NCBI GenBank assembly: GCA_003221455.1
Contig: QHRX01000007.1
Location: 18,580 to 82,579, forward strand
Length of the DNA: 64,000 bases
Direction of reading: 5' to 3'
DNA from: Candidatus Rokuibacteriota bacterium
Lineage (GTDB): Bacteria > Methylomirabilota > Methylomirabilia > Rokubacteriales > CSP1-6
Shown: in pieces, positions 1 through 64,000 of the stretch
How positions within the stretch are numbered: the first letter of the stretch is position 1
Layout: each line of letters starts with the position of its first letter
Notes under the pieces: generated by a model
What the model was told of the DNA's origin: nothing
The model's input: only the letters and a program-made list of their open reading frames with translations
Databases searched by the model: none
Translations under genes and position numbers: made by a program

Positions 1-269
1 TCCGGCAGCCCGCGCCCGGGGCCAAGGGTCGGGTGGAGGCACCGGGCGTAGACGCAGGGCGAGTAGAACGGTGACAGATACGGATCGACGTAGTAGTGGG
101 CGTTCTGGAACGCCGCCCACGTCGCGTACACGATGAACGCGGTGAAGACGACGAAGACCGTCAGGGGCAGGACCCACCACGGGTCCTGCCGCAGGTGCGG
201 CGCGGCGATCGGCGCCCGCGCCTCGCCGGCCCCGCGTCCGCTCCGGTCCCCCAGGCTCGCGCCGATCAT
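1..269 (-). CDS. hypothetical integral membrane protein, 5' part only (gene continues beyond window start)
   Basis: Reverse-strand ATG at about 267-269 overlaps the stop of the fumarase beta gene (ATGA). Translation reads MIGASLGDRSGRGAGEARAPIAAPHLRQDPWWVLPLTVFVVFTAFIVYATWAAFQNAHYYVDPYLSPFYSPC..., with one clear hydrophobic helix. There is no stop before position 1. Confidence 0.35.
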   Translation of the reverse strand, partial: MIGASLGDRSGRGAGEARAPIAAPHLRQDPWWVLPLTVFVVFTAFIVYATWAAFQNAHYYVDPYLSPFYSPCVYARCLHPTLGPGRGLP

Positions 270-844
270 GCGTCCTCCCGTGCGAACGCCCGCACACCGT
301 CCTCGTAGAGGTCACCGCCATGGCAGTCGTTGACCACGATCGCGGGAAAGCCCTCGACCTCGAGGCGTCGGATTGCCTCGGTCCCAAGGTCCTCGTAGGC
401 GACGACCTCAAGCGCCTTCACGAACTGGGAGAGGACGGCGCCGGCGCCCCCGATCGCGCCGAAGTAGACGGCCGTGTGCCGCCGGAGCGCGTCCTTCACC
501 GCCTGGGAGCGCGCCCCCTTACCGATCGTGGCCTTCAACCCGAGCTCGAGCAGGGCCGGTGTGAACTTGTCCATGCGCCCCCCAGTGGTCGGGCCGATCG
601 ACCCCACGACCGCGCCCGGCCGCGCGGGCGAGGGCCCCGTGTAGTAGATGATCTGGCCGCGCACCTCGATCGGCAGCGGTTTGCCCTGCTCGATGAGCGG
701 GAAGAGCCGGGCGTGGGCGGCGTCCCGCGCGGTGTAGAGGACCCCGCTGATGCGGACCCGGTCCCCCGCCTTGAGCGACGCGACGTCCGCGTCGCTGAGC
801 GGCGGCGTCACCTCCTTGATTCCGTCCGCGGCGGCCTTGATCAC
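266..844 (-). CDS. class I fumarate hydratase (Fe-S hydro-lyase, tartrate/fumarate family), beta subunit
   Basis: 192-aa ORF. The pattern ...GDRVRISGVLYTARDAAHARL...GQIIYYTGPSPARPGAVVGSIGPTTGGRMD...VYFGAIGGAGAVL... is characteristic of FumB/TtdB-type beta subunits. It sits directly downstream of the alpha-subunit gene. Confidence 0.85.
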   Translation of the reverse strand: MIKAAADGIKEVTPPLSDADVASLKAGDRVRISGVLYTARDAAHARLFPLIEQGKPLPIEVRGQIIYYTGPSPARPGAVVGSIGPTTGGRMDKFTPALLELGLKATIGKGARSQAVKDALRRHTAVYFGAIGGAGAVLSQFVKALEVVAYEDLGTEAIRRLEVEGFPAIVVNDCHGGDLYEDGVRAFAREDA

Positions 845-878
845 GCGCCCCCCTCCGCCACCGGTCGACCCGGACCGG

Positions 879-1793
879 TCACAGCGTCACTTCCTTGTGG
901 CGGTGGGCGTGACATTCGATCGTGACGGCGACGGGGAGGGAGGTGATGTGGCAGGGGGCGGCGAGGATGTGGACGCCGAACGCGGTCGTGTCGCCGCCGT
1001 AGCCCTGCGGCCCGATGCCGAGCCGGTTCGCGCGCTCGAGGACCTCTCGCTCGATCGCCCCGATCGCCGGATCCGGGTTCGGGGAGCCGAGCTCACGGAA
1101 CAGCGCCTTCTTGGACAGGATCGCCGCCTTCTCGAACGTGCCCCCGACCCCGACGCCGACGATGAGCGGCGGGCACGCGTCCGGACCGGCCGTCCTGACG
1201 CACTCGAGGATCCAGCCCTTCACACCCTCGAGCCCGTCGGCCGGGGTCAGCATCTTGTACTTCGAGCGGTTCTCGCACCCCCCGCCCTTGGCCATGAGCG
1301 AGAACCTCAGGGTGGCGCCCGGCACGACGTCCACGTGGATCACGGCCGGGGTGTTGTCGCCGGTGTTCACGCGGTCAAACGGCGACCGGACGATCGAGGC
1401 CCGGAGGTAGCCCTCGGTGTACCCTTGCCGCACGCCCTCGTTGATCGCCTCGTCGAGGCCGCCTCCGGTCAGATGAACCTCCTGGCCAAGCTCGACGAAG
1501 CACACCACGACGCCCGTGTCCTGGCAGTAGGGCATCCGCTTCGTCTGCGCCATCCGGGCGTTGTCCTTCAGGGTCTGCAGCACCTGGCGGCCGGCGGCCG
1601 AGCGCTCCGTGGTGAGCGCCCGGTCGAAGGCGCGGAGCATGTCGGGCTCGAGGTCGTAGTTTGCCTCCATGCAGAGCTTCTTGATCGCGTCGACGATCGC
1701 GCTCGCGTCAACCTCGCGCAAGCCCGCCCCCCGCCGGCAGCGGCTCGGCGCCGAGCGCCCGCGCGTCGAAGTCGATCGCGGCCGCGGCGTCAC
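879..1793 (-). CDS. class I fumarate hydratase, alpha subunit (catalytic Fe-S subunit)
   Basis: The ORF contains ...IVDAIKKLCMEANYDLEPDM...MPYCQDTGVVVCFVELGQEV...FSLMAKGGGCENRSK...GVGVGGTFEKAAILSKKAL..., which is FumA/TtdA-alpha like. The true start is probably internal, near VDASAIVDAIKK, not the listed M at 1793. Confidence 0.85.
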   Translation of the reverse strand: MTPRPRSTSTRGRSAPSRCRRGAGLREVDASAIVDAIKKLCMEANYDLEPDMLRAFDRALTTERSAAGRQVLQTLKDNARMAQTKRMPYCQDTGVVVCFVELGQEVHLTGGGLDEAINEGVRQGYTEGYLRASIVRSPFDRVNTGDNTPAVIHVDVVPGATLRFSLMAKGGGCENRSKYKMLTPADGLEGVKGWILECVRTAGPDACPPLIVGVGVGGTFEKAAILSKKALFRELGSPNPDPAIGAIEREVLERANRLGIGPQGYGGDTTAFGVHILAAPCHITSLPVAVTIECHAHRHKEVTL

Positions 1794-1921
1794 GTGCGAC
1801 CAGCGACGGCGTCACGGTGTGGCAGCCGCGGGGGACCGCCCCCGCCCCCTTCACCGGGCGCGACGTGTTCGACGCCGCGCGCCCAGGAGCTCGGGCCGCC
1901 TTCCTCATAGGTCAGTCTCCC

Positions 1922-2854
1922 TTACAGTTTCAGCTTCTCGACCAGCTCGCGCACCGCCGCCGCCGAGCGCTGGAACGCCGCGTTCTCCTCGGCCGTGAGC
2001 GTGATCTCGACGACCTGCTCCACGCCCGCCCGGCCGAGTTTCACCGGCACGCCGACGTAGAGCCCCCGGACACCGTACTGGCCGGTCAGGTAGGCGGCGC
2101 ACGGGACGATCTTCTTTTTGTCTTTGAGGATCGCCTCGACCATCTCGACGGTGGCGGCGCCCGGTGCGTAGTACGCGCTCCCCGACTTGAGGAGGTTGAC
2201 GATCTCGGCGCCGCCGCCGGCCGTCCGCCTGACCAGCGCGTCGATTTTTTCTCGGGGCAAGAGTTCGGTGACGGGGATGCCCGCCACGGTCGAGTAGCGC
2301 GGCAGCGGCACCATCGTGTCCCCATGCCCGCCGAGCACGAACGCGGTGACGTTCTCGACTGACACCCCGAGCTCTTGGGCGATGAACGCCCGAAAGCGCG
2401 CCGAGTCGAGGAGGCCGGCCATGCCGATCACGCGCTCGGGGAGGAACCCGGACTTCTTCCAGGCGAGTTGGACCATCGCGTCCAGCGGGTTCGTGACCAG
2501 GATGAGGATGGCGTGCGGCGAGCGCTGGACGGTCTGCTCGACCACGCTGCCGACGATCTCGGCATTCTTGAACAGGAGGTCGTCGCGGGTCATCCCCGGC
2601 TTCCGCGCGAACCCCGCCGTGATCACGACCACGTCAGAGTCGGCGGTGCCGTCGTAGGCGTTGGCGCCGGTGAGGCGCGCGTCGTAGCCGCGGAGCGGGC
2701 CCGCCTGGGCGAGGTCGAGGGCCTTGCCCTGCGGCACACCCTCGATGACGTCGACGAGGACAACGTCGCCAAGCTCGCGCTCGACCGCGTACTGCGCGAC
2801 CGTGGCGCCCACGCTGCCGGCGCCGACCACCGTGATCTTCGGCCGGGCGGCCAT
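1922..2854 (-). CDS. mdh: malate dehydrogenase (LDH-like, NAD-dependent)
   Basis: The internal start [18 protein letters not shown] gives a GxGxxG Rossmann motif; ...[17 protein letters not shown]...[17 protein letters not shown]...[10 protein letters not shown]... matches the Mdh/Ldh family. I trimmed the listed ORF 1922..3220 because its N-terminal extension overlaps icd. The ATG at 2852-2854 overlaps the icd stop (ATGA). Confidence 0.9.
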
Positions 2855-4116
2855 CAGAGCGTCCCCATGTTCGCGACGATCGCGGTGCCGAACTCCGAGG
2901 TCTTGACCTCGCGCGCGCCCTCCATCAGCCGGGCGAGGTCGTAGGTCACGACCCTCTGGCCGATCGTCCGCTCGAGGCCCGCGACGATCCGGTCGGCGGC
3001 CTCGGTCCAGCCCATGTAGCGCAGCATCATCTCGCCGGACAGGATCACCGAACCAGGGTTCACCTTGTCCTGGCCGGCGTACTTCGGCGCGGTGCCGTGG
3101 GTGGCCTCGAAGAGGGCGTGCCCGCTCTCGTAGTTGATGTTGGCGCCGGGCGCGATCCCGATCCCCCCCACCTGGGCGGCGAGGGCGTCGGAGAGGAGAT
3201 CGCCGGTCAAGTTGCAGCACGGCACGACGTCGAACTCGTCAGGGCGCGTGAGGATCTGCTGGAGAAAGGCGTCCGTGATCGCGTCCTTCACCAGGATCTT
3301 CCCGGCCGGCGGCTTGCCGCCGCACTCCTCCCACGCGACCAGCCGGTCGGAGAACTCGCGCTTGGCCAGCGCGTAGCCCCACTTCATGAACATGCCTTCC
3401 GTGTACTTCTGGATGTTGCCCTTGTGGACGAGCGTCACGTTGCGTCGGTTGGCCTCGACGGCGTAGCGGTACGCGGCGCGGATCAGCCGCTCGGATCCCT
3501 CCTTCGAGACCGGCTTGATCCCAATCGAGGACGTCTCGGGGAACCGGATATTCCGGACGCCCATCTCCTGCCGGAGGAAGCGGACGACCTTCGTCGCCTC
3601 GGGCGTACCCTGCTCCCACTCGATCCCGGCGTAGATGTCCTCCGTGTTCTCGCGGAAGATCACCATGTCGACCTTCTCGGGGTGCTTGACCGGCGACGGC
3701 ACGCCGACGAAGTACCGAACGGGCCGGAGGCAGACGTACAGGTCCAGCTCCTGGCGGAGGGTCACGTTGAGCGAGCGGAACCCCTCGCCGACCGGGGTCG
3801 TCAGCGGTCCCTTGATCGCCACGAGGTACTCGCGGATCACGTCGAGCGTCTCCGGCGGCAGTAGGTTCGGCGGACACTCGGCGCCGTAGACCCGCCGGGC
3901 CTTTTCACCCGCGTAGGTCTCCACCCACGCGATCTTGCGCTTGCCGTGATAGGTCTGGGCGACCGCGGCGTCCAGCACGCGGACGGCCGCGCGCCAGATG
4001 TCGGGGCCGGTGCCATCGCCCTCGATGAACGCGACGACGGGATGGTCCGGCACGACGAGCTTGCCGTGCGTGAGCGTGACCTTGTCGCCGGCCGGGACCG
4101 TCACCTTCCCTGGCAT
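2854..4116 (-). CDS. icd: NADP-dependent isocitrate dehydrogenase
   Basis: ...[13 protein letters not shown]...[19 protein letters not shown]...[28 protein letters not shown]... are hallmark IDH motifs. I chose the start at [10 protein letters not shown], which is preceded by a GAGGAAGG ribosome-binding site. The listed ORF extends to 4197. Confidence 0.9.
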
Positions 4117-4157
4117 CTGAGCCCTTCCTCTGGCCGAATCATGGGTGGTCGCGGCGC

Positions 4158-6419
4158 CTACTTGACCGCGTTGAGCGCCGAACCGGCCTTGAACCATCCG
4201 AGCTGCTCCTCGGTGAAGCTGTGGGCAGTCCGGATCGCCTCCGTAGCCCCGTCGGACCGCGTGATGACGACCGTGACGGGGGCCCCCGGCGCCAGGCGCC
4301 CGAGGCCGGTGACGCTCACCCGATCGGTCTCGCCGAAGCGGTCGTAGTCGGCGGGATCGGCGAACGTCAGCGGCAGGATCCCCTGCTTCTTCAGATTCGT
4401 CTCGTGGATGCGCGCGAAGCTCCGCGCGATCACCGCCCGACAGCCGAGATACCGCGGCGACATCGCCGCGTGCTCGCGGCTCGAGCCCTCGCCATAGTTC
4501 TCGTCGCCGATCACCACCCAGCCGACGCCCCGGGCCTTGTAGTCACGGGCGATCTTGGCGAACGGCACGCCCCGCTCGCCCGTCAGCAGGTTGAGCCCCT
4601 TGCCCGTCTCACCGGTGAACGCGTTGACGGCGCCGAGGAACATGTTGTCGCTGATGCGGTCGAGGTGGCCGCGGTAGAGGAGCCACCGGCCCGCGGGCGA
4701 GATGTGGTCGGTCGTCGTCTTGCCCTTGGTCTTGACCAGGATCGGCAGGCCGAGAAAGTCCTTGCCGTCCCAGGCGGGAAACGGCTGGAGGATCTGCAGG
4801 CGCTCGCTCCCGGCCGGGATCTCGACCTGCACGCGCTCGCCGTCCTCCGCCGGCGGCTCGTACCCTTCCGCGCCCCGCACGAAGCCGTCCCGCGGGAGCG
4901 CCTCCGCCTCGGGCGGCGCGAAGCGCACCGGCCGCCCGTCCGGGCCCGGAAGGGTACCGTGGACGGGGTCGAAGTCGAGGGTGCCCGCGAACGCCAGCGC
5001 CGTCACGATCTCCGGGCTCGTCAGGAACGACAGCGTCGCCGCGCTCCCGTCGTTGCGGCCCGGGAAGTTCCGGTTGAAGGACGAGACGATCGTGTTCGTC
5101 TCCTCGCGTCCCACATCCGAGCGCTTCCACTGTCCGATACACGGCCCGCAGGCGTTGGCCAGCACCGTCCCGCCCATCTTCTGGAACGTGTCGATGATGC
5201 CGTCGCGCTTGATCGTCTGGTAGATGCGCTCGGAGCCCGGCGTGATCAGGAACGGGATCTTCGCGCGGAGCCCCGCCGTCATTCCCTGCTGGGCGATGTG
5301 CGCCGCTCGGCGCATGTCCTCGTACGAGGAGTTCGTGCAGGAGCCGATGAGCGCGTTCTTGATCTGGAGCGGCCAGCCGTTTTGCCGCGCCTCCCCCGCG
5401 AGCCGCGAGATCGGCCGGTCGCGATCCGGAGAGTGCGGGCCGACCACGTGCGGCTCGAGTTGGTCGAGGTCGATCTCGACGATCTCGTCGTAGAAGCGCT
5501 TGGGATCCTCGAGGACCGCGGGATCCGCGACGAGGTGCTCGGCATGTCTATCGGCCAGCGCCGCCACGTCGGCGCGGTCGGTGGCGCGCAGGTAGGTGGC
5601 CATGGGCCCGTCGTACGGGAAGACGGAGGTGGTCGCGCCCAGCTCCGCTCCCATGTTGCAGATCGTGCCCTTGCCGGTGGCGCTGATCGATTCGGCGCCG
5701 GGGCCGAAGTACTCGACGATCTTGTTGGTCCCGCCCTTCACGGTCAAGACGCCGCAGAGGTACGTGATGACGTCCTTGGGCGACGTCCAGCCGTGCAACG
5801 TGCCGGTCAGGCGGACCCCGATCAGCTTCGGGTGCAGAACCTCCCACGGGAGCCCCGCCATCACCTCGCCCGCGTCCGCGCCGCCGACGCCGATCGCGAG
5901 CATGCCGAGGCCGCCCGCATTCGGCGTGTGCGAGTCGGTGCCAATCATGAGGCCGCCGGGGAACGCGTAGGTCTCGAGCACGACCTGGTGGATGATCCCC
6001 GAGCCCGGCCGCCAGAAGCCGATACCGTACTTGCGCGAGGCGGAGCGGAGGAAGTTATAGACCTCATTGTTCTCGGTAATGGCGCGCTTCATGTCCTCGG
6101 AGGCACCGCTCTCGGCGCGGATCAGATGGTCGCAGTGCACCGTCGACGGCACCGTGACCTTCTTCCTGCCCGATTGCATGAACTGCAGCAGCGCCATCTG
6201 CCCGGTCGCGTCCTGCATGGCCACGCGGTCCACGCGGAGCCGGAGCTGGGCTCGCCCCCGCTCCCACGCCTGGGTATCGAAGTTGAGGCTATGGACGACG
6301 AGGATCTTCTCGGCGAGGGTGAGCTCGCGCCCGAGCTTCCGCCGCGCCTGGGCGAGCCGATCCGGCATCGAGGCGTACAGGGCTTGGAGCTCGGGCGCCG
6401 CCATCCAGGCCTCCTTCAC
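4158..6419 (-). CDS. acnA: aconitate hydratase (AcnA/IRP-type)
   Basis: 753-aa ORF with ...[17 protein letters not shown]...[24 protein letters not shown]...[12 protein letters not shown]...[10 protein letters not shown]...[11 protein letters not shown]..., which are the aconitase Fe-S cluster ligand motifs. Confidence 0.9.
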
Positions 6420-6895
6420 GGGTCGTCCCGACGCAGGGCAAAAATATCGCCCCCCATCTGGTGAGACAGGAGGCGAGCGAAATCAAATCACTCTACTCTC
6501 CGGCCGAGTTGCGTGTCAATTCGACGCATCGACTCAGAACTGAGGTTACCGAAGGGCGGGGCTATCGATCAGGCGCGGTTACCAACTGCACCGCGGGGGG
6601 GCCCGTGACGCGGGCCGTCGAGCATCGACATCCGTCACGCGCCGGGGACCAGCCCGCGGGAACCTGGTCCTCCTCCCGGCGGGAGGGAACCCGCGGCGGC
6701 GATAGGCCAGCGCTCGACGATCCCGAGGACCGCGTGCCGCGCGGCCCTTCCCCGAGCGATCAGGCGGGGACGAAGCGACGCCCGCAAGCGTCGCCGCCGA
6801 CCCGAGCCCCGTCGCGGCCTCGGTCTCGACGCGCCGGCGGGCGCGCCGTGCCGGTCGGCGCCGGCCGTCCCCGCCCGACCGCGCGCCGGCGGGCA

Positions 6896-8944
6896 TCAGT
6901 GCTTCTCGGCCTTTTCCTTTTCGGCCCGCGCGTCCTTGATGATCTTCTCGGCGAGGAACGCGGGCAGCTCCTCGTAGTGCGAGAACTCCATCGCGTACGC
7001 CCCGCGCCCGCCCGTCATCGAGCGGAGAGCCGGCTCGTAGTTCAGCATCTCCGCCATCGGCACCTGGGCGCGGACGGCCGCGGTCTCCCCGGCCGGCTCC
7101 ATACCGACGATGCGGCCGCGGCGGCCGTTGATGTCGCCGATCACGTCCCCGGCCTGCTCGGCGGGACCGGTCACCTCCACGTTCATGATCGGCTCGAGCA
7201 GGATCGGATGCGCCTCCATGAAGCCCTTTTGGAGCGCCATCGAGCCGGCGATCTGGAAGGCCATGTCGGAGGAATCCACCTCGTGATACGAGCCGTCGTA
7301 GAGGGCGACCTTGAGGTCGACGACGGGGTACCCCGCCAGGATCCCCTTCTTCATGCAGTCGCGGACGCCCTTCTCGACGGAGGGGATGTAGTTGCGCGGC
7401 ACGGAGCCGCCGAAGATCTCGTCGACGAATTCGAAGCCCGCCGAGCGCGACAGCGGCTCGACCCGAAGCCAGACGTCGCCGTACTGGCCGCGGCCGCCCG
7501 TCTGCTTCTTGTACTTCCCCTGCACCTCGGCTCGTCCCTTGACCGTCTCCTTGTAGGGCACGCGCGGCGGCAGCAGGTTGACGTCGACGTTGTACTTTCG
7601 CTTCATCCGCTCGACGGCGACCTCGACGTGCATCTGGCCCACACCGGCCACGATGAGCTGCTTCGTCTCAGGGTCGTAGCGCGAGTGCAGGGTCGGGTCT
7701 TCCTCTGACATCCGATGCAGCGCGTTGCTGATCTTGTCCTCGTCGCCGCGCGTCTTGGGCTGGATCGCGAACGACATCGACGGCTCGGGGAACTCGATCC
7801 TCGGGAGCGCGAATGGGTGCGCCTCGTCGGCGAGGGTGTCGCCGGTGAGCGTCTCCTTGAGCTTCGCCGCGACCCCGATCTCGCCGGGGCCGAGCGTCTC
7901 CACGTTCTTCTGGGTCTTGCCCTGCAGCCACGCGACGTGGCCGAGGCGCTCCCTGACGCCCCGCGTGACGTTCAAGAGTTGGGAGTCGGCGGTCAGGGTT
8001 CCCGCGCAGACGCGGAACAGCGAGAGCTTGCCGACGTGGGGATCGGACAGGGTCTTGAACACGAGCGCCGTCATGGGGGCCTTCGGGTCGGGCCCCCGCC
8101 GGGCGGTCTGCTTCGTCCGGAGGTCCGTCCCCTCCACCTCGCCTCGGTCGAGCGGCGAGGGGAAGGACTCAACGATCAGGTCGAGCAGCCCCTGGGCGCC
8201 GATGCTCTTGGTCGCCGAGGCACAGAGGACCGGCACGAGCGTGCCCGCCATGATGCCGGCACGGAGGGCACGGGTCAGCTCCGCCTCGCCGAGGGTGCCC
8301 TCCTCGAGATACTTGTTGAGCAGCTCGTCGTCAGTCTCGGCCACCGCCTCGATCAGCTTCTCCCGCGACTCCCGGGCTTGGTCGGCGACCGCCGCGGGAA
8401 CGTCCTTCATGCGCACGAGGTCGACGACACCGGTGAACGCCCCCTCGGCGCCGATCGGGATCTGCACCGGGACGAGCCGTCCCTTCAGCCGTTTGCCGAG
8501 CGACTCGAGCGTCCGGAAGAAGTCCGCGCGCTCGCGGTCGAGTCGGTTGACGACGACCGCGCGCGGCAGCTCGTACTCGGTCGCGAACTTCCACACTCGC
8601 TCGGTCTGCACCTGCACCCCGGCCACGGCGTCCACGACGACCACCGCGCCCTCGACCACCCGCAGCCCGGCGCGCGCCTCCGAGATGAAGTCGCCGTAGC
8701 CGGGCGTGTCGACCAGGTTGATCCTGTGTCCCTTGTAGTCACCGTAGGCCACGCTCAGGTTGAGGGAGATCTTCCGCTTGATCTCGTCGGGATCGAAATC
8801 GCCGGTGGTGGTGCCGTCGTCGACCCGGCCGAGCCTCGTCACCGCACCGACCGAGAAGAGCAACGCTTCGACGAGGGAGGTCTTGCCGACGCCGCCGTGG
8901 CCGACGAAGCCGACGTTGCGTATCCTGGCGCAATCGATGGCCAT
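6896..8944 (-). CDS. elongation factor G paralog (EF-G2-type translational GTPase)
   Basis: G1-G4 motifs are present: GFVGHGGVGKTSL, DTPGYGDF and NRLDRE, followed by EF-G domains II-V. The start is placed at MAIDCARIRN; the listed ORF extends to 8983. Confidence 0.85.
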   Translation of the reverse strand: MAIDCARIRNVGFVGHGGVGKTSLVEALLFSVGAVTRLGRVDDGTTTGDFDPDEIKRKISLNLSVAYGDYKGHRINLVDTPGYGDFISEARAGLRVVEGAVVVVDAVAGVQVQTERVWKFATEYELPRAVVVNRLDRERADFFRTLESLGKRLKGRLVPVQIPIGAEGAFTGVVDLVRMKDVPAAVADQARESREKLIEAVAETDDELLNKYLEEGTLGEAELTRALRAGIMAGTLVPVLCASATKSIGAQGLLDLIVESFPSPLDRGEVEGTDLRTKQTARRGPDPKAPMTALVFKTLSDPHVGKLSLFRVCAGTLTADSQLLNVTRGVRERLGHVAWLQGKTQKNVETLGPGEIGVAAKLKETLTGDTLADEAHPFALPRIEFPEPSMSFAIQPKTRGDEDKISNALHRMSEEDPTLHSRYDPETKQLIVAGVGQMHVEVAVERMKRKYNVDVNLLPPRVPYKETVKGRAEVQGKYKKQTGGRGQYGDVWLRVEPLSRSAGFEFVDEIFGGSVPRNYIPSVEKGVRDCMKKGILAGYPVVDLKVALYDGSYHEVDSSDMAFQIAGSMALQKGFMEAHPILLEPIMNVEVTGPAEQAGDVIGDINGRRGRIVGMEPAGETAAVRAQVPMAEMLNYEPALRSMTGGRGAYAMEFSHYEELPAFLAEKIIKDARAEKEKAEKH

Positions 8945-9022
8945 GCCCGCCTCCTGGACCGAAGGTGCGACCCATGCTATCACACGGCCGCGGACGGGGG
9001 CTACGGGCGGCGCGCTCCTGCG

Positions 9023-10201
9023 CTACTGCTTCTCCTGCCGTCGCTGCTGGAGGGCCCGGAGCAGGCGCTCGGCCTGCTCGATGTTCTTCCGAGCTTCGGC
9101 GTGAGTCGGGTCGTACTCAAGCACGGCCCGCCACTTTCCGATCGCACCCTGGAGGTTCTCGTCCCGGTAGAGACGGATCCCTTCCTGGTAGAGGTCCTGG
9201 ATCAGACGACCTCTGATCTGCTCCCGAAGGGCGGCCGAGTCGAGGTACTTCGGGTCGAGCTTGGCGAGATCCGAGAGGACCCGGTAGGAGCCGGCGTACC
9301 GCCCGGCGTCGAGCTGGGACTTCCCGTAGCGGTAGAGGATCGTCTTCTTGAGCTCGACGCCCTCGGCGGATCCCGGGCTGTCGCCGAGCAGCTTGTCGAC
9401 GTCGGAGAGGGCGACGTCGAACTCCTGCGTCTCGAGCGCCTCGCGGGCATCGGCCAGCAGCGGGTTCACCTCCACGGCCTCGCCGCCGGGCGCGGCCTCC
9501 CCGGGCCCCCCCGCGTCCTTGGGCGCTTCCGACCCCGCCGGCGGGGCCAGCAACGGCACGCCGGGGAGCTCCGGAATCCTCAGCGCCGTCCCCGCCGCGA
9601 GCTTGGGATTCTCCGGCAGCCGGTTGGCCTCCGCGAGCATCCCGCTGCGGGCATGATCGCCGTAGTAGTGCTGGGCGATCGTCTCGAGAGTCTCTCCGGT
9701 CCGGACGGTGTGGGTGACCGATCGAAAGGCTCCCGCGTCGGTGCGGAGCGCGTCGAACGCCTCTCGGTTGGCGGGGTCGAGCGCGAGTACCGCCAGGAAC
9801 TGCCGTCGGGCCTCGAACGGCGCCGCCCGCTTGAGCGCCTCCCGCCCCTGCCGCAACCGGTCGGCGACCGTCTGCTCGAGCTGCGCCGCGAGCTTCGTCC
9901 GGCCCGCCTTGGCCGCGGGATCGTCGGGCGCGATGGTGAGCGCGACCTCCCACTCCTCGAGGGCACCGCGGAGGTCGCCGCGTTGCTCGAGCACCGCCGC
10001 ACGATGCCGGTGCTGGGCGACCAGCGTCGCCAGGCGGGTCGGTGAGGGCGCGGGCGCGGGTGCGAGGAACGCGCAGGCGCCGAGAATCACTGGAAGCCCC
10101 AGCAGCAGCCAGCGTCTCGCCCTCACCGGATCTCCTCCTCGTGCAAGACCGTGAGGTTGCGGGCGAACTCCTCGAGGGTCATGTCCGAGTAGATCTGGCA
10201 C
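9023..10201 (-). CDS. secreted TPR-repeat protein with a LysM domain
   Basis: There is a signal-peptide-like segment RRWLLLGLPVILGACAFLAPAP and a LysM signature HTVRTGETLETIAQHYYGD...LAEANRL. TPR-like helical repeats follow. The start is uncertain and may lie near 10129. Confidence 0.55.
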   Translation of the reverse strand: MPDLLGHDPRGVRPQPHGLARGGDPVRARRWLLLGLPVILGACAFLAPAPAPSPTRLATLVAQHRHRAAVLEQRGDLRGALEEWEVALTIAPDDPAAKAGRTKLAAQLEQTVADRLRQGREALKRAAPFEARRQFLAVLALDPANREAFDALRTDAGAFRSVTHTVRTGETLETIAQHYYGDHARSGMLAEANRLPENPKLAAGTALRIPELPGVPLLAPPAGSEAPKDAGGPGEAAPGGEAVEVNPLLADAREALETQEFDVALSDVDKLLGDSPGSAEGVELKKTILYRYGKSQLDAGRYAGSYRVLSDLAKLDPKYLDSAALREQIRGRLIQDLYQEGIRLYRDENLQGAIGKWRAVLEYDPTHAEARKNIEQAERLLRALQQRRQEKQ

Positions 10202-11130
10202 CGGTCGAGCATGAGCGGATCCCCGAACGACGGGTTTGCTTCCCGGTGCACGGAGAAGGCGGCGACGTACCCGGATTCCTTGACCTGCTCGACCAGCGCG
10301 GCGTCGTACCCCCCGTAGGGATAGGCCAAGATGCGCGGGGTCAGGCCGAGCTGCCGCTGGAAGGACGCGATCGGATCCCGCAGCTCTGCCTGCATGCGGC
10401 GCGCATACTGCTCGCCCGTCTCCGCGGGCGCTCGGCGCAGGTCCCCGTGACTCTTCGAGTGCGCCTCGACCTCGAAGCCCTCGCCGGCCAGGCGCCGCAG
10501 GTCATCCCATCCGAGCGCATTCCGTCCGGTGCCCACGTAGTCCGTGTAGACGAAGAGCGTCGCCGTGAACCCCAGCTCCTTCAGGACCGGATAGGCGTAG
10601 AGGAGAAACGACTTGTAGCCGTCGTCGAAGCTCAGGACCACGCTCCGGCGGGGGAGTTGCCGGCCGAGCGAGGTGAACGCGATCAGGTCGGCCAGCCTCA
10701 CCACGCGATACCCCTTGGCCTTCAGGTATCGCATCTGCTCGGCGAACGCGCCGGCGGCGATCACGAGCCGCCCCCGCGCCTGCGGCGCGAGCCCGTGATA
10801 GACGAGCACCGGGACCAGCTGATAGCCGGCGGGGAAGACGCCCCTCGCGTTCCAGTCGCGCTTCGGGATCACGACTTCCTGCCCGGGGGCCAGGTCCCGA
10901 GCGTCGTTGTAGTCCTCGATCATCCACGCCTTGGCCGGGTCACCCAGGAAGGTCGCGGCCAGGCTCTCCGGCGTGTCCCCCGGCTGGGCGAGGACCACGA
11001 CGAAGTCGCGTGACTCGAAGTTCCGGGGGCGAGACCCGATGCGAAACTTCGCCGGGAGCATGGAACACGCGCCCAGCACGATCAGGGCGCCGCCGGCGGC
11101 GAGGAGCCGCGCGAGAGTGCGTCGGTCCAT
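10123..11130 (-). CDS. polysaccharide deacetylase (NodB-homology) lipoprotein with N-terminal LysM-like region
   Basis: The signal and lipobox read LIVLGAC. The NodB-type core is ...VLSFDDGYKSF...TLFVYTDYVG..., and the gene ends ...HSKSHGDL. Confidence 0.75.
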   Translation of the reverse strand: MDRRTLARLLAAGGALIVLGACSMLPAKFRIGSRPRNFESRDFVVVLAQPGDTPESLAATFLGDPAKAWMIEDYNDARDLAPGQEVVIPKRDWNARGVFPAGYQLVPVLVYHGLAPQARGRLVIAAGAFAEQMRYLKAKGYRVVRLADLIAFTSLGRQLPRRSVVLSFDDGYKSFLLYAYPVLKELGFTATLFVYTDYVGTGRNALGWDDLRRLAGEGFEVEAHSKSHGDLRRAPAETGEQYARRMQAELRDPIASFQRQLGLTPRILAYPYGGYDAALVEQVKESGYVAAFSVHREANPSFGDPLMLDRCQIYSDMTLEEFARNLTVLHEEEIR

Positions 11131-11142
11131 CGACGCGGCCCC

Positions 11143-12528
11143 TCAGGCGGTGCTCATGCCGAGGACCTCGTACGCCTCGACGGCGTCGTCCTTGCCCTTC
11201 ACCCTCACGGTTCCGAGCGACCGGACGGTGACGAGCCCGTTCGCGCTCTCGTACGTCCGCGAGCTGATCAGGATCTGCGTCGGCTTCGCCGCGGACTCGA
11301 GTCGGGCGGCGAGGTTCACGCTGTCGCCGATGACCGTGTACTCCATCCGCTCCTCGGTCCCGACCGTCCCCGCGACCGCCTCGCCGGTACTGACCCCGAT
11401 CCCCGCCGCGAGCGGTTGCTTGCCGTCGCGGAGCCGCCGGGCGCTCAGCTCCTTGATGCCCGCCTGCATGGCCAGGGCCGTCCGGATGGCGCGGATCGAG
11501 TGGTCCTTCTGGTGGACCGGCGCGCCGAAGACGGCCATGACGGCGTCGCCCAGGAACTTGTCGAGCGTTCCCTCGTGGCGGAAGGTGGCCTCGATCATGA
11601 GCTCGTAGAAGTCGTTCAGCAGGTGGACGACCTCCTCCGGCTTCAGGTTTTCGGCCAGCCGCGTGAAGCCGCGGAGGTCGCAGAAGAGGACGGTCACCTC
11701 GCGCCGCTCTCCGGTCAGTACCAATCGCTCCGGATCCCGCAGGAGCTCCTCCACGACCTCACGGGCCACGTACCGGGCGAACGCGTGCTTGATCATCTCC
11801 TTCTCGCGGAGGCTCTTGGCCATCTGGTTGAAGGCGTCGGTGAGCACGCCGATCTCGTCCCCCGAGGTGACCGGCAACGAGACCTTGAAGTCCCCGGCCG
11901 CAATCGCGCGCGTCCCTTCGACGAGACGGAGAATCGGGCGAGCGAGGAGCGTCGCCAGGCCCAGGGCGCCACCGATGCCGAGCAGGACCATCGCCACGCT
12001 GATCGCGATCGTCCCGTTGCGCTCCCGCGCCATCGCCTCATCGATCGACTTCTGACTGAAGCCGAGGTAGAGGGCGCCCACCCGGACCCGGCTGAAGACC
12101 AGCGGCACCGCGAAATCGATGAGCCGCTCCAGATCGGCGTCGGTGTACGTCTGAACCATGAGCGTGTCGCCGAGGGGCGTCAGGGTGGCCGGCCGCACGA
12201 GCGCCTTCCCGCTCAGGCTCACGTCGGAGTGGGCGAGGACCTTGCCGCGGTGGTCCGCGATGATCACGTAGGCCACGCCCGGCTCCTGCATCGCGTTCTT
12301 CACGAGCAGGTTCAGGGTCAGGCCGTCGTTCGAGAGCAGCGGGTTTTTCGCGCTCGCGCCCAGCTGCTTGGCCAGCGTGAGACCCCGCTTGACGATCTCG
12401 GCGGTCACGTTCTTCTCGGCCTGCCGGAGCAGGAAGACGCTCAGCAGGATCACCGTGAGCGCCAGCAGGGAGGTGATGACCAGGCTCAGCTTGAGCTTCA
12501 GGGAGGGTCGCAGTCGGGGGTCGCTCAT
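11143..12528 (-). CDS. membrane-anchored class III adenylate/guanylate cyclase with HAMP domain
   Basis: There is an N-terminal TM helix and periplasmic sensor region, followed by a second TM helix and a HAMP linker (AIAAGDFKVSLPVTSGDEIGVLTDAFNQMAKSL). The cyclase domain shows ...VTVLFCDLRGFT...GDAVMAVFGAP.... Confidence 0.8.
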   Translation of the reverse strand: MSDPRLRPSLKLKLSLVITSLLALTVILLSVFLLRQAEKNVTAEIVKRGLTLAKQLGASAKNPLLSNDGLTLNLLVKNAMQEPGVAYVIIADHRGKVLAHSDVSLSGKALVRPATLTPLGDTLMVQTYTDADLERLIDFAVPLVFSRVRVGALYLGFSQKSIDEAMARERNGTIAISVAMVLLGIGGALGLATLLARPILRLVEGTRAIAAGDFKVSLPVTSGDEIGVLTDAFNQMAKSLREKEMIKHAFARYVAREVVEELLRDPERLVLTGERREVTVLFCDLRGFTRLAENLKPEEVVHLLNDFYELMIEATFRHEGTLDKFLGDAVMAVFGAPVHQKDHSIRAIRTALAMQAGIKELSARRLRDGKQPLAAGIGVSTGEAVAGTVGTEERMEYTVIGDSVNLAARLESAAKPTQILISSRTYESANGLVTVRSLGTVRVKGKDDAVEAYEVLGMSTA

Positions 12529-12732
12529 CGGTCTGCGTGGCTCACGTCGCGGCGGCGCGCGGGGACCCGGGCCCTGGCCGGGCAGGCACGAATCCGAGCA
12601 TACATCTAATGTGTCACGAGGCAGGGATTTCCCGTAAGCAATATCGCGCCGGTCGGGCGCGGTCTGGGAGCGCCGGCGAGGGGACGTCGGGAGGAGGCGG
12701 AGGCCCGGAAGGGGCCGCCGGGGGCGCCCGCG

Positions 12733-13731
12733 TCAGCGGGACTGGCGGGCGACGGCCGTCCGCGGCGGGAGCAGCTTGCCGTTCTCCCGGGCGATCTGCT
12801 CGAGCTCGCCCGGCAGCCCGAAGCGGACGTCCTCCTCTACGACCCGGACCTCCCGCACGCTCACCGCGGCCGACTTGCGGAGGGCCTCCATTGCCTCGGT
12901 GACGAGCACTTCGGGCGTCGAAGCGCCGGCGGTGATCCCGATCCGCCGGACGCCGGCGAGCCACTCCGGCTTGATGTCGCGCACGTCGTTGATCAGGTAA
13001 GCGCGGGTGCCGTTGCCTTGCGAGACCTCGACGAGGCGGTTGGCGTTCGAGCTGTTGGCGGCCCCGATCACGAGGACGACATCCACGTCTCCCGCCAGCG
13101 TCTTGACCGCCGCCTGCCGGTTCTGGGTCGCGTAGCAGATGTCGTCCTTGGCGGGACCGACGATCTTCGGGAACCGCTGGCGCAACGCCTCGATGCACTC
13201 CCGCGTGTCGTCCACGGACAGCGTCGTCTGGGTGAGGTAGGCGACCTTGTTCGGATCCGGCACCTGGAGGTCGACCACCTGGTCGGGGCGCTCGATCAGG
13301 AGCATCTGGGACGGAGCCTCGCCCATGGTGCCGATCACCTCGTCGTGATCCTCGTGACCGACCAGGATGATCGTATAGCCCTCGCGGGCGTACCGGATCG
13401 CCTCGAGGTGCACCTTCGTGACCAAGGGGCAGGTCGCATCGATCACGCGGAGTCCGCGGCGCCTGGCCTCCTCACGCACCTCGGGCGAGATGCCGTGGGC
13501 GCTGAAGATGACGGTCGCGTCGTCGGGCACTTCGTCGAGCTCGTCGACGAAGATCGCCCCCTTCTGCCGAAGCTCGTCGACCACGTGCCGGTTGTGCACG
13601 ATCTCCTTGCGCACGTAGACCGGCGGCGGGCAGACGGCGAGCGCGAGCTCTACGATGTCGATGGCCCGTTCCACTCCCGCGCAGAAGCCGCGGGGTCCCG
13701 CCAGCACGATCTCCGCCACCTTGGTCGTCAT
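12733..13731 (-). CDS. ispH: 4-hydroxy-3-methylbut-2-enyl diphosphate reductase
   Basis: GFCAGVERAI..., ...VIDATCPLVTKVH... and ...ANSSNANRL... are the three Cys-containing IspH/LytB motifs. Length is 332 aa. This is the last gene of the reverse-strand hpn operon. Confidence 0.9.
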   Translation of the reverse strand: MTTKVAEIVLAGPRGFCAGVERAIDIVELALAVCPPPVYVRKEIVHNRHVVDELRQKGAIFVDELDEVPDDATVIFSAHGISPEVREEARRRGLRVIDATCPLVTKVHLEAIRYAREGYTIILVGHEDHDEVIGTMGEAPSQMLLIERPDQVVDLQVPDPNKVAYLTQTTLSVDDTRECIEALRQRFPKIVGPAKDDICYATQNRQAAVKTLAGDVDVVLVIGAANSSNANRLVEVSQGNGTRAYLINDVRDIKPEWLAGVRRIGITAGASTPEVLVTEAMEALRKSAAVSVREVRVVEEDVRFGLPGELEQIARENGKLLPPRTAVARQSR

Positions 13732-13762
13732 GAGGGGTCGACCTCCGCGAGTATAGCAGGGG

Positions 13763-14788
13763 TCACGGCTCGATCAGGATCTTCAGCGCCTCGCCGCGCG
13801 CCATCAGCTCGAGCGCTTCGCGCACCTCGCCGAGCCCCATGCGGTGCGTGAGGAGAGGGTCGGGGACGACCATCTCGGACTCGAGCAGCTCGACCGCGCG
13901 CCGGATGAGCTCGGGCGTGTGGTGGAAGGCGCCGACCAGCGTCAGCTCCTCGTAGTGTGCGCGGCGGGTGTCGAGCCGCACCGTCGTGCCAGGCGCGCAG
14001 CCGCCGAAGAGCACGACGGTGCCCCCCCGTCCGACGGACGCGATCGCCTGCTCCCAGGCCTCCGGCCGGCCCGTCGCATCCACCGTGACGTCGGCGCCGC
14101 GACCGCCAGTCAGCCGCCGCACCTCGTCGGCGGGGTCGGCGACGCGCGCGGTGTCGATCGCGTCGCCGAGGTCGAGCTGACGCACGCGATCGAGCCGCCA
14201 CCCGCGCTTGCCCACAAGGACGACGCGCGCCTTCCGCGCCACCGCCAGCATCGCGAGCAGACAGCCGAGGGGCCCGTGACCGAAGATCGCCACCGTCTGC
14301 CCGGCCTCGAGCCGGCCGCGCTCCAGGCCGAGCAGCGCACAGGCCAGGGGCTCGGCGAAGGCCGCCCGCGCGGCGGGCGTCCCCGCCGCCAAGCGGACGA
14401 CATTCCGCTCGACGAGCCGCGGAGGCAGCGCGATGTACTCGCCGTACGCCCCGTTGACGAAGAGGAGGTCCTCGCAGAGGTTCGGTCGCCCCGCCCGACA
14501 CAGCGGGCACTGCCCGCAGGGGGCGGAGTTGGCGGCGACGACCCGGTCGCCCTCGCGGAAGCCCCGCGTCCCCAAGCCCACCGCGACGACCGCTCCCGCG
14601 AGCTCGTGACCGAACACGGTCGGCACGTGCGGGATCATCACGGGATGGCCGCGCCGGAGCGTCTTCACGTCCGTGCCGCACGTCAGCGCCGCCTCGATGC
14701 GGAGCACGAGGCCCCCGGGCGCGGGCGTCGGCGTCGGTATTTCCTCGCACCGCAGGTCGTCCGGCCCGTAGAAGACAACGGCTCTCAT
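13763..14788 (-). CDS. zinc-dependent alcohol dehydrogenase (MDR superfamily) I
   Basis: Catalytic and structural Zn motifs are present: CGTDVKTL and GHELAG, then CGQCPLCRAGRPNLC. A GxGxxG motif (IFGHGPLG) is also present. Length is 341 aa. Confidence 0.8.
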   Translation of the reverse strand: MRAVVFYGPDDLRCEEIPTPTPAPGGLVLRIEAALTCGTDVKTLRRGHPVMIPHVPTVFGHELAGAVVAVGLGTRGFREGDRVVAANSAPCGQCPLCRAGRPNLCEDLLFVNGAYGEYIALPPRLVERNVVRLAAGTPAARAAFAEPLACALLGLERGRLEAGQTVAIFGHGPLGCLLAMLAVARKARVVLVGKRGWRLDRVRQLDLGDAIDTARVADPADEVRRLTGGRGADVTVDATGRPEAWEQAIASVGRGGTVVLFGGCAPGTTVRLDTRRAHYEELTLVGAFHHTPELIRRAVELLESEMVVPDPLLTHRMGLGEVREALELMARGEALKILIEP

Positions 14789-14897
14789 ACGCTCTCGGCG
14801 GGGACCCCCGCCCCGCGGCCCCGTCCGAACGCCCGCGCCGGCGGGCCCCCCCGCGCGGCTCCGTTCGCCGCTGGCGCGCGGGCCGATGTGGGGCCTG

Positions 14898-15914
14898 TCA
14901 TGCGCCGTCCGGAACCACGAAGACCTTCAGGGCCTCGCGGCGAAGCATCAGCTCGACCCCGCGGGCGACCTCCGAGAGCGGGAGCCGGTGCGTGATCAGC
15001 GGCTCGACCACCACCTCACCCGCCGTCACGAGCGCGTGCGCCTCGGCCAGGTCCGCCGGCGACGACGAGTAGGTGGCGGTGAGCGTCAGCTCGCGATGGT
15101 ACAGGGCCTCGAGCGGCAGCGGCAGCTCCGCACCGGCGCCGCCGGCGAAGGAGTGGATCATCCCGCCGTCGCGGACGAGCGCCGCCGCCCACGGCAGCAC
15201 GGTCGCGCCGCCCGCGGTCAGCACGACCAGATCGGCGCCGCGCCCGTCACTCTGCTCGTCGACCCACCGCGCGACGGCCTCCCCCGGGCCGAACGCCTCG
15301 CCCCCGAGCCGCTTGGCGAGGTCGACACGCTCGGCGAGCCCGTCGGTACCGACGACCCTGGCCCCCGCCCGGCGCAGGAGCTGCACGAACAGGCACCCGA
15401 TCGAGCCCAGGCCGATCACGACCGCCGTGTCCCCGGGCTCGACACGGGCGCGCCGGAGCGCCCGCAGACAGCACCCGAGCGGCTCCACGAACGAGGCGGC
15501 CTCGTCGCTCACGTGCGCCGGCACCGTGAAGGTGGCGTAGGCCACGTTCGGGGCCGGGACCCGGATCAACTCGGCGAGCCCGCCCGGATCGAGATTCGAG
15601 CCCTTGAAGGCGCGGCACATCGAGGGGCTCCCCCGGCGGCAATAATGACAGGTGAAGCACGGCACGTGGTGGGCCACGACGACGCGGTCCCCCACGGCGA
15701 ACCGCTCGACGCCGGCGCCGACCTGCGCGACCTCGCCCACGACCTCGTGGCCGAAGACGGCGGGCGCCGGGTGGTCGACGAGGATCTTGGCGATATCCGA
15801 CCCGCAGAGGCCACAGCCGCGGAGCCGCAGCAGGAGCTCGCCCGCGCCGATCTCGGGAGCGGGCCACTCCCCCGCCGCCACGCTGTGGCGTCCGTGGTAG
15901 ACGGCCGCCCTCAC
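14898..15914 (-). CDS. zinc-dependent alcohol dehydrogenase (MDR superfamily) II
   Basis: A GTG start at VRAAVYHG overlaps the hpnD-like stop (GTGA). Zn motifs are CGLCGSDIAKI, GHEVVGEV and CFTCHYCRRGSPSMC, and the Rossmann motif is VIGLGSIG. I trimmed the listed 560-aa ORF because its N-terminal part is the out-of-frame overlap with hpnD. Confidence 0.8.
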   Translation of the reverse strand: MRAAVYHGRHSVAAGEWPAPEIGAGELLLRLRGCGLCGSDIAKILVDHPAPAVFGHEVVGEVAQVGAGVERFAVGDRVVVAHHVPCFTCHYCRRGSPSMCRAFKGSNLDPGGLAELIRVPAPNVAYATFTVPAHVSDEAASFVEPLGCCLRALRRARVEPGDTAVVIGLGSIGCLFVQLLRRAGARVVGTDGLAERVDLAKRLGGEAFGPGEAVARWVDEQSDGRGADLVVLTAGGATVLPWAAALVRDGGMIHSFAGGAGAELPLPLEALYHRELTLTATYSSSPADLAEAHALVTAGEVVVEPLITHRLPLSEVARGVELMLRREALKVFVVPDGA

Positions 15915-16765
15915 GCCGCGACCCCGATCCGCGTCTCGGCCCACGTCCGGAGCGCGATCACGAGCTTGCGCGCCGCCGGCAGCGACACACGCTGGCCGAA
16001 GACGCGGAACCGCCGTGCCTCGAGCTCGCCCAAGAGCGCGAGATAGGTCCGCCCCATGATCTGGGCGGCAACCAGCCGGCGGGCGTCCCCGGCCGGGAGC
16101 GTGCGGCGGGCCGTGTCGTAGAAGTGCCGGGCCCGGCGCGCCTGATGCTCCATGAGCTGGACAAACGCCGGAGTGTAGCGGCCGGCGCGGAGGTCGTCGA
16201 CGGTCAGCCCGAATCGCCGAAGCTCCTCCTGCGGGATGTAGACCCGCCCTGCCTGAGCGTCGACCTCGACGTCCCGCATGATGTTGGTGAGCTGCAGGGC
16301 CACGCCCAGGTTCACCGCGTAGTCCCGCGCGCGCGGCTCCGAGTAGCCAAAGATCTCGATGCAGCAGAGGCCGACCGCCGACGCCACGCGGTAGCAGTAG
16401 GGGTAGAGCTCGTCGAAGGTCTCGTAGGTCGAGCGGTCTAAGTCCATCTCCACGCCGTCGACGATCGCGTCCAGGGCGGCGCGCGGGATCGGGTAGGCGC
16501 GGACCGCCTCCGCCAGTCGCCGGGCGACCGGCGCGCGGGGGCCGGCCGGATCGAAGCATCGCGCCACCTCGGCCCGCCATTCGCGGAGATCGGCGCGCTG
16601 GCGCGCGGGGTCTCCGCCCAGGTCGGCCACGTCGTCGACGATGCGGCAGAAGGCGTACACGGCGTAGAGCGCGGCTCGCTGCGGCCGCGGCAGGAACAGG
16701 AAGGCGTAGTAGAAGTTCGACCGACTCTGCCGCGTGAGCCGCGAGACGAGCTGGGCGCTGTTCAC
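15911..16765 (-). CDS. hpnD: squalene/phytoene synthase family protein, HpnD-like (presqualene diphosphate synthase)
   Basis: 284 aa. ...SNFYYAFLFLPRPQRAALYAVYAFCRIVDDVAD... carries the first Asp-rich motif, and ...YCYRVASAVG... and ...MRDVEVDAQAGRVYIP... the second. It lies inside the hpn operon. Confidence 0.7.
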   Translation of the reverse strand: MNSAQLVSRLTRQSRSNFYYAFLFLPRPQRAALYAVYAFCRIVDDVADLGGDPARQRADLREWRAEVARCFDPAGPRAPVARRLAEAVRAYPIPRAALDAIVDGVEMDLDRSTYETFDELYPYCYRVASAVGLCCIEIFGYSEPRARDYAVNLGVALQLTNIMRDVEVDAQAGRVYIPQEELRRFGLTVDDLRAGRYTPAFVQLMEHQARRARHFYDTARRTLPAGDARRLVAAQIMGRTYLALLGELEARRFRVFGQRVSLPAARKLVIALRTWAETRIGVAA

Positions 16766-16784
16766 TGCCGGCCTCGGACGCTGG

Positions 16785-17804
16785 TCATGCGCTGGAGGCG
16801 ACCGGTCGCTCCTGAATTATGGCATAGCCGCGGACCGTGAACCACTCCACCGCCTCGCGCAGGGCGGTCTCGACCGGCGTCTGGGGAAGCCCGAGCTCCC
16901 GCACGGCCTTGGCCGGGCTGAAATACATGCGCTTTCTCGCCATCCGGACGGCCGTCAACGACGCCCGGGGCGGCCGTCCGCTGAGCCGCGCCGCGGCCTC
17001 CATGCCGAGCGCGCCGCACCAGGCGAGCGCGTAGGGAAGCCTGAACCGGGGCGCCGGGCGCCCAGTCAGCCGGGCCAGCATCCCAAAGATCTCCACGAGG
17101 GAGAGGTCCTGGTTGCCGAGAATGTACTTTTCGCCCACGCGGCCCCGCTCCGCCGCCAGCAGGTGGCCCCGGGCGACGTCGCGCACGTGGACGAGGTTGA
17201 GCCCGGTGTCGAGCGTCGCGAACATCCTGCCGCACAGGAAGTCGACGACCAGCTGGCCGGTCGGTGTCGGTTTCACGTCCCACGGCCCGACGGGAGCAGA
17301 CGGATTCACGATGACGGTCGGCAGGCCCCGGCTGGCCCACTCGAGGGCAACCTGCTCGGCGAGGAACTTCGAGCGCTTGTAGGGCCCGATCATGTCCGCC
17401 AGCGTGACCGGCGTCGTCTCCGTGCCGGGCCGGCCGTCCTCGGGGATGCCGAGCGCGCCGACGGTGGAGGTATAGACGACCCGCTCCGTGCCGGCCCGGG
17501 CGCAGGCGGAGAAGACGGCACGCGTGCCGTCGACGTTCGTCCGGTAGAGCTCGCGCTGCTGGCGTGCCCAGAGCCGGTAGTCGGCGGCGACGTGGTAGAC
17601 GTGGCGGACGCCCTTGACCCCGCGCGCGAGCGACGCGGGGTCGAGCAGATCGCCCTCGCAGACTTCGAGGGGGAGCCCCTCGATCGCGCGCCGGTCGCTC
17701 GTCGGCCGGACGAGCACGCGCACGCTCCGACCGTCGCGCAGGAGCTCGCGGACAACGTTGGCGCCGACGAACCCGGTGGCGCCGGTGACGAGCGCGTCCG
17801 GCAT
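16785..17804 (-). CDS. hpnA: hopanoid-associated NAD-dependent sugar epimerase/dehydratase
   Basis: Start is at MPDALVTGATGFVGANVVREL, a Rossmann GxxGxxG motif. YxxxK is present as ...GPYKRSK.... Its ATG overlaps the hpnG stop (ATGA). Confidence 0.75.
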   Translation of the reverse strand: MPDALVTGATGFVGANVVRELLRDGRSVRVLVRPTSDRRAIEGLPLEVCEGDLLDPASLARGVKGVRHVYHVAADYRLWARQQRELYRTNVDGTRAVFSACARAGTERVVYTSTVGALGIPEDGRPGTETTPVTLADMIGPYKRSKFLAEQVALEWASRGLPTVIVNPSAPVGPWDVKPTPTGQLVVDFLCGRMFATLDTGLNLVHVRDVARGHLLAAERGRVGEKYILGNQDLSLVEIFGMLARLTGRPAPRFRLPYALAWCGALGMEAAARLSGRPPRASLTAVRMARKRMYFSPAKAVRELGLPQTPVETALREAVEWFTVRGYAIIQERPVASSA

Positions 17805-18523
17805 CAGCCGGTCTCGCCGAGCTCCCGGACGACGACCGCCACCGCCGTGAGGGCGAGGAGGATCCCCCGCCGGAGAGCCCACGCCTGGCCGAGCAGCGCC
17901 GGCCGGCGCAGGATGAGGGCGGCCGCGCGGGCCGGTCGCGTCTGCCCCCCGGCGTCGACCAGCCGAGCCAGCCCGGGCGGAAGCGACTGGTCGGCGGTGT
18001 CGGACACACCTCGCACCACGATCGCGGCCAGCCCGCGCTCGCGCGCCACCGCGAGGATGACCGCCGACTCCATGTCGACCGCGATCGCGCCGGTGCGGTG
18101 CGCCAGAGCCGCCTTCGCGGCGGGGGTGTCGACGACCTCCTCGACCGTTGCCAGCGGCCCGGTGGCGGGGGCGAGGCCCGCCCGGGCGGCGGCGGCGAGG
18201 GCGCGGGTGTGGGCGCCCGGGTCCACGGCCAGCGGGGGCCCGGCGGGGGCAAGCACGACTTCGGGCAGCACGAGAGCCCCCGTCCGCGCGAGCGCGGGCG
18301 AGAGCGCTCCGCAGCTGCCCGCCGAGATCAGCAGGTCGGGGGGGTCGTGGTCGCCGAGCCCCCGCGCGGCAAGGCCGGCCGCGCGCAGACCGACCACCCG
18401 GACCTCGAGCCCGTCAGCGCCGAAGCGCGACCAGGGGCTCGACGTGAGACGACGAAGCCCAAGGGTGCGGGCCAGCCCGCGCGCCTCGAGCTCCGCCGCC
18501 ACGAGGACGAGGAAGCCGCTCAC
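17804..18523 (-). CDS. hpnG: hopanoid-associated phosphorylase/nucleosidase (PNP/UDP family)
   Basis: A GTG start at VSGFLVLVAAELEARGLA overlaps the upstream stop (GTGA). ...LLISAGSCGALSP... and ...AIAVDMESAVILAVARE... are typical of the MTA/SAH-nucleosidase fold. Confidence 0.7.
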   Translation of the reverse strand: MSGFLVLVAAELEARGLARTLGLRRLTSSPWSRFGADGLEVRVVGLRAAGLAARGLGDHDPPDLLISAGSCGALSPALARTGALVLPEVVLAPAGPPLAVDPGAHTRALAAAARAGLAPATGPLATVEEVVDTPAAKAALAHRTGAIAVDMESAVILAVARERGLAAIVVRGVSDTADQSLPPGLARLVDAGGQTRPARAAALILRRPALLGQAWALRRGILLALTAVAVVVRELGETG

Positions 18524-18873
18524 CCTTGCCCTCTGCCCCGCTCGTCCCGTCCGGCCCCGCCTGTCTCCTTGCGCCTGCGCCAGAGCGCGTACGAGTTCCC
18601 CGCCGCCGGGTCGCGGCCGGTGAATCTGATCGTCCGGATTCGGGAGTACGGGATCGCGCGGGGCCCGGCGCCGTCCGCGTCGAACATCTGGATGAACGGC
18701 TCCCCGGCGTCGGCGTTGCGGTTGAAGACGTAGCCGCGGAGTTCGGTGCCGTCCGTCAGCACGACGGTCGTATCCCCGCGATAATCGAAGGCGAGGTCGA
18801 TGATGCGCTCGAGCGGCAGATCCGGACCCGGCTCCGGGGTCCAGCCCTCGAGCGTCGTCTCCGGCTCGGTCAT
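18520..18873 (-). CDS. small conserved hypothetical protein embedded between hpnH and hpnG
   Basis: About 117 aa: MTEPETTLEGWTPEPGPDLPLERIIDLAFDYRGDTTVVLTDGTELRGYVFNRNADAGEPFIQMFDADGAGPRAIPYSRIRTIRFTG... Its ATG overlaps the hpnH stop, and its stop overlaps the hpnG GTG. I recognise no family for it. Confidence 0.45.
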   Translation of the reverse strand: MTEPETTLEGWTPEPGPDLPLERIIDLAFDYRGDTTVVLTDGTELRGYVFNRNADAGEPFIQMFDADGAGPRAIPYSRIRTIRFTGRDPAAGNSYALWRRRKETGGAGRDERGRGQG

Positions 18874-19895
18874 CAGAACCGGCCGGTGAGCGTGACCCCA
18901 ACCGTCTCGACGAAGCCCCGCCAGCTGCCGAAGGTCTCGTTCACCGCGGTGGCCTCGAACCCGCAGTGCACCATGCAGTCCCGGCACTTGGCGTTGCCGC
19001 TCTTCCGGCCGTAGCGCTCCCAGCGCGTGGTCTCCATGAGATCCTGGAAGCTCTCGGCGTACCCCTCCTGGAGGAGGTAGCAGGGGCGCTGCCACCCGAA
19101 CAGGTTGAAGGTCGGGTTGCCCCAGGGCGTGCACTCGTAGTCGTGCTTGCCCATCAGGAACCGCAGGAAGAGCGGCGACTGGTTGAAGCGCCAGCGCCGC
19201 TTCGGCTTCGAGAGCATCCGCGCGAAGAGGTCGTTCGTGCGGGTCTTCCGCAGGAAGTGTTCCTGGTCGGGCGCCTTAGAGTAACTGTAGCCCGGCGAGA
19301 GCATCATGCCCTCGACGCCGAGGTCCATCATCTCGTCGAAGAACTCCCGCATCCGGAGCGGCGAGGCCCCCTCGAACAGCGTGGTGTTGGTCGTGACGCG
19401 GAAGCCGCGCCGGAGCGCCTCCCGGATCCCCTCCACCGCCTGGTCATAGACCCCCTCGCGGCAGACCGACTCGTCGTGCTCCGCGCGCCGCCCGTCCAGG
19501 TGCACGCTGAAGCTCAGGTGCCGAGACGGCGTAAAGAGCCCCGCCTCGAGCTTCTCCCTGAGCTGGATCGCGTTCGTGCAGAGGTAGACGTACTTCCCGC
19601 GTCGGACCAGCTCTTCGACGAGCCGGCCGATCTCCGGGTACATCAGCGGCTCCCCGCCCGGGATGCTCACGATCGGCGCGCCGCACTCCTCTACCGCCCG
19701 CAGACACTGCTCGACGCTGAGCTGCTTTCGCAGGATCTGGGCGGGGTACTGGATCTTCCCGCAGCCCGCGCACGCGAGGTTGCACCGAAAGAGGGGCTCG
19801 AGCATCAGGACGAGCGGGTAGCGCCGGCGGCCTCGGAGCTTCTGCCGGAGCACATACGCCGCCACCGTCCACATCTGCGCGGCCGGAACGCTCAT
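18873..19895 (-). CDS. hpnH: radical SAM adenosylhopane synthase
   Basis: Start at MSVPAAQMW...; radical SAM Cx3Cx2C motif CNLACAGCGK; downstream ...GGEPLMYPEIGRLVEEL... and a Cys-rich C-terminal region (CRDCMVHCGFE). I trimmed the listed ORF 18873..20234. Confidence 0.85.
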   Translation of the reverse strand: MSVPAAQMWTVAAYVLRQKLRGRRRYPLVLMLEPLFRCNLACAGCGKIQYPAQILRKQLSVEQCLRAVEECGAPIVSIPGGEPLMYPEIGRLVEELVRRGKYVYLCTNAIQLREKLEAGLFTPSRHLSFSVHLDGRRAEHDESVCREGVYDQAVEGIREALRRGFRVTTNTTLFEGASPLRMREFFDEMMDLGVEGMMLSPGYSYSKAPDQEHFLRKTRTNDLFARMLSKPKRRWRFNQSPLFLRFLMGKHDYECTPWGNPTFNLFGWQRPCYLLQEGYAESFQDLMETTRWERYGRKSGNAKCRDCMVHCGFEATAVNETFGSWRGFVETVGVTLTGRF

Positions 19896-19923
19896 CGCGG
19901 ATCGATCCCCCTGTCCGGTTTGT

Positions 19924-20277
19924 TCAAAAGGCGGGCCGGGCGCCCGGTCCGACAGCCGCCACCCGGCGCTCGCCCCGGCCAGCATAACAGGACCACACGG
20001 CCAAGAAGAGAGAAAGGTGCAAGCTCGGGCCCCGGGGCGGGGTGCACATTCGAGAGGTCGAGCTCCCGGGACCGCGTGACGCCCGTGTGGTGGTAGAGCC
20101 CGACGGGTAGCCCACGCGGGTGGACACAAACTCCGCCGTCCAGGCGACACCGAGGGTCGACGCGGTAAAGGCGACCGTGCGGCGCCGACCCAGGTCGTGG
20201 AGCGCCAGCACGACGAACGCGGCCATGAACGCAAACACGTACGGCCGCAGCGTGAGCGCGTCGATCAACAGGTCCAT
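19924..20277 (-). CDS. possible small membrane protein or gene remnant upstream of hpnH
   Basis: The translation MDLLIDALTLRPYVFAFMAAFVVLALHDLGRRRTVAFTASTLGVAWTAEFVSTRVGYPSG looks like a genuine TM segment. It then decays into Ser/Thr/Arg/Pro low complexity. It lies in the hpnH/shc divergent intergenic region. Confidence 0.2.
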   Translation of the reverse strand: MDLLIDALTLRPYVFAFMAAFVVLALHDLGRRRTVAFTASTLGVAWTAEFVSTRVGYPSGSTTTRASRGPGSSTSRMCTPPRGPSLHLSLFLAVWSCYAGRGERRVAAVGPGARPAF

Positions 20278-20352
20278 GCGAGCCGGCGCCGTCACGATAC
20301 CCCGAGAGTCAAATTCTCGCAAGCTGACGGGGGTGTGCTAGCATCCGAAACC

Positions 20353-22251
20353 GTGACACGCCTCGACTCGGCGATTTCGCGCGCCCAGGCGTCTCTCCTC
20401 GGTCGACAGGCCCCCGACGGGCAGTGGGTCGGCGAGCTGGAAGCCGACGCCACCATCACGTCGGAGTTCTTGCTGCTCTGCCATCTCCTCGACCGGGTCA
20501 ACGCCGAGCGCGAGCGCAAGGCCGTCGCCTACCTGCGCCAGCGACAACTCCCGAACGGCGGCTGGAGCCTCTTCGAGGCCGGGCCCGCCGATCTCGCCGC
20601 CACGATCAAGGCCTACTTCGCGATGAAGATGGCGGGGGTCCCACCCGACGACCCTGACCTGGTCCGCGCCCGCGCGGTGGTTCGTGCGATGGGAGGCCCC
20701 TGTCGGGCCAACGTCTTTACGAAGATCCTGCTGGCCCTCTTCGGCGAGTACGACTGGAACGGCGTGCCGGCGATGCCGGTCGAGATCATGCTCTTGCCTC
20801 GCCGCTTCTACTTCAACCTCTACGAGGTCTCGTACTGGTCGCGCACGGTCATCGTACCGCTCCTGATCCTGATGGACCGCAAGCCGGTCAAATGGCTGCC
20901 CGCCGACCGGTCTCTTGACGAGCTCTGGCCCGAGCCGCGCGAGACGGCGAGCCTGCGGCTGCCCCGCCGGCCGGTCCCCTTCAGCGTCCGCGGGCTCCTC
21001 TGGAAGAACTTCTTCATTGCCGTCGACGACGCGCTCAAGATCTGGGAGCGGTTCTCGCCTCGCCCCTTCCGCAAGCGGGCCGTCGAGGCAGCGCGGCTCT
21101 GGCTCGAGGAGCGGCTGGCCGTGCCGGGCGGGCTTGGCGGGATCTTCCCGGCCATGACGAATGCGGTGCTCGCCCTCCGGACCCTCGGCTATCCCGACGA
21201 CCACCCGCTGATCCGGGGCCAGCTCAAGGAGCTCGAGGCCCTCGCCGTGGAGACCGAGGACACGGTCCACTATCAGCCCTGCCCGTCTCCGATCTGGGAC
21301 ACGGGTCTGGCGGTCAACGCCCTGGTCGAGAGCGACCTCGCCCCCGACCATCCCGCGCTTGCCCGCGCCGCCACGTGGCTGCTGGACCGGCAGGTCCTGG
21401 TCCCCGGCGACTGGCAGGTCAAGCGGCCGAACCTCGAGCCAGGCGGGTGGGCGTTCCAGTACCACAACGACTTCTATCCGGACCTCGACGACACCGGGAT
21501 GGTGCTGATGGCGCTCGAGAAGCTCCAGGGTCTCGAACCCGAGCGCCTCCGCTTCGCGCGTGCGCGCGGCCTGGCCTGGTTTCTCGGCATGCAGGGCGCG
21601 GACGGCGGCTGGGGATCCTTCGACGCCGACAACAATCGCCTCGTCCTCAATAACATCCCTTTCGCCGACCACGGGGCCCTGCTGGATCCGTCCACGGAGG
21701 ATCTCACCGGGCGGGGGCTCGAGCTCCTCGGCACCCTTGGCTACGGCCTCGAGCATCCGGCCGCGCGGCCCGCCGTCGACTTCCTCCGGCGTACGCAGAA
21801 CGGCGACGGGGGATGGTACGGCCGCTGGGGGGTCAACTACATCTACGGCACGTGGTCCGTCCTGCGCGGCCTGCGCGCGATCGGCGAGGACATGAGCGCA
21901 CCCTGGGTCCAGCGGGCCGTCCGCTGGCTCGTGGGCCGCCAGAACCGCGACGGGGGCTGGGGCGAGACCTGCGAGAGCTACCGCGACCCCGCGCTTGCCG
22001 GCTGCGGCCCGTCGACGCCGAGCCAGACCGCCTGGGCGCTCCTGGCGCTGTTCGCGGCCGGCGCGACGACCGGCGCCGCCGTGGAGGAGGGCGTCGACTA
22101 CCTTCTCCGGACGCAGCGTCCCGACGGAAGCTGGAGCGACCCGCTCTGGAACGGCACCGGCTTCCCGCGCGTCTTCTACCTCAAATACCACCTCTACGCC
22201 GCCTACTTCCCCCTCTGGGCCCTCGGAGTCTATCGCACGAGCCGGTCATGA
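20353..22251 (+). CDS. shc: squalene-hopene cyclase
   Basis: QW repeats and terpene-cyclase motifs are present (...GGWSLFEAGPADLAATIKAYFAMK..., ...DWQVKRPNLEPGGWAFQYHNDFYPDLDDTGMVLMAL..., ...GSWFGRWGVNYIYGT..., ...GGWGETCESY...). The sequence is collinear with characterised SHC from the TRLDSAIS region onward. The start is a GTG at 20335 or 20353; the listed ORF begins at 20197. Confidence 0.9.
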   Translation: MTRLDSAISRAQASLLGRQAPDGQWVGELEADATITSEFLLLCHLLDRVNAERERKAVAYLRQRQLPNGGWSLFEAGPADLAATIKAYFAMKMAGVPPDDPDLVRARAVVRAMGGPCRANVFTKILLALFGEYDWNGVPAMPVEIMLLPRRFYFNLYEVSYWSRTVIVPLLILMDRKPVKWLPADRSLDELWPEPRETASLRLPRRPVPFSVRGLLWKNFFIAVDDALKIWERFSPRPFRKRAVEAARLWLEERLAVPGGLGGIFPAMTNAVLALRTLGYPDDHPLIRGQLKELEALAVETEDTVHYQPCPSPIWDTGLAVNALVESDLAPDHPALARAATWLLDRQVLVPGDWQVKRPNLEPGGWAFQYHNDFYPDLDDTGMVLMALEKLQGLEPERLRFARARGLAWFLGMQGADGGWGSFDADNNRLVLNNIPFADHGALLDPSTEDLTGRGLELLGTLGYGLEHPAARPAVDFLRRTQNGDGGWYGRWGVNYIYGTWSVLRGLRAIGEDMSAPWVQRAVRWLVGRQNRDGGWGETCESYRDPALAGCGPSTPSQTAWALLALFAAGATTGAAVEEGVDYLLRTQRPDGSWSDPLWNGTGFPRVFYLKYHLYAAYFPLWALGVYRTSRS

Positions 22252-23039
22252 CGACCTGGGCGGCCCGCCCGGTCGACCTCGTCGCGCTCGTCGGCCGGGC
22301 CGCGCTCTCGCTGGTCGCCTCGCTGGGCCGCTTCGGCACCTTCTTCGCGAGCGCGGTCGCGTACGCGGTCACCCCGCCGTTCAAGATGCGCCAGCTCGTG
22401 GGCCGCATCCACTTCATCGGCTACAACTCGCTAGTCATCATCGTCCTCACTGGCGCGTTCACGGGCATGGTGCTGGGCCTCCAGGTCTTCATCACGCTCT
22501 CCCGCTTCGGCTCGGAGGCCTTCCTCGGGCCCGCGGTCGCCCTCTCCCTGATCCGCGAGCTCGGGCCGGTCCTGGCCGCCCTCATGGTGACGGGACGGGC
22601 GGGCTCCGCGCTCACGGCCGAGATCGGCATCATGCGGATCACCGAGCAGATCGACGCGCTCACGGTCATGGCTCTCAACCCGTTCCGTTACCTGGTCGTG
22701 CCGTCCATCGTGGCCGGGATCATCACGTTCCCGCTCATGACGTCGATCTTCGACGTGGTCGGCATCTTCGGCGGCTACCTCGTCGGCGTGAAGCTCCTCG
22801 GCCTCTCCCAGGGCACCTACTTCGGCGAGATGAAGTCCTTCGTCGACCTCGGCGATGTGACGACCGGCGTCTGGAAGTCGCTGTCGTTCGGCGTGCTCGT
22901 CACCTGGGTCTGTACGTACAAGGGCTACCACGTCGGGCACGGCGCCGAGGGTGTGGCGCGAGCGACGACCCAGGCGGTCGTTCTCTGCTCGGTACTGATC
23001 CTCGTGTGGGACTACTTCTTGGGCTCAGTGTTGAAGTGA
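22248..23039 (+). CDS. MlaE-type ABC transporter permease (hopanoid/lipid transport)
   Basis: 263 aa with 5 TM helices. ...LIRELGPVLAALMVTGRAGSALTAEIGIMRITEQIDAL... matches the MlaE/Ttg2B family. Its ATG overlaps the shc stop (ATGA). Confidence 0.85.
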   Translation: MTTWAARPVDLVALVGRAALSLVASLGRFGTFFASAVAYAVTPPFKMRQLVGRIHFIGYNSLVIIVLTGAFTGMVLGLQVFITLSRFGSEAFLGPAVALSLIRELGPVLAALMVTGRAGSALTAEIGIMRITEQIDALTVMALNPFRYLVVPSIVAGIITFPLMTSIFDVVGIFGGYLVGVKLLGLSQGTYFGEMKSFVDLGDVTTGVWKSLSFGVLVTWVCTYKGYHVGHGAEGVARATTQAVVLCSVLILVWDYFLGSVLK

Positions 23040-23782
23040 TCCGGGTCGAGAACCTCCGCAAGTCGTTCGGCGGTCAGCCGGTTCTGAAGGGCGTCAACCT
23101 CGAGGTCAACCGGGGCGAGATCATGATCGTCATCGGTCAGAGCGGCGGGGGTAAGACGGTGCTGCTCAAGCACCTGCTCGGACTCCTCCGCGCCGACGCC
23201 GGACGAATCGTCGTCGCCGGGGTCGACATCACGGAGCTGCGCGGCGAGGCCCTCGACGCCGTCCGCCGCCGCTACGGCGTCGTCTTCCAGGGCGGCGCCC
23301 TGTTTGACTCGATGAGCGTGTTCGACAACGTCGCCTTTCCGCTTCGGGAGCGGACCGCCCTCGGCCGAGCCGAGATCGCGGAGCGCGCCAACGCCAAACT
23401 CGAGCAGGTCGGCCTCGGCGGTATGGGCGAGAAGAACCCCGCCGAGATCTCGGGCGGCATGCGCAAGCGCGTCGCGATTGCCCGCGCGCTCGTGACGGAG
23501 CCGGAGATCGTCTTCTTCGACGAGCCCACCACGGGCCTCGACCCTGTCCTCGTCAACACGATCCACGGCCTGATCGTCGATCTCCACGCGAAGTTCGCCT
23601 TCACGGCCGTGATGGTGAGCCACGAGATCCCCGAGATCTTCAAGATCGCGCAGAAGGTGGCGATGCTGTACGACGGCCGGATCGTCGAGGCGGGACCGGC
23701 GGAAGCGATCCAGAACTCACCCAATCCGGTCATCCAGCAGTTCATCCGCGGCGATCCCGAAGGTCCGATTCACCTCCGATAG
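23036..23782 (+). CDS. MlaF-type ABC transporter ATP-binding protein
   Basis: Walker A is GQSGGGKT, the signature is ISGGMRKRVAIARAL and Walker B is IVFFDEPT. Its GTG start overlaps the permease stop (GTGA). Confidence 0.85.
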   Translation: MIRVENLRKSFGGQPVLKGVNLEVNRGEIMIVIGQSGGGKTVLLKHLLGLLRADAGRIVVAGVDITELRGEALDAVRRRYGVVFQGGALFDSMSVFDNVAFPLRERTALGRAEIAERANAKLEQVGLGGMGEKNPAEISGGMRKRVAIARALVTEPEIVFFDEPTTGLDPVLVNTIHGLIVDLHAKFAFTAVMVSHEIPEIFKIAQKVAMLYDGRIVEAGPAEAIQNSPNPVIQQFIRGDPEGPIHLR

Positions 23783-23815
23783 GGCGCGGGCGAGCCAGGT
23801 CGGGACGGAGGATAG

Positions 23816-24259
23816 ATGATGGGGCGGTCACGCGTCGAGGTAGCGGTCGGAGTCTTCGTGATCCTGGGCATCTTGGCATTGGGATATCTTTCGGTTAAAC
23901 TCGGCCGCGTCGAGTTCTTCGGCGGTGGCGGCTACCCGGTCATCGCGAATTTCCCCTCGGTCGGCGGCCTGAAGGTCGGTTCGAGCGTGGAGATCGCGGG
24001 GGTCGAGGTCGGGCGCGTCGACAAGATCCGCCTCGTGAACGACGAGGCTCAGGTGGTGCTCGTCATCAATCGGGGCGTCAAGCTGCCAGAGGACTCCATC
24101 GCCTCGATCAAGACGAAGGGTCTGATCGGCGAGAAGTACATCCGCATCAGCCCCGGCGGTTCGGAGCGGATCGTCGGGCCGAACGGCCGGATCCGCGAGA
24201 CCGAGGCGCCCGTCGATCTCGAGGAGCTGCTCGCGAAGTATATCTTCGGCAAAGTCTAG
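23816..24259 (+). CDS. MlaD-type MCE-domain substrate-binding protein
   Basis: 147 aa. An N-terminal TM helix is followed by an MCE domain (...VIANFPSVGGLKVGSSVEIAGVEVGRVDKI...). Confidence 0.8.
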   Translation: MMGRSRVEVAVGVFVILGILALGYLSVKLGRVEFFGGGGYPVIANFPSVGGLKVGSSVEIAGVEVGRVDKIRLVNDEAQVVLVINRGVKLPEDSIASIKTKGLIGEKYIRISPGGSERIVGPNGRIRETEAPVDLEELLAKYIFGKV

Positions 24260-24554
24260 CGGGCTTGCGCATGCGATGGGGGCGGCCGGGAATCGCCGTT
24301 GCGCGTGGCGAGGGTGAGTCCGCTCGGGCTCAGCGCGGGCGACGGGGGACGGCGCTGACGAACTCCGACGCCTTCACAGAACCTGGCTGACGCCTCACGA
24401 GCGGCCGCGAGGTCGCCGGCCGGTACGGCCTCGCGTGCTCGGCGACCGGATGGGCGTGCCCGGCTCGAGAACGCCGCCGGCCGTCGTCTCGACGGGATTT
24501 GGCCTATCCTCATCAGGGAGAGGACCCAGCTATGGACACGGCGGAGGTGACCCG

Positions 24555-25193
24555 ATGATGCGCCGACGCGGCGCGCTCGTCGGCGTGGTGGTGGTGGCCG
24601 CGCTCTTGGTCGGGCGGGCCGCCTTCGCGGGGCCGCCGACCGACCAGCTCAGGACCCACATCGACCGTGTGGTCAAGACGCTCGAGGATTCCGCCGTGAA
24701 GGGCGACGACAAGGCCCTCGAGCGGCGGCGGCAGGTGCGGGCGATCGCCAACGACATCTTCGACTGGGCGGAGACGGCCCGGCGCGCGCTGGCCCGCCAC
24801 TGGCAGAAGCTGACGGACGGCCAGCGCGAGGAGTTCGTCAAGCTGTTCGGCGATCTCCTGGAACGAGCGTACATCTCGAAGATCGAGCTGTACGGCGGGG
24901 AGAAGATCCAGTACGCCGGCGAGAGCGTCGACGGCGATCTCGCCAGCGTCCGGACCAAACTCATCACCAAGCAGGGCACGGAAGTACCGATCGAGTACCG
25001 GATGATGCGCCGGGGCGACCGATGGTTGGTGTACGACGTCGTCATCGAGAGCGTGAGCCTCATCAGCAATTACCGGACCCAATTCAACCGGATCATCCAG
25101 ACCTCCTCCTACCAGGAGCTCGTCAGGAAGATGAAGACCAAGCAGGAGGAGTTCCAGTACGAGGAGGCCAAACAGAAGCGCAGCACGTCGTAG
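24555..25193 (+). CDS. MlaC/Ttg2D-family periplasmic lipid-binding protein (HpnM-like)
   Basis: Start is at MMRRRGALVGVVVVAALLV, a signal peptide preceded by a GGAGGTGA ribosome-binding site. The toluene-tolerance family pattern is ...RHWQKLTDGQREEFVKLFGDLLERAYISKIE.... I trimmed the listed ORF 24435..25193. Confidence 0.7.
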   Translation: MMRRRGALVGVVVVAALLVGRAAFAGPPTDQLRTHIDRVVKTLEDSAVKGDDKALERRRQVRAIANDIFDWAETARRALARHWQKLTDGQREEFVKLFGDLLERAYISKIELYGGEKIQYAGESVDGDLASVRTKLITKQGTEVPIEYRMMRRGDRWLVYDVVIESVSLISNYRTQFNRIIQTSSYQELVRKMKTKQEEFQYEEAKQKRSTS

Positions 25194-25270
25194 CGCCCGC
25201 GGCCGCGGAGAGACCACGGGCCCCGCCGGATGCCGGGCCCGAGAATCCCTGGGGTTCCGAGCGGCCCCGG

Positions 25271-26683
25271 CTAGCGGTGCGCGAGGAAGCGGAAGAACTC
25301 GACCCCTTCCCGCAACCGCCGCCGCATCATCTCCGGGCTCTTCACCATCTCCGAGACGAGCGAGGCGACCTTGCCCGGTCGGAAGTAGAAGCGCTTGTAG
25401 AAAGTCTCCACGGAGTCGAAGATCTCGGTGTGCGGCAGGTGCGCGTAGCTGAGCGCACTGACCTGCACCCCGCGGGCGTTCACGAGCGCCTGGCCGTCGT
25501 TCTGCAGCCAGCCGTTCTCTACTGCCTCCCGGTGCATCGAGGTGCCGGGATAGGGCGCGGCGATCGAGACCTGGATCGTGTGCGGATTGATCTCCCGCGC
25601 GTAGCGGATCGTCTCCTCGATCGTCTCCCGCGTCTCGCCGGGAAGGCCAAGGATGAAGGTCCCGTGAATTGTGATGCCGAGCTCGCGGCAGTCCCGCGTG
25701 AACTTACGGGCGATGTCGAGCCGGAGTCCCTTCTTGATATTGTTGAGGATCTGCTGGTTGCCCGACTCGTAGCCCACGAGGAGGAGCCGCAGGCCGTTGT
25801 CCCGCATCACCCTGAGCGTCTCGTAGGGGACGTTGGCCTTCGCGTTGCACGACCAGGTGACGCCGAGCTTGCCGAGACGCCTGGCGATGACCTCGGCCCG
25901 GGGCAGGTCGTCGGTGAACGTGTCGTCGTCGAAGAAGTATTCCTTCACGTGCGGGAAGTACGTCGTGGCCAGCGCGATCTCGTCCGCCACGTGGTCAGGC
26001 GTGCGGGTCCGGTAGCGATGCCCCCCGACGGTCTGCGGCCAGAGGCAGAAGGTGCACTTCGACCGGCAGCCGCGGCCGGTGTAGAGGGAGACGTAGGGGT
26101 GCAGCAGGTAGCCGATGAAGTAGTCCTCGACCCTGAGGTCGCGCTTGTAGACGTCCACCACGAATGGCAGCCGGTCCATGTCCTCGAGCGTGGCGCGCTC
26201 GCGGTTGTGGAGGATGCGCCCATCCGTGCGATAGCTGAGCCCGTCGACGGCGGACAGCGGGCGGCCCTCCGCCACCTCCCGGATCGTGAAGTCGAACTCG
26301 TTACGGGCGACGAAGTCGATCGCCTCCGAGGCCCGGAGCGACGCCTCCGGCGCCACCGCCACGTGCGCGCCCACGAACCCGACCAGGAGCCGGGGGTTCA
26401 TGTTCTTCAAGGCCTCGGCCACGCGGACGTCCGAGGCAAACGATGGCGTGCTCGTGTGCAAGACGCAGACCTCGTAATCCTTGGCGAGCGGCAGGACCCG
26501 CGCGAGCGTGATCCCCGCGGGGGGGGCGTCGATGAGCCGGCTGCCGGGAACAAGCGCGGCAGGCTGGGCGAGCCAGGTGGGATACCAAAACGAGCGGATC
26601 TCCCGCCTCGCCTGGTATCGCGAACCCGCTCCTCCGTCGAAGCCCTCGAAGGAGGGCGGGTGCAGAAACAGCGTCTTCAGCAT
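25271..26683 (-). CDS. hpnJ: B12-binding radical SAM protein, HpnJ-like
   Basis: 470 aa. An N-terminal B12-binding-like domain is followed by the radical SAM motif CRSKCTFC. It lies immediately downstream of the GT2 gene, as in hpnI-hpnJ operons. Confidence 0.7.
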   Translation of the reverse strand: MLKTLFLHPPSFEGFDGGAGSRYQARREIRSFWYPTWLAQPAALVPGSRLIDAPPAGITLARVLPLAKDYEVCVLHTSTPSFASDVRVAEALKNMNPRLLVGFVGAHVAVAPEASLRASEAIDFVARNEFDFTIREVAEGRPLSAVDGLSYRTDGRILHNRERATLEDMDRLPFVVDVYKRDLRVEDYFIGYLLHPYVSLYTGRGCRSKCTFCLWPQTVGGHRYRTRTPDHVADEIALATTYFPHVKEYFFDDDTFTDDLPRAEVIARRLGKLGVTWSCNAKANVPYETLRVMRDNGLRLLLVGYESGNQQILNNIKKGLRLDIARKFTRDCRELGITIHGTFILGLPGETRETIEETIRYAREINPHTIQVSIAAPYPGTSMHREAVENGWLQNDGQALVNARGVQVSALSYAHLPHTEIFDSVETFYKRFYFRPGKVASLVSEMVKSPEMMRRRLREGVEFFRFLAHR

Positions 26684-27837
26684 GAGTGATGTCCCCCGTT
26701 CGCCGACATCCGACCGTCAGACGCCACGGCAAACTTCCGGCCGCCCCAGTGGACGGTACGCCCCCAGAAACTCGCGACCCACACCACGAAACAGAGGACG
26801 TCTCGGAGCGGCACGAGCCAGGCGCGGCCGGGTTCGCGCAGGCCGAGGCTCGCTCGGACCGTGTAGTGGACGCCGAGCCGCAACACCAGCGCTCCGCCCG
26901 CGACCACCGCGCCCAGGATACTCAAGGATGATACCAGTAGATACGCGCCGGACAATAGAAGGGAATGGGTGACCAGAGACATCGCGTGACCGAGCGGCTG
27001 GGCCGTCCGGATCGTCCGTGCCCACCGGAGCTCGTGGGTGAAGAGTGTTCGGAAGTCCGGCTCCCAGACCGAGTTTTCGACGACGCAGGGGGCGAGGGCC
27101 ACCCGGAGGCCCCGCCGGTTCATGAAGACGCCCAGCATGTAGTCGTCGGCGAGGTAGGGGCCCAGGGCCGCAAACCCCCCGATCGCCTCGAGGGCCTCCC
27201 GCCGCACGGCCATGGTCGCGCCCAGGCAGAAGCGGTCCGGCTGGAGCGACCGCGCCACCAGGACCGAGGGCAGGAACCAGTCGTTGATGAACATCGCCCC
27301 GAGCACGGCCCACAAGCCGCCCGTGGCGCGTCCGGCGTAGAGACACGTGACCACTCCGACCGCGGGGTCCCGGAGGGGCCCGACGACGCTGCCGAGGTAG
27401 CTCTGGTCGACCCGCATGTCGCTGTCGGCGATGACCAGGAGGTCGTGTTTCGCCGCACCGTACATGTTGGCGAGGTTACTGACCTTGAGGTTGGTGCCGA
27501 TCACCCGGTCGTCCACGACGAGGGCAAGGTCGCGCCCAGGCAGGTCGCGCATGACCCGCTCCGCGACCGCGATCGCGGGGTCCTGCGGGTCGCGCACCCC
27601 GAAGACGACCTGAAACTCGGGGTAGTCTTGCTCGCAGAAGGAGCGGAGGTTCTCGTAGAGCCCCGGTTCCGCGCCCCTGAGCGGCTTGAGCACGGTGACG
27701 GGCGGCCCGGCGGCGGCCCGCGGCCGCTGCCGGGCGAACGCGCGGACCCGGGCGAGGGCGAAGACCGCGTACGCGAGGGAGAAGAGGCTAGCCGCGAGCA
27801 GAAGCGGGGAAAGGACCGAAAGCCGCGCCCCGAGCAC
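26677..27837 (-). CDS. hpnI: family 2 glycosyltransferase, HpnI-like
   Basis: 386 aa. The N-terminal TM helix is followed by a GT-A fold with a DxD motif (...IADSDMRVD...), and a C-terminal multi-TM region follows. It overlaps hpnJ by 7 nt. Confidence 0.7.
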   Translation of the reverse strand: MLGARLSVLSPLLLAASLFSLAYAVFALARVRAFARQRPRAAAGPPVTVLKPLRGAEPGLYENLRSFCEQDYPEFQVVFGVRDPQDPAIAVAERVMRDLPGRDLALVVDDRVIGTNLKVSNLANMYGAAKHDLLVIADSDMRVDQSYLGSVVGPLRDPAVGVVTCLYAGRATGGLWAVLGAMFINDWFLPSVLVARSLQPDRFCLGATMAVRREALEAIGGFAALGPYLADDYMLGVFMNRRGLRVALAPCVVENSVWEPDFRTLFTHELRWARTIRTAQPLGHAMSLVTHSLLLSGAYLLVSSLSILGAVVAGGALVLRLGVHYTVRASLGLREPGRAWLVPLRDVLCFVVWVASFWGRTVHWGGRKFAVASDGRMSANGGHHSC

Positions 27838-27842
27838 GGCCT

Positions 27843-29120
27843 ATGCTAGCGTTACGGGGTATGCGTGTCCACGATATTCTTGCGCTCGCCGCCCCGGTTC
27901 TGCTCCTTTGGGTGGCCGGACCGGGCCCGGCCGCCGCCCACAGCTCGGCCCAGGTCGCCTCGACCCCGCCGGCGCCGGTGGCGGCGGCGGCGGCCGCGTC
28001 CGGCCTCCCCCCGGAGGCGGTGCTGGCGGCGGTGCGGCAGGCGACGGCGACGTACCTCGACATCGAGAAGGCGCGGGCCGACGGCTACGTCCAGATCAGC
28101 GGCATGGAAACCAACCATGGCGTCCACTTCTTGAACGTAAACGCGCAGATGCTCTCGGCGGCCGCCGGCCTGTTCTCGGCGGGCCGCGTGCTCGCGTCCC
28201 CCCCGATGCTGATCTACGTCCCGACGCGCGACGGACGCTGGCAGCTCGCCGCCGCCGAATACGCGCTGCCGTCGTCCAGGCTCGACACGAATCCCTTCCC
28301 GGGGGCGGCCTGGAGCGAGCACGAGGCGAGCTGCCACTACCGGGACTACCGGGAGCTCCCCGCCCCGGCGCCCGCGAGCTGCCCGAAGGTCCACCCCGTG
28401 AGCGGGGCTCCATTCGTGCTCTTCCATCCGAAGCTCGCCATCGTGCACGTGTGGGCGTGGTACCCGAACCCCCGCGGGGTCTACGCCGACCAGAATCCGT
28501 ACCTGGCGCCGTACGGCGGCGTCGGCACCCCCGAGCACCATCACGGCGCCATCCGCAGCGGCCCCGAGATCGCGTACTCCGAATTCAACCACCGCTCGTC
28601 CGGCGTCTTCCTGCTGGTGATCGCCGCCGTCGCGTTCTGGCAGGCGCGCGGCCCGCGCCGCCGCGCGTGGTCCGCCGCCAGCGCGGCGCTCTGGGTCGCC
28701 TTCGGCGTGTACCTCTTCGTCCGCAGCGATCCCGAGGCGTGGCCGTGGGGACCACTCGGGCTTCGGGAGAGCCTCGGCGATACCGAGGTCCTCCAGCACA
28801 AGCTCCTGACGCTGATCCCGATCGCGATCGGCCTGGCCGAGGCGCTCTACGGCGGCGGCGTGGCCAGGCGGCGGCCGAGCCTCTGGCTCGTGTCCGCGCT
28901 GGCGCTCGTGGGCGGCGTCGGCCTGTTCCTGCACTTCCATGAAGGCCGGCTGCATCTCGACTGGATTTACGCGCAGCACGCGGCCATGGGGCTGGCCAGC
29001 TTCGCCGCGGGCGTAGCGCTCCTGCTGTCGCGCCGCGCCGGACCGGGTTCGCGGCTGCACCTGCTCTGGCCCACGGTCCTCGTCTTGATGTCGGTCGTGC
29101 TCCTCTTCTACACCGAGTAG
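27843..29120 (+). CDS. hypothetical membrane protein (N-terminal periplasmic domain plus C-terminal multi-helix domain)
   Basis: The signal peptide reads [22 protein letters not shown]. It precedes a soluble domain of about 230 aa and 4-5 C-terminal hydrophobic helices. I recognise no family. Confidence 0.45.
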
Positions 29121-29177
29121 CGGCCGGCCGGCGGGGGCGGGCCGGCCCCGTGGTACACTGGCGCATTCAAAACCACC

Positions 29178-29184
29178 TAAGGAG
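29178..29184 (+). promoter_or_regulatory. Shine-Dalgarno sequence AAGGAGG for ino1
   Basis: CCTAAGGAGGCACCCC lies 7 nt upstream of the in-frame GTG at 29192. This argues against the listed upstream start at 29150. Confidence 0.5.
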
Positions 29185-29191
29185 GCACCCC

Positions 29192-30268
29192 GTGGCATCG
29201 GCCGTTCGCGTCGCGATCATCGGAGTCGGCAACTGTGCATCCGCCCTCGTTCAGGGCGTCCAGCACTACCGGGGCGCGCCGGACTCGGCGTTCATCCCCG
29301 GGCTCATGCACCCGCGGCTCGGCGACTACCACGTCGGTGACATCGAGTTCTCGGCGGCCTTCGACATCGATGCGCGCAAGGTCGGCCGGGATCTCTCGGA
29401 GGCGATCTTCACGCCGCCGAACAACACGGTGCGCTTCGCCACGGTGCCCCCCCTCGGCGTCGCCGTCCAGCGAGGGATGACGCACGACGGGCTCGGCCAC
29501 TACCTGTCCCAGCTGATCACACGCGCGCCGGGTTCGACGGCCGACATCGTGGGAATCCTCCGCGACACGGGCACGCAGGTCGTCGTCAACTTCCTTCCCG
29601 TCGGCAGCGAGATGGCGACCAAGTGGTACGTCGAGCAGATCCTCGACGCCGGTTGTGGGTTCGTCAACTGCATCCCGGTCTTCATCGCGCGGGAGGCCTA
29701 CTGGCGACGGCGCTTCGAGGAGCGCGGGCTGCCCGTCGTCGGCGACGACGTGAAGTCGCAGGTCGGCGCCACCATCGTGCACCGCGTGCTCACGCGCCTG
29801 TTCATGGAGCGGGGCGTGCGGCTCGAGCGGACGAGCCAGCTCAACGTCGGCGGCAACACCGACTTCTACAACATGCTCGAGCGCGAGCGTCTGGCGTCGA
29901 AGAAGACCTCGAAGACCGACGCTGTCCGCTCCCAGCTCACGCACGACCTCGAGGCCGACAACGTCCACATCGGCCCGAGCGACTTCGTCCCCTGGCTCGA
30001 GGACCGGAAGTGGGCCCACATTCGGCTCGAGGGGCGAGGGTTCGGAGACCAGCCGCTCACTATCGAGCTGAAGCTGGAAGTGTGGGACTCCCCCAACTCG
30101 GCGGGCGTGGTGATCGACGCGATCCGCTGCTGCCGGCTCGCGCTCGACCGCGGGCTGAAGGGCGCGCTCCTCGCGCCCTCCGCCTACTTGATGAAATCCC
30201 CGCCGGAGCAGTGGCCGGACGCCCTCGCGCGGGAGCGCCTCGAGCGGTTCATCAGCGGTGAGGATTAG
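29192..30268 (+). CDS. ino1: myo-inositol-1-phosphate synthase (inositol-3-phosphate synthase)
   Basis: [22 protein letters not shown]..., ...[17 protein letters not shown]..., ...[17 protein letters not shown].... This is the archaeal/actinobacterial short MIPS type. Confidence 0.85.
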
Positions 30269-30283
30269 GTCGGGCCCCGTCGG

Positions 30284-33200
30284 ATGAGCGTCGTCCTGCG
30301 AACCGGCCGCGCGCTCCGGCGACTGGTGCAGGTCGCCACCGCCCGGCCTGCCCTCACCGTCGTCGTCTCGCTGCTCCTCGCCGCGGCGGGCGTCGTCTAT
30401 TCGCTCCAGGAGCTCACGTTCATCACGTCCGGAAAGGACCTGCTCCCCCGCGGCCGCGCCTACGTGCAGCGCTACGCCGAGGACTCCCGGGAGTTCGCCG
30501 ACCCCGATCAGATCGTCGTCGCCGTCCAGGCGCCGCGCCTCGCGCTGGCCAAGGCGTACGCGAGCCAGGTGGCCCACGAGCTCCGGAAGTACCCGGACCG
30601 TTTCGAGCGCGTCGCGTACCGGACGGACCCCAAGCAGTTCGAGGGCCGGGCGCTGCTCTACGCGTCCACGGCGAAGCTCCGGGACATCCGCGACAAGATC
30701 CTCGACCACCAGAGCTTCCTGGAGTCGTTCGCCGCGCGCCCGACCCTCGATCAGCTCGTCGAGAACATCAGCACGCAGATCGGCACCGCCATTGTCACGA
30801 GCTTCTTCGATGTCGGCCTCGACCAGGGCAACAAGGACGTGGACCTCCGCGTCGTCAAGGACTTGCTCGCGCAGATCTCGGCCCGACTGGACTCCCCTTC
30901 GCCGTACCGGTCACCGTGGGGCTCGCTCTTCAGCCCGGACACGGGCGGCGAAGACGACGGCTACTTCCTCTCCGACGACAAACGACTCCTCTTCCTCCTG
31001 GCCGAGGGCGTCGGGAAACGGGGGAGCTTCACCGGGGATCGCGAGGCGATCGAGACGCTGCGCGGGACGATCGCCAGCCTCCGCGACCAGTTCCCCGACG
31101 TGACGGCCGGAGTCACGGGGGGGCCGGCGCTGTCGAACGACGAGATGCTGGCCGCCTTTCGGGACAGCCGGCGCGCCACGCTCCTGGCCTTTGCCCTCAC
31201 GCTCGGGCTCCTGTTGGTGGCGTTTCTCCGCGTGGGCCTGCCGATCCTGATGCTCGCCACGCTCGCGGTGAGCCTCTGCTGGTCGATGGGCATCATCACG
31301 GCGGTCGTCGGGCACCTGTCGATCTTCTCGGTGATGTTCATCTCGATCGTCGTCGGCATCGGGACTGACTACGGGATCTACTTCCTCTTCCGCCACGACG
31401 AGGAGCTGTTCCTCGGCCGCAGTCCGCGGGAGGCGCTCGAGTTGACGGCGGCGCGGAGTGGCCCCGGGATGCTGATCGGCGCGCTGACCGCGGCGGGCAC
31501 CTTCTACGTACTGATGGCGACCGAGTTCCGGGGGATCCAGGAGCTCGGCTTCATCGCCGGCACGTCGATCTTGCTCGCGTGGCTCTCGATGATGACGCTG
31601 TTTCCCGCGCTCATCATCCTGGTCGATCGTCGTCGCCCCGCGCGCGCGCCCGTCCCGATCCCGCGTGTGCTCGAGATCGAGCGGATCCGGGTGCCCTTCG
31701 TCGAGCGCATCATCCGGTACCCGAAGACGGTCGTGACGGCCGCGGCCCTCGCCACCGTCCTCTCGCTGGCGGCGCTGCCCGGCGTCTACTTCGACTACAA
31801 CCTCCTGAACCTGCAGGCCGTCGGCACCGAGTCGGTCGTCTGGGAGAAGCGCATCCTGGCGGCGGGGCGCTCGGGGTTCACCGCGCTCTCGACCGCCGCG
31901 TCCCTCGCCGAGCTCCGCCGGAAGGCGGCCGCGTTCGAGCGACTCCCCTCCGTCTCCGACGTGGATTCGGCGCTCCTGCTCATCCCGGAGGACCAGCCGG
32001 CGAAGCTCGGGGTCATCGGCGAGCTCGCGCCGATCGTCGCGCCCGTCCGCGTCGGCATCCCGGAGCCGGTCGACGTTGACCGGCTCGCCTCCGCGCTGTC
32101 GACGCTCAAGCATCGGTTCGACGTCGCCGCCGGCGAGGCCCCGCCCGGCCCCGATCGCGACGACGCCGCCGCCGTCCGGGACCGGGTCGCGGCGCTCAGC
32201 GCCAAGCTCCAGCGTACGGACCGGGACGTGTCGGAGCCGGCCTTGACCCTCCTGCAGGATCAGGTCTACCGTGACTTTGCCGGCTCTCTCCACCGCCTCC
32301 AGCGGAACCTGCACCCGCGCGAGATCGGGGTGAACGACGTTCCCAGCGAGCTCCGGCGCGAGTTCGTCTCGCCGAGCGGCCGCTTCCTGTTGCAGATCCA
32401 CCCCGGTGTCGACATCTGGGATCGGCACGGCGCCGAGCGCTTCGTCGCGGACCTCCGGAGCGTCGACCCCGAGGTGACGGGCACGCCCATCATCACCTTC
32501 GAGGCGATCAACTACATGGAGCGCGCCTACAAGGAGGGCACGGTCTACGCGTTCCTGGTCGTCACGCTCCTGAGCGCGCTGCTGATCCGCCGGTTCCGCG
32601 AGGCCGCCCTCGGGCTGGTCCCGCTGGTCCTCGGCACGCTCTGGACCGCGGGGCTCATGCAGCTCTTCCGGCTGCCCTTCAACTTCGGCAACGTCTTCGG
32701 GCTCCCCCTGATCATCGGCACCGGCGCCGAGTTCGGCCTCAACGTGGTGCTGCGCTACCTCGAGGGCCGTGAATACGGCGGCCCGCTCATTGCCCGGAGC
32801 ACGGTGATGGCGGTCCTCGTCAACGGCCTCACCACGATCGTCGGCTTCGGCAGCCTGATGGTCGCCGACCACCGCGGGATCTTCGGCCTCGGGCTCCTCC
32901 TCACGCTCGGCATGGCCGCCACGCTGACGGCAGCCCTCGTCGTGCTTCCGGTCCTGCTGCAGTGGAGCCAGCCTCCCCGGCCGTCGTCGGTGTCGCCTGG
33001 CGAGTCGATGGACCGCGCGGTCACCAGCGAGGGAACGGGGAGCGCCGCCCGGTTCCGATCCGTCGCGCCGCTGCCGAGGAGGCCTGTGGAACGCGCCGTG
33101 CTCTTTGACTTCGGCGGGACCCTGGACGCCGACGGGGTGACCTGGAAGGAGCGGTTTGCCCGCCTCTATCGAACCGAGGGCGTCCGGCTGGAGCCCGCGC

Positions 33201-33760
33201 GATTCGACCCGCTCTTTTACGCGGCCGACGACGCGCTCGTCGGCGCGACCCCGCCGACACTGTCGTTTGGCGAGACCGTCTCTCGGCTGGCCGCGGCCCT
33301 CGCCCAGGGACTCGGGCTGGGCGGCGACGACGCATTGGTCCGCCGGGTCGCGAGCCGCTTCCTCGAGGGCGCCCTCGAGGCGCTACGCGGCAACACGCCG
33401 CTGCTGTCGCGGCTTGGCCGCCGATACCGGCTGGGGATCGTCTCGAACTTCTACGGGAATCTCGAGACCGTCTGCGACGACGCTGGAATCCGTGAGCACT
33501 TCAGCGTCATCCTCGATTCGTGTCGCGTCGGATGCCGGAAGCCCGACCCCCGCATCTTCGACCGGGCCGTCGAGGAGCTGGGGATCACGCCGGCCGACGC
33601 GACGTTCGTCGGCGACTCGCCGACCCGGGACATGGCGGGGGCGCGCGCCGTGGGCATGCGTCACATCTGGCTCGCGGGCGAGGAGAGCGGGTCCCGGAAA
33701 CCCTGCTGCCCGGAGGACCGGGTCATCTCCTCCCTGGCCCAGCTGGAGGCGGTGCTGTGA
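30284..33760 (+). CDS. hpnN: HpnN-type RND/MMPL exporter fused in-frame to a C-terminal HAD-superfamily phosphatase domain
   Basis: 1158-aa continuous ORF. Residues 1 to about 880 are collinear with the second HpnN paralog at 41490, with about 70% identity by eye, 12 TM helices and two periplasmic loops. Residues 925-1158 carry HAD motifs: I FDFGGTLD, II IVSNFYGN, III CRKPDP, IV FVGDSPTRD. There is no stop codon between the two parts. Confidence 0.8.
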   Translation: MSVVLRTGRALRRLVQVATARPALTVVVSLLLAAAGVVYSLQELTFITSGKDLLPRGRAYVQRYAEDSREFADPDQIVVAVQAPRLALAKAYASQVAHELRKYPDRFERVAYRTDPKQFEGRALLYASTAKLRDIRDKILDHQSFLESFAARPTLDQLVENISTQIGTAIVTSFFDVGLDQGNKDVDLRVVKDLLAQISARLDSPSPYRSPWGSLFSPDTGGEDDGYFLSDDKRLLFLLAEGVGKRGSFTGDREAIETLRGTIASLRDQFPDVTAGVTGGPALSNDEMLAAFRDSRRATLLAFALTLGLLLVAFLRVGLPILMLATLAVSLCWSMGIITAVVGHLSIFSVMFISIVVGIGTDYGIYFLFRHDEELFLGRSPREALELTAARSGPGMLIGALTAAGTFYVLMATEFRGIQELGFIAGTSILLAWLSMMTLFPALIILVDRRRPARAPVPIPRVLEIERIRVPFVERIIRYPKTVVTAAALATVLSLAALPGVYFDYNLLNLQAVGTESVVWEKRILAAGRSGFTALSTAASLAELRRKAAAFERLPSVSDVDSALLLIPEDQPAKLGVIGELAPIVAPVRVGIPEPVDVDRLASALSTLKHRFDVAAGEAPPGPDRDDAAAVRDRVAALSAKLQRTDRDVSEPALTLLQDQVYRDFAGSLHRLQRNLHPREIGVNDVPSELRREFVSPSGRFLLQIHPGVDIWDRHGAERFVADLRSVDPEVTGTPIITFEAINYMERAYKEGTVYAFLVVTLLSALLIRRFREAALGLVPLVLGTLWTAGLMQLFRLPFNFGNVFGLPLIIGTGAEFGLNVVLRYLEGREYGGPLIARSTVMAVLVNGLTTIVGFGSLMVADHRGIFGLGLLLTLGMAATLTAALVVLPVLLQWSQPPRPSSVSPGESMDRAVTSEGTGSAARFRSVAPLPRRPVERAVLFDFGGTLDADGVTWKERFARLYRTEGVRLEPARFDPLFYAADDALVGATPPTLSFGETVSRLAAALAQGLGLGGDDALVRRVASRFLEGALEALRGNTPLLSRLGRRYRLGIVSNFYGNLETVCDDAGIREHFSVILDSCRVGCRKPDPRIFDRAVEELGITPADATFVGDSPTRDMAGARAVGMRHIWLAGEESGSRKPCCPEDRVISSLAQLEAVL

Positions 33761-34464
33761 TGCCCACGCCGGCTCTGACCGGCGCGATCATTGCCGCGGG
33801 GGATGGCAGCCGCCTGCGCCGTGCCGGGTGGACCGTGCCGAAGCCGCTGGTCCCCGTGGCCGGCGTGCCGCTCATCGAGGCGGTGATTCGAAACTTTCGT
33901 GCCGCACGCGTCACCTCGCTCCGCATCATCGTGAACGAACGGGCGCGCGACTGCGTGGAGTGGGTGCGGGCGCGGTTTCCCGAGGCCGACGTCGAGTTCA
34001 TCGTGAAGACGACCGCCTCGTCCTTCGAGAGCTTTCTCGAGGTGGCCCGTCACGGTACGGGCCGTATGCTGGTGTCGACCGTGGACGCGTGGTGCCGCGA
34101 GGCTGACTTCGTGCGCTTCGTCGAGGCCGCGGCCCAGCGGCCTCCCGACGCCACCGTGCTGGCCGTGACGCCGTTGGTCGCCGACGAGAGTCCGCTCTGG
34201 GTACGGCTCGACGCGATCGGCCGGGTCACCGAGCTCGGAGGGGGCTCGGGAGAGCTGGTGACAGCGGGAATCTATCTCGTGCCGGAGCGCGTCAGGAGGA
34301 TGGACGCCCCGCCCGGGATCGGACGGCTGCGGGAGTTCCTGACGTGGCTCTCCAAAAGCGGAGAGCCGCTGTACGGCGAGGTAATCCAGACCGTCGTGGA
34401 CGTCGATCGGGGCGACGACGTCGCGCTCGCCGAGGCGCTGGCCCTCGGCGCACGGTCGTCATGA
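33760..34464 (+). CDS. nucleotidyltransferase (NTP_transferase family, sugar/alcohol-phosphate cytidylyl- or uridylyltransferase-like)
   Basis: MPTPALTGAIIAAGDGSRLRRAGWTVPKPLVPVAGVPLIEAV is the canonical N-terminal GxGxRL...PKPL motif. Its ATG overlaps the upstream TGA. Confidence 0.75.
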   Translation: MPTPALTGAIIAAGDGSRLRRAGWTVPKPLVPVAGVPLIEAVIRNFRAARVTSLRIIVNERARDCVEWVRARFPEADVEFIVKTTASSFESFLEVARHGTGRMLVSTVDAWCREADFVRFVEAAAQRPPDATVLAVTPLVADESPLWVRLDAIGRVTELGGGSGELVTAGIYLVPERVRRMDAPPGIGRLREFLTWLSKSGEPLYGEVIQTVVDVDRGDDVALAEALALGARSS

Positions 34465-34483
34465 TCCGCCCGGGAGGGACCGC

Positions 34484-35323
34484 GTGAGCACCGCCACTTG
34501 CTGGGGTATCTTTCGGGAGCGGGCGCATTCCCCGGGCCGGGAGAACGACGACGCCGAGATCCTGCGCCTGACCGGCAAGCATCTCGAGGCCGAGGGGTTT
34601 CAGGTGGTCCTCAAGGGCCCCGAGGAGTTGAGTGGTCCCTTCGACGGCCGGCCGCGCTGTGCCTTCCTGATGTGCGAGCGGCTCGAGGCGCTCAGGCAGC
34701 TCCGGGCGTGGGAGGCGGGCGGCGCGCCCCTCGTGAATCGGCCGGAAGCGGTCCTGAACACGTATCGGGTGCGGATGGTCACCCGGCTCGCGGCGGCCGG
34801 CCTGCCGTTCGTCGAGAGCCAGATCGTGCCAACCACGGGCGGCCGGAGCCACGGTGCCCTGCCCGCGTGGGTCAAGCGCGCGGACGTCCACAACACCCAG
34901 GAGGGCGACGTGGTGTTCGCGTCGACCGGGGACGCCGTCGAAGCGGCGCTTCACGGACTCGCCGCGCGCGGCATCGCTCGTGCCGTGATCCAGCCGCACC
35001 TCGAGGGGGACCTCGTCAAGTTCTACGGGGTCGGTGTCGGGGCGACCGGCCCGGGCGAGACACCGTGGTTCCGCTGGTTCTACCCGAAGGAGCAGCGGCC
35101 GGCCCGCTACCCGATCGACGCCGCGCACCTGGCGAGTCTGGCGGCCGGCGCAGCGGCGGCCCTCGGCCTGGAAGTGTACGGCGGCGACGCCCTCGTCAGC
35201 GCGCCCGGCACGATCGTGCTGCTCGACCTCAACGCGTGGCCGAGCTTCGCGCTCTACCGGGACGAGGCCGCGGCCCGGATCGCGTCCCACCTGGCACGCC
35301 GGTTTTCGGAGAGTCTCCGGTGA
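34484..35323 (+). CDS. ATP-grasp fold protein (RimK/inositol-polyphosphate-kinase-like)
   Basis: 279 aa. ...GDVVFASTGD... and ...AVIQPHLEGDLVKFYGVG... are consistent with an ATP-grasp B/C-domain. The function is unknown. Confidence 0.5.
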   Translation: MSTATCWGIFRERAHSPGRENDDAEILRLTGKHLEAEGFQVVLKGPEELSGPFDGRPRCAFLMCERLEALRQLRAWEAGGAPLVNRPEAVLNTYRVRMVTRLAAAGLPFVESQIVPTTGGRSHGALPAWVKRADVHNTQEGDVVFASTGDAVEAALHGLAARGIARAVIQPHLEGDLVKFYGVGVGATGPGETPWFRWFYPKEQRPARYPIDAAHLASLAAGAAAALGLEVYGGDALVSAPGTIVLLDLNAWPSFALYRDEAAARIASHLARRFSESLR

Positions 35324-36648
35324 CGACGCCCCGCCTGGTGGGTCCGCGGTCGCGCCAGATCGTCGAGCGGGAAGCACGACACATCGCCGCCGGGCTTCAG
35401 TCGTACGCCCTCTACTCCGGGCTCGCGATGGCCCGCGGCACTGGATGCACCCTCATCGACGAGGACGGCAACGAATACGTCGACTTCATGGCGGGCATCG
35501 GCGTCGGCAGCGTCGGACACTGCCACCCGCGCTACGTCGAGGCGCTGAAGCGGCAGGTCGAGCAACTCACCTTCGGCAGCTTCGCGACGGAGACGCGCGC
35601 GCGCTTTCTCGAGCTGCTGGCCAAGACCACGCCGGCCGGGCTGGCGCGCATTCAGATGTTTTCCGGAGGCGCGGAGGCCGTCGAGGCGGCCCTGCGCTTG
35701 GCCAAGGCCGCCACCGGCAAGCGCGAGGTCATCGGATTCTGGGGAGGGTTCCACGGCAAGACCGGAGGAGTGCTCGGGCTCCTGGGAAGCGATTTCAAGC
35801 ACCACCAGGGGCCCTTCACACCGGGCCACCACCTCTCTCCCTACGCCGACTGCTACCGCTGCCCGCTCCGCTTGCGCTATCCGGAGTGCGGGATCGCCTG
35901 TGCGGAGTATCTGCGCGACGTCATCCGGTACCAGACGGGTGGCGAGATCGGCGCGATCATCGTCGAGCCCATCCAGGGCACGGCGGGCAACGTGATCCCG
36001 CCACCCGGGTTCCTCAAGGCGGTGCAGGCCGTCGCCCGAGACCACGGCGCCCTCCTCATCGTGGACGAGATGCTCACGGGCTTCGGTCGGACGGGATCCA
36101 TGTGGGGCTGCGACGGCGACGGCGTGGTCCCCGACGTCATGACGGTCGGCAAGGGCGTGGGCGGCGGCTTCCCCCTGAGCGCCGTCGTCTCCACCGACGA
36201 GCTCACGGCGCACAAGCCGTGGTCGAACCCCAGCGCAAGCTCGTCGAGCTACGGGGGCAACCCGCTGGCGGCGGCCGCCGGGCTGGTCGCACTCGAGATC
36301 ATCCTGGAGGAGGATCTCGTGACGAACGCCGAGCGCGTGGGCAAAGTCATGCTCGAGCGGCTCGAAGCGCTGAAGGAGAAGTACCGGTGTATCGGGGAGG
36401 TGCGGGGAAGAGGCCTCATGCTCGGAATCGAGCTCGTCCGGGATCGCGCGACCAAGGAGCCGCTCCCGGCGGCGGTCACGCGAGCGCTCTATCAGGAGTG
36501 CCTGCGGCGCGGCCTGGTCGCGATGGCATACTCGCACGTGGTCCGGATCAACCCGCCCCTGGTCATTACCGAAGACATCGCGCTGACCGGTCTCGCCATC
36601 CTCGACGAGGCCCTGGACGCGGTCGTCCGCGCGCACGGGCTCCAGTAA
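35320..36648 (+). CDS. class III (acetylornithine/ornithine/GABA-type) PLP aminotransferase, HpnO-like
   Basis: A GTG start overlaps the upstream stop (GTGA). ...GCTLIDEDGNEYVDFMAGIGVGSVGH..., ...LIVDEMLTGFGRTGSMWG... and ...MTVGKGVGGGFPLSAV... (PLP Lys) are present. Confidence 0.8.
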   Translation: MTTPRLVGPRSRQIVEREARHIAAGLQSYALYSGLAMARGTGCTLIDEDGNEYVDFMAGIGVGSVGHCHPRYVEALKRQVEQLTFGSFATETRARFLELLAKTTPAGLARIQMFSGGAEAVEAALRLAKAATGKREVIGFWGGFHGKTGGVLGLLGSDFKHHQGPFTPGHHLSPYADCYRCPLRLRYPECGIACAEYLRDVIRYQTGGEIGAIIVEPIQGTAGNVIPPPGFLKAVQAVARDHGALLIVDEMLTGFGRTGSMWGCDGDGVVPDVMTVGKGVGGGFPLSAVVSTDELTAHKPWSNPSASSSSYGGNPLAAAAGLVALEIILEEDLVTNAERVGKVMLERLEALKEKYRCIGEVRGRGLMLGIELVRDRATKEPLPAAVTRALYQECLRRGLVAMAYSHVVRINPPLVITEDIALTGLAILDEALDAVVRAHGLQ

Positions 36649-36723
36649 CCCCTGCGCGGGGCGGCCAGTGGACGCGCGTGCCGACCCACGGCCGGCGCGT
36701 CCGACGTCGCCTCCGCCTGGCCC

Positions 36724-37404
36724 TCAGAAGCGCACCGAGATGCCGGCGAGCGGGTAGCGCGTGTCGAGATCGAACCGTAGCCTCGTCGAGCCCGGCGGAG
36801 TCCGGAACGTGAATTCAGGACTGAAATGGGTGTACCGGTACTCCGCAAAGAGCGCGACGTGGGGATAAAATTGCCACACGAGCCCGGCGGCGGCCTGCAC
36901 GCCCAGCGGGAAGTCGGTCTCGTACTGGTCCGTGGGCATCAGGTTCGTCGTGTCCTTGGCCTCCGCCAGCGCGACCGCCGGTCCGACGGTCAGATACGGT
37001 TGAAGCCGGCCCCGGGGAATCGCGTCGGTCGGCAGCAACGGCCATCGGAGCATCAGATCGAACGCCATGGGCGTCGTATAGAGGTCGAGCCGCTTGAGCG
37101 ACGACGGGACCGTATCCGGCCGAAAGTGCGAGACATCCAGAGACACACCGACGTACCTCGCGAAATCGAACCAATACCCGGCCCGGACGCCATAGCCCGA
37201 CGACCGGTTGAACCGTATGTGCTTGAGGGTCGTCTCCCCCGTCGGAGAGTCGTCCTTGACGTCACTCTTGTCCGTGAACGCGCCTCCGAGATAGAGATCG
37301 GCGAACCACTCGGCCGACACGGGCGGCACCGCGAGGGCGAGCCAGAGCACGACTCCGCCGATGAGCGCCGTCGCCGTGATCCGGGATTGCCGAGATGGAC
37401 CCAT
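36724..37404 (-). CDS. outer-membrane beta-barrel protein (OmpW/OmpA-beta-barrel-like)
   Basis: 226 aa with a signal peptide. It shows alternating hydrophobic beta-strands, aromatic girdle residues and a C-terminal ...GISVRF. Confidence 0.7.
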   Translation of the reverse strand: MGPSRQSRITATALIGGVVLWLALAVPPVSAEWFADLYLGGAFTDKSDVKDDSPTGETTLKHIRFNRSSGYGVRAGYWFDFARYVGVSLDVSHFRPDTVPSSLKRLDLYTTPMAFDLMLRWPLLPTDAIPRGRLQPYLTVGPAVALAEAKDTTNLMPTDQYETDFPLGVQAAAGLVWQFYPHVALFAEYRYTHFSPEFTFRTPPGSTRLRFDLDTRYPLAGISVRF

Positions 37405-37675
37405 TCCCGCCCCCTCTCCTGGCGTTCACTGAGCAGGCACCTCTCCCGGTCTGCGCGTTCGCCCGTCCTCACGTCGTGACCAGAGTCGTTCCCGAGACGC
37501 GTGGCCCGCGACGGCCGAGTCTCTGCGTCAGCCACTCCAGCCGCCGCTGCGGCGGCACCCGATCCCGGGGGGGGGTGCCACGTGACTGCGGGATGAGCGA
37601 GAAGGTCCGCCGACGGCCGTCCCGGGCCCAGTGGCCCTCAGCGAGTATGCGCCCCGACGGTGACAGTATTTTCGG

Positions 37676-37704
37676 TTTAAAACGCGAACGCGGCAAGCCA
37701 TAAT
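37676..37704 (+). promoter_or_regulatory. putative sigma70-like promoter (TTTAAA-N17-CATAAT) upstream of the Gfo/Idh/MocA gene
   Basis: An AT-rich island lies in an otherwise roughly 70% GC intergenic region. The spacing is 17 nt and the element sits about 180 nt upstream of the ATG at 37887. Confidence 0.3.
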
Positions 37705-37886
37705 TCCCCAAATTCCCGCGGACGACGCGGGGGGTGGAGCTCCTCGGCTGGTGCGGAGGGCATCATCATTGGGCGACCTGACGTCAGTCCCCTTCTGCCT
37801 CTCGGCCGACGACGCCGCGCGGGCCGGCCCCGCCAGTCGCGCCGAGGGGTTGGCCACGGTCGTTCGCGCGCGCAGGCTCCGTTAGC

Positions 37887-38936
37887 ATGCTGCGCGGCGC
37901 GCTCCTGGGCCTCGGCAATGTCGCCCTGCACGGACACCTGCCCGGCTGGATGCGTCGCCCGGACGTCGAGATCGTCGCCGCGGCCGACGCTCGGCCCGGC
38001 CGCCGGGCCGAGTGCCACGCGCGCCTGCCGGGCGCCCGGTGGTACGACTCAACCGACGAACTGCTGACCGACGCCTCCGTCGACTTCGTCGACATCTGCA
38101 CGCCACCGTCGAGCCACGCGCCGCTGATCCGGGGCGCGCTCGGGCGAGGCTTGCACGTTCTGTGCGAAAAACCCCTGGTCTGTTCGGTCGACGAGGTGCG
38201 CTCGCTCGCGCAGCTCGCGGCCGCGAGCGGTCGGGTTCTTCAGAGCGTCGACAACTGGCAACACGCGCCCATCATCCGACAGGTCCGGGAGCTCCTCGGG
38301 CGGGGCGAGATCGGCGAGGTCTCGCGGGTCGTCTGGCACACCCTGCGGACCCGCCCCGCTCCGGCCGGCGACACGCCGGGCCAGAACTGGCGCCTCGAGC
38401 CGGCGGTCGCGTGCGGCGGCGTCCTGGCCGACCACGGCTGGCACGCCTTCTACATCGTCCAGCGATGGATCGGGAAGCGGCCGACCTCGATCGCCGCCCG
38501 GCTCGAGACGCGCCGGCACACGGACTGGCCTGTCGAAGATACCGCGACCGTCGCGCTGACGTTTCCCGACGCCGCCGCCGAAGTCTTCCTCACCTGGGCG
38601 GCTGACGTGAGACGGAACTGGGCCGAGCTGACCGGCACCGCGGGCCGGATCGAGCTCGACGGCGACACCCTGACGGTGACGCGGCACGGCGGCGAGCGAC
38701 GGTGGTCGGTACCACCCTCCCTGTCCGACGGCTCTTGGCATCCGGACTGGTTCGACCCGGTGGTCGACCAGTTCCTCGCCGAGGTGACGGGGTCCGCGCC
38801 GCACGGCTCGAACCTCGCGGAGGCCTCGCTCTGCGTCGCGCTGCACGCGCTCGCGCGCGAGTCGAGCGGACGAGGGGGGCAGGCGCTGGCGCCGCCCCTC
38901 GCCGCGCCGACGGCGTCGATGGAGCCTTCGGTCTGA
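37887..38936 (+). CDS. Gfo/Idh/MocA-family NAD(P)-dependent oxidoreductase (inositol/sugar dehydrogenase-like)
   Basis: The N-terminal Rossmann motif is LRGALLGLGNVALHGHLP, the pattern ...CEKPL... is present, and the C-terminal alpha/beta domain is typical of the family. Confidence 0.8.
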   Translation: MLRGALLGLGNVALHGHLPGWMRRPDVEIVAAADARPGRRAECHARLPGARWYDSTDELLTDASVDFVDICTPPSSHAPLIRGALGRGLHVLCEKPLVCSVDEVRSLAQLAAASGRVLQSVDNWQHAPIIRQVRELLGRGEIGEVSRVVWHTLRTRPAPAGDTPGQNWRLEPAVACGGVLADHGWHAFYIVQRWIGKRPTSIAARLETRRHTDWPVEDTATVALTFPDAAAEVFLTWAADVRRNWAELTGTAGRIELDGDTLTVTRHGGERRWSVPPSLSDGSWHPDWFDPVVDQFLAEVTGSAPHGSNLAEASLCVALHALARESSGRGGQALAPPLAAPTASMEPSV

Positions 38937-38941
38937 CGCCG

Positions 38942-40123
38942 GTGGGGGCTCCCGACACCGGGGCGGCGGCGAGCATCCTGGTGGTGCTCCCCCCGGCGAC
39001 GGGCGGGGCCGACGCGGTCTCGCCCGGCACCGTCGTCGCCGGCCTTCCCCTGCTCCGCCGCGTCGTGCTGGCCGGCGGGCGCGCGGGGTTCGGGCGCGTC
39101 TGGGCGTTCGGCTCCGCGCCGAGCGGCGACGGGCGCCCAGACGCCCGGCCGGCCGCGCCGGCCGCCGACGACCCGGGGCCCGCGCGCGCGCCCGGGAGGG
39201 TGGTCGTGCTCGCGGCCAACGTCATCCCGACGCCGCAGTGGTTCCGCACGCTCCTGGAGCTGCCCCTCGCGAAGGACACCCTCTACGTCGACGACGCCAA
39301 GGTGGCGGTGATCGAGAGCGGCGAGCCGTCCGCGATCCTGGCCGCGGCGACCCGCTGCCGGACCCTCGCCGAGTTGGTCACGGCCCTCGGCGGCGCCGTC
39401 GCGGTGGTGGACCGGGCTCTCGAGCCACGGGGACGGTTCCCGCTCGCCACGCGCGCCGACCTCCCCCGCGCGGAGACGTGGCTGCTCGGGAGCCTCGTCA
39501 AGCGCGGCGAAGGGGTCACCTCGCGCTACCTCGAGCGCCGAATCTCGCTCGCCATCACGCGACGCCTGGTCGCCACGCCCGTGACGCCCAACGTCATGAC
39601 CTTCGTGAGCGTCTCGATCGGCCTCGCCGGCGCCCCGTTCTTCCTCGCCTCCTCGGCCGCCTACCAGCTCCCGGGGGCCCTGCTCTTCCTGGCGCATTCG
39701 ATCCTGGACGGCTGCGACGGCGAGCTCGCCCGGCTCAAGTTTCTGGAGTCGCGCCGCGGCGCGATCCTCGACTACTGGGGCGACAACCTCGTCCACGCGG
39801 CCGTCTTCTCGTGCATGGCGATCGGCTGGAGCCTCGCCGTCCACGCGCTGTGGCCGCTTGTCCTCGGCGCCGTCCTCGTCGCGAGCTCGCTCGCCGCCGC
39901 GGCCGTCCTCTTTCGGCAAACCCTCGAGGATGACGTACCCGACGCCGACGCCCCCGCGGTCGCCCGGATCACCGAGCAGTTTTCCCACCGCGACTTCATC
40001 TACCTCGTGGTCGCGCTGGCGGCGGCGGGGAAGGCCGCCTGGTTCGTGGCCGTCGCCTCCGTGGGCACGCCGATTTTTCTGCTCCTGGCACTCGCAAGCC
40101 GGCTCGCGGCCCGGACGCGTTGA
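38942..40123 (+). CDS. bifunctional IPCT/DIPPS-like protein: N-terminal cytoplasmic (nucleotidyltransferase-like) domain fused to a CDP-alcohol phosphatidyltransferase membrane domain
   Basis: The membrane domain carries the CDP-OH phosphotransferase signature DGCDGELARLKFLESRRGAILDYWGDNLVHAA (DGxxAR...Gx3Dx3D). The juxtamembrane segment GVTSRYLERRISLAITRRLVATPVTPNVMT resembles the IPCT/DIPPS linker. The start is uncertain, between 38942 and 38981. Confidence 0.65.
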   Translation: MGAPDTGAAASILVVLPPATGGADAVSPGTVVAGLPLLRRVVLAGGRAGFGRVWAFGSAPSGDGRPDARPAAPAADDPGPARAPGRVVVLAANVIPTPQWFRTLLELPLAKDTLYVDDAKVAVIESGEPSAILAAATRCRTLAELVTALGGAVAVVDRALEPRGRFPLATRADLPRAETWLLGSLVKRGEGVTSRYLERRISLAITRRLVATPVTPNVMTFVSVSIGLAGAPFFLASSAAYQLPGALLFLAHSILDGCDGELARLKFLESRRGAILDYWGDNLVHAAVFSCMAIGWSLAVHALWPLVLGAVLVASSLAAAAVLFRQTLEDDVPDADAPAVARITEQFSHRDFIYLVVALAAAGKAAWFVAVASVGTPIFLLLALASRLAARTR

Positions 40124-40243
40124 GGCGCGACGCCGTGGTCGCCCGGACGGGTCCGCCGCGCCGAGCCCGCGCCGACCGACGCTCGCCTGCCGGCGTCGCG
40201 GCGCACCGGCCACGCCGGCCGAGTCCGTAGGGAGCACCGGCGC

Positions 40244-41221
40244 GTGCGCTACGTCCACTCCCTCCTCTTCCTCCTCGGCGCGGCGCTCCTGGTCGTCCTC
40301 GTCGCCCGCAACGACCCGACCGCGATCGCCGCCGCGATCGCCCGACTCTCGTGGCGGATTCTCGTCGTGCTCTGTTTCCCGATCACGCTGGCGACGCTGT
40401 TCGACACGCTCGGCTGGCACTTCGCGTTCCGGCGCGACCGCGTCGCCTTCCGCACGTTGGTGTCCGCCCGGCTCGCGGGCGAGGCCTTCAACGTGACGAC
40501 GGCGTCCGTCGGGGGCGAGGCGGTGAAGGCGTGGTTGCTCCGCCCGTCGGTGCCGCTCGGCGAGAGCCTGCCCTCGCTGATCGTCTCGAAGACGACCATC
40601 ACGATCGCCCAGGGTCTCTTCCTCCTCTTCGGCGTCGCCCTCGCGTGGCGGACCGCCCGCCCGGACTCGCCGGTCCTCTACGGGATGGAGGTCCTGCTGG
40701 TCGTCGAGGTCGTCGCGGTGGCCGGTTTCGTCGCCACCCAAGTCTTCGGGCTGATCGGGCGCGCGGGGCGGCTGCTCGGCCGGCTCGGCACGCACGTCTT
40801 CGGCGCCCGGGACACCCTGGTCCAGGTCGACGACGTGCTCGTGCGCTTCTATCGCGAAGAGCCGCGGCGCCTCGCCCTCTCGATCGCCTGCCATTTCGTC
40901 GGCTGGCTGGTCGGTTCCGTCGAGGCCTACCTGATCCTGCGCTTCCTCGGCGTGGGCGTGTCGCTGACCACCGCGACCGTGATCGAGGCCTTCGGCACCG
41001 CGGTTCGGTTCGCGACCTTCGTGATCCCGGCAAGCCTCGGCGCCGCCGAGGGCGGCTACCTCGTGACGTTCCTCGGGTTCGGCCTTGGGTCGACCGCCGC
41101 CGTCTCGTTCAGCCTGGTCAGGCGAGTCCGCGAGGGGACGTGGGCGGCGATCGGACTCATCATCTTCGCGGTGATGCGCCGCCGGACCGATTCGACGGCG
41201 GCCCTCACCGCCGCGGGCTGA
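40244..41221 (+). CDS. lysylphosphatidylglycerol-synthase-TM/UPF0104 flippase-like membrane protein (HpnL-like)
   Basis: 325 aa with about 8 TM helices. ...WRILVVLCFPITLATLFDTLGWHFAF... is typical of the family. Confidence 0.6.
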   Translation: MRYVHSLLFLLGAALLVVLVARNDPTAIAAAIARLSWRILVVLCFPITLATLFDTLGWHFAFRRDRVAFRTLVSARLAGEAFNVTTASVGGEAVKAWLLRPSVPLGESLPSLIVSKTTITIAQGLFLLFGVALAWRTARPDSPVLYGMEVLLVVEVVAVAGFVATQVFGLIGRAGRLLGRLGTHVFGARDTLVQVDDVLVRFYREEPRRLALSIACHFVGWLVGSVEAYLILRFLGVGVSLTTATVIEAFGTAVRFATFVIPASLGAAEGGYLVTFLGFGLGSTAAVSFSLVRRVREGTWAAIGLIIFAVMRRRTDSTAALTAAG

Positions 41222-41489
41222 CGCTCCGTCACGGACGCGACGCCCGTGGCCGCGCGCGGCCGCCCCACCCCTCGACCGGCCCGGCGCCCCGTCGACCGCG
41301 CGCGGCCACGGCACGGCTCCGAGCCCGACGACGTCGCAGGGCAGGCGGCCCAACGCCGGGGGGCGGGCGGCACGGGCCAGCTATGATACGGTTAGGGTAG
41401 ATGGGGTCTCGCGTTGCGGCTCGCACGGCCTCGCGCGCCGACGCGGCGCACGATGGCCGACCGGCGAGCCTCAGGCGAGGTCGGCGGGG

Positions 41490-44249
41490 ATGAGCGTCGC
41501 ATCGCGGACGGGCCGCGCACTGCGGCGGCTCGTGCAGGTCGCCTGCGCGCGGCCCGTCCTGACCGTCGGCCTCAGCGCCCTCTTCGCCCTCCTGGGTGTC
41601 GTCTACTCCTTCCGCGAGCTCACGTTCATGACCGCCAGCCGGGACCTCCTGCCTCCCGGCCAGGCCTACGTGCTGCGCTACAACGAGTACCTCAAGGACT
41701 TCGGCGACCTCGACGAGATCGCGGTCGTCGTCGCGAGCCGAGATCTGGCCGTAGCCAAAGAGTACGCGAGCCGCCTCGGCCGCGAGCTCCGGAAGTATCC
41801 GGCTCAGTTCCAGCGGGTCGCCTACCGCATCGACCCCGAGCGCTTCGAGGGCCGCGCGCTCCTGTACCTGCCGGTGGCAAAGCTCAAGGAAATCCGCGAC
41901 AGGATCTTCGCCTACGAGGACTTCCTCGAGTCCTTCGCGGCACGCCCCGCCCTCGACCAGCTTGTCGACAACGTCAACACCCAGGTCGGCAACGCCATCG
42001 TCTCGAACTTCTTCGACCTCGGCTTGAACGGCGGGGGCACCGCAGGCGACCTCCGGTTCCTCGAGAGCCTGCTCGGGCAGATCTCCACGCGACTGGACCG
42101 GCCGGCGCCCTACCGGTCGCCCTGGGGCCCACTGCTCTCGCTCGACGTCCACGGCGAGGCCGACGGCTACTTCCTTTCCGACGACCAGCGCCTGCTCTTC
42201 ATCCTGATCGAGTCGAAGGGCGAGAAGAGCAGCTTCACCGGCGACCGGGACGCCATCGAGACGCTCCGGGGCACCATCGCGCGTCTACGCGACGAGTTCC
42301 CCGCCGTGGACGTGGGCGTCACCGGGATGCCGGCCCTCTCGAACGACGAGATGGTCGCCGCCTTCCGAGACAGCGAGCGCGCCACGATCCTGGCCTTCGC
42401 GTTCACGCTCGGCCTCCTGCTCCTGGCGTTCCTGCGGGTGGGCCTGCCGATCCTGATGCTGGCGACGCTGGCGGTGAGCCTCTGCTGGTCGATAGGCGTC
42501 ATCACTCTCGTGGTCGGGCATCTGTCGATCTTCTCGGTGATATTCATCTCGATCGTCATCGGCATCGGGATCGACTACGGGATTTACTTCCTCTTCCGGC
42601 ACGACGAGGAGCTGTTCCTCGGTCGGGGCCAGCGCGAGGCGCTCGAGATCACCGCGTCGCGGAGCGGTCCCGGGATCCTCATCGGCGCGCTCACCGCGGC
42701 CGGTACCTTCTACGTGCTGATGGCTACCGACTTCCGCGGCATCCAGGAGCTTGGCTTTATCGCCGGGACCGCGATCCTCCTCGCGTGGCTATCGATGATG
42801 ACCCTGTTCCCGGCCCTCATCCTCCTCGTCGACCGCTCCCGCGGCCAGCGCCCACGCGGCCCGGTGCCGCGGGCGATCGAGCTCGAGCGGATCCGCGTCC
42901 CGTTCATCGAGCGGTTGACGCGCTACCCGAAGACCGTCGTCACGGCGGCGTCCGTCGCCACCGTGCTCTCGTTGCTGGCCTTCCGCGGCGTCTACTTCGA
43001 CTACAACCTCCTGAACCTGCAGGCGCCGGGCACGGAGTCCGTGATCTGGGAGAAGCGGGTGCTGGCGAGCGGGCGCTCCGGCTACAGCGCGCTCGCGAGC
43101 GCGGGATCGCTCGCCGAGCTTCGCGCGAAGGTGGCCGCCTTCGAGCGGACGCCGGCCGTCTCCCAGGTCGACTCGGCGCTCCGGCTGCTCCCGGCCGACC
43201 AGGCAGAAAAGCAGAAGGTCCTCGCGGAGATCGCGCCACTCGTCGCGCCGGTGCGGATCGGCGTGGCCGAACCCGTCGATGTCGACCGGCTCCAGGCGGC
43301 GCTCGCGCGACTCCGGCACCGCTTCGACGTCGTGGCGGGTGCCGCGCCGCCCGGCCCCGATCGCGACGCGGTCGCCGGCGTCCGCGATCAGGCCGCCGTG
43401 CTGATCCAGAAGCTCCGGGTGGCCGACCGCGAGATCGCGGAGCCGGCGCTGAACCACCTCCAGAACCAGATCTATCGGGACTTCATGAGCAGCCTCCACA
43501 CCCTCCAGCGGAACCTCCACCCGCGCCCGGTCGGCGTCGGCGACGTGCCCGACGAGCTCCGGCGAAAGTTCATCGGCCGGAGCGGCCGATTCCTGATCCA
43601 GATCCATCCCAGAGGGGACGTCTGGAGCCGAGCGGGCGCCGAGGCCTTCGTGAGGGACCTCCGGAGCGTTGACCCCGGCGTGACCGGCACTCCGATCATC
43701 TCCTTCGAGGCGATCCGCCGCATGGAGACGGGCTACAAGCAGGGCACGCTCTACGCGTTCATCCTGGTCGGCCTCCTGAGCGCGCTGCTGATCCGCCATG
43801 TCCGCGAGACCGCCCTGGCGCTGCTGCCCCTGGGCCTCGGCACGCTTTGGACGGTCGGCCTCATGTACGTCTGCGCGCTGCCGTTCAACCTCGGCAACGT
43901 CTTCGGGCTCCCGCTGATCATCGGCGCCGGCGCCGAGTTCGGCCTCAACGTCGTGCTGCGCTACCTGGAGGGCCGCGAGCACGACGGCCCCCTCGTCGCC
44001 CGGAGCACCGTGATGGCGGTTCTCGTCAACGGGCTCACCACCGTCGTCGGCTTCGGCAGCCTCATGGTCGCCGATCATCGGGGGATCTTCGGGCTGGGCC
44101 TCTTGCTGACGCTCGGCATGATCGCGACCCTCACCGCTTCGCTGATCGTCCTGCCGGTCATGCTGCGGTGGGGCCGGCCCGGCCGGCCTCATCCCTCCCG
44201 GCTCGGCGAGCCCGCGCTCGAGCCCACCGGCGCCGAGGCCGACCGCTAG
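41490..44249 (+). CDS. hpnN: HpnN-type RND/MMPL hopanoid exporter (paralog 2, unfused)
   Basis: 919 aa with an MMPL/SSD architecture. It is collinear with the N-terminal 880 aa of the gene at 30284. Confidence 0.85.
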   Translation: MSVASRTGRALRRLVQVACARPVLTVGLSALFALLGVVYSFRELTFMTASRDLLPPGQAYVLRYNEYLKDFGDLDEIAVVVASRDLAVAKEYASRLGRELRKYPAQFQRVAYRIDPERFEGRALLYLPVAKLKEIRDRIFAYEDFLESFAARPALDQLVDNVNTQVGNAIVSNFFDLGLNGGGTAGDLRFLESLLGQISTRLDRPAPYRSPWGPLLSLDVHGEADGYFLSDDQRLLFILIESKGEKSSFTGDRDAIETLRGTIARLRDEFPAVDVGVTGMPALSNDEMVAAFRDSERATILAFAFTLGLLLLAFLRVGLPILMLATLAVSLCWSIGVITLVVGHLSIFSVIFISIVIGIGIDYGIYFLFRHDEELFLGRGQREALEITASRSGPGILIGALTAAGTFYVLMATDFRGIQELGFIAGTAILLAWLSMMTLFPALILLVDRSRGQRPRGPVPRAIELERIRVPFIERLTRYPKTVVTAASVATVLSLLAFRGVYFDYNLLNLQAPGTESVIWEKRVLASGRSGYSALASAGSLAELRAKVAAFERTPAVSQVDSALRLLPADQAEKQKVLAEIAPLVAPVRIGVAEPVDVDRLQAALARLRHRFDVVAGAAPPGPDRDAVAGVRDQAAVLIQKLRVADREIAEPALNHLQNQIYRDFMSSLHTLQRNLHPRPVGVGDVPDELRRKFIGRSGRFLIQIHPRGDVWSRAGAEAFVRDLRSVDPGVTGTPIISFEAIRRMETGYKQGTLYAFILVGLLSALLIRHVRETALALLPLGLGTLWTVGLMYVCALPFNLGNVFGLPLIIGAGAEFGLNVVLRYLEGREHDGPLVARSTVMAVLVNGLTTVVGFGSLMVADHRGIFGLGLLLTLGMIATLTASLIVLPVMLRWGRPGRPHPSRLGEPALEPTGAEADR

Positions 44250-44663
44250 CGGGACCGGCGGCGGCCTTCTTCCCCGACACCCGCCGCCGTGCCGGGGAGC
44301 GGCGACGCCCCTCCGCCCGCGTGTGTAGCTTTTACAGATCCGGCCTGTACGATTTACACTGCGGGCGCGGTGATCTTCTCCGAGCCCTCGCCGGGGTTCC
44401 GCAACTTCTGCCGGCGTCGGCGTATTCGATCACGGCCTTCGACGGCGGATCTGGCAACGCGGTTGCACCACCATCGCGACCGACGCCGTGGAGGGTGGTG
44501 CCTGCGCCCGGCGGACAGTGTGCGAGGAAGCCGCCACGAGCCGCGTCGGCCCCCGAGCGGTCGGTCTGCCGGGCCCCGCTCCGACTGCGTAGTGACGGGC
44601 TCCGTCGGCCGTGCCTCGCGGCCACCCTGAGAACGTACCCGGACCCTTGAGGAAGGGACCCTG

Positions 44664-45698
44664 ATGCTGTCGAATCTGCTACCCCGAGCCGTATCGACGG
44701 ACCTCGGCATCGACCTCGGCACCGCCAACACGGTGGTGTTCATGCGGGGCGAGGGCATCGTCCTCAACGAGCCGTCGATCGTCGCGATTCGGGAGGCGGA
44801 CCACTCGCTGCTCGCGGTCGGGCGCGATGCCAAGGCGATGATCGGCAGGACGCCAGGACACATCATGGTGATTCGGCCGCTGAAGGACGGGGTGATCGCC
44901 GATTTCGACATCGCGCGCGGGATGCTCGGCTACTTCATTGCCAAGACCTGCCGGGGGCCGCGCGCGCTCCTGCGCCCGCGCGTGGTGGTCGGGATCCCCT
45001 CCGGGATCACCGAAGTGGAGCGGTTGGCCGTCCGAGACTCCGTCCTCCAGGCGGGCGCGCGGGACGTGTACCTGGTCGAGGAGCCCATGGCCGCCGCGAT
45101 CGGCGCCGGGCTGCCGATCGCCGCCCCCGGGGGGAATCTGATCGTCGACATCGGCGGCGGCACCACGGAGGTCGCAGTCATTTCGGTCTCGGGTGTCGTC
45201 CATTGCCGATCGGTCCGGACGGCAGGCGACGAGATGGACGAAGCCATCATCCACTACCTTCGGAAGCACTACAACCTGCTCGTCGGCGAGCGGCAGGCCG
45301 AGGCGATCAAGATCGCGCTCGGCTCCGCCGTGTCCCGGGACGGCGCGCCGCAGGCAGTGGAAGTCAAGGGACGCGACCTCATCGACGGCATTCCGAAGTC
45401 CGTCGTGGTCACGGACGCCGAGGTCCGCGAGGCCTTGCGCGAGATCGTGTCCGTGATCGTCGACACCGTCCACGCGTGTCTCGAGCGGATCCCGCCCGAG
45501 CTCGCGGCCGACATCGTCGACAAGGGAGCCGTCCTCACCGGTGGCGGGGCCCTCCTCCGTGGCCTGGACGAGCTCCTCCGCAAGGAGACCCGCCTCCCCG
45601 TGGCGATCGCCGACGAACCGATGTCGTGTGTCGCGCTGGGTCTGGGACAGGTGCTCGACGAGCTTCGCCTCTTGCAGCGGGTCGCGACGCCGGCCTGA
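44664..45698 (+). CDS. mreB: MreB/Mbl-type actin-like ATPase (orphan, no mreCD adjacent)
   Basis: Phosphate-1 is DLGIDLGTANTVV, connect-1 is ...VVVGIPSGITEVERLAVRD..., phosphate-2 is LIVDIGGGTTEVAV, and ...GAVLTGGGALLRGLDELL... is also present. Confidence 0.85.
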   Translation: MLSNLLPRAVSTDLGIDLGTANTVVFMRGEGIVLNEPSIVAIREADHSLLAVGRDAKAMIGRTPGHIMVIRPLKDGVIADFDIARGMLGYFIAKTCRGPRALLRPRVVVGIPSGITEVERLAVRDSVLQAGARDVYLVEEPMAAAIGAGLPIAAPGGNLIVDIGGGTTEVAVISVSGVVHCRSVRTAGDEMDEAIIHYLRKHYNLLVGERQAEAIKIALGSAVSRDGAPQAVEVKGRDLIDGIPKSVVVTDAEVREALREIVSVIVDTVHACLERIPPELAADIVDKGAVLTGGGALLRGLDELLRKETRLPVAIADEPMSCVALGLGQVLDELRLLQRVATPA

Positions 45699-45805
45699 CG
45701 GACCCCCGGGCCGTCGTCCCCCCCGTCTGCTGGAAGCCTCTGTGCGAGGGGACGCATCTAAACGGTGGAGCGTAGGGGTTGACCCCCAGTGTGGAGGTGT
45801 TCAGC

Positions 45806-46261
45806 ATGGCAAAGCGGATTCTTGTCCCTCTCGATCGAAGGACGGCCAGCGCGGCGATCCTGCCGCTCGTGGCCGACGTTGCACGCGGCGCCGGCCCGAC
45901 CCTGCGGCTGCTCCACGTGGCGCCGGTGCCGGACGCCGTCGAGAGCGAGGACGGTCGCGTGATCGCGTACGCCGACCAGGAAATGGCGAGGCTCGAGAGC
46001 GAGGGGCACGAGTACCTCGACGGGCTCGCGGCCAGCCTGCCGGACGTCGCCGTGGAGTGCGTCGTGCGCTTCGGCCAGCCGGCGCGCGAGATTCTCGTCG
46101 AAGCCGAGGCCTGGGATGCCGACCTCATCGCGGTGACGGCGACGCGGACGCGGTGGTTCGACCGGATCCGCCGGCGCGGGGTGGCGGATCGGGTCTTCCG
46201 CCGGGCCTCGGTTCCCGTCCTCGTCTACCGATCGGGCGCGGTCGACTCCGCCGCGCGCTGA
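45806..46261 (+). CDS. universal stress protein (UspA family)
   Basis: MAKRILVPLDRRTASAAIL...DLIAVTATRTRW...SVPVLVY... Confidence 0.7.
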   Translation: MAKRILVPLDRRTASAAILPLVADVARGAGPTLRLLHVAPVPDAVESEDGRVIAYADQEMARLESEGHEYLDGLAASLPDVAVECVVRFGQPAREILVEAEAWDADLIAVTATRTRWFDRIRRRGVADRVFRRASVPVLVYRSGAVDSAAR

Positions 46262-48375
46262 CCGTCCTCGGGGCCGACGCGCTCGATCTCGACCAGGTTC
46301 GAGTGCAGCGCGGGCCCGCCTCCCAGGTCGCTCACCCGGTCGCTGGTGAGCACGTTGACGCCGCGGCCGCCCCGCTGGAAGCGATGCCACCAGATCCCCT
46401 CGATGACGGCCACGCCCGTCCGCGTGTCGTCAGTCACCTCGGCGGTGAACACGGCGGAGCCCCGGTCGTTGTAGACGCGGACCCGGTCACCGTCGGCGAT
46501 CCCCCGCGCGCCCGCGTCGGCCGGGGCGACGAAGACGCTCGGCCGCTTCTGCCGTGCGCGCAGGAGCTCGGACTGACTGAAGGACGAGTTCAGGAAGAAG
46601 CGGTTGGGCGGCACGATGCACTGGAGCGGGTAGCGCCGGGCGAGCTCGGGGTGGTCCGGGCCCTCGGCGAGTGGTGTGTAGGTCGGCAGGGCCGGGTGGC
46701 CGAGCGCCTCCAGGGTCGGCGAGTAGAACTCCACCTTGCCTGACGGCGTGGGGGCGCCTTCCGCGAAGGGCAGATACGGCCGCGGCAGGTTGAGGCGGAC
46801 CGAGCGCTCTTCCCGGAGCCGCTCGAACGTGATACCGGCGAGGCTCGCGTCGCCCGAGGCGAGGAGCTCGCGGATCAGCTGTTCCTCGGTCTTCTCGAAG
46901 TGCGGGTCGTCCAGCCCCAGGGCGCGGGCCAGCCGACGGAACACCTCCCAGTTGGGCTTGGCCTCGCCGAGCGGCGGGATCACGGGCTCGGCCAGCTGGA
47001 CGTAGAGGTGCCCGAACGACTTGTAGAGATCCATGTGTTCCAGCGACGTCGTGGCGGGCAGCACGAGGTCGGCGTAGCGCGCGGTGTCGGTCATGACCTG
47101 CTCGTGCACGACCGTGAAGAGGTCGGCGCGCGCCAGCCCGCGGAGGACGAGCTCCTGGTTGGGACAGACCGCGGCCGGGTTGGAGTTGTACACGTAGAGC
47201 GACTCGATGCGCGGGCGCAGGCGCTCGTCCGTGAGCGCCCGACCCAGCTGGATCATGTTGATCACGCGCGGCGCCGGTCGCGGCATCAGGTCGGGCCGCT
47301 CGAGGACGGCGAGGTCGAAGCCGAACGCGTCCGTGGACGAGAGGAGCGCCCCGCCATTCGGGTCGGCGTAGGCGCCGGTGAGGGCGGGCAGGCACGCGAT
47401 CGCCCGGCAGGTCATCCCACCGTTGTCGTGGCGCGACAGCCCGATTCCGGCCCGGATGAAGCTCTTCCGGCTCGCGCCGTATCGCCGGGCGAAGCGCACG
47501 ATCGTGTCGACCGACAGCCCGACCACCGGGGCCACCGCCGCCGGCGCAGACGCGGCGAGGTGCGGCACGAGCCGGTCGAACCCGCTCGTCGCGCGATCGA
47601 CGTATGCGCGGTCGACCAACCCGTCCGCGACCAGCACGTGCATCACCGCCAGCGCCAGCGCGCCGTCGGTGCCGGGCCGAACCATCAGGTGCTCGTCGGC
47701 CTGCTTCGCGGTGCGCGTCCGGTAGGGATCGATGCACACGACCCAGGCGCCCCGCTCCCGCGCGCGCCGCACGAGCGTCATCACGTTGATCGTCGTGTAG
47801 GCCGCGTTGATGCCCCAGAGGACCACGAGGTCGGCGCCGATCATCTGCTCGGAGTCGTTACCGGTCACCGTCCCCACCGTGGCCCTCCAGCCGGCGTAGG
47901 CGGTCGAGACGCAGATCGTCCGGTCCAACCGGCTTGCGCCGAGCGCGTGGAAGAAGGGGTGACCCGCGTGGTACTGAACCCGCCCCATCGTCCCCGCGTA
48001 GGAGAAGGGCAGGATCGCCTCCGCCCCGCTCCGGGCGATGACCCCACGCCACCGGTCCGCGATCTCCGCGATCGCCGCCTCCCACGAGACCCGCTCAAAC
48101 TCGCCCCGTCCCTTCGGCCCGGCACGTCGGAGCGGGGTCGGGATCCGCAGCGGGGAGTGGACGCGCTCTTGGTACTCATGGACCTTGCCGCAGATCACGC
48201 CCTGCGTGAATGGATGGTCGGGGGCGCCGGTCACGTCGACCACCCGCCCGTCGGCGACCGTCACCACGAGGGCACACGCCGACGGACAATCGTGCGGGCA
48301 CACCGACTTCACGGCTGGCGTCTCCTCCGTCTCCCCCGCACTCCGGCCGCCGGGGAGTCCGAGCTGCCCGCCCAC
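46225..48375 (-). CDS. cytoplasmic molybdopterin oxidoreductase (DMSO-reductase superfamily; NasA/FdhF/YdeP-like)
   Basis: The N-terminal 4Fe-4S motif is CPHDCPSACAL...C. MopB and molybdopterin-dinucleotide-binding domains are present (...VVLWGINAAYT...). There is no Tat signal. An in-frame Cys occupies the active-site region, not TGA. Confidence 0.75.
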   Translation of the reverse strand: MGGQLGLPGGRSAGETEETPAVKSVCPHDCPSACALVVTVADGRVVDVTGAPDHPFTQGVICGKVHEYQERVHSPLRIPTPLRRAGPKGRGEFERVSWEAAIAEIADRWRGVIARSGAEAILPFSYAGTMGRVQYHAGHPFFHALGASRLDRTICVSTAYAGWRATVGTVTGNDSEQMIGADLVVLWGINAAYTTINVMTLVRRARERGAWVVCIDPYRTRTAKQADEHLMVRPGTDGALALAVMHVLVADGLVDRAYVDRATSGFDRLVPHLAASAPAAVAPVVGLSVDTIVRFARRYGASRKSFIRAGIGLSRHDNGGMTCRAIACLPALTGAYADPNGGALLSSTDAFGFDLAVLERPDLMPRPAPRVINMIQLGRALTDERLRPRIESLYVYNSNPAAVCPNQELVLRGLARADLFTVVHEQVMTDTARYADLVLPATTSLEHMDLYKSFGHLYVQLAEPVIPPLGEAKPNWEVFRRLARALGLDDPHFEKTEEQLIRELLASGDASLAGITFERLREERSVRLNLPRPYLPFAEGAPTPSGKVEFYSPTLEALGHPALPTYTPLAEGPDHPELARRYPLQCIVPPNRFFLNSSFSQSELLRARQKRPSVFVAPADAGARGIADGDRVRVYNDRGSAVFTAEVTDDTRTGVAVIEGIWWHRFQRGGRGVNVLTSDRVSDLGGGPALHSNLVEIERVGPEDGQRAAESTAPDR

Positions 48376-48470
48376 GCGGGGCGTCGGTCCGGGAACGCGC
48401 GTCGGGGGGTGCGTCGTCGTATAGTAGCGCGACGGTCGCAGGAGTCCAACCGTCCCGGGGAGGCCCGTGC

Positions 48471-49733
48471 GTGCGAGGTCGCCGTCTGCTGGACACGGCG
48501 CTGGCGCCCTTCCGCAGCCCCGAGGCTCGCCGACTCGCCCTCATCTTCGCCGTGGTCTACTTCGCCCAGGGCATGTGGGGCCTTCCCGTCCAGGCGATCA
48601 CGCTCACCCTGAAGGAGCGCTTCGGCTACACGGCGGGCAGGGTCGCGACCCTCTTCTCGATCACGAACACGCCGTGGCTGGTGAAGCCGGTCTACGGCCT
48701 CCTGTCGGACGGCGTCCCGCTGTTCGGCCGCCGCCGCCAGAGCTACTTCGTGCTCACCTCAGGGCTCGCCGCCCTGGCTGGCTTTGCGCTTGGCAGCCTC
48801 GACGCCCACACACCGCTCGTGATCACGGCGCTGTTCACGGCGATGGGGCTCGGGCTGGCGTTCACGGACGTCCTCACCGACGCGCTGATGGTCGAGAACG
48901 GCAAGCGGCTCCGCCTCACCGGCGGCTTCCAGGCCGTCCAGTGGGCGTCGATCTACGCGGCGTCGATCGCCGTGGGCGTCGCCGGCGGGATGCTCACCGA
49001 GCACCACGAGCTCCGGCTGGCCTTCTTCGGCGCGGCGGTGTTCCCGACGCTCTCGTTCCTCATGGCCTGCGTCTTCATCCGGGAGCCGCGCGTGCGGCGC
49101 GAGGCGGGCCAGTTCCGGCGGACCTGGACGGCCATCCGCGGCTCGATTCGCTCGCGCGATCTCTGGGTGGTCGCGGGCTTCATCGTGTTCTGGACCTTCA
49201 GCCCGTCGCTCGGCACCCCCCTCTTCTACTACCAGACGGACACGCTGAAGTTCTCCCAGCAGTTCATCGGCACCCTGTTCTCGCTCTCGGCGGCGGGTTC
49301 GGTCGTCGGTGCCCTCGCCTACGGCGGTCTCAGCCGCGTGCTGCCGCTCAAGTGGCTCCTGAACGCGGCGATCGGGCTCGGCGTTCTCTCGACGCTCGCC
49401 TACCTCTCCTACGCGACCCCGATCTCCGCGGTCCTGATCGATACTGGCGCCGGCTGTATCGGGATGGTCGCGACGCTGGCGTTCCTCGACCTCGCGGCGA
49501 AGGCCTCGCCGAAGCAGGCCGAGGGCACGTTCTTCGCGCTGCTGATGTCGGTCTACAATGCCGGGACGCAGGGCTCGCAGATTGTCGGTGGCTGGCTCTA
49601 CGACTCCCTCGGCTACGCCACCCTGATCCTGATCAGCGCGGCCTTCACCGCCCTCTGCTGGTTCATCGTGCCCGCCGTCCGCGTCGAGCAGATCGAAGCC
49701 CGCGCCGCGCGGGAGGCCCGTGCCGCCGACTGA
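48471..49733 (+). CDS. BT1-family (folate-biopterin transporter-like) MFS permease
   Basis: The GTG start is preceded by a GGGAGG ribosome-binding site. ...LFSITNTPWLVKPVYGLLSDGVPLFGRRRQSYFVL... is the BT1 signature. The protein has 12 TM helices. Confidence 0.7.
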   Translation: MRGRRLLDTALAPFRSPEARRLALIFAVVYFAQGMWGLPVQAITLTLKERFGYTAGRVATLFSITNTPWLVKPVYGLLSDGVPLFGRRRQSYFVLTSGLAALAGFALGSLDAHTPLVITALFTAMGLGLAFTDVLTDALMVENGKRLRLTGGFQAVQWASIYAASIAVGVAGGMLTEHHELRLAFFGAAVFPTLSFLMACVFIREPRVRREAGQFRRTWTAIRGSIRSRDLWVVAGFIVFWTFSPSLGTPLFYYQTDTLKFSQQFIGTLFSLSAAGSVVGALAYGGLSRVLPLKWLLNAAIGLGVLSTLAYLSYATPISAVLIDTGAGCIGMVATLAFLDLAAKASPKQAEGTFFALLMSVYNAGTQGSQIVGGWLYDSLGYATLILISAAFTALCWFIVPAVRVEQIEARAAREARAAD

Positions 49734-49740
49734 CCCGCCG

Positions 49741-50082
49741 CTACGGCGCCTCGACGCGGCGCGTTGCCTCGTAGCTGCGCCGGAGCCACGGCAGCACCCG
49801 CCTCAGCTCCGCCGGCGAGCTCACGTCGCACTCGACCCAGCCACGTGCGGCGAAGCGGCGGTGCGGTCGGAAGCCGTCGAGCGCGAGCGCCCGCCGCTGC
49901 TCGGCGAGGGGCAGGTGCATCCAAAGGTCGTGCTCCTTCGGGCGCAGCGGGAAGCACGCGAACAGCCGCTCGCCGACGAAATAGCCCCAGCGGCCGAACA
50001 TCGGCGCGATCCGCGCCCCCGTCCAGGCGCCGATCTCGGCGTTGAGGCGGGCGGCCGCCCCCGCGCCGCCGCGCTCGAGCAC
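49741..50082 (-). CDS. TfoX N-terminal-domain-like small protein
   Basis: ...MFGRWGYFVGERLFACFPLRPKEHDLWMHLPLAEQRRAL... fits the TfoX_N pattern (MFGgxGxfxxgxxFA...L). The start is uncertain (50001 or 50082). The rest of the listed 215-aa ORF is a GC-rich extension. Confidence 0.35.
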   Translation of the reverse strand: MLERGGAGAAARLNAEIGAWTGARIAPMFGRWGYFVGERLFACFPLRPKEHDLWMHLPLAEQRRALALDGFRPHRRFAARGWVECDVSSPAELRRVLPWLRRSYEATRRVEAP

Positions 50083-50144
50083 CCGGCGCGTCGTCCGGCC
50101 GCGGCCGATCCCGCGGAACCGTCGCCTCACGCCCCGCTCCGCCC

Positions 50145-50453
50145 CTAGGGCCACACCTGCACGTACGCCGCCCGCGCCCGCTCGCTGGCCCCGAACTTCG
50201 CGTCGTACTCGGTCTTGAGATCCTTGAGCTGCGTCGACTCGAGAAACCGCCGGAACGTCGGCTCGTCTTGGAACTCGTAGAGCGCCATGTACTGATACTT
50301 GTCCTCGCCGAGGATCGCTCGGTAGCGCCGGGCGCTCACCGCGCCCTTGTACTGCAGGAGCTGCGGGCAATGCTCCTCGTTGTACCACCGGTTGAAGGCG
50401 GCCTCCTGGTCTTTCGAGATCGTCGCCTTCACGACAAACAGCACCGTCGCCAT
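50145..50453 (-). CDS. small hypothetical protein (about 102 aa)
   Basis: MATVLFVVKATISKDQEAAFNRWYNEEHCPQLLQYKGAVSARRYRAILGEDKYQYMALYEFQDEPTFRRFLES... I trimmed the listed ORF. Confidence 0.4.
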   Translation of the reverse strand: MATVLFVVKATISKDQEAAFNRWYNEEHCPQLLQYKGAVSARRYRAILGEDKYQYMALYEFQDEPTFRRFLESTQLKDLKTEYDAKFGASERARAAYVQVWP

Positions 50454-50602
50454 ATCAGGCCTCCTGCGAACGGGAGTCGGGGGCGCGCGGAGCGCGGTCC
50501 GCCCCCCAGTATCGCGCCGTCCGTTCCCCAGAGAAACAGTTGACAGTCGCGGCGAGCCCGTGCGAAAAGACATGAGCTCCCGCGGACGAGCAAGGAGTCA
50601 CC

Positions 50603-52324
50603 ATGGCCACGACAAGCTCCAGGGCGGAGGCGACCGCGCGGCTCTACGTCGCGCCCGTGGAAGGGGCGGCGGAGCTCTTCACGCCGGCGTTCGCCGACTA
50701 TCTGATCCGCCTCCACGACGAGTTCGCGACCCGCGTGCGGGCGCTCCGGGACCGGCGCGCAGAGGTGCTGACCCGGGCGCTCACCCACGGGATCCCGCCG
50801 ACCGATCCGCCGGCGAGCGAGGCCCGCACGGGCAACTGGCGGGTGGCGCCGGTGCCCGACGAGCTCCAGAGGCCCGGCATCGAGATCTCGGGGCCGTGCT
50901 CGATCACGAGCATGTTCATCAACGCGCTCAACCCGGGCCCGGAGGGCGAACGCGCCGAGGGGGACCTCGACGACGACGAGGACTCCGCGGCCCACCGGCT
51001 GGTCGACACCGTCCAGGCGGCCCGGAACCGCCTCGCCGCCGTCAACCGCGAGCTCACGTACGTCGACCGCGAGAAGGGCAAGCGGTACACGATCGCCGAG
51101 GGCGACCTCCCATTCTTCATGCACCGGGAGCGTGGGCTCCACCTCGACGAGCCCGACGTGCGGGTCGACGGCGCGGCCGTCCCGGCCGCGATCCTCGGCA
51201 CGGCGCTCACCCTCTTCTACGCGGGGCGCGCCCAAGCCGGCCGCGGCCAGGGCATCTACTTCTACCTCCCGAAGCTCGAGGCCGCCGACGAGGCACGCCT
51301 GTACCGCGATCTCTTCGACCGGAGTCGCGCGCTGCTTCCGTTCCTGGGGAACGCGACCATCCGCGCCATCGTCCTCGTCGAGTCGCTCCCCTGCGTCTAC
51401 CAGATGGAGGAGATGCTGTGGGCGCTCGGGCCGTACGCGGCAGGCCTCAACGCGGCCCGTTGGGACCTCAAGGCGAGCATCTTCGAGTACGTCATGGCGG
51501 ACCCGAAGGCCGTCTGGCCGGATCGCTTCGGCGTCGACATCAAGACGACGCCCTTCCTGGCCAACATCTTTCGGCGGCTGGTCGCGGTCTGTCTCAAGCG
51601 CGGCGCGGTCCCGGTCGGCGGCATGGCGACCGCGCTCCCGAGCCACGACCCCGAGGTCAACCGGGTCGCCGCTGAGGCGATCCGGGCCGACAAGCAGTGG
51701 GAGGCCGCGCAGGGGTTCCTCCGCGCCTGGGTCGCGCACATCTTTCACATGAAGACCGCCGCCGATCCCTTCAGGACCCTCCGGGCCTCCGGCTGGAAGC
51801 CGACCGCGGCCATGGCCGACCCCGACACCTATCCGGTCAGGATCGAGGTGCCGGCCGGACCGATCACGCTCGAGGGCACCCGGCGGAACTGCCGCATGGT
51901 CATCGAGTACCTCGAGGGCTGGCTCAACGGACGGGGCGCCAAGGGGATCGACAGCCTCGCCGGCAAGCCCGGCATCCATCCCGCGTTGATGGAGGATCTC
52001 GCGACCGGCCGCATGTCGGTCGCGCAAATCGCCCAGCGGATCCGGCATCACGCGCGCGCCGCGGACGGCCCGGCACCCCACGACTTCCCGCTCGTCAAAG
52101 GACTCCTCGAGGAGGAGGTCGAGGACATCCTCGGGCGGCTCCGGGCGACGGCCTCGGACGACAGGGGCAAGGCCGCGTACGCCCAGGCCGAGGAACGCTA
52201 CCGGAAGGCCGTCAAGATCGCACTCCGCTGGGTCCGCAACTACACCGAGCTCAACTTCCGAAGTCTCGGCTCCTACACCCGGGCCGACCTGGACGCGATC
52301 GCCGCCGCCCCCGACACGTTCTGA
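50603..52324 (+). CDS. aceB: malate synthase A
   Basis: 573 aa. ...GPCSITSMFINALNPG..., ...GIYFYLPKLEAADEARLY... and ...RAIVLVESLPCVYQMEEMLWAL... are collinear with AceB-type malate synthases. Confidence 0.85.
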   Translation: MATTSSRAEATARLYVAPVEGAAELFTPAFADYLIRLHDEFATRVRALRDRRAEVLTRALTHGIPPTDPPASEARTGNWRVAPVPDELQRPGIEISGPCSITSMFINALNPGPEGERAEGDLDDDEDSAAHRLVDTVQAARNRLAAVNRELTYVDREKGKRYTIAEGDLPFFMHRERGLHLDEPDVRVDGAAVPAAILGTALTLFYAGRAQAGRGQGIYFYLPKLEAADEARLYRDLFDRSRALLPFLGNATIRAIVLVESLPCVYQMEEMLWALGPYAAGLNAARWDLKASIFEYVMADPKAVWPDRFGVDIKTTPFLANIFRRLVAVCLKRGAVPVGGMATALPSHDPEVNRVAAEAIRADKQWEAAQGFLRAWVAHIFHMKTAADPFRTLRASGWKPTAAMADPDTYPVRIEVPAGPITLEGTRRNCRMVIEYLEGWLNGRGAKGIDSLAGKPGIHPALMEDLATGRMSVAQIAQRIRHHARAADGPAPHDFPLVKGLLEEEVEDILGRLRATASDDRGKAAYAQAEERYRKAVKIALRWVRNYTELNFRSLGSYTRADLDAIAAAPDTF

Positions 52325-52360
52325 CGCGGGTCGAGCGTCGCGGTCGATCCGGGCCCGCCG

Positions 52361-52696
52361 CTAGCCGACGAGGCGCGACAGAAGGCCGCGGCTGCGGGCG
52401 ACGAGCCAGTAGCCGGCCTCGACCAGCCAGCGGAGCGGCGGCCGGGCGCAGACTGCCGCGAGCCGGCGCCAACCGACCTGGTCCAGCGCGTACAGGCTCG
52501 CTCGCCCCCCGCTCAGCACCTCGCCCTCGGAGGTGATGACGTGGACGGCGCGCGCACACCGCAGGGCCAGCTCGTCGGTCATCGGCGGGCGCGGCGCTTC
52601 CTGAAACGGCACGGCGTGGAGCCGGTCGTGGACGTCCTGTCGCTTGACCCAAGCGACCGCGCGGCGGCAGACGCCTCAGCCGCCGTCCCACAAGAG
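52361..52696 (-). CDS. DUF393/DCC-family thiol-disulfide oxidoreductase with in-frame TGA (candidate selenocysteine, UxxC) at the first redox-motif position
   Basis: The listed ORF starts downstream of the motif. Reading the same frame upstream gives ...AWLLWDGG-TGA-GVCRRAVAWVKRQDVHDRLHAVPFQEAPRPP.... This matches the family N-terminus (LFYDGxCxLCRRxV...RLRF.P.QS) if TGA encodes Sec or Cys. A possible TTG start is at LLW; coordinates carry 1-2 nt uncertainty. Confidence 0.45.
52639..52657 (-). other. candidate bacterial SECIS-like hairpin 18 nt downstream of the in-frame UGA
   Basis: The mRNA reads GUCGCUU-GGGUC-AAGCGAC: a 7-bp perfect stem with a 5-nt loop containing GGUC. Bacterial SECIS apical loops conserve a G-U pair. 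Confidence 0.3.
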
Positions 52697-52752
52697 CCAG
52701 GCCTGCTCGGGCCGGTGCCCACCCGACGCGGCCGCGGGGCGGGGGGTCGCCC

Positions 52753-53529
52753 TCAGGTCCGCGGGCCGAGCGCGGTGAGGCCGCCGTCGACGATGATCGT
52801 GGCCCCGGTCACCGCGGGCGTCGTCGCCAGGGAGAAGATCGCGTCCGCGGTCTCCGTGGTCGTCGGCAGCGCGGCCGTGGGCGTGATCTTGGCGGTGGCT
52901 TGCCGCTGCGCCTCGGTCCAGCCGCCGAACCCCGTCGCCGCCAGCGCCGGCGCCCCCGCGTTGACCCGGATGGAGGGGGCGAGGGCGCGCGCCAGCGACT
53001 TCGTGAGCGCGCCCAGCGCGGCCTTCGACGCCGCGTACGCCATCGAGGACCCCTGCCCCGTGAATGCGGCCACCGAGGTCACGTTGACGATCGCGCCGCC
53101 GCCGCGCCGCTCAATCTGCGGCACCGCCGCCCGGACGCAGTAGAAGGCGCCCTTGACGTTGACGGCCCACACGGTGTCGAGGATGTCGTCGGTGAGACCC
53201 GCGAGATTCCGGTGGGGCTGGACCGGCTTCGTCCAGCCCGCATTGTTCACCAGGATGTCGAGCCCGCCCAGCTCCGTCGCGACGCGCGCGACCATCGCCG
53301 TGACCTCGAGCTCCCGGGCGACGGTGGCCCGGACCGCGATCGCCCGGCCGCCCGCCTCCCTGATCTCCTCGACCGCCTTCGCGGCGGCCGCCTCGTTCTT
53401 CGAGAAGTTCACGGCGACGGCGGCGCCCGCCCGCGCGAACGCGAGCGCCGCCCCGAGGCCGATGCCGGTCGAGCCGCCGGTCACGAGGACGACCTCGCCC
53501 CGCAGCTCGGCCCCTCCGCGCCCCGTCAC
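52753..53529 (-). CDS. short-chain dehydrogenase/reductase (SDR, FabG-like)
   Basis: GTG start at VTGRGGAELRGEVVLVTGGSTGIGLG (TGxxxGxG). NNAG is present, and the catalytic YxxxK is ...SMAYAASKAAL.... I trimmed the listed ORF. Confidence 0.8.
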   Translation of the reverse strand: MTGRGGAELRGEVVLVTGGSTGIGLGAALAFARAGAAVAVNFSKNEAAAAKAVEEIREAGGRAIAVRATVARELEVTAMVARVATELGGLDILVNNAGWTKPVQPHRNLAGLTDDILDTVWAVNVKGAFYCVRAAVPQIERRGGGAIVNVTSVAAFTGQGSSMAYAASKAALGALTKSLARALAPSIRVNAGAPALAATGFGGWTEAQRQATAKITPTAALPTTTETADAIFSLATTPAVTGATIIVDGGLTALGPRT

Positions 53530-53564
53530 TCGCTCATCCTCTGCGTCGAATCGCCGCCCCGCGG

Positions 53565-54356
53565 TCAGTCGTACCGGGAAATATGCAGGTGCACGCCGTG
53601 GCTCGACGCGGGGTCCACCGTCACCTCGCCCGTCCCCTTGAGGAGGCGGGCGCCCGCCCGCTCGAGCCCGGCGATGATGGCCGGGAAGTCCGTGGCGATC
53701 AGCGACAGCGCGACCATCCCCGCCGCGCCGCCGACCTCGTCGGCGGGGACCATCAGGAGCGACCCGCGGCCAACCGCCAGCATCGTCCGGGGGCCGCCGT
53801 TCATCGCGACCTCCGGCAGCCCGAACAGCTCCTGGAACAGCCGCGCCGTGCGCCGGGGATCGCTGACGCCGATCACCAGGCGCTTGAGCCGGAGCCACGC
53901 GTCCGGCGCGGGGGCGCCCGGCGAGGGCGTGGTCAGCTCCACGAGCACGCCCGCGCAGGCCCTCGGGTGCAGGAACCCGATCCGGCCCGCCAGCCCCGGA
54001 CGCGGCACACGGTCGATGAGCTCCACCTGCTGCGCCGCGAAGGCCTGGAGCGCGCGCTCGACGTCTGGAACCTCGAAGCAGACGTGGTGCAGCCCCTCGC
54101 CCCGCGTGTCCAGGAACCGCTGGACGCCACCCGGCGCGATCGGCTCGAGCAGCTCGACCTCGCTCTCGCCGGCCGCGAGCAGCGCCGCGTGCACGCCCTG
54201 GTCCGGGACCATCGCCTCCCTGACCAGCGGCAGCCGGAGCGCGTCGCGGTAGAAGCCGTACGCCTCGTCGAGGCGCCGCACGACGATCCCGACGTGGTGG
54301 ACGCGCCGGATCGCCTCGGCGCGCCCGCTCCGGGGCTGCTCGGTCCCCGTCGTCAT
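53565..54356 (-). CDS. tandem VOC-domain protein (methylmalonyl-CoA epimerase/glyoxalase family)
   Basis: Start at MTTGTEQ...; ...VHHVGIVVRRLDEAYGFYRDALRL... and ...GLHHVCFEVPDVERA... form the first VOC domain. A second VOC-like domain is at the C-terminus. Confidence 0.65.
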   Translation of the reverse strand: MTTGTEQPRSGRAEAIRRVHHVGIVVRRLDEAYGFYRDALRLPLVREAMVPDQGVHAALLAAGESEVELLEPIAPGGVQRFLDTRGEGLHHVCFEVPDVERALQAFAAQQVELIDRVPRPGLAGRIGFLHPRACAGVLVELTTPSPGAPAPDAWLRLKRLVIGVSDPRRTARLFQELFGLPEVAMNGGPRTMLAVGRGSLLMVPADEVGGAAGMVALSLIATDFPAIIAGLERAGARLLKGTGEVTVDPASSHGVHLHISRYD

Positions 54357-54847
54357 CGGATGAACGGGGCGCCGCGCCGCGCGACCGCGTCGCGAATCCG
54401 CACGCGGTGGTTGGGCAGCAGCGTGGCGGGCAGGCGGCGCGGCGAGACGAACCGGAGCGCCAAGGTCTCGCTGCACGTCTGGAGCTCGCCGGCGCGCACG
54501 ACGCACTCGAAGCAGAGGTTCACGTAATGCCATACGTTGCCGTCCGGGTACCGGATCACCTGGAGCTCCGGATCGCTGTAGACCCCGACGAGGCGCCGGA
54601 TCGTCACCTCGAGCCCGGTCTCCTCGCGCACCTCGCGCGCCGTCGCCGCGCGCACCGACTCGCCGATCTCGACAGATCCACCGGGAAGGCCCCACTGCCC
54701 CCCGTCCGATCGCTGCTGGAGGAGAAGCCCGCGGCGCCGGTCGAGGATGATCGCGGAGACGCTGGGACGGACACCGAGGGCCCGGGCACGGTCGGGCTCG
54801 AGTCGGATCACGGCCCCCACGCTACCCGAGCGCCTCCCGGTCCGCAA
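54353..54847 (-). CDS. NUDIX hydrolase
   Basis: The Nudix box is GGSVEIGESVRAATAREVREETGL. The stop overlaps the downstream ATG (ATGA). Confidence 0.7.
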   Translation of the reverse strand: MRTGRRSGSVGAVIRLEPDRARALGVRPSVSAIILDRRRGLLLQQRSDGGQWGLPGGSVEIGESVRAATAREVREETGLEVTIRRLVGVYSDPELQVIRYPDGNVWHYVNLCFECVVRAGELQTCSETLALRFVSPRRLPATLLPNHRVRIRDAVARRGAPFIR

Positions 54848-55538
54848 GGACCAGGCAGCGCGGGTGCGTTTGCAGGATCGACGCAGGGACGGCCGGGGTC
54901 ACCGCGCCCGCGCGCATCGCCGCGAGCGGTCCCCGCTTGGCGGCGCCGCTGACGAGCACGATCACCTCGCGGGCGGCCATGATCGTGCGGAGGCCGAGGG
55001 TGACCGCCGCCTCGGCGACCGCGCCCTGCCGCACCTCATCGGTCAGGATGTAGCGCACGGTCTCGGCGAGCAGCCGGACCGGTCGCGTCGCAGAGTCGAA
55101 GGGCGCCCCCGGCTCGTTCGACGCGAGGTGGCCGTTCCAGCCGAGGCCGAGCATCACGACGTCGAGCCCCCCGGCGCTGGCGATGGCCCGCTCGTACTCC
55201 GCGCACATGGCCACGAGGTCCGGCGCCTCGACTCGGAACCGGGTGCACTGCGCGGGCGGGATCCCCGCCCACGACAGGAACTCCGCCGTGAGCTGCCGCC
55301 AGAAGTAGCCGTCGAGTGGCGCCGGCGGGGAGAGCTCGTCGACGGCGAACACGCGCATCCGTGCGAAGTCGACGCCACCTCGCCGGTGAAGTTCCCGCAG
55401 GGCGGCGTACATGCCGCGGGGGGTGCGCCCGGCCGGCATCGCGATCGCGAGTGCCGGCTCTGCCCGGACCCGCTCGCCGACCGCGTCCGCGGCGCGCCGC
55501 GCCAGCTCCGCCGCGTCCGCGCAGCCGATCAGCTCCAT
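54822..55538 (-). CDS. glucosamine-6-phosphate deaminase / 6-phosphogluconolactonase family protein
   Basis: Start at MELIGCADAAELARRAADAV; ...AIAMPAGRTP..., ...DVVMLGLGWNGHLASNEPG... and ...REVIVLVSGAAK... match the NagB/Pgl fold. Confidence 0.65.
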   Translation of the reverse strand: MELIGCADAAELARRAADAVGERVRAEPALAIAMPAGRTPRGMYAALRELHRRGGVDFARMRVFAVDELSPPAPLDGYFWRQLTAEFLSWAGIPPAQCTRFRVEAPDLVAMCAEYERAIASAGGLDVVMLGLGWNGHLASNEPGAPFDSATRPVRLLAETVRYILTDEVRQGAVAEAAVTLGLRTIMAAREVIVLVSGAAKRGPLAAMRAGAVTPAVPASILQTHPRCLVLADREALG

Positions 55539-55569
55539 CGGGCGTGCCCGGGCCGGGCGCCGCGGTCCG

Positions 55570-56679
55570 TCAGACCGCGCTGAACAGGCGCTGGAACTGC
55601 TCCCAGGGGACGGCGGGAGCGGCGATGAGCTCGAGGTTTTCGTGGACGTGCGCAACGCTCTTCATGCCGACCAGCGCGGTCCCGATGCCGGGCGTCGAGC
55701 GGACGAACTGGAGGGCGCGCTGCGCGTCCGTGCGCAGCCCGGGGAGAAAATCCCCGATGAGGGGCGGCAGGTTCCGGGCGAGCTGGCCCTGGTAGATCGA
55801 GGCCGACGCCATCACGTACACACCGAGCCGCTCGGCGGCCTGGAGCACGGGCAGCGTGTCGGCGCCGACCCGCTGGTTGGCACGCGTGAAGGCCTCCGGC
55901 ATCGCCAGGTTGTAGGGGAGCTGGATCACCTTGAAGTGATGGTCGGCGCCGGCGACCTCGCGGGCCGCCCGCACCAGTTCGGCCAGCTCGAGCTGGTCGG
56001 GCGCGGCGGCCGGCTGCCGGTAGCCATTCCAGGTCGCGGTCCCGTACTGCCGGAGCTTGCCCTCCGCCACCGCCTCCTCGAGCGCGGCGAACGCCGCCCG
56101 TATCCGGGCGTCGAACTCGGCGCGATCCACCTCGCCGAGCTGCATCTCCGGATTGTGGACGTAGTAGACGTCGATCGTCTCGAGACCGAGATTCGCGCGA
56201 CTGCGGTCGATCTGGTCCCGCAGGTAGCGCGGCGTCATGCAGTGGGAGCCCGCCACCACGTCCCGCGGCTCGAGGATGCCGGGCCGGACGTAGGTCTCCG
56301 TGAGGTAGCGGTGCGGGTCGGGCGGCACCCCGCCGTCGAACGGGATGAATCCGCCCTTGGTCGCGACGATCACGTCCTCGCGCCGGACCGTGCCGGCGCC
56401 CACCAGCGCCGCCAGCGCTTGCCCGATGGCGCGTTCGCTCCGCTGGAAGCGGTAGTTCACCGCGGTGTCGATGACGTTGACGCCGCCCGCGACGGCCGCC
56501 ACCACGGCGTCGCGGTAGGCGGCGTCGGTCGCGGCCTCCTCGCCCCCCAGGTAGGTCCCGATCCCCAGGCTCGAGGCGCGGCGGCCGTCGAGCGCCCGGA
56601 AATGACCGGGGGCGGCGCGCGCCGCCAGGCGCCGGGCGTAGGCATCGGTCCCCTCCGGCGTGGCGAACCCTGCGAGCAT
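55570..56679 (-). CDS. aldo/keto reductase
   Basis: ...GVNVIDTAVNYRFQRSERAIG..., ...IDVYYVHNPE... and ...VIQLPYNLA... are AKR signature segments. Confidence 0.8.
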   Translation of the reverse strand: MLAGFATPEGTDAYARRLAARAAPGHFRALDGRRASSLGIGTYLGGEEAATDAAYRDAVVAAVAGGVNVIDTAVNYRFQRSERAIGQALAALVGAGTVRREDVIVATKGGFIPFDGGVPPDPHRYLTETYVRPGILEPRDVVAGSHCMTPRYLRDQIDRSRANLGLETIDVYYVHNPEMQLGEVDRAEFDARIRAAFAALEEAVAEGKLRQYGTATWNGYRQPAAAPDQLELAELVRAAREVAGADHHFKVIQLPYNLAMPEAFTRANQRVGADTLPVLQAAERLGVYVMASASIYQGQLARNLPPLIGDFLPGLRTDAQRALQFVRSTPGIGTALVGMKSVAHVHENLELIAAPAVPWEQFQRLFSAV

Positions 56680-56698
56680 GGCTGGCGGCGGCCTTCCC

Positions 56699-57727
56699 TC
56701 AGCGCCAGTCGTCGAGCACGAAGTCGTCGGGGTCCTCGTAGTCCTCCTGCTTCCCCCGCTTCATCCGGACCATCGTGTAGTCGATCTGGTATCCGCGCTC
56801 AACCAGTGTCTGGTAGGCGGCGAAGTACGCGCTGTAGACAGGGACGATCAGGCGTCCGAGGCCCATCTCCCGGGCGACGTGCTCGAGCGCGCTCAGGAAG
56901 TGGTCGAAGTGCTCCGCCTTCCGGAGCGCCCGGTCGATCGCCAGGTACTTGACGTAGAGCGAGCCGAGCGGCGCCTCGCTGACGCCAGGCGTGTGGACCA
57001 CCGCGAAGCCCACCAGCTCTCGGCCGCTCTCGAGGAGGAACGTGTCGCCGAGCGCCAGCCCGTCGACGATCTCGATCTCCTTGCCGAGGTCGAGGCCGCG
57101 ATAGATCCCGTTCGTGATCTTGCGGACCTTCAGCAGCATCGACTTCTTCTTCGACTCCTCCAGCGCGGAGAAGCGGCGCACGGCGAGCGACGACTTCGCC
57201 GCCCGGGGCGGGCCGCCGGCGGGCAGCCGGTCGACGGCGCGGATCATGATCGCCACCAGGCTCTTCGGCTTGTAGCCGAACTTGTGGTACAGGTAGAGGT
57301 GCCGGGGGCTCGACGGATACGTCACGACGCCCGTCAGCGCCGCCCGGTTCTCGTCGAAGAACTCCTGCGCCGCCCGCAGGAGCTGCTGGCCGATGTCCTG
57401 GTTCTGGTAGTTGGTCAGCACCGCCAGCGGCCCCACGAGCCCGACCGTGCCCCACATCACGGCGACGACCGCGCCGATGATCTTCCCGTCGTTCTCCTCG
57501 GCGACGAAGCAGCCCCACGGTTCCATCAGCCAGCGGTGGTGGACGTACTGGGCGCCGCCGAAGACCTGACGCGGGCGGGTGCCGAGCAGCCGCTCGAAGT
57601 AGTCCCCGAAGGCCTGCTCGGTGACGTCCCGGACCTTCGACAGGTCGCCCTTGCGGACGCGCCGGATCTTGATGTGGGGCGTGCGGCTCTCCGAATCGAG
57701 CCCGGCCCGGTCGACGGTGGCCCTCAC
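56699..57727 (-). CDS. GNAT-family N-acetyltransferase (tandem GNAT-like domains)
   Basis: 342 aa. ...IGAVVAVMWGTVGLVGPLAVLTNYQNQDIGQQLL... is an acetyl-CoA-binding-like segment. Confidence 0.65.
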   Translation of the reverse strand: MRATVDRAGLDSESRTPHIKIRRVRKGDLSKVRDVTEQAFGDYFERLLGTRPRQVFGGAQYVHHRWLMEPWGCFVAEENDGKIIGAVVAVMWGTVGLVGPLAVLTNYQNQDIGQQLLRAAQEFFDENRAALTGVVTYPSSPRHLYLYHKFGYKPKSLVAIMIRAVDRLPAGGPPRAAKSSLAVRRFSALEESKKKSMLLKVRKITNGIYRGLDLGKEIEIVDGLALGDTFLLESGRELVGFAVVHTPGVSEAPLGSLYVKYLAIDRALRKAEHFDHFLSALEHVAREMGLGRLIVPVYSAYFAAYQTLVERGYQIDYTMVRMKRGKQEDYEDPDDFVLDDWR

Positions 57728-58605
57728 GTCCCGCTCGCGAGGTCTTCGAGCAGCGTGATGACCGCGGAGTGGTCGAGCCCCCCCCGGCCGCGCGCCCGGA
57801 GCGCGGCGAAGAGCTCTTGCACTAGCGCCGTCGTCGGCAGCGGGACCCCCAACGCACGACCCGACTCCATGATCAGGCCGAGGTCCTTGAAGTGGAGGTC
57901 GACCCGGAAGCCGGGGTTGTAGGTGTTCGAGAGGTAGTTGGGCGTTTTCTGCTCGAGGCAGCGCGAGCCCGCGAGGCCGCCGCCGAGCGCCTTGAGCGTC
58001 AGCTCGCGGTTGAGCCCGGCCTTCCTGGCCAGGGTGAGCGCCTCGCCGAGCGCCGTGAGGTTCACGGCCACGATGATCTGGTTAGCGAGCTTCGTGAAGC
58101 CACCGGCGCCCAAGGGGCCGAGATGCGTGATCGTCTTGCCCATGGCCTGGAAGATCGGCAGGACGAGGTCGAACGTCGGCTTGTCGCCGCCGACCATGAT
58201 CGACAGGGTGCCCTCGACCGCGCCCCGCTCGCCGCCGGAGACGGGGGCATCCAGCATCTTGACGCCCCGAGCCGCCAAGGCCTTATCTATTTTCTGAGAG
58301 ACAATTGGTGAAATCGTTGACATATCGACATAAATGAGACCAGAGTGAGCCCCCTCGAGGATCCCCTGCGGGCCGAGCGCGACCAGCTCGACGTCGGGAG
58401 AGTTCGGCAGCATGGTGATCAGGAGGTCGACCTGCTCGGTCACCGCCTTGGGAGAGGGAGCCGAGCGGGCGCCCGCGGCGGTCAGATCGTCGACAGGCCC
58501 CTTGCTGCGACTGTGGACAACCAGGGGATAACCCCCCTTGAGCAGATTCTTGGCCATCGGCCGGCCCATGATCCCCAGTCCAATGAACCCAAGGGTTTGC
58601 GCCAT
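57724..58605 (-). CDS. NAD(P)-dependent 3-hydroxyacid dehydrogenase (tartronate semialdehyde/2-hydroxy-3-oxopropionate reductase, GarR/MmsB family)
   Basis: The N-terminal Rossmann motif is LGFIGLGIMGRPMAKNL. The substrate-binding pattern is ...DAPVSGGERGA.... Length is 293 aa. Confidence 0.8.
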   Translation of the reverse strand: MAQTLGFIGLGIMGRPMAKNLLKGGYPLVVHSRSKGPVDDLTAAGARSAPSPKAVTEQVDLLITMLPNSPDVELVALGPQGILEGAHSGLIYVDMSTISPIVSQKIDKALAARGVKMLDAPVSGGERGAVEGTLSIMVGGDKPTFDLVLPIFQAMGKTITHLGPLGAGGFTKLANQIIVAVNLTALGEALTLARKAGLNRELTLKALGGGLAGSRCLEQKTPNYLSNTYNPGFRVDLHFKDLGLIMESGRALGVPLPTTALVQELFAALRARGRGGLDHSAVITLLEDLASGT

Positions 58606-58850
58606 GAGCCCTCCAGAGGCGGTGTGGGAAAGGCACGGACCGGGAACATGACAACGCGCACTTGTATCACACCGCGAGCAAAGCGGTCAAGAACGATGGC
58701 CCCGACGGCCGTTGACAGCCTCCCGGCCGCGGCATAGAGTGGCGCCACCCTGTTCCACGTCCACCCCGTCTCGGAGCGAGGCATGCCTTCAGATCGGGCC
58801 CCTGGAGTGCTCCCACAGGTTGTGAGCCCCGATACGCCCGGAGGTGCCCC

Positions 58851-60101
58851 ATGAAATTCATGCTCTTCGTTCTCCCCACGGTGCCCGGCACCCTCGAGGA
58901 TCGGAAGAGATTCCGGCCGATCGGTCGGAACAACGAGCGCTACCAGCAGATGCTGGACGAGTTGCGGAAGCTCGCGGTCCTCGCCGACGACGCCGGCTTC
59001 GATGTCTTCGCGACGACCGAGCACCACTTCCACTCGGAAGGATACGAGGCCTCGGTCGCCCCGTTGCTCCTGTACGCGGACCTCGCCGCCCGGACCAAGC
59101 GCATCAAGTTTGCGCCGCTCGGACTGGTCCTCCCCGCCTGGGACCCGATCCGGGCCGCCGAGGAGCTCGCCGTGTTCGACCATCTGACCCGGGGACGGCT
59201 CTACGCCGGCTTCGCCCGCGGCTACCAGGATCGGTGGGTCAACGTCCTCGGCCAGCAGTACCACGTCACGGGGGCGCCGATGGACGGCTCCGCGATCGAT
59301 CAGCACAACCGGCGGGTGTACGAGGAGGCGGTCCAGGTGATCAAGAAGGCCTGGACCGAGGAGACCTTCGAGTTCAACGGTCAATACTACAAGGTCCCCT
59401 TCCCCTACGCGGAGGGCATCCGGCGCTGGCCGGTCGCCGAGTGGACCCGACAGTACGGTGCGCCGGGCGAGATCGACGACCAGGGGGTACTCCGCAAGAT
59501 CTGCGTCATCCCCCGGCCCTATCAGGAACCCCACCCACCGATGTTCCAGCCCTTCTCCGTGAGCGAGACGACGATCCGCTACACGGCCCAGTCCGGAATC
59601 GTCCCCTGGATCCTCGTCGCCTACCCGCCCGAGTTCCGTCGCCTCTGCCGGGTCTACCAGGAAGTGGGGGAAGCGGCCGGGCGACGGCTCCGCCCGGGCG
59701 AGAGCGTCGGGGCCTTCCGCGCGGTCCACTTCGGGCGGACCGAGGCCGAGGCGGTCGCTCTCCTCCGTGACACGAATTACGCCGGCTTCAACTCCTACTT
59801 CGGCGGCTTCGGCTTCTGGGAGGCCTTCCGGACACCCGAGGACGCCACCCGCTACCCGCTCGAGCCCTATACGGCGCTGCCGCCGGCGGAGTGGACCGTC
59901 GAGCGGATGCGCGCCGTGAAGTACGCGTTGGCGGGGACACCGGAGCAGGTGCGCGCCGAGGTCGACGACCTCCAGTCCCTCGGCGGCGGGGGCACGCTCG
60001 AGTGGTTCGGCTGGTTCTTCGATCAGGGCTTCATGCCGTGGGAGGAGGAAGTGCGCCAGATCGAACTCTTCGCCAAGCACATCATCCCCCGGTTCCGCTG
60101 A
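58851..60101 (+). CDS. luciferase-like (LLM class) flavin/F420-dependent oxidoreductase
   Basis: 416 aa with a TIM-barrel LLM pattern: ...FDVFATTEHHFHSEGYEASVAPLLL... and ...FAPLGLVLPAWDPIRAAEELAVFDHLTRGRL.... Confidence 0.7.
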   Translation: MKFMLFVLPTVPGTLEDRKRFRPIGRNNERYQQMLDELRKLAVLADDAGFDVFATTEHHFHSEGYEASVAPLLLYADLAARTKRIKFAPLGLVLPAWDPIRAAEELAVFDHLTRGRLYAGFARGYQDRWVNVLGQQYHVTGAPMDGSAIDQHNRRVYEEAVQVIKKAWTEETFEFNGQYYKVPFPYAEGIRRWPVAEWTRQYGAPGEIDDQGVLRKICVIPRPYQEPHPPMFQPFSVSETTIRYTAQSGIVPWILVAYPPEFRRLCRVYQEVGEAAGRRLRPGESVGAFRAVHFGRTEAEAVALLRDTNYAGFNSYFGGFGFWEAFRTPEDATRYPLEPYTALPPAEWTVERMRAVKYALAGTPEQVRAEVDDLQSLGGGGTLEWFGWFFDQGFMPWEEEVRQIELFAKHIIPRFR

Positions 60102-60536
60102 GGCCGAGGCCGGCGAGGCCCCGCCGCCGGGCAGACCCGCCAGGCACGCACGTGGGGACCGTGCCGGGGAGCCCGCCTCACCCGGCGGCGTCGTCGGAGG
60201 GTGCCCCCTCGGCGAGCCACCGGCCGAGGGCCGGCGAGGCCCGAGCCAGGCGCCACTCCTCGAAGATGCCGAGCGCGATCGCTCTCACGCCGCCACCGCC
60301 GCGGCCGGCCTCGAGGCACTGCTCGAGCAGCCAGGCCTCGAAGTCCTCCGGCGCCGGGTCTTCCCGGACCGCGAGTTCCAGCAGGCCGCGCTTGAGTTCG
60401 GTGCCGATCGCGTCGGGCGTGGTATCCCGCTTCCGGCGCTTCTGTCGCCCCTCCGAGGCGGCGACCGCGGCGAGGAGCCGACGGCAGAACTCCGCCGGGC
60501 GCGCCCCCGCCCCCGAGCCGGACCGGTCGCGACCGC

Positions 60537-61445
60537 TCACGGCCGCGGGCGCACGACGCGATGCCAGCGCGGCGCCCTGGCGAGCCGCGTCCGGCCGTCG
60601 ACGAGCCGCGCATGGACGATGTAGCCGGGCCGATCCGGCCGCGCGTAGCCACGCTCGAGCGCGGCCACGTCGAGGTCGACCGTGCCCAGGTCCTCGAGCG
60701 CTACCGTGTCGGCCGGCGACGGCGCGAGCGTGGTCACCGTCTTGAGATAGCCGCGGCACGCCGCGCAGGTATCGACCTTCCGCGTCTCGCCGTGCGAGTC
60801 CGACACGAGGGAGCCCAGACGCGCGTGATCGGTCTCGCCGCAGTACACGCAGGAGCGCCATTCCGCCCGCCAGTCACCGCCACAGCGCGCGCAGCGGAGC
60901 CGCCGGCTCGGCGACAGGCCGCGCACCTCGGTCAGGGCCGGCCACGCCCCGCACAGCGGGCAGTAGCCGTAGGACCACGCCTCGGGCAACTGGTCGGCGA
61001 GCCGGCGAGCGCACGCCTGGAGGAGAGGCATCGCCGCGAGCCCGCCGAGGGCCGCCAGAGCCTTCGGGTCGGCGCCGGCGCCCGCGGCCAGGCGGGTAAG
61101 GGCGTCCGTGTCTTGGCCGACGACCACCTGGAGGAACTCGTGGGGATCAAGGGCGGAGGCCGCAGGGCCGAGCGACCCGGCGGCCCGCCCGCCCTCGCGA
61201 GCGGCCGCCTCCAGCAGACGCCGCACCCACCGCCGCCCGAGGGAGCGGTCGACGGCGATTTCGGCTCCGGCCAGGATGGGGGCGGTCTCGGGTCGCGCCG
61301 GGTCGAGCTGCGGCGCGATCGTGTCCCACGCAGAGTCGTTCACCGCGGCGATCGTCGCCTCGAGCAACCGGAGCCAGGACCGCCACTCAGGGGTGCCGCG
61401 ACCGAGGCGCTCGAGGCGCTGGCGGGCGTGCTCCGGAACTCTCAC
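60537..61445 (-). CDS. fdhE: formate dehydrogenase accessory protein FdhE
   Basis: Four CxxC pairs are present (YCPLCGAWPALTE..., LRCARCGGDW, CVYCGETDHARL, CAACRGYLK), diagnostic of FdhE. It lies downstream of the fdnGH-like genes. Confidence 0.75.
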   Translation of the reverse strand: MRVPEHARQRLERLGRGTPEWRSWLRLLEATIAAVNDSAWDTIAPQLDPARPETAPILAGAEIAVDRSLGRRWVRRLLEAAAREGGRAAGSLGPAASALDPHEFLQVVVGQDTDALTRLAAGAGADPKALAALGGLAAMPLLQACARRLADQLPEAWSYGYCPLCGAWPALTEVRGLSPSRRLRCARCGGDWRAEWRSCVYCGETDHARLGSLVSDSHGETRKVDTCAACRGYLKTVTTLAPSPADTVALEDLGTVDLDVAALERGYARPDRPGYIVHARLVDGRTRLARAPRWHRVVRPRP

Positions 61446-61656
61446 CGGTGGCCGCGGGCGGGAGGCTAGCGGCCCGCGCCGCGGAGCGGTGTTCCGTAGA
61501 AGGGCCGCGAGCCTTCGTGCAGCTGGACGACGGCGTCGCGGTTTCCGATGTCGGCGCCGGGCCCGCCGCCGCGCGTCCGCGTCGCTTCGGGGCTCCGGCA
61601 GGCCAAGGCCCCGGTGAGGACGAGGGGCAGGAGCAGGAGCCGCGCGGACCTGATGG

Positions 61657-62541
61657 CTAGACCGCCTCCGCGGCCAGCACGATCACGACGCGGAGCATGA
61701 AGCCGCCGACGACCACGAGGACCGCCGCCGCGGGCGCGGTCAGGCTGCCGAGCAGGTCCGGCCGCCAGTGGAGCGCCAGCGGCGCCACCAGGCCGGCGAG
61801 AACCACGCCGAGAAGGAGAACGCCCCAGGCGCTCACCCATACCCGCGCCACCGGGCCGAGCGACAGGACGAAGGCGATGAGCGCCAGGAGCTCGAGCACG
61901 ATGAGCCACCGGTCCATACGGGCGAGTCGGGCCATCGAGGATGAGCCGACGCCCTGCCAGCGGCCCAGCAGGATCAGCGCGGCCGCCGCGATCGAGTTGG
62001 CCGACACGAGAAAGAGGAAGCCCAGCAGGGGCGTGTCGGACCAGACCGGCCGGTTGGTGACGGCGAGCAGGACGCCCGTGTACCCGGCGAGGAAGAAGGC
62101 GCCGAGCCCGCCGAGCCCGGCGATCAGCCGCGCCAGGGGCCCGTGCCGCAGCACGGAGAGCGCAGCCGGTGCCCGGCCCGACTCGGCGAGCGCGCCCAGG
62201 AACGACAGGAACGCCAGGCCGCCGAAGGCCAGCAGCCCCCACGACCCCACCGACATCGGCGACCAGTATTTCAGGATCGGCCACCCGCGCTCGGACATGA
62301 CGAGCATGTGCCAGAAGCGCTCGGGCCGGGTCAGGTCCCCGATCAGCAGCAGGCCGCCGATGCCGACGGCCGGCAGCGCCACGTAGTAGCCGAGCCGGGC
62401 CAGCCCGCGGTCCGAGGCGTCGCCGAAGAAGTCGGCGAGCACCGCGATCAGATAGCTTCCCCCGGCGAGGCCGCCGAAGAAGAAGTAGAGGATCACGAGC
62501 CACTGCCAGTGCGGCGGCGCCGTGAAGAAGGTGTCAGACAT
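61657..62541 (-). CDS. NrfD/PsrC-family integral membrane quinone-interacting subunit
   Basis: 294 aa with 8 TM helices. ...HWQWLVILYFFFGGLAGGSYLIA... is the NrfD/PsrC N-terminal signature. It overlaps the upstream ferredoxin gene by 8 nt. Confidence 0.75.
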   Translation of the reverse strand: MSDTFFTAPPHWQWLVILYFFFGGLAGGSYLIAVLADFFGDASDRGLARLGYYVALPAVGIGGLLLIGDLTRPERFWHMLVMSERGWPILKYWSPMSVGSWGLLAFGGLAFLSFLGALAESGRAPAALSVLRHGPLARLIAGLGGLGAFFLAGYTGVLLAVTNRPVWSDTPLLGFLFLVSANSIAAAALILLGRWQGVGSSSMARLARMDRWLIVLELLALIAFVLSLGPVARVWVSAWGVLLLGVVLAGLVAPLALHWRPDLLGSLTAPAAAVLVVVGGFMLRVVIVLAAEAV

Positions 62542-63349
62542 TCCGTCTGCCTTCGCCGCGCGTTGCCCCGTTCTCTTCCATCCGGCGCTGGCGGAAGCTC
62601 ACGAGCCCCACGAGCCCGACCAGCAGCGCGCCGAGGCCGGACCAGAGCGAGCCCGGCACGAGGTTCCGGGAGGGCAGCTTGGGGGCGGCCGGGAGCCCGT
62701 ACACCTCCGGCCGGTCCTCGAGCAGGTAGAACGAGTTGAGCCCGCCGAGGATCGTCTCGTCGTCGCCGTAGAGGTAGGCCCGGGTCCGCCCCTGCCCCTG
62801 GAGCCTCTCGACCCGCGCCCGCGCCGTCCGCCGTAGGCTCGCGATCGGCCCGAACTTGATCGACTCGGTCGGGCAGGCCTTGGCGCAGGCCGGGGTGAGC
62901 CCGACCTGCATCCGGTCGTAGCAGAGCGTGCACTTCTGGGCCGTCCCCGAGACCGGGTTGGTGCCGATCACGCCGAACGGGCAGGCGGCGATGCAGTCGC
63001 GGCAGCCGTTGCAGACGTTCGACTGGATGACCACGGTGTCGAACTCGGTCCGGATGATGGCGCCGGTCGGGCAGACCTCCAGGCACCCCGCCTGGACGCA
63101 GTGTTTGCAGACGTCGCTCATCATGAGCCAGCGGCCGCCCTCGCGGTCCGCGGCGAACTGCTCGACGAACTTGACGTGCCGCCAGTGGATGCCGTCGAGC
63201 TGGCGGGTGTTGTCGTAGCTGTGACCGCTGAGCGTGTTGGCGCCGCCGTCGGTCGACGGGAGCTGGTTCCACTCCTTGCACGCGACCTCGCACGCCTTGC
63301 AGCCGATGCAGACCGTCGTATCGGTGAAGAACCCCATCGGCTCTGGCAT
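62534..63349 (-). CDS. four-cluster 4Fe-4S ferredoxin subunit with C-terminal membrane anchor (FdnH/FdoH-like)
   Basis: CIGCKACEVAC, CKHCVQAGCLEVC, CNGCRDCIAAC and CTLCYDRMQVGLTPACAKAC are present, plus a C-terminal TM helix (LWSGLGALLVGLVGLV). Confidence 0.85.
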   Translation of the reverse strand: MPEPMGFFTDTTVCIGCKACEVACKEWNQLPSTDGGANTLSGHSYDNTRQLDGIHWRHVKFVEQFAADREGGRWLMMSDVCKHCVQAGCLEVCPTGAIIRTEFDTVVIQSNVCNGCRDCIAACPFGVIGTNPVSGTAQKCTLCYDRMQVGLTPACAKACPTESIKFGPIASLRRTARARVERLQGQGRTRAYLYGDDETILGGLNSFYLLEDRPEVYGLPAAPKLPSRNLVPGSLWSGLGALLVGLVGLVSFRQRRMEENGATRGEGRRNV

Positions 63350-64000
63350 CAGGCCTTCTCCACGCTGCAGACGAAGGCCTTACTCTCGTGGATCGACACG
63401 TTGGGGTCGGCGACGAGGGCCGAGAGATCGTTCACCACGTCCCCCGTGACCACCCCCTGGTAGCCCCAGTGCCACGGCATCCCGACCTGGTGGATCGTCT
63501 TGCCGTTGACCGTGAGCGGACGCATCCGCCCCGTGACCAGCGCCTTGGCGCGCGCCGAGCCGCGGGGCGTGCGGATGGTGACCCAGTCGAGGTTCCGGAT
63601 CCCGTGCTCCGCGGCCAGCTCGGGCGAGAGCTCGACGAAGAGTTCCGGCTGGAGCTCGGCGAGCCACGGGAGCCACCGGCTCATGACGCCCGTGAGGTGA
63701 TGCTCGGTCAGCCGATAGGTCGTGAGGACGTGCGGGAAGCGGGCGTCCCCTACGGCCGCGAGCTCGTTGTCCCCGCGCTTCCAGTACTTCAGCACCGGGC
63801 TCGCCTGCTGCTTGTAGAGGGGGTTCGCCACCGGCGACTCGGCGGGCTCGTAGTGGGTCGGGAGCGGCCCGTCGAGGAGCCCGGCGGGGCTGAAGAGCCA
63901 CCCCTTGCCGTCGGGCCGCATGATGAACGGGTCCGCCCCGGAGTGCGCGTCGAGGCCGATCCCGCCGGGCTTGCCGGGCGTGCCGGGCGCCTTCCCGGTC
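63349..64000 (-). CDS. formate dehydrogenase-N-type molybdopterin catalytic subunit, C-terminal part only (gene runs off window end)
   Basis: The molybdopterin-dinucleotide-binding C-terminal domain reads ...ELFVELSPELAAEHGIRNLDWVTIRTPRGSARAKALVTGRMRPL...WHWG.... The reading frame continues to position 64000 without a start. Confidence 0.7.
   Translation of the reverse strand, partial: TGKAPGTPGKPGGIGLDAHSGADPFIMRPDGKGWLFSPAGLLDGPLPTHYEPAESPVANPLYKQQASPVLKYWKRGDNELAAVGDARFPHVLTTYRLTEHHLTGVMSRWLPWLAELQPELFVELSPELAAEHGIRNLDWVTIRTPRGSARAKALVTGRMRPLTVNGKTIHQVGMPWHWGYQGVVTGDVVNDLSALVADPNVSIHESKAFVCSVEKA

Follow-up and report, generated by a model that had tools for sequence, protein, structure and literature searches.

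Gene content and genomic context

The window, i.e. the whole 64,000-nucleotide stretch of DNA that was analysed, from an uncultured soil member of Candidatus Rokuibacteriota, contained a block of inositol-phosphate and CDP-alcohol genes at 29150–41221, beside hopanoid genes spanning 18873–27837. GC3 frame analysis together with Pfam and NCBIfam scans confirmed all genes that a preliminary description had listed for the block (MIPS, NTP-transferase, ATP-grasp protein, class III aminotransferase, OMP, dehydrogenase, transferase and flippase-like protein). The features were:

18873–20234, minus strand: HpnH (NCBIfam 521, cut-off 225)
20197–22251, plus strand: squalene-hopene cyclase (SHC; NCBIfam 781, cut-off 431)
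about 23030–24259, plus strand: MlaF/MlaD-like
24435–25193, plus strand: HpnM-like (NCBIfam 89, below the cut-off of 160)
25271–26683, minus strand: HpnJ (NCBIfam 810, cut-off 578)
26677–27837, minus strand: HpnI (NCBIfam 453, cut-off 310)
27843–29120, plus strand: 425-aa membrane protein, function unassigned (by hydropathy, signal/TM segment, periplasmic domain of ~230 aa and C-terminal TM helices)
29150–30268, plus strand: ino1, myo-inositol-1-phosphate synthase (MIPS), short bacterial type (PF01658, E 1e-35; TIGR03450, 515 bits, cut-off 638)
30284–33049, plus strand: HpnN-like RND (HAE3/MMPL) transporter, copy 1 (TIGR03480, 581 bits, cut-off 752; PF03176, PF12349)
33086–33760, plus strand: HAD-superfamily hydrolase (PF00702, PF13419, PF13242)
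33757–34464, plus strand: stand-alone NTP-transferase, putative CTP:alcohol-phosphate cytidylyltransferase (PF12804, E 3e-12; PF00483; AAGDGSRL motif)
34484–35323, plus strand: ATP-grasp protein (X279), kinase or ligase
35320–36648, plus strand: class-III PLP enzyme, GabT/acetylornithine-aminotransferase-like (PF00202, E 1e-100)
36724–37404, minus strand: OMP beta-barrel (PF13505, E 2e-11; weak PagL match, PF09411, E 3e-4)
37887–38936, plus strand: Gfo/Idh/MocA NAD(P) dehydrogenase (PF01408, PF22725, PF02894; EKP and D-x3-H catalytic motif)
38942–40123, plus strand: AF2299-type CDP-alcohol phosphotransferase (PF01066; degenerate cytidylyltransferase-like N-domain and 6-TM catalytic domain)
40244–41221, plus strand: PF03706 (LPG_synthase_TM, flippase-like) membrane protein, HpnL-like (PF03706, E 4e-25; TIGR03476, 165 bits, cut-off 196)
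41490–44249, plus strand: HpnN-like RND transporter, copy 2 (TIGR03480, 544 bits, cut-off 752)

The left flank was a genuine hopanoid locus, as described earlier, with IspH, HpnD, HpnH, SHC, HpnJ and HpnI all above their NCBIfam cut-offs. The HpnN, HpnL and HpnM candidates of the window all scored under the curated equivalog cut-offs. The anticipated PF01066 match of the transferase was found; of the two families expected for MIPS, the Pfam scan detected PF01658 and did not detect PF07994 in the window's protein. MIPS probably starts at 29192, giving 358 aa as in the related locus L085. Active-site motifs were present in the NTP-transferase, dehydrogenase, PLP enzyme, ATP-grasp protein and CDP-alcohol transferase. 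The top NCBIfam match of the dehydrogenase was the inositol 2-dehydrogenase IolG (71 bits, cut-off 355). A promoter-like site was seen upstream of the dehydrogenase gene at 37676–37704.

The RND transporter copy 1 (residues 11–893) and the HAD (residues 937–1158) were encoded in a single 1158-aa ORF (30284–33760). The exporter with a C-terminal HAD reported earlier thus exists as an ORF. As a designed feature the fusion was rejected, because a 58-bp deletion had removed the stop codon between the two genes and relatives lacked this deletion: L085–L087, with unchanged gene order and a 92% identical ATP-grasp protein, as well as L017, L068 and L003. The counterpart of copy 1 in L085–L087 was a separate 920-aa gene, and the HAD was a stand-alone gene in 64 of 87 related loci. 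Within the fused ORF the HAD retained its own GGAGG and GTG start signals. Its motif I, compared in 43 homologues, was the non-canonical LFDFGGTLD, without the general acid (Asp+2) that canonical phosphatases have, which counts against the pathway proposed below. The RND copies were 72% identical to each other, and the orthologue of copy 2 was the only HpnN-like RND copy in L003. That two HpnN genes bracket the block was only loosely true: two HpnN-like genes are present, but MIPS lies outside both.

Conservation of the cassette

Neighbourhoods were counted in 87 related loci, 69 of which were informative for core order. The cassette consisted of the PF03706 protein, HAD, NTP-transferase, ATP-grasp protein, class-III PLP enzyme, Gfo/Idh/MocA dehydrogenase, CDP-alcohol phosphotransferase and MIPS. 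The preliminary description had looked to relatives for a conserved neighbourhood, and one was found: the five-gene core was colinear in 57 of the 69 informative loci and rearranged in four more, so the arrangement of the block is far beyond chance. Core-bearing loci came from Rokubacteriales, Methylomirabilales (Methylomirabilis), Nitrospirota (Nitrospira), Acidobacteriota/Thermoanaerobaculia and Rhodospirillales. These data are best explained by the ancestral order PF03706–HAD–NTP-transferase–ATP-grasp–class-III PLP–Gfo/Idh/MocA–AF2299-type transferase–MIPS.

Of the cassette's proteins, the class-III PLP enzyme was the best conserved (68–88% identity across phyla). The PF03706 protein occurred in 60 of the 87 loci, and a MIPS gene was adjacent in 33, from four phyla. 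The short form adjoined the cassette in 15 Rokubacteria loci, and a long form (PF07994, E 1e-96) directly followed the transferase in 18 non-Rokubacteria loci; orthologues 81–96% identical to the window's MIPS adjoined it in 15 loci. HpnN-like RND and/or HpnM-like genes were neighbours in 22 loci of several phyla. The 425-aa membrane protein had no Pfam or NCBIfam match. A homologous CopD-domain protein of roughly 500 aa is encoded after the transferase in most Rokubacteria (tblastn matches at this downstream position in 42 loci, 28–35% identity), and the L001 homologue contained PF05425. The OMP gene interrupted the cassette only in the window's lineage, being present in L085–L087 and absent from L003 and all other loci.

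Six cluster representatives encoded a natural fusion of NTP-transferase and ATP-grasp protein. Fusions of the types HAD–NTP-transferase–ATP-grasp and ATP-grasp–transferase also occurred; the fused parts were orthologues of the proteins encoded in the window (56% and 43% identity). A minimal variant, HpnL–HAD–ATP-grasp–transferase, lacked the aminotransferase, implying that the kinase–cytidylyltransferase–phosphotransferase logic is independent of the amine. A Methylomirabilales locus (L021) carried an amidinotransferase of the SxtG/AGAT/StrB1 family within the gene string, which supports an amine product. In L031, a genuine IPCT-DIPPS-like fusion lay beside the cassette as a separate gene.

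The preliminary description had spoken of the gene set as wired into an hpn cluster. An intrinsic tie was not upheld: in most Rokubacteria the neighbours of the cassette were smpB and RNase PH, hopanoid genes being absent up to a distance of 10 kb. Such genes were missing within 10 kb in about 65 of the 87 loci, and Thermoanaerobaculia and other groups had the cassette with none nearby. Nine loci with four gene orders had shc, hpnH, hpnI or hpnJ within 10 kb (the window with L085–L087 and L003; L012; L024 and L025; L021 and L031). In L021 and L031, both Methylomirabilales, shc immediately preceded HpnL–HAD–cassette–MIPS on the same strand, the gaps being short. The hopanoid link is recurrent, not universal, and a hopanoid anchor is speculative. 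The block is best explained as a lineage-specific joining of a hopanoid locus with an ancient, widely conserved, uncharacterised operon.

The CDP-alcohol phosphotransferase

The catalytic signature D265-G-C-D-G-E-L-A-R...G282-A-I-L-D286-Y-W-G-D290 was invariant in 24 homologues. AF2299 of Archaeoglobus fulgidus was the top PDB sequence match (family profile, E 4e-30), followed by IPCT/DIPPS (E 3e-20), and Foldseek aligned the predicted model (pLDDT 81) with AF2299 over about 390 columns (TM-score 0.74). The best NCBIfam match was IPCT/DIPPS, at 77 bits (cut-off 580); the PIPS profile gave 39 bits (cut-off 170). The nearest characterised relatives were AF2299, IPCT/DIPPS, AIPS and PIPS rather than PgsA/PssA, a placement that would have spoken against inositol specificity. 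Together with the recurrent MIPS, these relatives bear out the earlier description of an inositol-phosphate/CDP-alcohol module. The closest of them all handle inositol phosphate or CDP-polyols (PMC4634129).

Structural comparison with A. fulgidus thus yielded a match to AF2299, but the bifunctional IPCT/DIPPS-like enzyme proposed earlier was rejected: the N-terminal domain lacked the GxGxR nucleotidyltransferase motif and is degenerate as in AF2299. The stand-alone NTP-transferase must therefore supply the cytidylyltransferase activity. The fourth catalytic Asp was followed by Asn, where inositol-phosphate-using homologues have Arg (PMC6506517), so the acceptor site differs from those of all solved relatives. 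Six-TM enzymes of this kind (AF2299, DIPPS) use soluble acceptors and process no lipids, whereas enzymes with a lipid acceptor have 9–10 TM helices (PMC4634129). With a soluble donor from a soluble NTP-transferase, strict homology predicts a soluble phosphodiester, which counts against a lipid product.

Proposed pathway and alternatives

In our reading, the genes very likely serve to assemble a phosphate head group that derives from inositol and is probably amino-modified; a membrane lipid seems a more likely product than a DIP-like solute. We tentatively propose, at somewhat less than even confidence, a Kennedy-type route (kinase, cytidylyltransferase, phosphotransferase) to a lipid whose head group would be an inositol or inosamine phosphate. 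By family membership, MIPS would form inositol-3-phosphate. The HAD may free inositol or else dephosphorylate the final product. The dehydrogenase and the PLP enzyme could convert a ring hydroxyl to an amine via an inosose, giving an inosamine. Class-III PLP enzymes usually handle terminal aldehydes or amines, or act as racemases, and ring ketones are atypical, which counts against this step; the nearest PDB relatives were GabT-type transaminases and racemases. Its fold and fusions suggest that the ATP-grasp protein phosphorylates the cyclitol, the alternative being a ligase. The NTP-transferase would then yield a CDP-activated alcohol, which the membrane transferase would join to a second alcohol by a phosphodiester at the cytoplasmic membrane face; the intact catalytic signature argues for this chemistry, and the substrates are putative. 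The recurrent neighbours, i.e. the PF03706 protein, HpnN-like RND pumps and MlaC-like HpnM, may move the product outward, which would imply a membrane lipid with a zwitterionic (amino)inositol-phosphate head group. Candidate anchors are diacylglycerol or a hopanoid polyol. In the Acidobacteriota minimal variant no NTP-transferase was found nearby, which counts against the Kennedy-type route. In favour of a lipid, PF03706 proteins are elsewhere paired with phospholipid head-group enzymes (YbhN with ClsB, E. coli), and a homologue of BT_1521 lies near the Bacteroidetes inositol lipid clusters (PMC9246714).

A soluble polyol phosphodiester of the DIP or glycerophosphoinositol type, retained as a cytoplasmic or periplasmic solute, is a rather unlikely product. 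The NTP-transferase would form CDP-inositol (or a different CDP-polyol) for the AF2299-like enzyme to couple to inositol-3-phosphate, the HAD would strip the leftover phosphate, and the dehydrogenase, PLP enzyme and ATP-grasp protein would decorate one cyclitol (e.g. amino-DIP). MIPS, cytidylyltransferase, DIPPS/AF2299-like transferase and phosphatase are exactly the archaeal DIP/GPI logic, and some homologues carry the JGI annotation IPCT/DIPPS. The organisms known to make DIP-type solutes are (hyper)thermophiles, however, and the hosts here are mesophilic soil and groundwater bacteria. The solute would also leave without a role three integral-membrane partners found beside the cassette in several phyla (the PF03706 protein, the CopD-like protein and the HpnN-like RND with its MlaC-like partner), and both the Asn in the acceptor site and the HAD motif I fit it poorly. 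The transferase itself supports it, with the six-TM architecture typical for soluble acceptors and a best relative that binds CDP-glycerol and processes no lipids (PMC4634129).

Within the lipid reading, an unlikely special case has the polyol side chain of bacteriohopanetetrol as acceptor or CDP-activated partner, giving a phospho-inositol or phospho-inosamine hopanoid flipped by HpnL and exported by HpnN. The nine hopanoid-linked loci, the upstream shc of L021 and L031 and the two recently duplicated HpnN-like genes flanking the window's cassette favour it, as does the function of HpnL being an open question (PMC12324291). Against it stand the many loci distant from hopanoid genes, the sub-cut-off HpnN, HpnL and HpnM, and the poor fit of a bulky lipid substrate to an NTP-transferase that is soluble and a transferase with 6 TM helices. 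We know of no phosphorylated hopanoid, and a literature search found none.

A PIP-synthase-like route is somewhat less likely still. The transferase would couple CDP-diacylglycerol to a phosphorylated (amino)cyclitol, and the HAD would take off the phosphate in the manner of PgsA/Pgp or PIPS/PIP phosphatase. An amino acid would then be attached to the head group as an ester or amide by the ATP-grasp protein, which would do the work of the MprF synthase without tRNA, and PF03706 would flip the resulting cationic lipid. Flipping of aminoacyl-phosphatidylglycerol in MprF, to our knowledge the one function characterised for PF03706, would fit. The best fold matches of the ATP-grasp protein were amino-acid ligases, including ester-forming D-Ala-D-lactate ligases; this, the racemases near the PLP enzyme, the minimal variant without NTP-transferase and a transferase–HAD fusion in Prevotella veroralis (PMC9246714) agree with such a route. 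However, it offers no role for the NTP-transferase, which nearly all cassettes contain and which has repeatedly been fused with the ATP-grasp protein. Moreover, the transferase is nearer to AF2299/DIPPS than to PIP synthases.

Relation to known systems

A literature search found no paper describing the conserved cassette, in line with the earlier view of an undescribed locus, but there is a partial precedent. Among described systems, the nearest is the Bacteroides vulgatus-type 'alternative inositol lipid cluster' (MIPS, NTP-transferase, CDP-alcohol transferase and HAD), for which a Kennedy-like route via CDP-inositol was proposed, with its function unconfirmed (Heaver et al. 2022, PMC9246714). 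The likeness noted here is one of gene content. The present cassette always adds the ATP-grasp protein, class-III PLP enzyme and Gfo/Idh/MocA dehydrogenase, and the N-domain of its transferase is AF2299-like. It occurs in Methylomirabilota, Nitrospirota and Acidobacteriota, often linked to HpnN/HpnM-like and hopanoid genes.

AF2299 (PDB 4o6m/4o6n) was the best sequence and fold match for both domains, sharing the degenerate cytidylyltransferase-like cytosolic domain, the juxtamembrane helix, six TM helices and a nearly identical region HSI(L/I)DGCDGE(L/I)ARLKF(L/M)ES. Overall identity was about 23%, Asn replaces Arg here, and AF2299 is archaeal, with no operon of the present type reported. It was crystallised with CDP-glycerol and its physiological product is not established (PMC4634129). 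The hyperthermophile IPCT/DIPPS pathway to DIP (PDB 4mnd) likewise combines MIPS, cytidylyltransferase, CDP-alcohol phosphotransferase and phosphatase, but the cassette's transferase has a catalytically degenerate N-domain and so is not bifunctional, and extra tailoring enzymes, membrane partners and mesophilic hosts set it apart.

The proposed logic is that of the eukaryotic and bacterial Kennedy pathway (alcohol kinase, CTP:phospho-alcohol cytidylyltransferase, CDP-alcohol phosphotransferase), and known bifunctional kinase/nucleotidyltransferase enzymes offer a parallel to the fusions seen among the kinase-like, cytidylyltransferase and transferase proteins. Here the putative kinase is an ATP-grasp protein rather than of the choline-kinase fold, the alcohol would be a cyclitol, and the transferase has 6 TM helices instead of the 9–10 of lipid-acceptor enzymes (PMC4634129).

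The proposed order of chemical steps also resembles actinomycete aminocyclitol routes, including the use of a Gfo/Idh/MocA dehydrogenase. Aminocyclitol supply for streptomycin and hygromycin A involves MIPS, a phosphatase, a Gfo-type inositol dehydrogenase, an aminotransferase, a kinase and an amidinotransferase. Those routes differ in using DegT-type aminotransferases, in leading to secreted antibiotics and in having no CDP-alcohol phosphotransferase or membrane partners. Their amidinotransferase family is also represented in L021.

Gene content of the window

Since the G+C content of the window is ~70%, genes were chosen by third-position GC and reading frame, after which Pfam and NCBIfam scans were run. 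Frame analysis and scans bore out the gene list of the preliminary description, and gave the following features:

12733-13773: IspH, left flank, hopanoid locus
15911-16816: HpnD, above the NCBIfam equivalog cut-off
18873-20234: HpnH, above the equivalog cut-off
20197-22251: squalene-hopene cyclase (SHC), above the equivalog cut-off
left flank, between the cyclase and HpnJ: MlaF/MlaD-like genes and an HpnM-like gene
25271-26683: HpnJ, above the equivalog cut-off
26677-27837: HpnI, above the equivalog cut-off
27843-29120: 425-aa membrane protein, no family match
29150-30268: myo-inositol-1-phosphate synthase (MIPS)
30284-33760: 1158-aa ORF, HpnN-like RND transporter plus HAD hydrolase
33757-34464: NTP-transferase
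34484-35323: 279-aa protein without Pfam match
35320-36648: class-III PLP enzyme
36724-37404, opposite strand (-): outer-membrane beta-barrel (OMP) gene
37887-38936: Gfo/Idh/MocA dehydrogenase
38942-40123: CDP-alcohol phosphotransferase
40244-41221: PF03706/HpnL-like membrane protein
41490-44249: second HpnN-like transporter, 72% identity with the first copy

The left flank constitutes a genuine hopanoid locus; its scanned part yielded no HpnK of the YdjC type, despite the presence of hpnI and hpnJ. Downstream of the second HpnN-like gene, the scans identified mreB and housekeeping genes unconnected with the block. Next to ispH, at the margin of the hopanoid locus, are genes for a PgaB-like polysaccharide deacetylase (PF01522) and a sensor-like protein of the HAMP type (10123-12732, -). 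A Zn-dependent alcohol dehydrogenase is encoded between ispH and hpnD (13763-14926, -). Its top NCBIfam match was the scyllo-inosose 3-dehydrogenase IolM, at 150 bits far under the cut-off of 450, and it may be another cyclitol-related enzyme or a generic threonine-dehydrogenase-like protein.

The OMP gene, which had a weak match to PagL (lipid A deacylase), is an antisense insert found in this lineage only. The cassette is thus split into two transcription units, and a promoter-like site is present at 37676-37704. The 425-aa membrane protein is homologous to, but shorter than, a ~500-aa CopD-domain protein (11198-12772 in the related locus L001). Homologues were present in 42 of 87 related loci, usually with ~500 aa, a CopD domain and a position 3' of the transferase. 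In these 42 Rokubacteria loci, the CopD-domain protein takes the slot that MIPS holds in other phyla.

Conservation of the cassette across phyla

Relatives of the CDP-alcohol phosphotransferase (hereafter the transferase) were detected in at least 532 genomes in a scan with one genome per species. The 87 loci compared comprised the best 80 of these and seven from exact-protein look-ups. The best 80 belonged to Rokuibacteriota, Methylomirabilis oxygeniifera, Nitrospira/Nitrospirales, Acidobacteriota/Thermoanaerobaculia, Rhodospirillales and Opitutales. The cassette is also carried by Ca. Methylomirabilis enrichment cultures (L046, L048 and L057). Named homologues of the transferase came from Candidatus Rokubacteria/Methylomirabilota, and a search for cultured hosts among them returned only MAGs.

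The window proteins were mapped onto the 87 loci with tblastn, and the upstream sequence sufficed for judgement in 69. The neighbourhood, whose conservation the preliminary description had proposed to test, was conserved: the order NTP-transferase – ATP-grasp (the 279-aa protein) – PLP enzyme – dehydrogenase – transferase was found in 57 of the 69 judgeable loci, and four more had the five core genes with the transferase shifted to the front. The HAD gene was present in 64/87 loci and the PF03706 protein in 60/87. The cassette is a strongly conserved operon of 8-9 genes.

Clustering of the ORFs of all loci without prior labels revealed a ~455-aa family directly 3' of the transferase in 18 non-Rokubacteria loci, identified as a long-form MIPS (PF07994, E 1e-96, and PF01658). 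The short-form MIPS of the window adjoins the cassette in 15 Rokubacteria loci, giving 33/87 loci with a MIPS gene altogether. The link of the cassette to inositol holds across phyla. A Nitrospirales locus (L049) had the complete set in one string, PF03706 – HAD – NTP-transferase – ATP-grasp – PLP enzyme – dehydrogenase – transferase – MIPS, with a radical SAM/SPASM protein (12575-13777) directly after MIPS.

Related modules were observed at several loci. In L031 (Methylomirabilales), the cassette has beside it (13314-15795) a genuine fusion of NTP-transferase and CDP-alcohol transferase (IPCT-DIPPS-like, AAGRGGRL) and, after the fusion, a PF03706 gene. Loci L026 and L027 carry a second module beside the cassette, consisting of a short transferase, PF03706 and MIPS (~6300-8900). 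Likewise beside the cassette, an IPCT-like NTP-transferase – transferase – MIPS – short transferase – PF03706 string adjoins an RND gene in L062 (9099-14308). In five loci from Nitrospirae, Opitutales and Tistlia (L045, L050, L061, L070 and L077), the transferase family occurs in a different context, with ketopantoate-reductase-like (ApbA/PanE) and NAD-dependent epimerase/dehydratase genes directly upstream; NTP-transferase, ATP-grasp, PLP-enzyme and Gfo genes were absent from these five.

The CDP-alcohol phosphotransferase

The D-x2-D-G-x2-A-R...G-x3-D-x3-D signature, reported as DGxxAR...Gx3Dx3D in the preliminary description, was present in the transferase (D265GCDGELAR...G282AILD286YWGD290) and invariant among 24 homologues. 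The same description had taken the protein for a bifunctional IPCT/DIPPS-like enzyme, which was not upheld. Its N-domain (~180 residues), reading ...VVAGLPLLRRVVLAGGRAGF..., lacks the GxGxR (G-x-G-x-R-L/M) nucleotidyltransferase motif, and the IPCT/DIPPS model NF041135 matched only the DIPPS half (residues 178-379), with 77 bits against an equivalog cut-off of 580. A true bifunctional IPCT/DIPPS was therefore rejected. The fold of the N-domain was weakly cytidylyltransferase-like (E ~0.04-0.3).

The best solved relative in sequence and fold, over both domains, was AF2299 of Archaeoglobus fulgidus, which carries a cytidylyltransferase-like, non-catalytic domain (PMC4634129). A profile hmmsearch of the transferase family against AF2299 gave an E-value of 4e-30, and Foldseek aligned the transferase to 4o6n over ~390 alignment columns (E 8e-14, target-normalised TM-score 0.74). 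DSSP of the model showed a juxtamembrane helix and six transmembrane (TM) helices. The predicted structure thus has the AF2299-type architecture, with a degenerate cytidylyltransferase-like cytosolic domain and a 6-TM catalytic domain. The stand-alone NTP-transferase and the six TM helices would suit a donor that is a small, soluble CDP-polyol and an acceptor that is likewise soluble.

Models for known inositol-phosphate enzymes scored below their cut-offs (PIPS, 39 bits versus 170; AIPS, 54 bits versus 180). Asn291 (GDN), the residue directly behind the fourth catalytic Asp, is invariant in the transferase family. The AF2299, DIPPS and PIPS chains in the alignments have D-R at this position, and the Arg (R94 in M. 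tuberculosis PgsA1) has been described as conserved in inositol-phosphate users (PMC6506517). The bona fide IPCT-DIPPS-like fusion in L031 has a Gly there, neither Arg nor Asn, so this residue is no decisive mark of inositol-phosphate use.

The ATP-grasp protein, natural fusions and the PLP enzyme

Neither the PDB nor Pfam yielded a sequence match for the 279-aa protein, and structure prediction alone identified it as an ATP-grasp protein. The fold of the AlphaFold model, built from 22 homologues (pLDDT 85), matched RimK (21.9), LysX/ArgX (21.8), D-Ala-D-Ala ligases (about 19-20) and the inositol-phosphate kinases PPIP5K (19.1) and ITPK1 (18.6). The (D/E)-x-N Mg-binding motif was found as an invariant D-x-N metal site. 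Because of these fold matches and the invariant site, the ATP-grasp assignment made in the preliminary description is right. The modelled fold alone would fit a ligase and a kinase alike.

When a library of 1.84 billion proteins was searched exhaustively with HMMER, the ATP-grasp protein matched 978 cluster representatives at E <= 1e-3, 129 of them at E <= 1e-30. Among the matches were natural fusions: six NTP-transferase–ATP-grasp proteins, one HAD–NTP-transferase–ATP-grasp protein and one ATP-grasp–transferase protein (metagenomic proteins P0360, P0363, P0422, P0431, P0457, P0507, P0394 and P0365). The fused parts were orthologous to the window proteins, with 56% and 43% identity. These fusions place HAD, NTP-transferase, ATP-grasp and transferase in one pathway. 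By analogy, a kinase beside a nucleotidyltransferase beside a CDP-alcohol phosphotransferase would follow the logic of the Kennedy pathway, with the ATP-grasp protein as the putative kinase. A ligase acting on the amine made by the PLP enzyme became less attractive, since the ATP-grasp gene is kept in a minimal Acidobacteriota variant without the aminotransferase (PF03706 – HAD – ATP-grasp – transferase); its fusion to the NTP-transferase likewise weakens this candidate.

Among proteins of solved structure, GabT-type transaminases and amino-acid racemases were closest to the PLP enzyme. Ring-ketone amination would be unusual for class-III PLP enzymes. The fixed cassette slot of the PLP enzyme in phyla without nearby hpn genes argues against an identity as HpnO. 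The likeness of the enzyme to PbfA raised a phosphonate (AEP) route, which was dropped as PEP mutase was encoded in none of the loci. One Methylomirabilales genome encodes an amidinotransferase (L021, 3092-4198) between shc and the PF03706-HAD-cassette string, with PDB phmmer matches to SxtG (4e-139), AGAT (4e-99) and the inosamine-phosphate amidinotransferase StrB1 (4e-75). This single case hints at a guanidino derivative of an amine product and fits a primary-amine intermediate.

The RND-HAD fusion and the HAD family

The RND exporter with a C-terminal HAD phosphatase noted in the preliminary description exists as a fused ORF in the window, but it is not a conserved feature. Three metagenomic contigs (L085-L087) share the gene order of the window, down to the OMP insert and the two copies of the RND gene, and their ATP-grasp protein is 92% identical to that of the window. 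They encode a 920-aa RND protein and a 224-aa HAD protein in genes ~100 bp apart. DNA alignment (window 33020-33090 versus L085 8490-8600) showed that the window is short of 58 bp containing the RND stop codon and part of the RND-HAD intergenic region, and the two genes are therefore fused in frame. The deletion is unique to the window sequence and may reflect strain variation or a fault in the assembly. RND and HAD are also separate genes in L017, L068 and L003, and a functional fusion design was discarded. The fused ORF retains the HAD's own GGAGG and GTG start signals, so the HAD may still be made separately.

In the HAD family, motif I reads LFDFGGTLD in 43/43 aligned members (42 homologues and window 33086-33760). 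With Gly at Asp+2 throughout, in place of the phosphatase motif D-x-D-x-(T/V), the family lacks the Asp+2 general acid of canonical phosphatases; motifs II-IV (VSN, K-P, GDSxxRD) are kept. Phosphatases seldom have such a motif I, which points to a substrate or chemistry out of the ordinary.

Predicted product and relation to known systems

The operon is predicted to make a phosphate head group of inositol or an aminocyclitol that is as yet undescribed, or else a solute related to it. A solute, which we consider rather unlikely, would agree with the closest biochemical paradigm, archaeal DIP/GPI synthesis, and with the closest structure, AF2299: neither AF2299 nor DIPPS processes lipids, six-TM family members use soluble acceptors, and a soluble NTP-transferase implies a soluble CDP-donor (PMC4634129). 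Against this stand the three kinds of integral-membrane partners conserved with the cassette and the company that PF03706 proteins keep elsewhere with phospholipid head-group enzymes, as in the ybhP-clsB-ybhN operon of E. coli, which includes YbhN. A PF03706 gene is also near both types of Bacteroidetes inositol-lipid cluster, and a cluster of the Bacteroides vulgatus type, with the same four enzyme families, occurs in species that make inositol lipids (PMC9246714). The recurrent hopanoid, RND and MlaC-like neighbours argue for a product trafficked as a lipid, and leave hopanoid and other lipids undistinguished. Overall, we favour a lipid, with some reserve; within the lipid reading, the lesser share falls to a hopanoid anchor, which we regard as improbable.

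Among described systems, the "alternative inositol lipid cluster" of B. vulgatus/Prevotella, of unconfirmed function, comes closest; it combines MIPS, NTP-transferase, CDP-alcohol transferase and HAD genes, and a PF03706 gene is in the vicinity (PMC9246714). All five families occur, at family level, in the window and many related loci. The cassette differs in three extra, always-present enzymes, an AF2299-type transferase, its phyletic range, the natural fusions, and the recurrent RND/MlaC-like transport and hopanoid gene neighbours. To the preliminary description, the locus organisation looked undescribed; our literature searches on the cassette, inositol in hopanoid loci and CDP-inositol lipids found no description of the operon. 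A 2025 microsynteny survey of hopanoid loci leaves inositol unmentioned and gives HpnL as a protein of unknown function (PMC12324291).

The predicted product would extend bacterial inositol chemistry well past Actinobacteria, Bacteroidetes and thermophiles, and offers testable roles for PF03706/HpnL proteins, AF2299-type transferases, a new ATP-grasp subfamily and the second HpnN paralogue. Rokubacteria, Methylomirabilis, Nitrospira and Acidobacteriota are abundant, mostly uncultured bacteria that matter in soil and in the nitrogen and methane cycles; to our knowledge, their envelope chemistry is almost unknown.

Association with hopanoid genes

HpnN, HpnL and HpnM were the best-match families of the cassette-adjacent genes, as the preliminary description had held for HpnN and HpnL, but all scored under the curated cut-offs. 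The two HpnN copies reached 581 and 544 bits against 752, and 370 and 328 bits against the 1100 of NF052374; the HpnL-like protein reached 165 versus 196 and the HpnM-like protein 89 versus 160.

Embedding of the cassette in a hopanoid locus holds for the window and recurs, with shc, hpnH, hpnI or hpnJ within 10 kb in 9 loci, but most loci have no hopanoid gene within that distance. L001 and L002, for instance, lie between smpB and RNase PH. With most loci elsewhere in the genome, the idea that the cassette belongs inherently to hpn clusters was rejected. Among the loci linked to hopanoid genes, gene order takes four forms (the window with L085-L087 and L003; L012; L024 and L025; L021 and L031). 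In L021 and L031, both Methylomirabilales, shc immediately precedes PF03706 – HAD – cassette – MIPS and runs in the same direction. In 22 loci the cassette has HpnN-like and/or HpnM-like neighbours, and RND and MlaC-like pairs with only 27-37% identity to those of the window adjoin the cassette in Methylomirabilis, Nitrospirales and Rhodospirillaceae.

In its most specific form, a hopanoid product would belong to a class of composite hopanoids new to science, bacteriohopanepolyol–phosphodiester–inositol/inosamine, with the HpnL-type PF03706 protein as flippase and a dedicated HpnN paralogue as exporter; we judge this very doubtful. If true, HpnL would gain a function, and a new phosphorus- and nitrogen-bearing hopanoid biomarker would be predicted for Methylomirabilota in soils; any hopanoid anchor would constitute a new biomarker class. 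A clearer PagL-like gene than that of the window (PF09411, E 2e-16) lies between hpnM and shc in L031 (1225-1908).

Follow-up and report, generated by a model that had tools for sequence, protein, structure and literature searches.

A probable UxxC selenoprotein of the DCC1-like (DUF393) family, with an in-frame SECIS-like hairpin, in Candidatus Rokubacteria

On the minus strand of the 64-kb stretch of DNA analysed here (the window; 64,000 nt), gene finders call an 83-aa ORF that runs from a GTG start to a TAG stop (52612..52361). The exact product is deposited at NCBI as PYM39423.1 (locus tag DME17_01290), a 'hypothetical protein' of a Candidatus Rokubacteria MAG. Reading the same frame upstream of this ORF gives ...HRPEQAWLLWDGG-TGA-GV-C-RRAVAWVKRQDVHDRLHAVPFQE..., and the question raised by the locus is how the TGA should be understood: as a genuine stop, as a lesion in a decayed gene, or as a codon for selenocysteine (Sec). 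We consider it probable that the locus encodes a DCC1-like selenoprotein with a UxxC motif, decoded with the help of an in-frame hairpin.

The 83-aa call begins 3' of the redox motif, as a preliminary description of this DNA had recognized, and on its own scores only 25.7 bits against Pfam PF04134, under the curated gathering score of 27.8 bits. The read-through product, with U written as C, scores 58 bits across positions 1-112 of the 113-position profile, and is a member of PF04134 from end to end. Its motif is WDGG-U-GV-C-RR. The in-frame UGA (52676..52678, minus strand), the proposed Sec codon at the first, nucleophilic position, stands in the invariant first-Cys column of the family, and a TGC codon (52667..52669, minus strand) places the second, resolving Cys (C30) in the invariant second-Cys column. 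The same correspondence was seen in alignments of full-length homologues, in which the TGA falls in the column of the first, invariant Cys of W-D-G-x-C-x-x-C, and the assignment of the TGA to the first Cys of the DUF393 CxxC motif, already made in the preliminary description, was therefore upheld. A third Cys (TGT, 52556..52558, minus strand; within RCARAVHV) is shared without exception by the Sec and the Cys forms of the subfamily and falls in predicted helix 2. Upstream of the TGA, the residues HRPEQAW and WLLWDG are kept as amino acids across loci. No NCBIfam model matches the read-through protein, and the gene lies outside the curated NF04xxxx selenoprotein families.

A protein search returned 85 homologous clusters. 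Full-length homologues (119-140 aa) read YWLFWDGDCGFCRR, and the close Cys homologues reach 60-68% identity. Approximately half of the 85 clusters are calls of 72-105 aa with starts just past the motif (MVAWVK, MPFQE, MTDEL), and short calls with differing starts of this kind are the products expected when gene callers halt at an in-frame TGA. The redox codons were read at the DNA level in the window, in three loci from genomes and in 80 from metagenomes, with one spurious second match (L043) removed before the TGY..TGY count. In this set, TGA..TGA was found in 18 loci, TGA..TGY in 17 (the window among them) and TGY..TGY in 46; TGY..TGA, which would specify CxxU, was found in none of the loci read. 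Two extra TGA..TGA genes, one on a 1.45-Mb contig (ENA ERZ25039588 contig_2821) and one on a 467-kb contig (ERZ25039602 contig_22963), bring the number of relatives with TGA at both positions (UxxU) to 20, and among 82 related loci the first redox codon is TGA in 36 and TGY in 46. The UxxU form is illustrated by L001, from a Rokubacteria MAG (gcc TGA gac ctc TGA cga), and by L002 (gcc TGA ggg ttc TGA ggg). The window gene reads TGA..TGC and lacks the second UGA; it is a UxxC member of a family that also holds UxxU members.

The TGA-bearing loci span 52-98% protein identity. No other internal stop was present in any locus, and no frameshift in any of the Sec-type loci. It should be noted that the absence of TAA and TAG is weak evidence, because a single step from TGY reaches TGA only. 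Strong evidence comes instead from finding TGA again and again in genes that are otherwise intact, and the comparison of homologues for U or C at this position, which had been suggested as a check, came out in favour of Sec. A neighbour-joining tree separated one all-Cys clade (VEWAERRD type) from a second, mixed clade, where UxxU forms are interleaved with UxxC forms and five CxxC forms are nested.

Substitution patterns on both sides of the TGA were consistent with translation across it. Downstream of the TGA, dN/dS between the window gene and its relatives L009, L012 and L014 was 0.15, 0.16 and 0.27, respectively, and 0.2-0.6 in comparisons with distant Sec loci, for which dS ranged up to and above 1. 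Directly 5' of the TGA, all 27 distinct Sec loci retain the pattern W[LFV][LF]WDG, even at saturated dS, and the wider clade of the window gene retains HRP[ED]Q[AT]W. The two flanks of the TGA thus evolve as a single translated protein, which argues against both a pseudogene and a gene for a C-terminal fragment.

The 3' end of the gene is certain (TAG, 52363-52361, minus strand), and the earlier annotation of the feature as 52361-52700 can be retained at this end. The 5' end probably lies further upstream, at around 52756. In the interval from the end of the upstream SDR gene to the UGA, neither ATG nor GTG occurs in the window, L008-L011, L013 or L014. The sole near-cognate codon common to the window lineage is a CTG (52754..52756, minus strand) with no clear Shine-Dalgarno sequence, which overlaps the TGA stop of the SDR gene (52755-52753) in the arrangement cCTGA. 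In L014 the SDR gene has been almost wholly deleted, but the DCC gene is still preceded by the final ~100 nt of SDR and by the CTGA. In L012, which is 93% identical, codon -17 is ATG rather than the GCG of the window; in most other Sec loci an ATG or GTG precedes the first UGA by 10-19 codons, and a Shine-Dalgarno sequence, GAGGTG, is present in L020. We rejected a TTG at codon -5 (52693-52691) as the start, as it occurs only in the window and L008, is absent from L009-L014, and would remove strand 1 of the predicted fold together with HRPEQAW. Given the purifying selection in the window lineage, we infer that translation begins at the CTG in this lineage, possibly coupled to termination of the upstream ORF. 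With this start, the proposed CDS (52361..52756, minus strand) would comprise 131 codons, with Sec as codon 27.

The preliminary description also drew attention to an RNA hairpin, GUCGCUU-GGGUC-AAGCGAC, 18 nt past the UGA, and likened it to a bacterial SECIS element. We located this hairpin at 52657-52639 (minus strand, within the CDS), where it forms a 7 bp stem (GUCGCUU/AAGCGAC) closed by a GGGUC loop, with an MFE of -10.1 kcal/mol for the 19 nt. The loop lies 25 nt past the UGA and 16 nt past the second redox codon. According to the published bacterial SECIS model (PMC13188914, Fig. 2), the stem has 4-16 bp, the loop has 3-9 nt with G in the first two loop positions, the UGA-to-loop distance is 16-37 nt and the MFE is <= -7.5 kcal/mol; the window hairpin falls within every one of these ranges (7 bp, GGGUC, 25 nt, -10.1 kcal/mol), and the likeness to a SECIS is borne out. 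Against dinucleotide shuffles of this G+C-rich sequence (71%), the stability of the element is unremarkable (z = -0.25 and -0.20), and some MFE folds pair otherwise. Because the stability is not unusual by itself, it is comparison among loci that decides the significance of the hairpin. A search of Rfam gave only miRNA matches at noise level (E >= 0.8), and the element is not covered there.

Pairing was assessed in an ungapped alignment of 27 distinct Sec loci over the seven stem pairs. In total, 96.3% of cells were paired, and three pairs showed changes on both sides, a number reached by none of 500 shuffles; sliding the 3' arm by 1-3 columns as a control reduced pairing to 18-50%. Variants that keep the stem include GCCGCUU...AAGCGGC (L002 and L040, encoding AAWVKR) and UCCGCCU...AGGCGGA (L084, encoding SAWVRR), in both of which the peptide is altered. 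All 14 distinct UxxU loci form 7/7 pairs (mean -10.5 kcal/mol), the UxxC loci (n=13) form a mean of 6.5 of 7 pairs, and the CxxC loci (n=41) a mean of 3.6 of 7 pairs, with -3.2 kcal/mol. The association between hairpin and TGA was pronounced (Mann-Whitney p = 2.5e-11), a value that is not phylogeny-corrected and in which most of the Cys forms represent one separate clade. Within the mixed clade, pairing is lost in three of the five CxxC forms and kept in L021 and L049. Thus, orthologous loci share the hairpin, its arms co-vary, and most Cys forms have lost it, which answers the concern that it might be absent or unstable outside the window. Exceptions were observed: the closest relatives, L009-L013, carry a G.A mismatch at stem pair 6, which leaves them at -6.3 kcal/mol, weaker than the -7.5 threshold, and L044 is a UxxC locus without the hairpin.

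The codons that build the hairpin are also unusual. It encodes V-A-W-V-K-R with the rare codons GCU and CGA; across the 24 window genes, GCT accounts for 2.2% of Ala codons and CGA for 6.4% of Arg codons, and yet GCT is found at the hairpin in 22 of the 27 Sec loci and CGA in 23 of the 27. Synonymous-site conservation is 92% in the hairpin versus 63% in its flanks. Where Cys genes specify an almost identical peptide (L003, VAWVER; L027, VAWVKH; L019, VAWIKQ), they do so with common codons and are unpaired.

Whether the host population uses Sec can be judged from its formate dehydrogenase. An FdnG/FdnH/NrfD-like/FdhE operon had been reported in the window, with the remark that such an enzyme is usually a selenoprotein and that Sec machinery is therefore plausible. 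The operon is indeed present, with FdhE at 60537-61445, the NrfD-like gene at 61657-62541 and FdnH at 62534-63349, but the window end falls inside this fdhD-fdnG-fdnH-nrfD-fdhE operon, and of the fdnG-type gene for the formate dehydrogenase alpha subunit the window includes no more than the 3' portion (63349..64000, minus strand; the last ~217 codons, cut at the window end). The Sec codon of fdnG lies outside the window and was read on overlapping contigs that encode an identical FdnH. In one of these, L006, which is 99.7% identical to window positions 61279-64000, gene callers split fdnG into products of 205 and 853 aa at an in-frame TGA, ...ENQARI-U-HSSSVPG. In solved 'selenocysteine-containing' formate dehydrogenases, the position aligned with this TGA (HQARI-X-HSPTV) is that of Sec. 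With a UGA at the canonical Sec site of its fdnG, the population very probably decodes UGA as Sec, which bears out the remark on Sec machinery.

In the L006 fdnG, a structure of the form GCGUCCCC-GGUCU-GGGGGUGC can be recognized by eye 10 nt past the UGA; the computed MFE fold differed. The loop recognized by eye contains the same GGUC as the DCC hairpin, and its distance from the UGA, 18 nt, is shorter than the 25 nt in the DCC gene.

Genome-wide reassignment of UGA can be ruled out, as TGA is the stop codon of 19 of the 24 window genes. No sel genes were found among the 33 ORFs scanned in the 64-kb window, and no tRNA genes, including those for tRNA-Sec and tRNA-ReC, in the window or in 40 loci. 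Three further window regions were considered and discarded: 6896-10201, a candidate for FdnG, is an EF-G-like gene after a TAG stop; 41175-44249, likewise a candidate for FdnG, is an MMPL transporter; and the molybdopterin oxidoreductase at 46225-48375 has no in-frame TGA.

The AlphaFold model of a Cys homologue (P0003, 64% identical to the window protein; mean pLDDT 86.5) predicts, in order, strand 1 (WLFWD), the CxxC motif opening helix 1, strand 2, helix 2, strands 3 and 4, helix 3 and C-terminal helices, with the invariant third Cys within helix 2. The best matches of this model in the PDB were all thioredoxin-fold proteins (mycoredoxin-1, glutaredoxins and thioredoxins), and were weak (E >= 0.02, TM 0.35-0.45). 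The window gene is flanked by SDR, VOC, NUDIX and malate synthase genes, and the neighbours in L088 and L089 are Ldh_2 and a CoA-transferase, or a cupin and PMT_2. Gene context is conserved among close relatives only and gives no functional clue.

Taken together, these features suggest a mechanism in which the product would be a DCC1-like thioredoxin-fold oxidoreductase of ~130 residues, with Sec as the attacking residue in the motif W-D-G-G-U-G-V-C. The UGA at 52678-52676 would be read by SelB with Sec-tRNA(Sec), and SelB would be recruited to it by the in-frame hairpin through the G-rich apical loop. In the UxxU relatives, where the hairpin lies 16 nt past the second UGA, one SECIS would serve both codons. 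By analogy with UxxC thioredoxin-fold proteins, the selenolate of U27 may attack a disulfide or another oxidised substrate and cycle via a selenenylsulfide with the resolving Cys30; the UxxU relatives may, on the same analogy, cycle via a diselenide.

The main live alternative accepts a role for SECIS and SelB and differs in the amino acid inserted: the UGA would be recoded as Cys by tRNA-ReC (SelC*), and the product would be an ordinary CxxC DCC protein. It has been reported that tRNA-ReC decodes UGA as Cys with a SECIS in some bacteria, and that it is significantly commoner in genomes with UxxU-type hydrogenases (PMC13582414); many of the DCC relatives are likewise UxxU. Nevertheless, we judge Cys recoding improbable, as the FdnG of the same population has UGA for its catalytic residue, normally a Sec, tRNA-ReC was not seen in the ~64 kb and short loci scanned, and the long-lasting combination of TGA and hairpin with repeated switching between U and C is the pattern of true selenoprotein families. 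It is less probable still that the UGA is read by near-cognate suppression and that the hairpin is another type of RNA element or a by-product of the VAWVKR peptide. The position of the hairpin in a conserved part of helix 1, its lack of an Rfam match and its ability to form in the Cys-form loci L021 and L049 would all be compatible with such an origin. However, L003, L027 and L019 demonstrate that the same or a similar peptide can be encoded with common codons and no pairing, the three compensatory pair changes alter the peptide (to AAWVKR or SAWVRR) whilst keeping the stem, and L021 and L049 branch from within the Sec clade, where recent reversions from Sec to Cys would be expected to fall.

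The remaining explanations deny that the UGA is translated at all. A pseudogene, in which the window lineage suffered a nonsense change from TGC to TGA and the loss of its start, would account for the lack of a canonical start codon, and, as TGA is the only stop one step from a Cys codon, the finding of TGA alone speaks only weakly against it. This explanation is nonetheless largely refuted and very unlikely: TGA recurs at the same codon in 36 loci of widely differing identity with no other stop or frameshift, the window lineage (L014 included) is under purifying selection, the hairpin co-varies and is built from rare codons, and most other Sec loci retain an upstream ATG or GTG. The possibility of a decayed gene with additional lesions, raised in the preliminary description, can be set aside on the same grounds. 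An equally slim chance attaches to the proposal that the UGA is a true stop, that the functional product is the 83-aa C-terminal fragment translated from GTG 52612 or nearby, and that the upstream similarity is a relic. Gene finders and NCBI call the gene in this form, and the base composition of the 83-aa ORF is of the coding type. Against this, the fragment would be without strand 1, the redox motif, helix 1 and strand 2 of the predicted fold, it falls below the Pfam cut-off, no called start is conserved between relatives, and conservation at the protein level extends before and across the TGA. A DCC1-like UxxC selenoprotein decoded by the in-frame hairpin is the reading that we prefer.

To place the gene among known selenoproteins, we consulted a review of May 2026 (PMC13188914), Table 1 of which lists 119 prokaryotic selenoprotein families and subfamilies with domain identifiers. 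PF04134 is absent from this table and from a 2022 review (PMC9312934). Full-text searches of the accessible literature gave nothing on DUF393, DCC or PF04134 as a selenoprotein, although an earlier mention, for instance in the supplementary tables of large surveys, is possible; the search for Rokubacteria selenoproteins gave one unrelated paper only. PF04134 is probably a selenoprotein family new to the catalogues checked, whilst UxxC and UxxU selenoproteins as such are well known. With some caution, we lean towards a broader reading of all the loci, taken as a whole: that DCC1-like/DUF393 is an uncatalogued selenoprotein family, common in soil Rokubacteria and their neighbours, in which a single in-frame SECIS of 19 nt allows one UGA, or two UGAs 9 nt apart, to be decoded, the second position has switched repeatedly between U and C, and the window lineage starts at a stop-overlapping CTG.

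As such, PF04134 would join a list of ~119 prokaryotic selenoprotein families, and the addition would come from a soil phylum that is uncultured and has a barely described selenoproteome. In public databases, about half of the clusters of this subfamily would be mis-annotated, as 'hypothetical' or 'DUF393' calls of 72-105 aa without the active site. The biochemical function of DCC proteins is still poorly defined, and Sec at the first position of the CxxC motif would be strong natural evidence that this residue is their catalytic nucleophile. Furthermore, with interleaved UxxU, UxxC and CxxC forms accompanied by one tiny, fixed SECIS, the family would represent a natural system in which to study the SelB decoding of closely spaced UGAs, and its tolerance of a spacing of 16 nt as well as one of 25 nt.

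Within its own family, the gene resembles the Cys-type DCC1-like/DUF393 proteins, such as B. subtilis YuxK and Arabidopsis DCC1, in which the motif is likewise predicted to follow strand 1 at the start of helix 1. It differs from them in having UGA in place of the first Cys codon (both Cys codons in the UxxU relatives) and in the in-frame SECIS-like hairpin. The bacterial UxxC thioredoxin-fold selenoproteins (thioredoxin, glutaredoxin, DsbA-like and thiol:disulfide interchange proteins; PMC13188914, Table 1) have, as proposed for the window gene, Sec at the N-terminal position of the motif, a SECIS directly 3' of the UGA within the ORF and a mosaic of Sec and Cys orthologues. However, the window gene belongs to PF04134 rather than to PF00085, PF00462, PF01323 or PF13098, and differs further in a predicted extra helical part at the C-terminus and in the third Cys that is invariant in its subfamily.

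The occurrence of UxxC and UxxU within one family has a counterpart in the Prx-like thiol:disulfide oxidoreductases (PF00578) and in other bacterial UxxU families, namely the metal-binding protein NF041115, the FmdB family and the Group 4 [NiFeSe] hydrogenases. For these, a single downstream SECIS has been proposed to serve two UGAs 9 nt apart (PMC13188914, Table 1; PMC2398784; PMC13582414). All of them are unrelated to DCC. In the Group 4 [NiFeSe] hydrogenases CxxU predominates, in contrast to the DCC loci, among which no CxxU was found. Among eukaryotes, SelL (Shchedrina et al. 2007, PNAS 104:13919, cited in PMC2398784) is a thioredoxin-fold selenoprotein, reportedly with a UxxU diselenide. 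SelL shares UxxU in a thioredoxin-like fold with the UxxU relatives of the window gene, which would likewise form a diselenide; unlike the window gene, which is UxxC and not UxxU, it is a eukaryotic, peroxiredoxin-related protein with a 3'-UTR SECIS.

Both positions of the redox motif are TGA codons (UxxU) in 20 relatives of the window DCC1-like gene (L001:4070-4084, L002:2002-2016, L088:5902-5916, L089:5932-5946 and 16 further loci). In these UxxU relatives the two TGA codons lie 9 nt apart, and there is only a single hairpin, located 3' of both codons. The CxxU form was found in none of 82 loci. A third Cys codon (52556-52558, minus strand; RCARAVHV, predicted helix 2) is invariant across all Sec and Cys forms of the subfamily, and this Cys could be an additional redox or substrate-binding residue.

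The window's closest relatives, L009, L010 and L012 (94-96% nucleotide identity), have a weakened SECIS-like hairpin (for example, L009:966-984). In all three, a synonymous GCT-to-GCG change introduces a G.A mismatch at stem pair 6, which changes the hairpin energy from -10.1 kcal/mol in the window to -6.3 kcal/mol and leaves 5 bp of stem, capped by a 9-nt loop. At the UxxC-type locus L044 (2539-2640; T-U-AF-C), the VAWAEK codons form no hairpin, with 4 of 7 pairs; this locus may have a different SECIS, or may be a real pseudogene.

The sole candidate start codon common to the window lineage is a CTG that overlaps the TGA terminating the SDR gene upstream (CTGA, window 52753-52756, minus strand). 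L012 (93% identical) has an ATG 17 codons upstream of the UGA; the corresponding codon in the window is GCG. In the relative L014 (2862-2986), which has 87% nucleotide identity, most of the SDR gene that separates the VOC/glyoxalase gene from the DCC gene has been deleted; all that remains of it is the final ~100 nt together with the CTGA junction. The retention of this 3' stretch despite loss of the SDR gene suggests that it and the CTGA matter for DCC expression.

Elsewhere, the window carries a hopanoid-type gene set (12733-13731, 20197-22251, 25271-26683, 30284-33760 and 41490-44249) that encodes squalene-hopene cyclase, a B12-binding radical SAM enzyme and LytB/IspH, along with a pair of MMPL transporters, of which one carries a fused HAD hydrolase domain.

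A second, cytoplasmic-type molybdopterin oxidoreductase (46225-48375, minus strand; Fe4S4, Molybdopterin and Molydop_binding domains) contains no in-frame TGA, and is therefore of the Cys or another type rather than a selenoprotein. The fdhD-fdnG-fdnH-nrfD-like-fdhE operon (window 60537-64000, minus strand) straddles the right window end and continues on the overlapping contig L006 (1-4108). On overlapping contigs, a hairpin with a GGUCU loop, read by eye, lies 3' of the fdnG UGA, which occupies the canonical Sec site (QARI-U-HSSSV).
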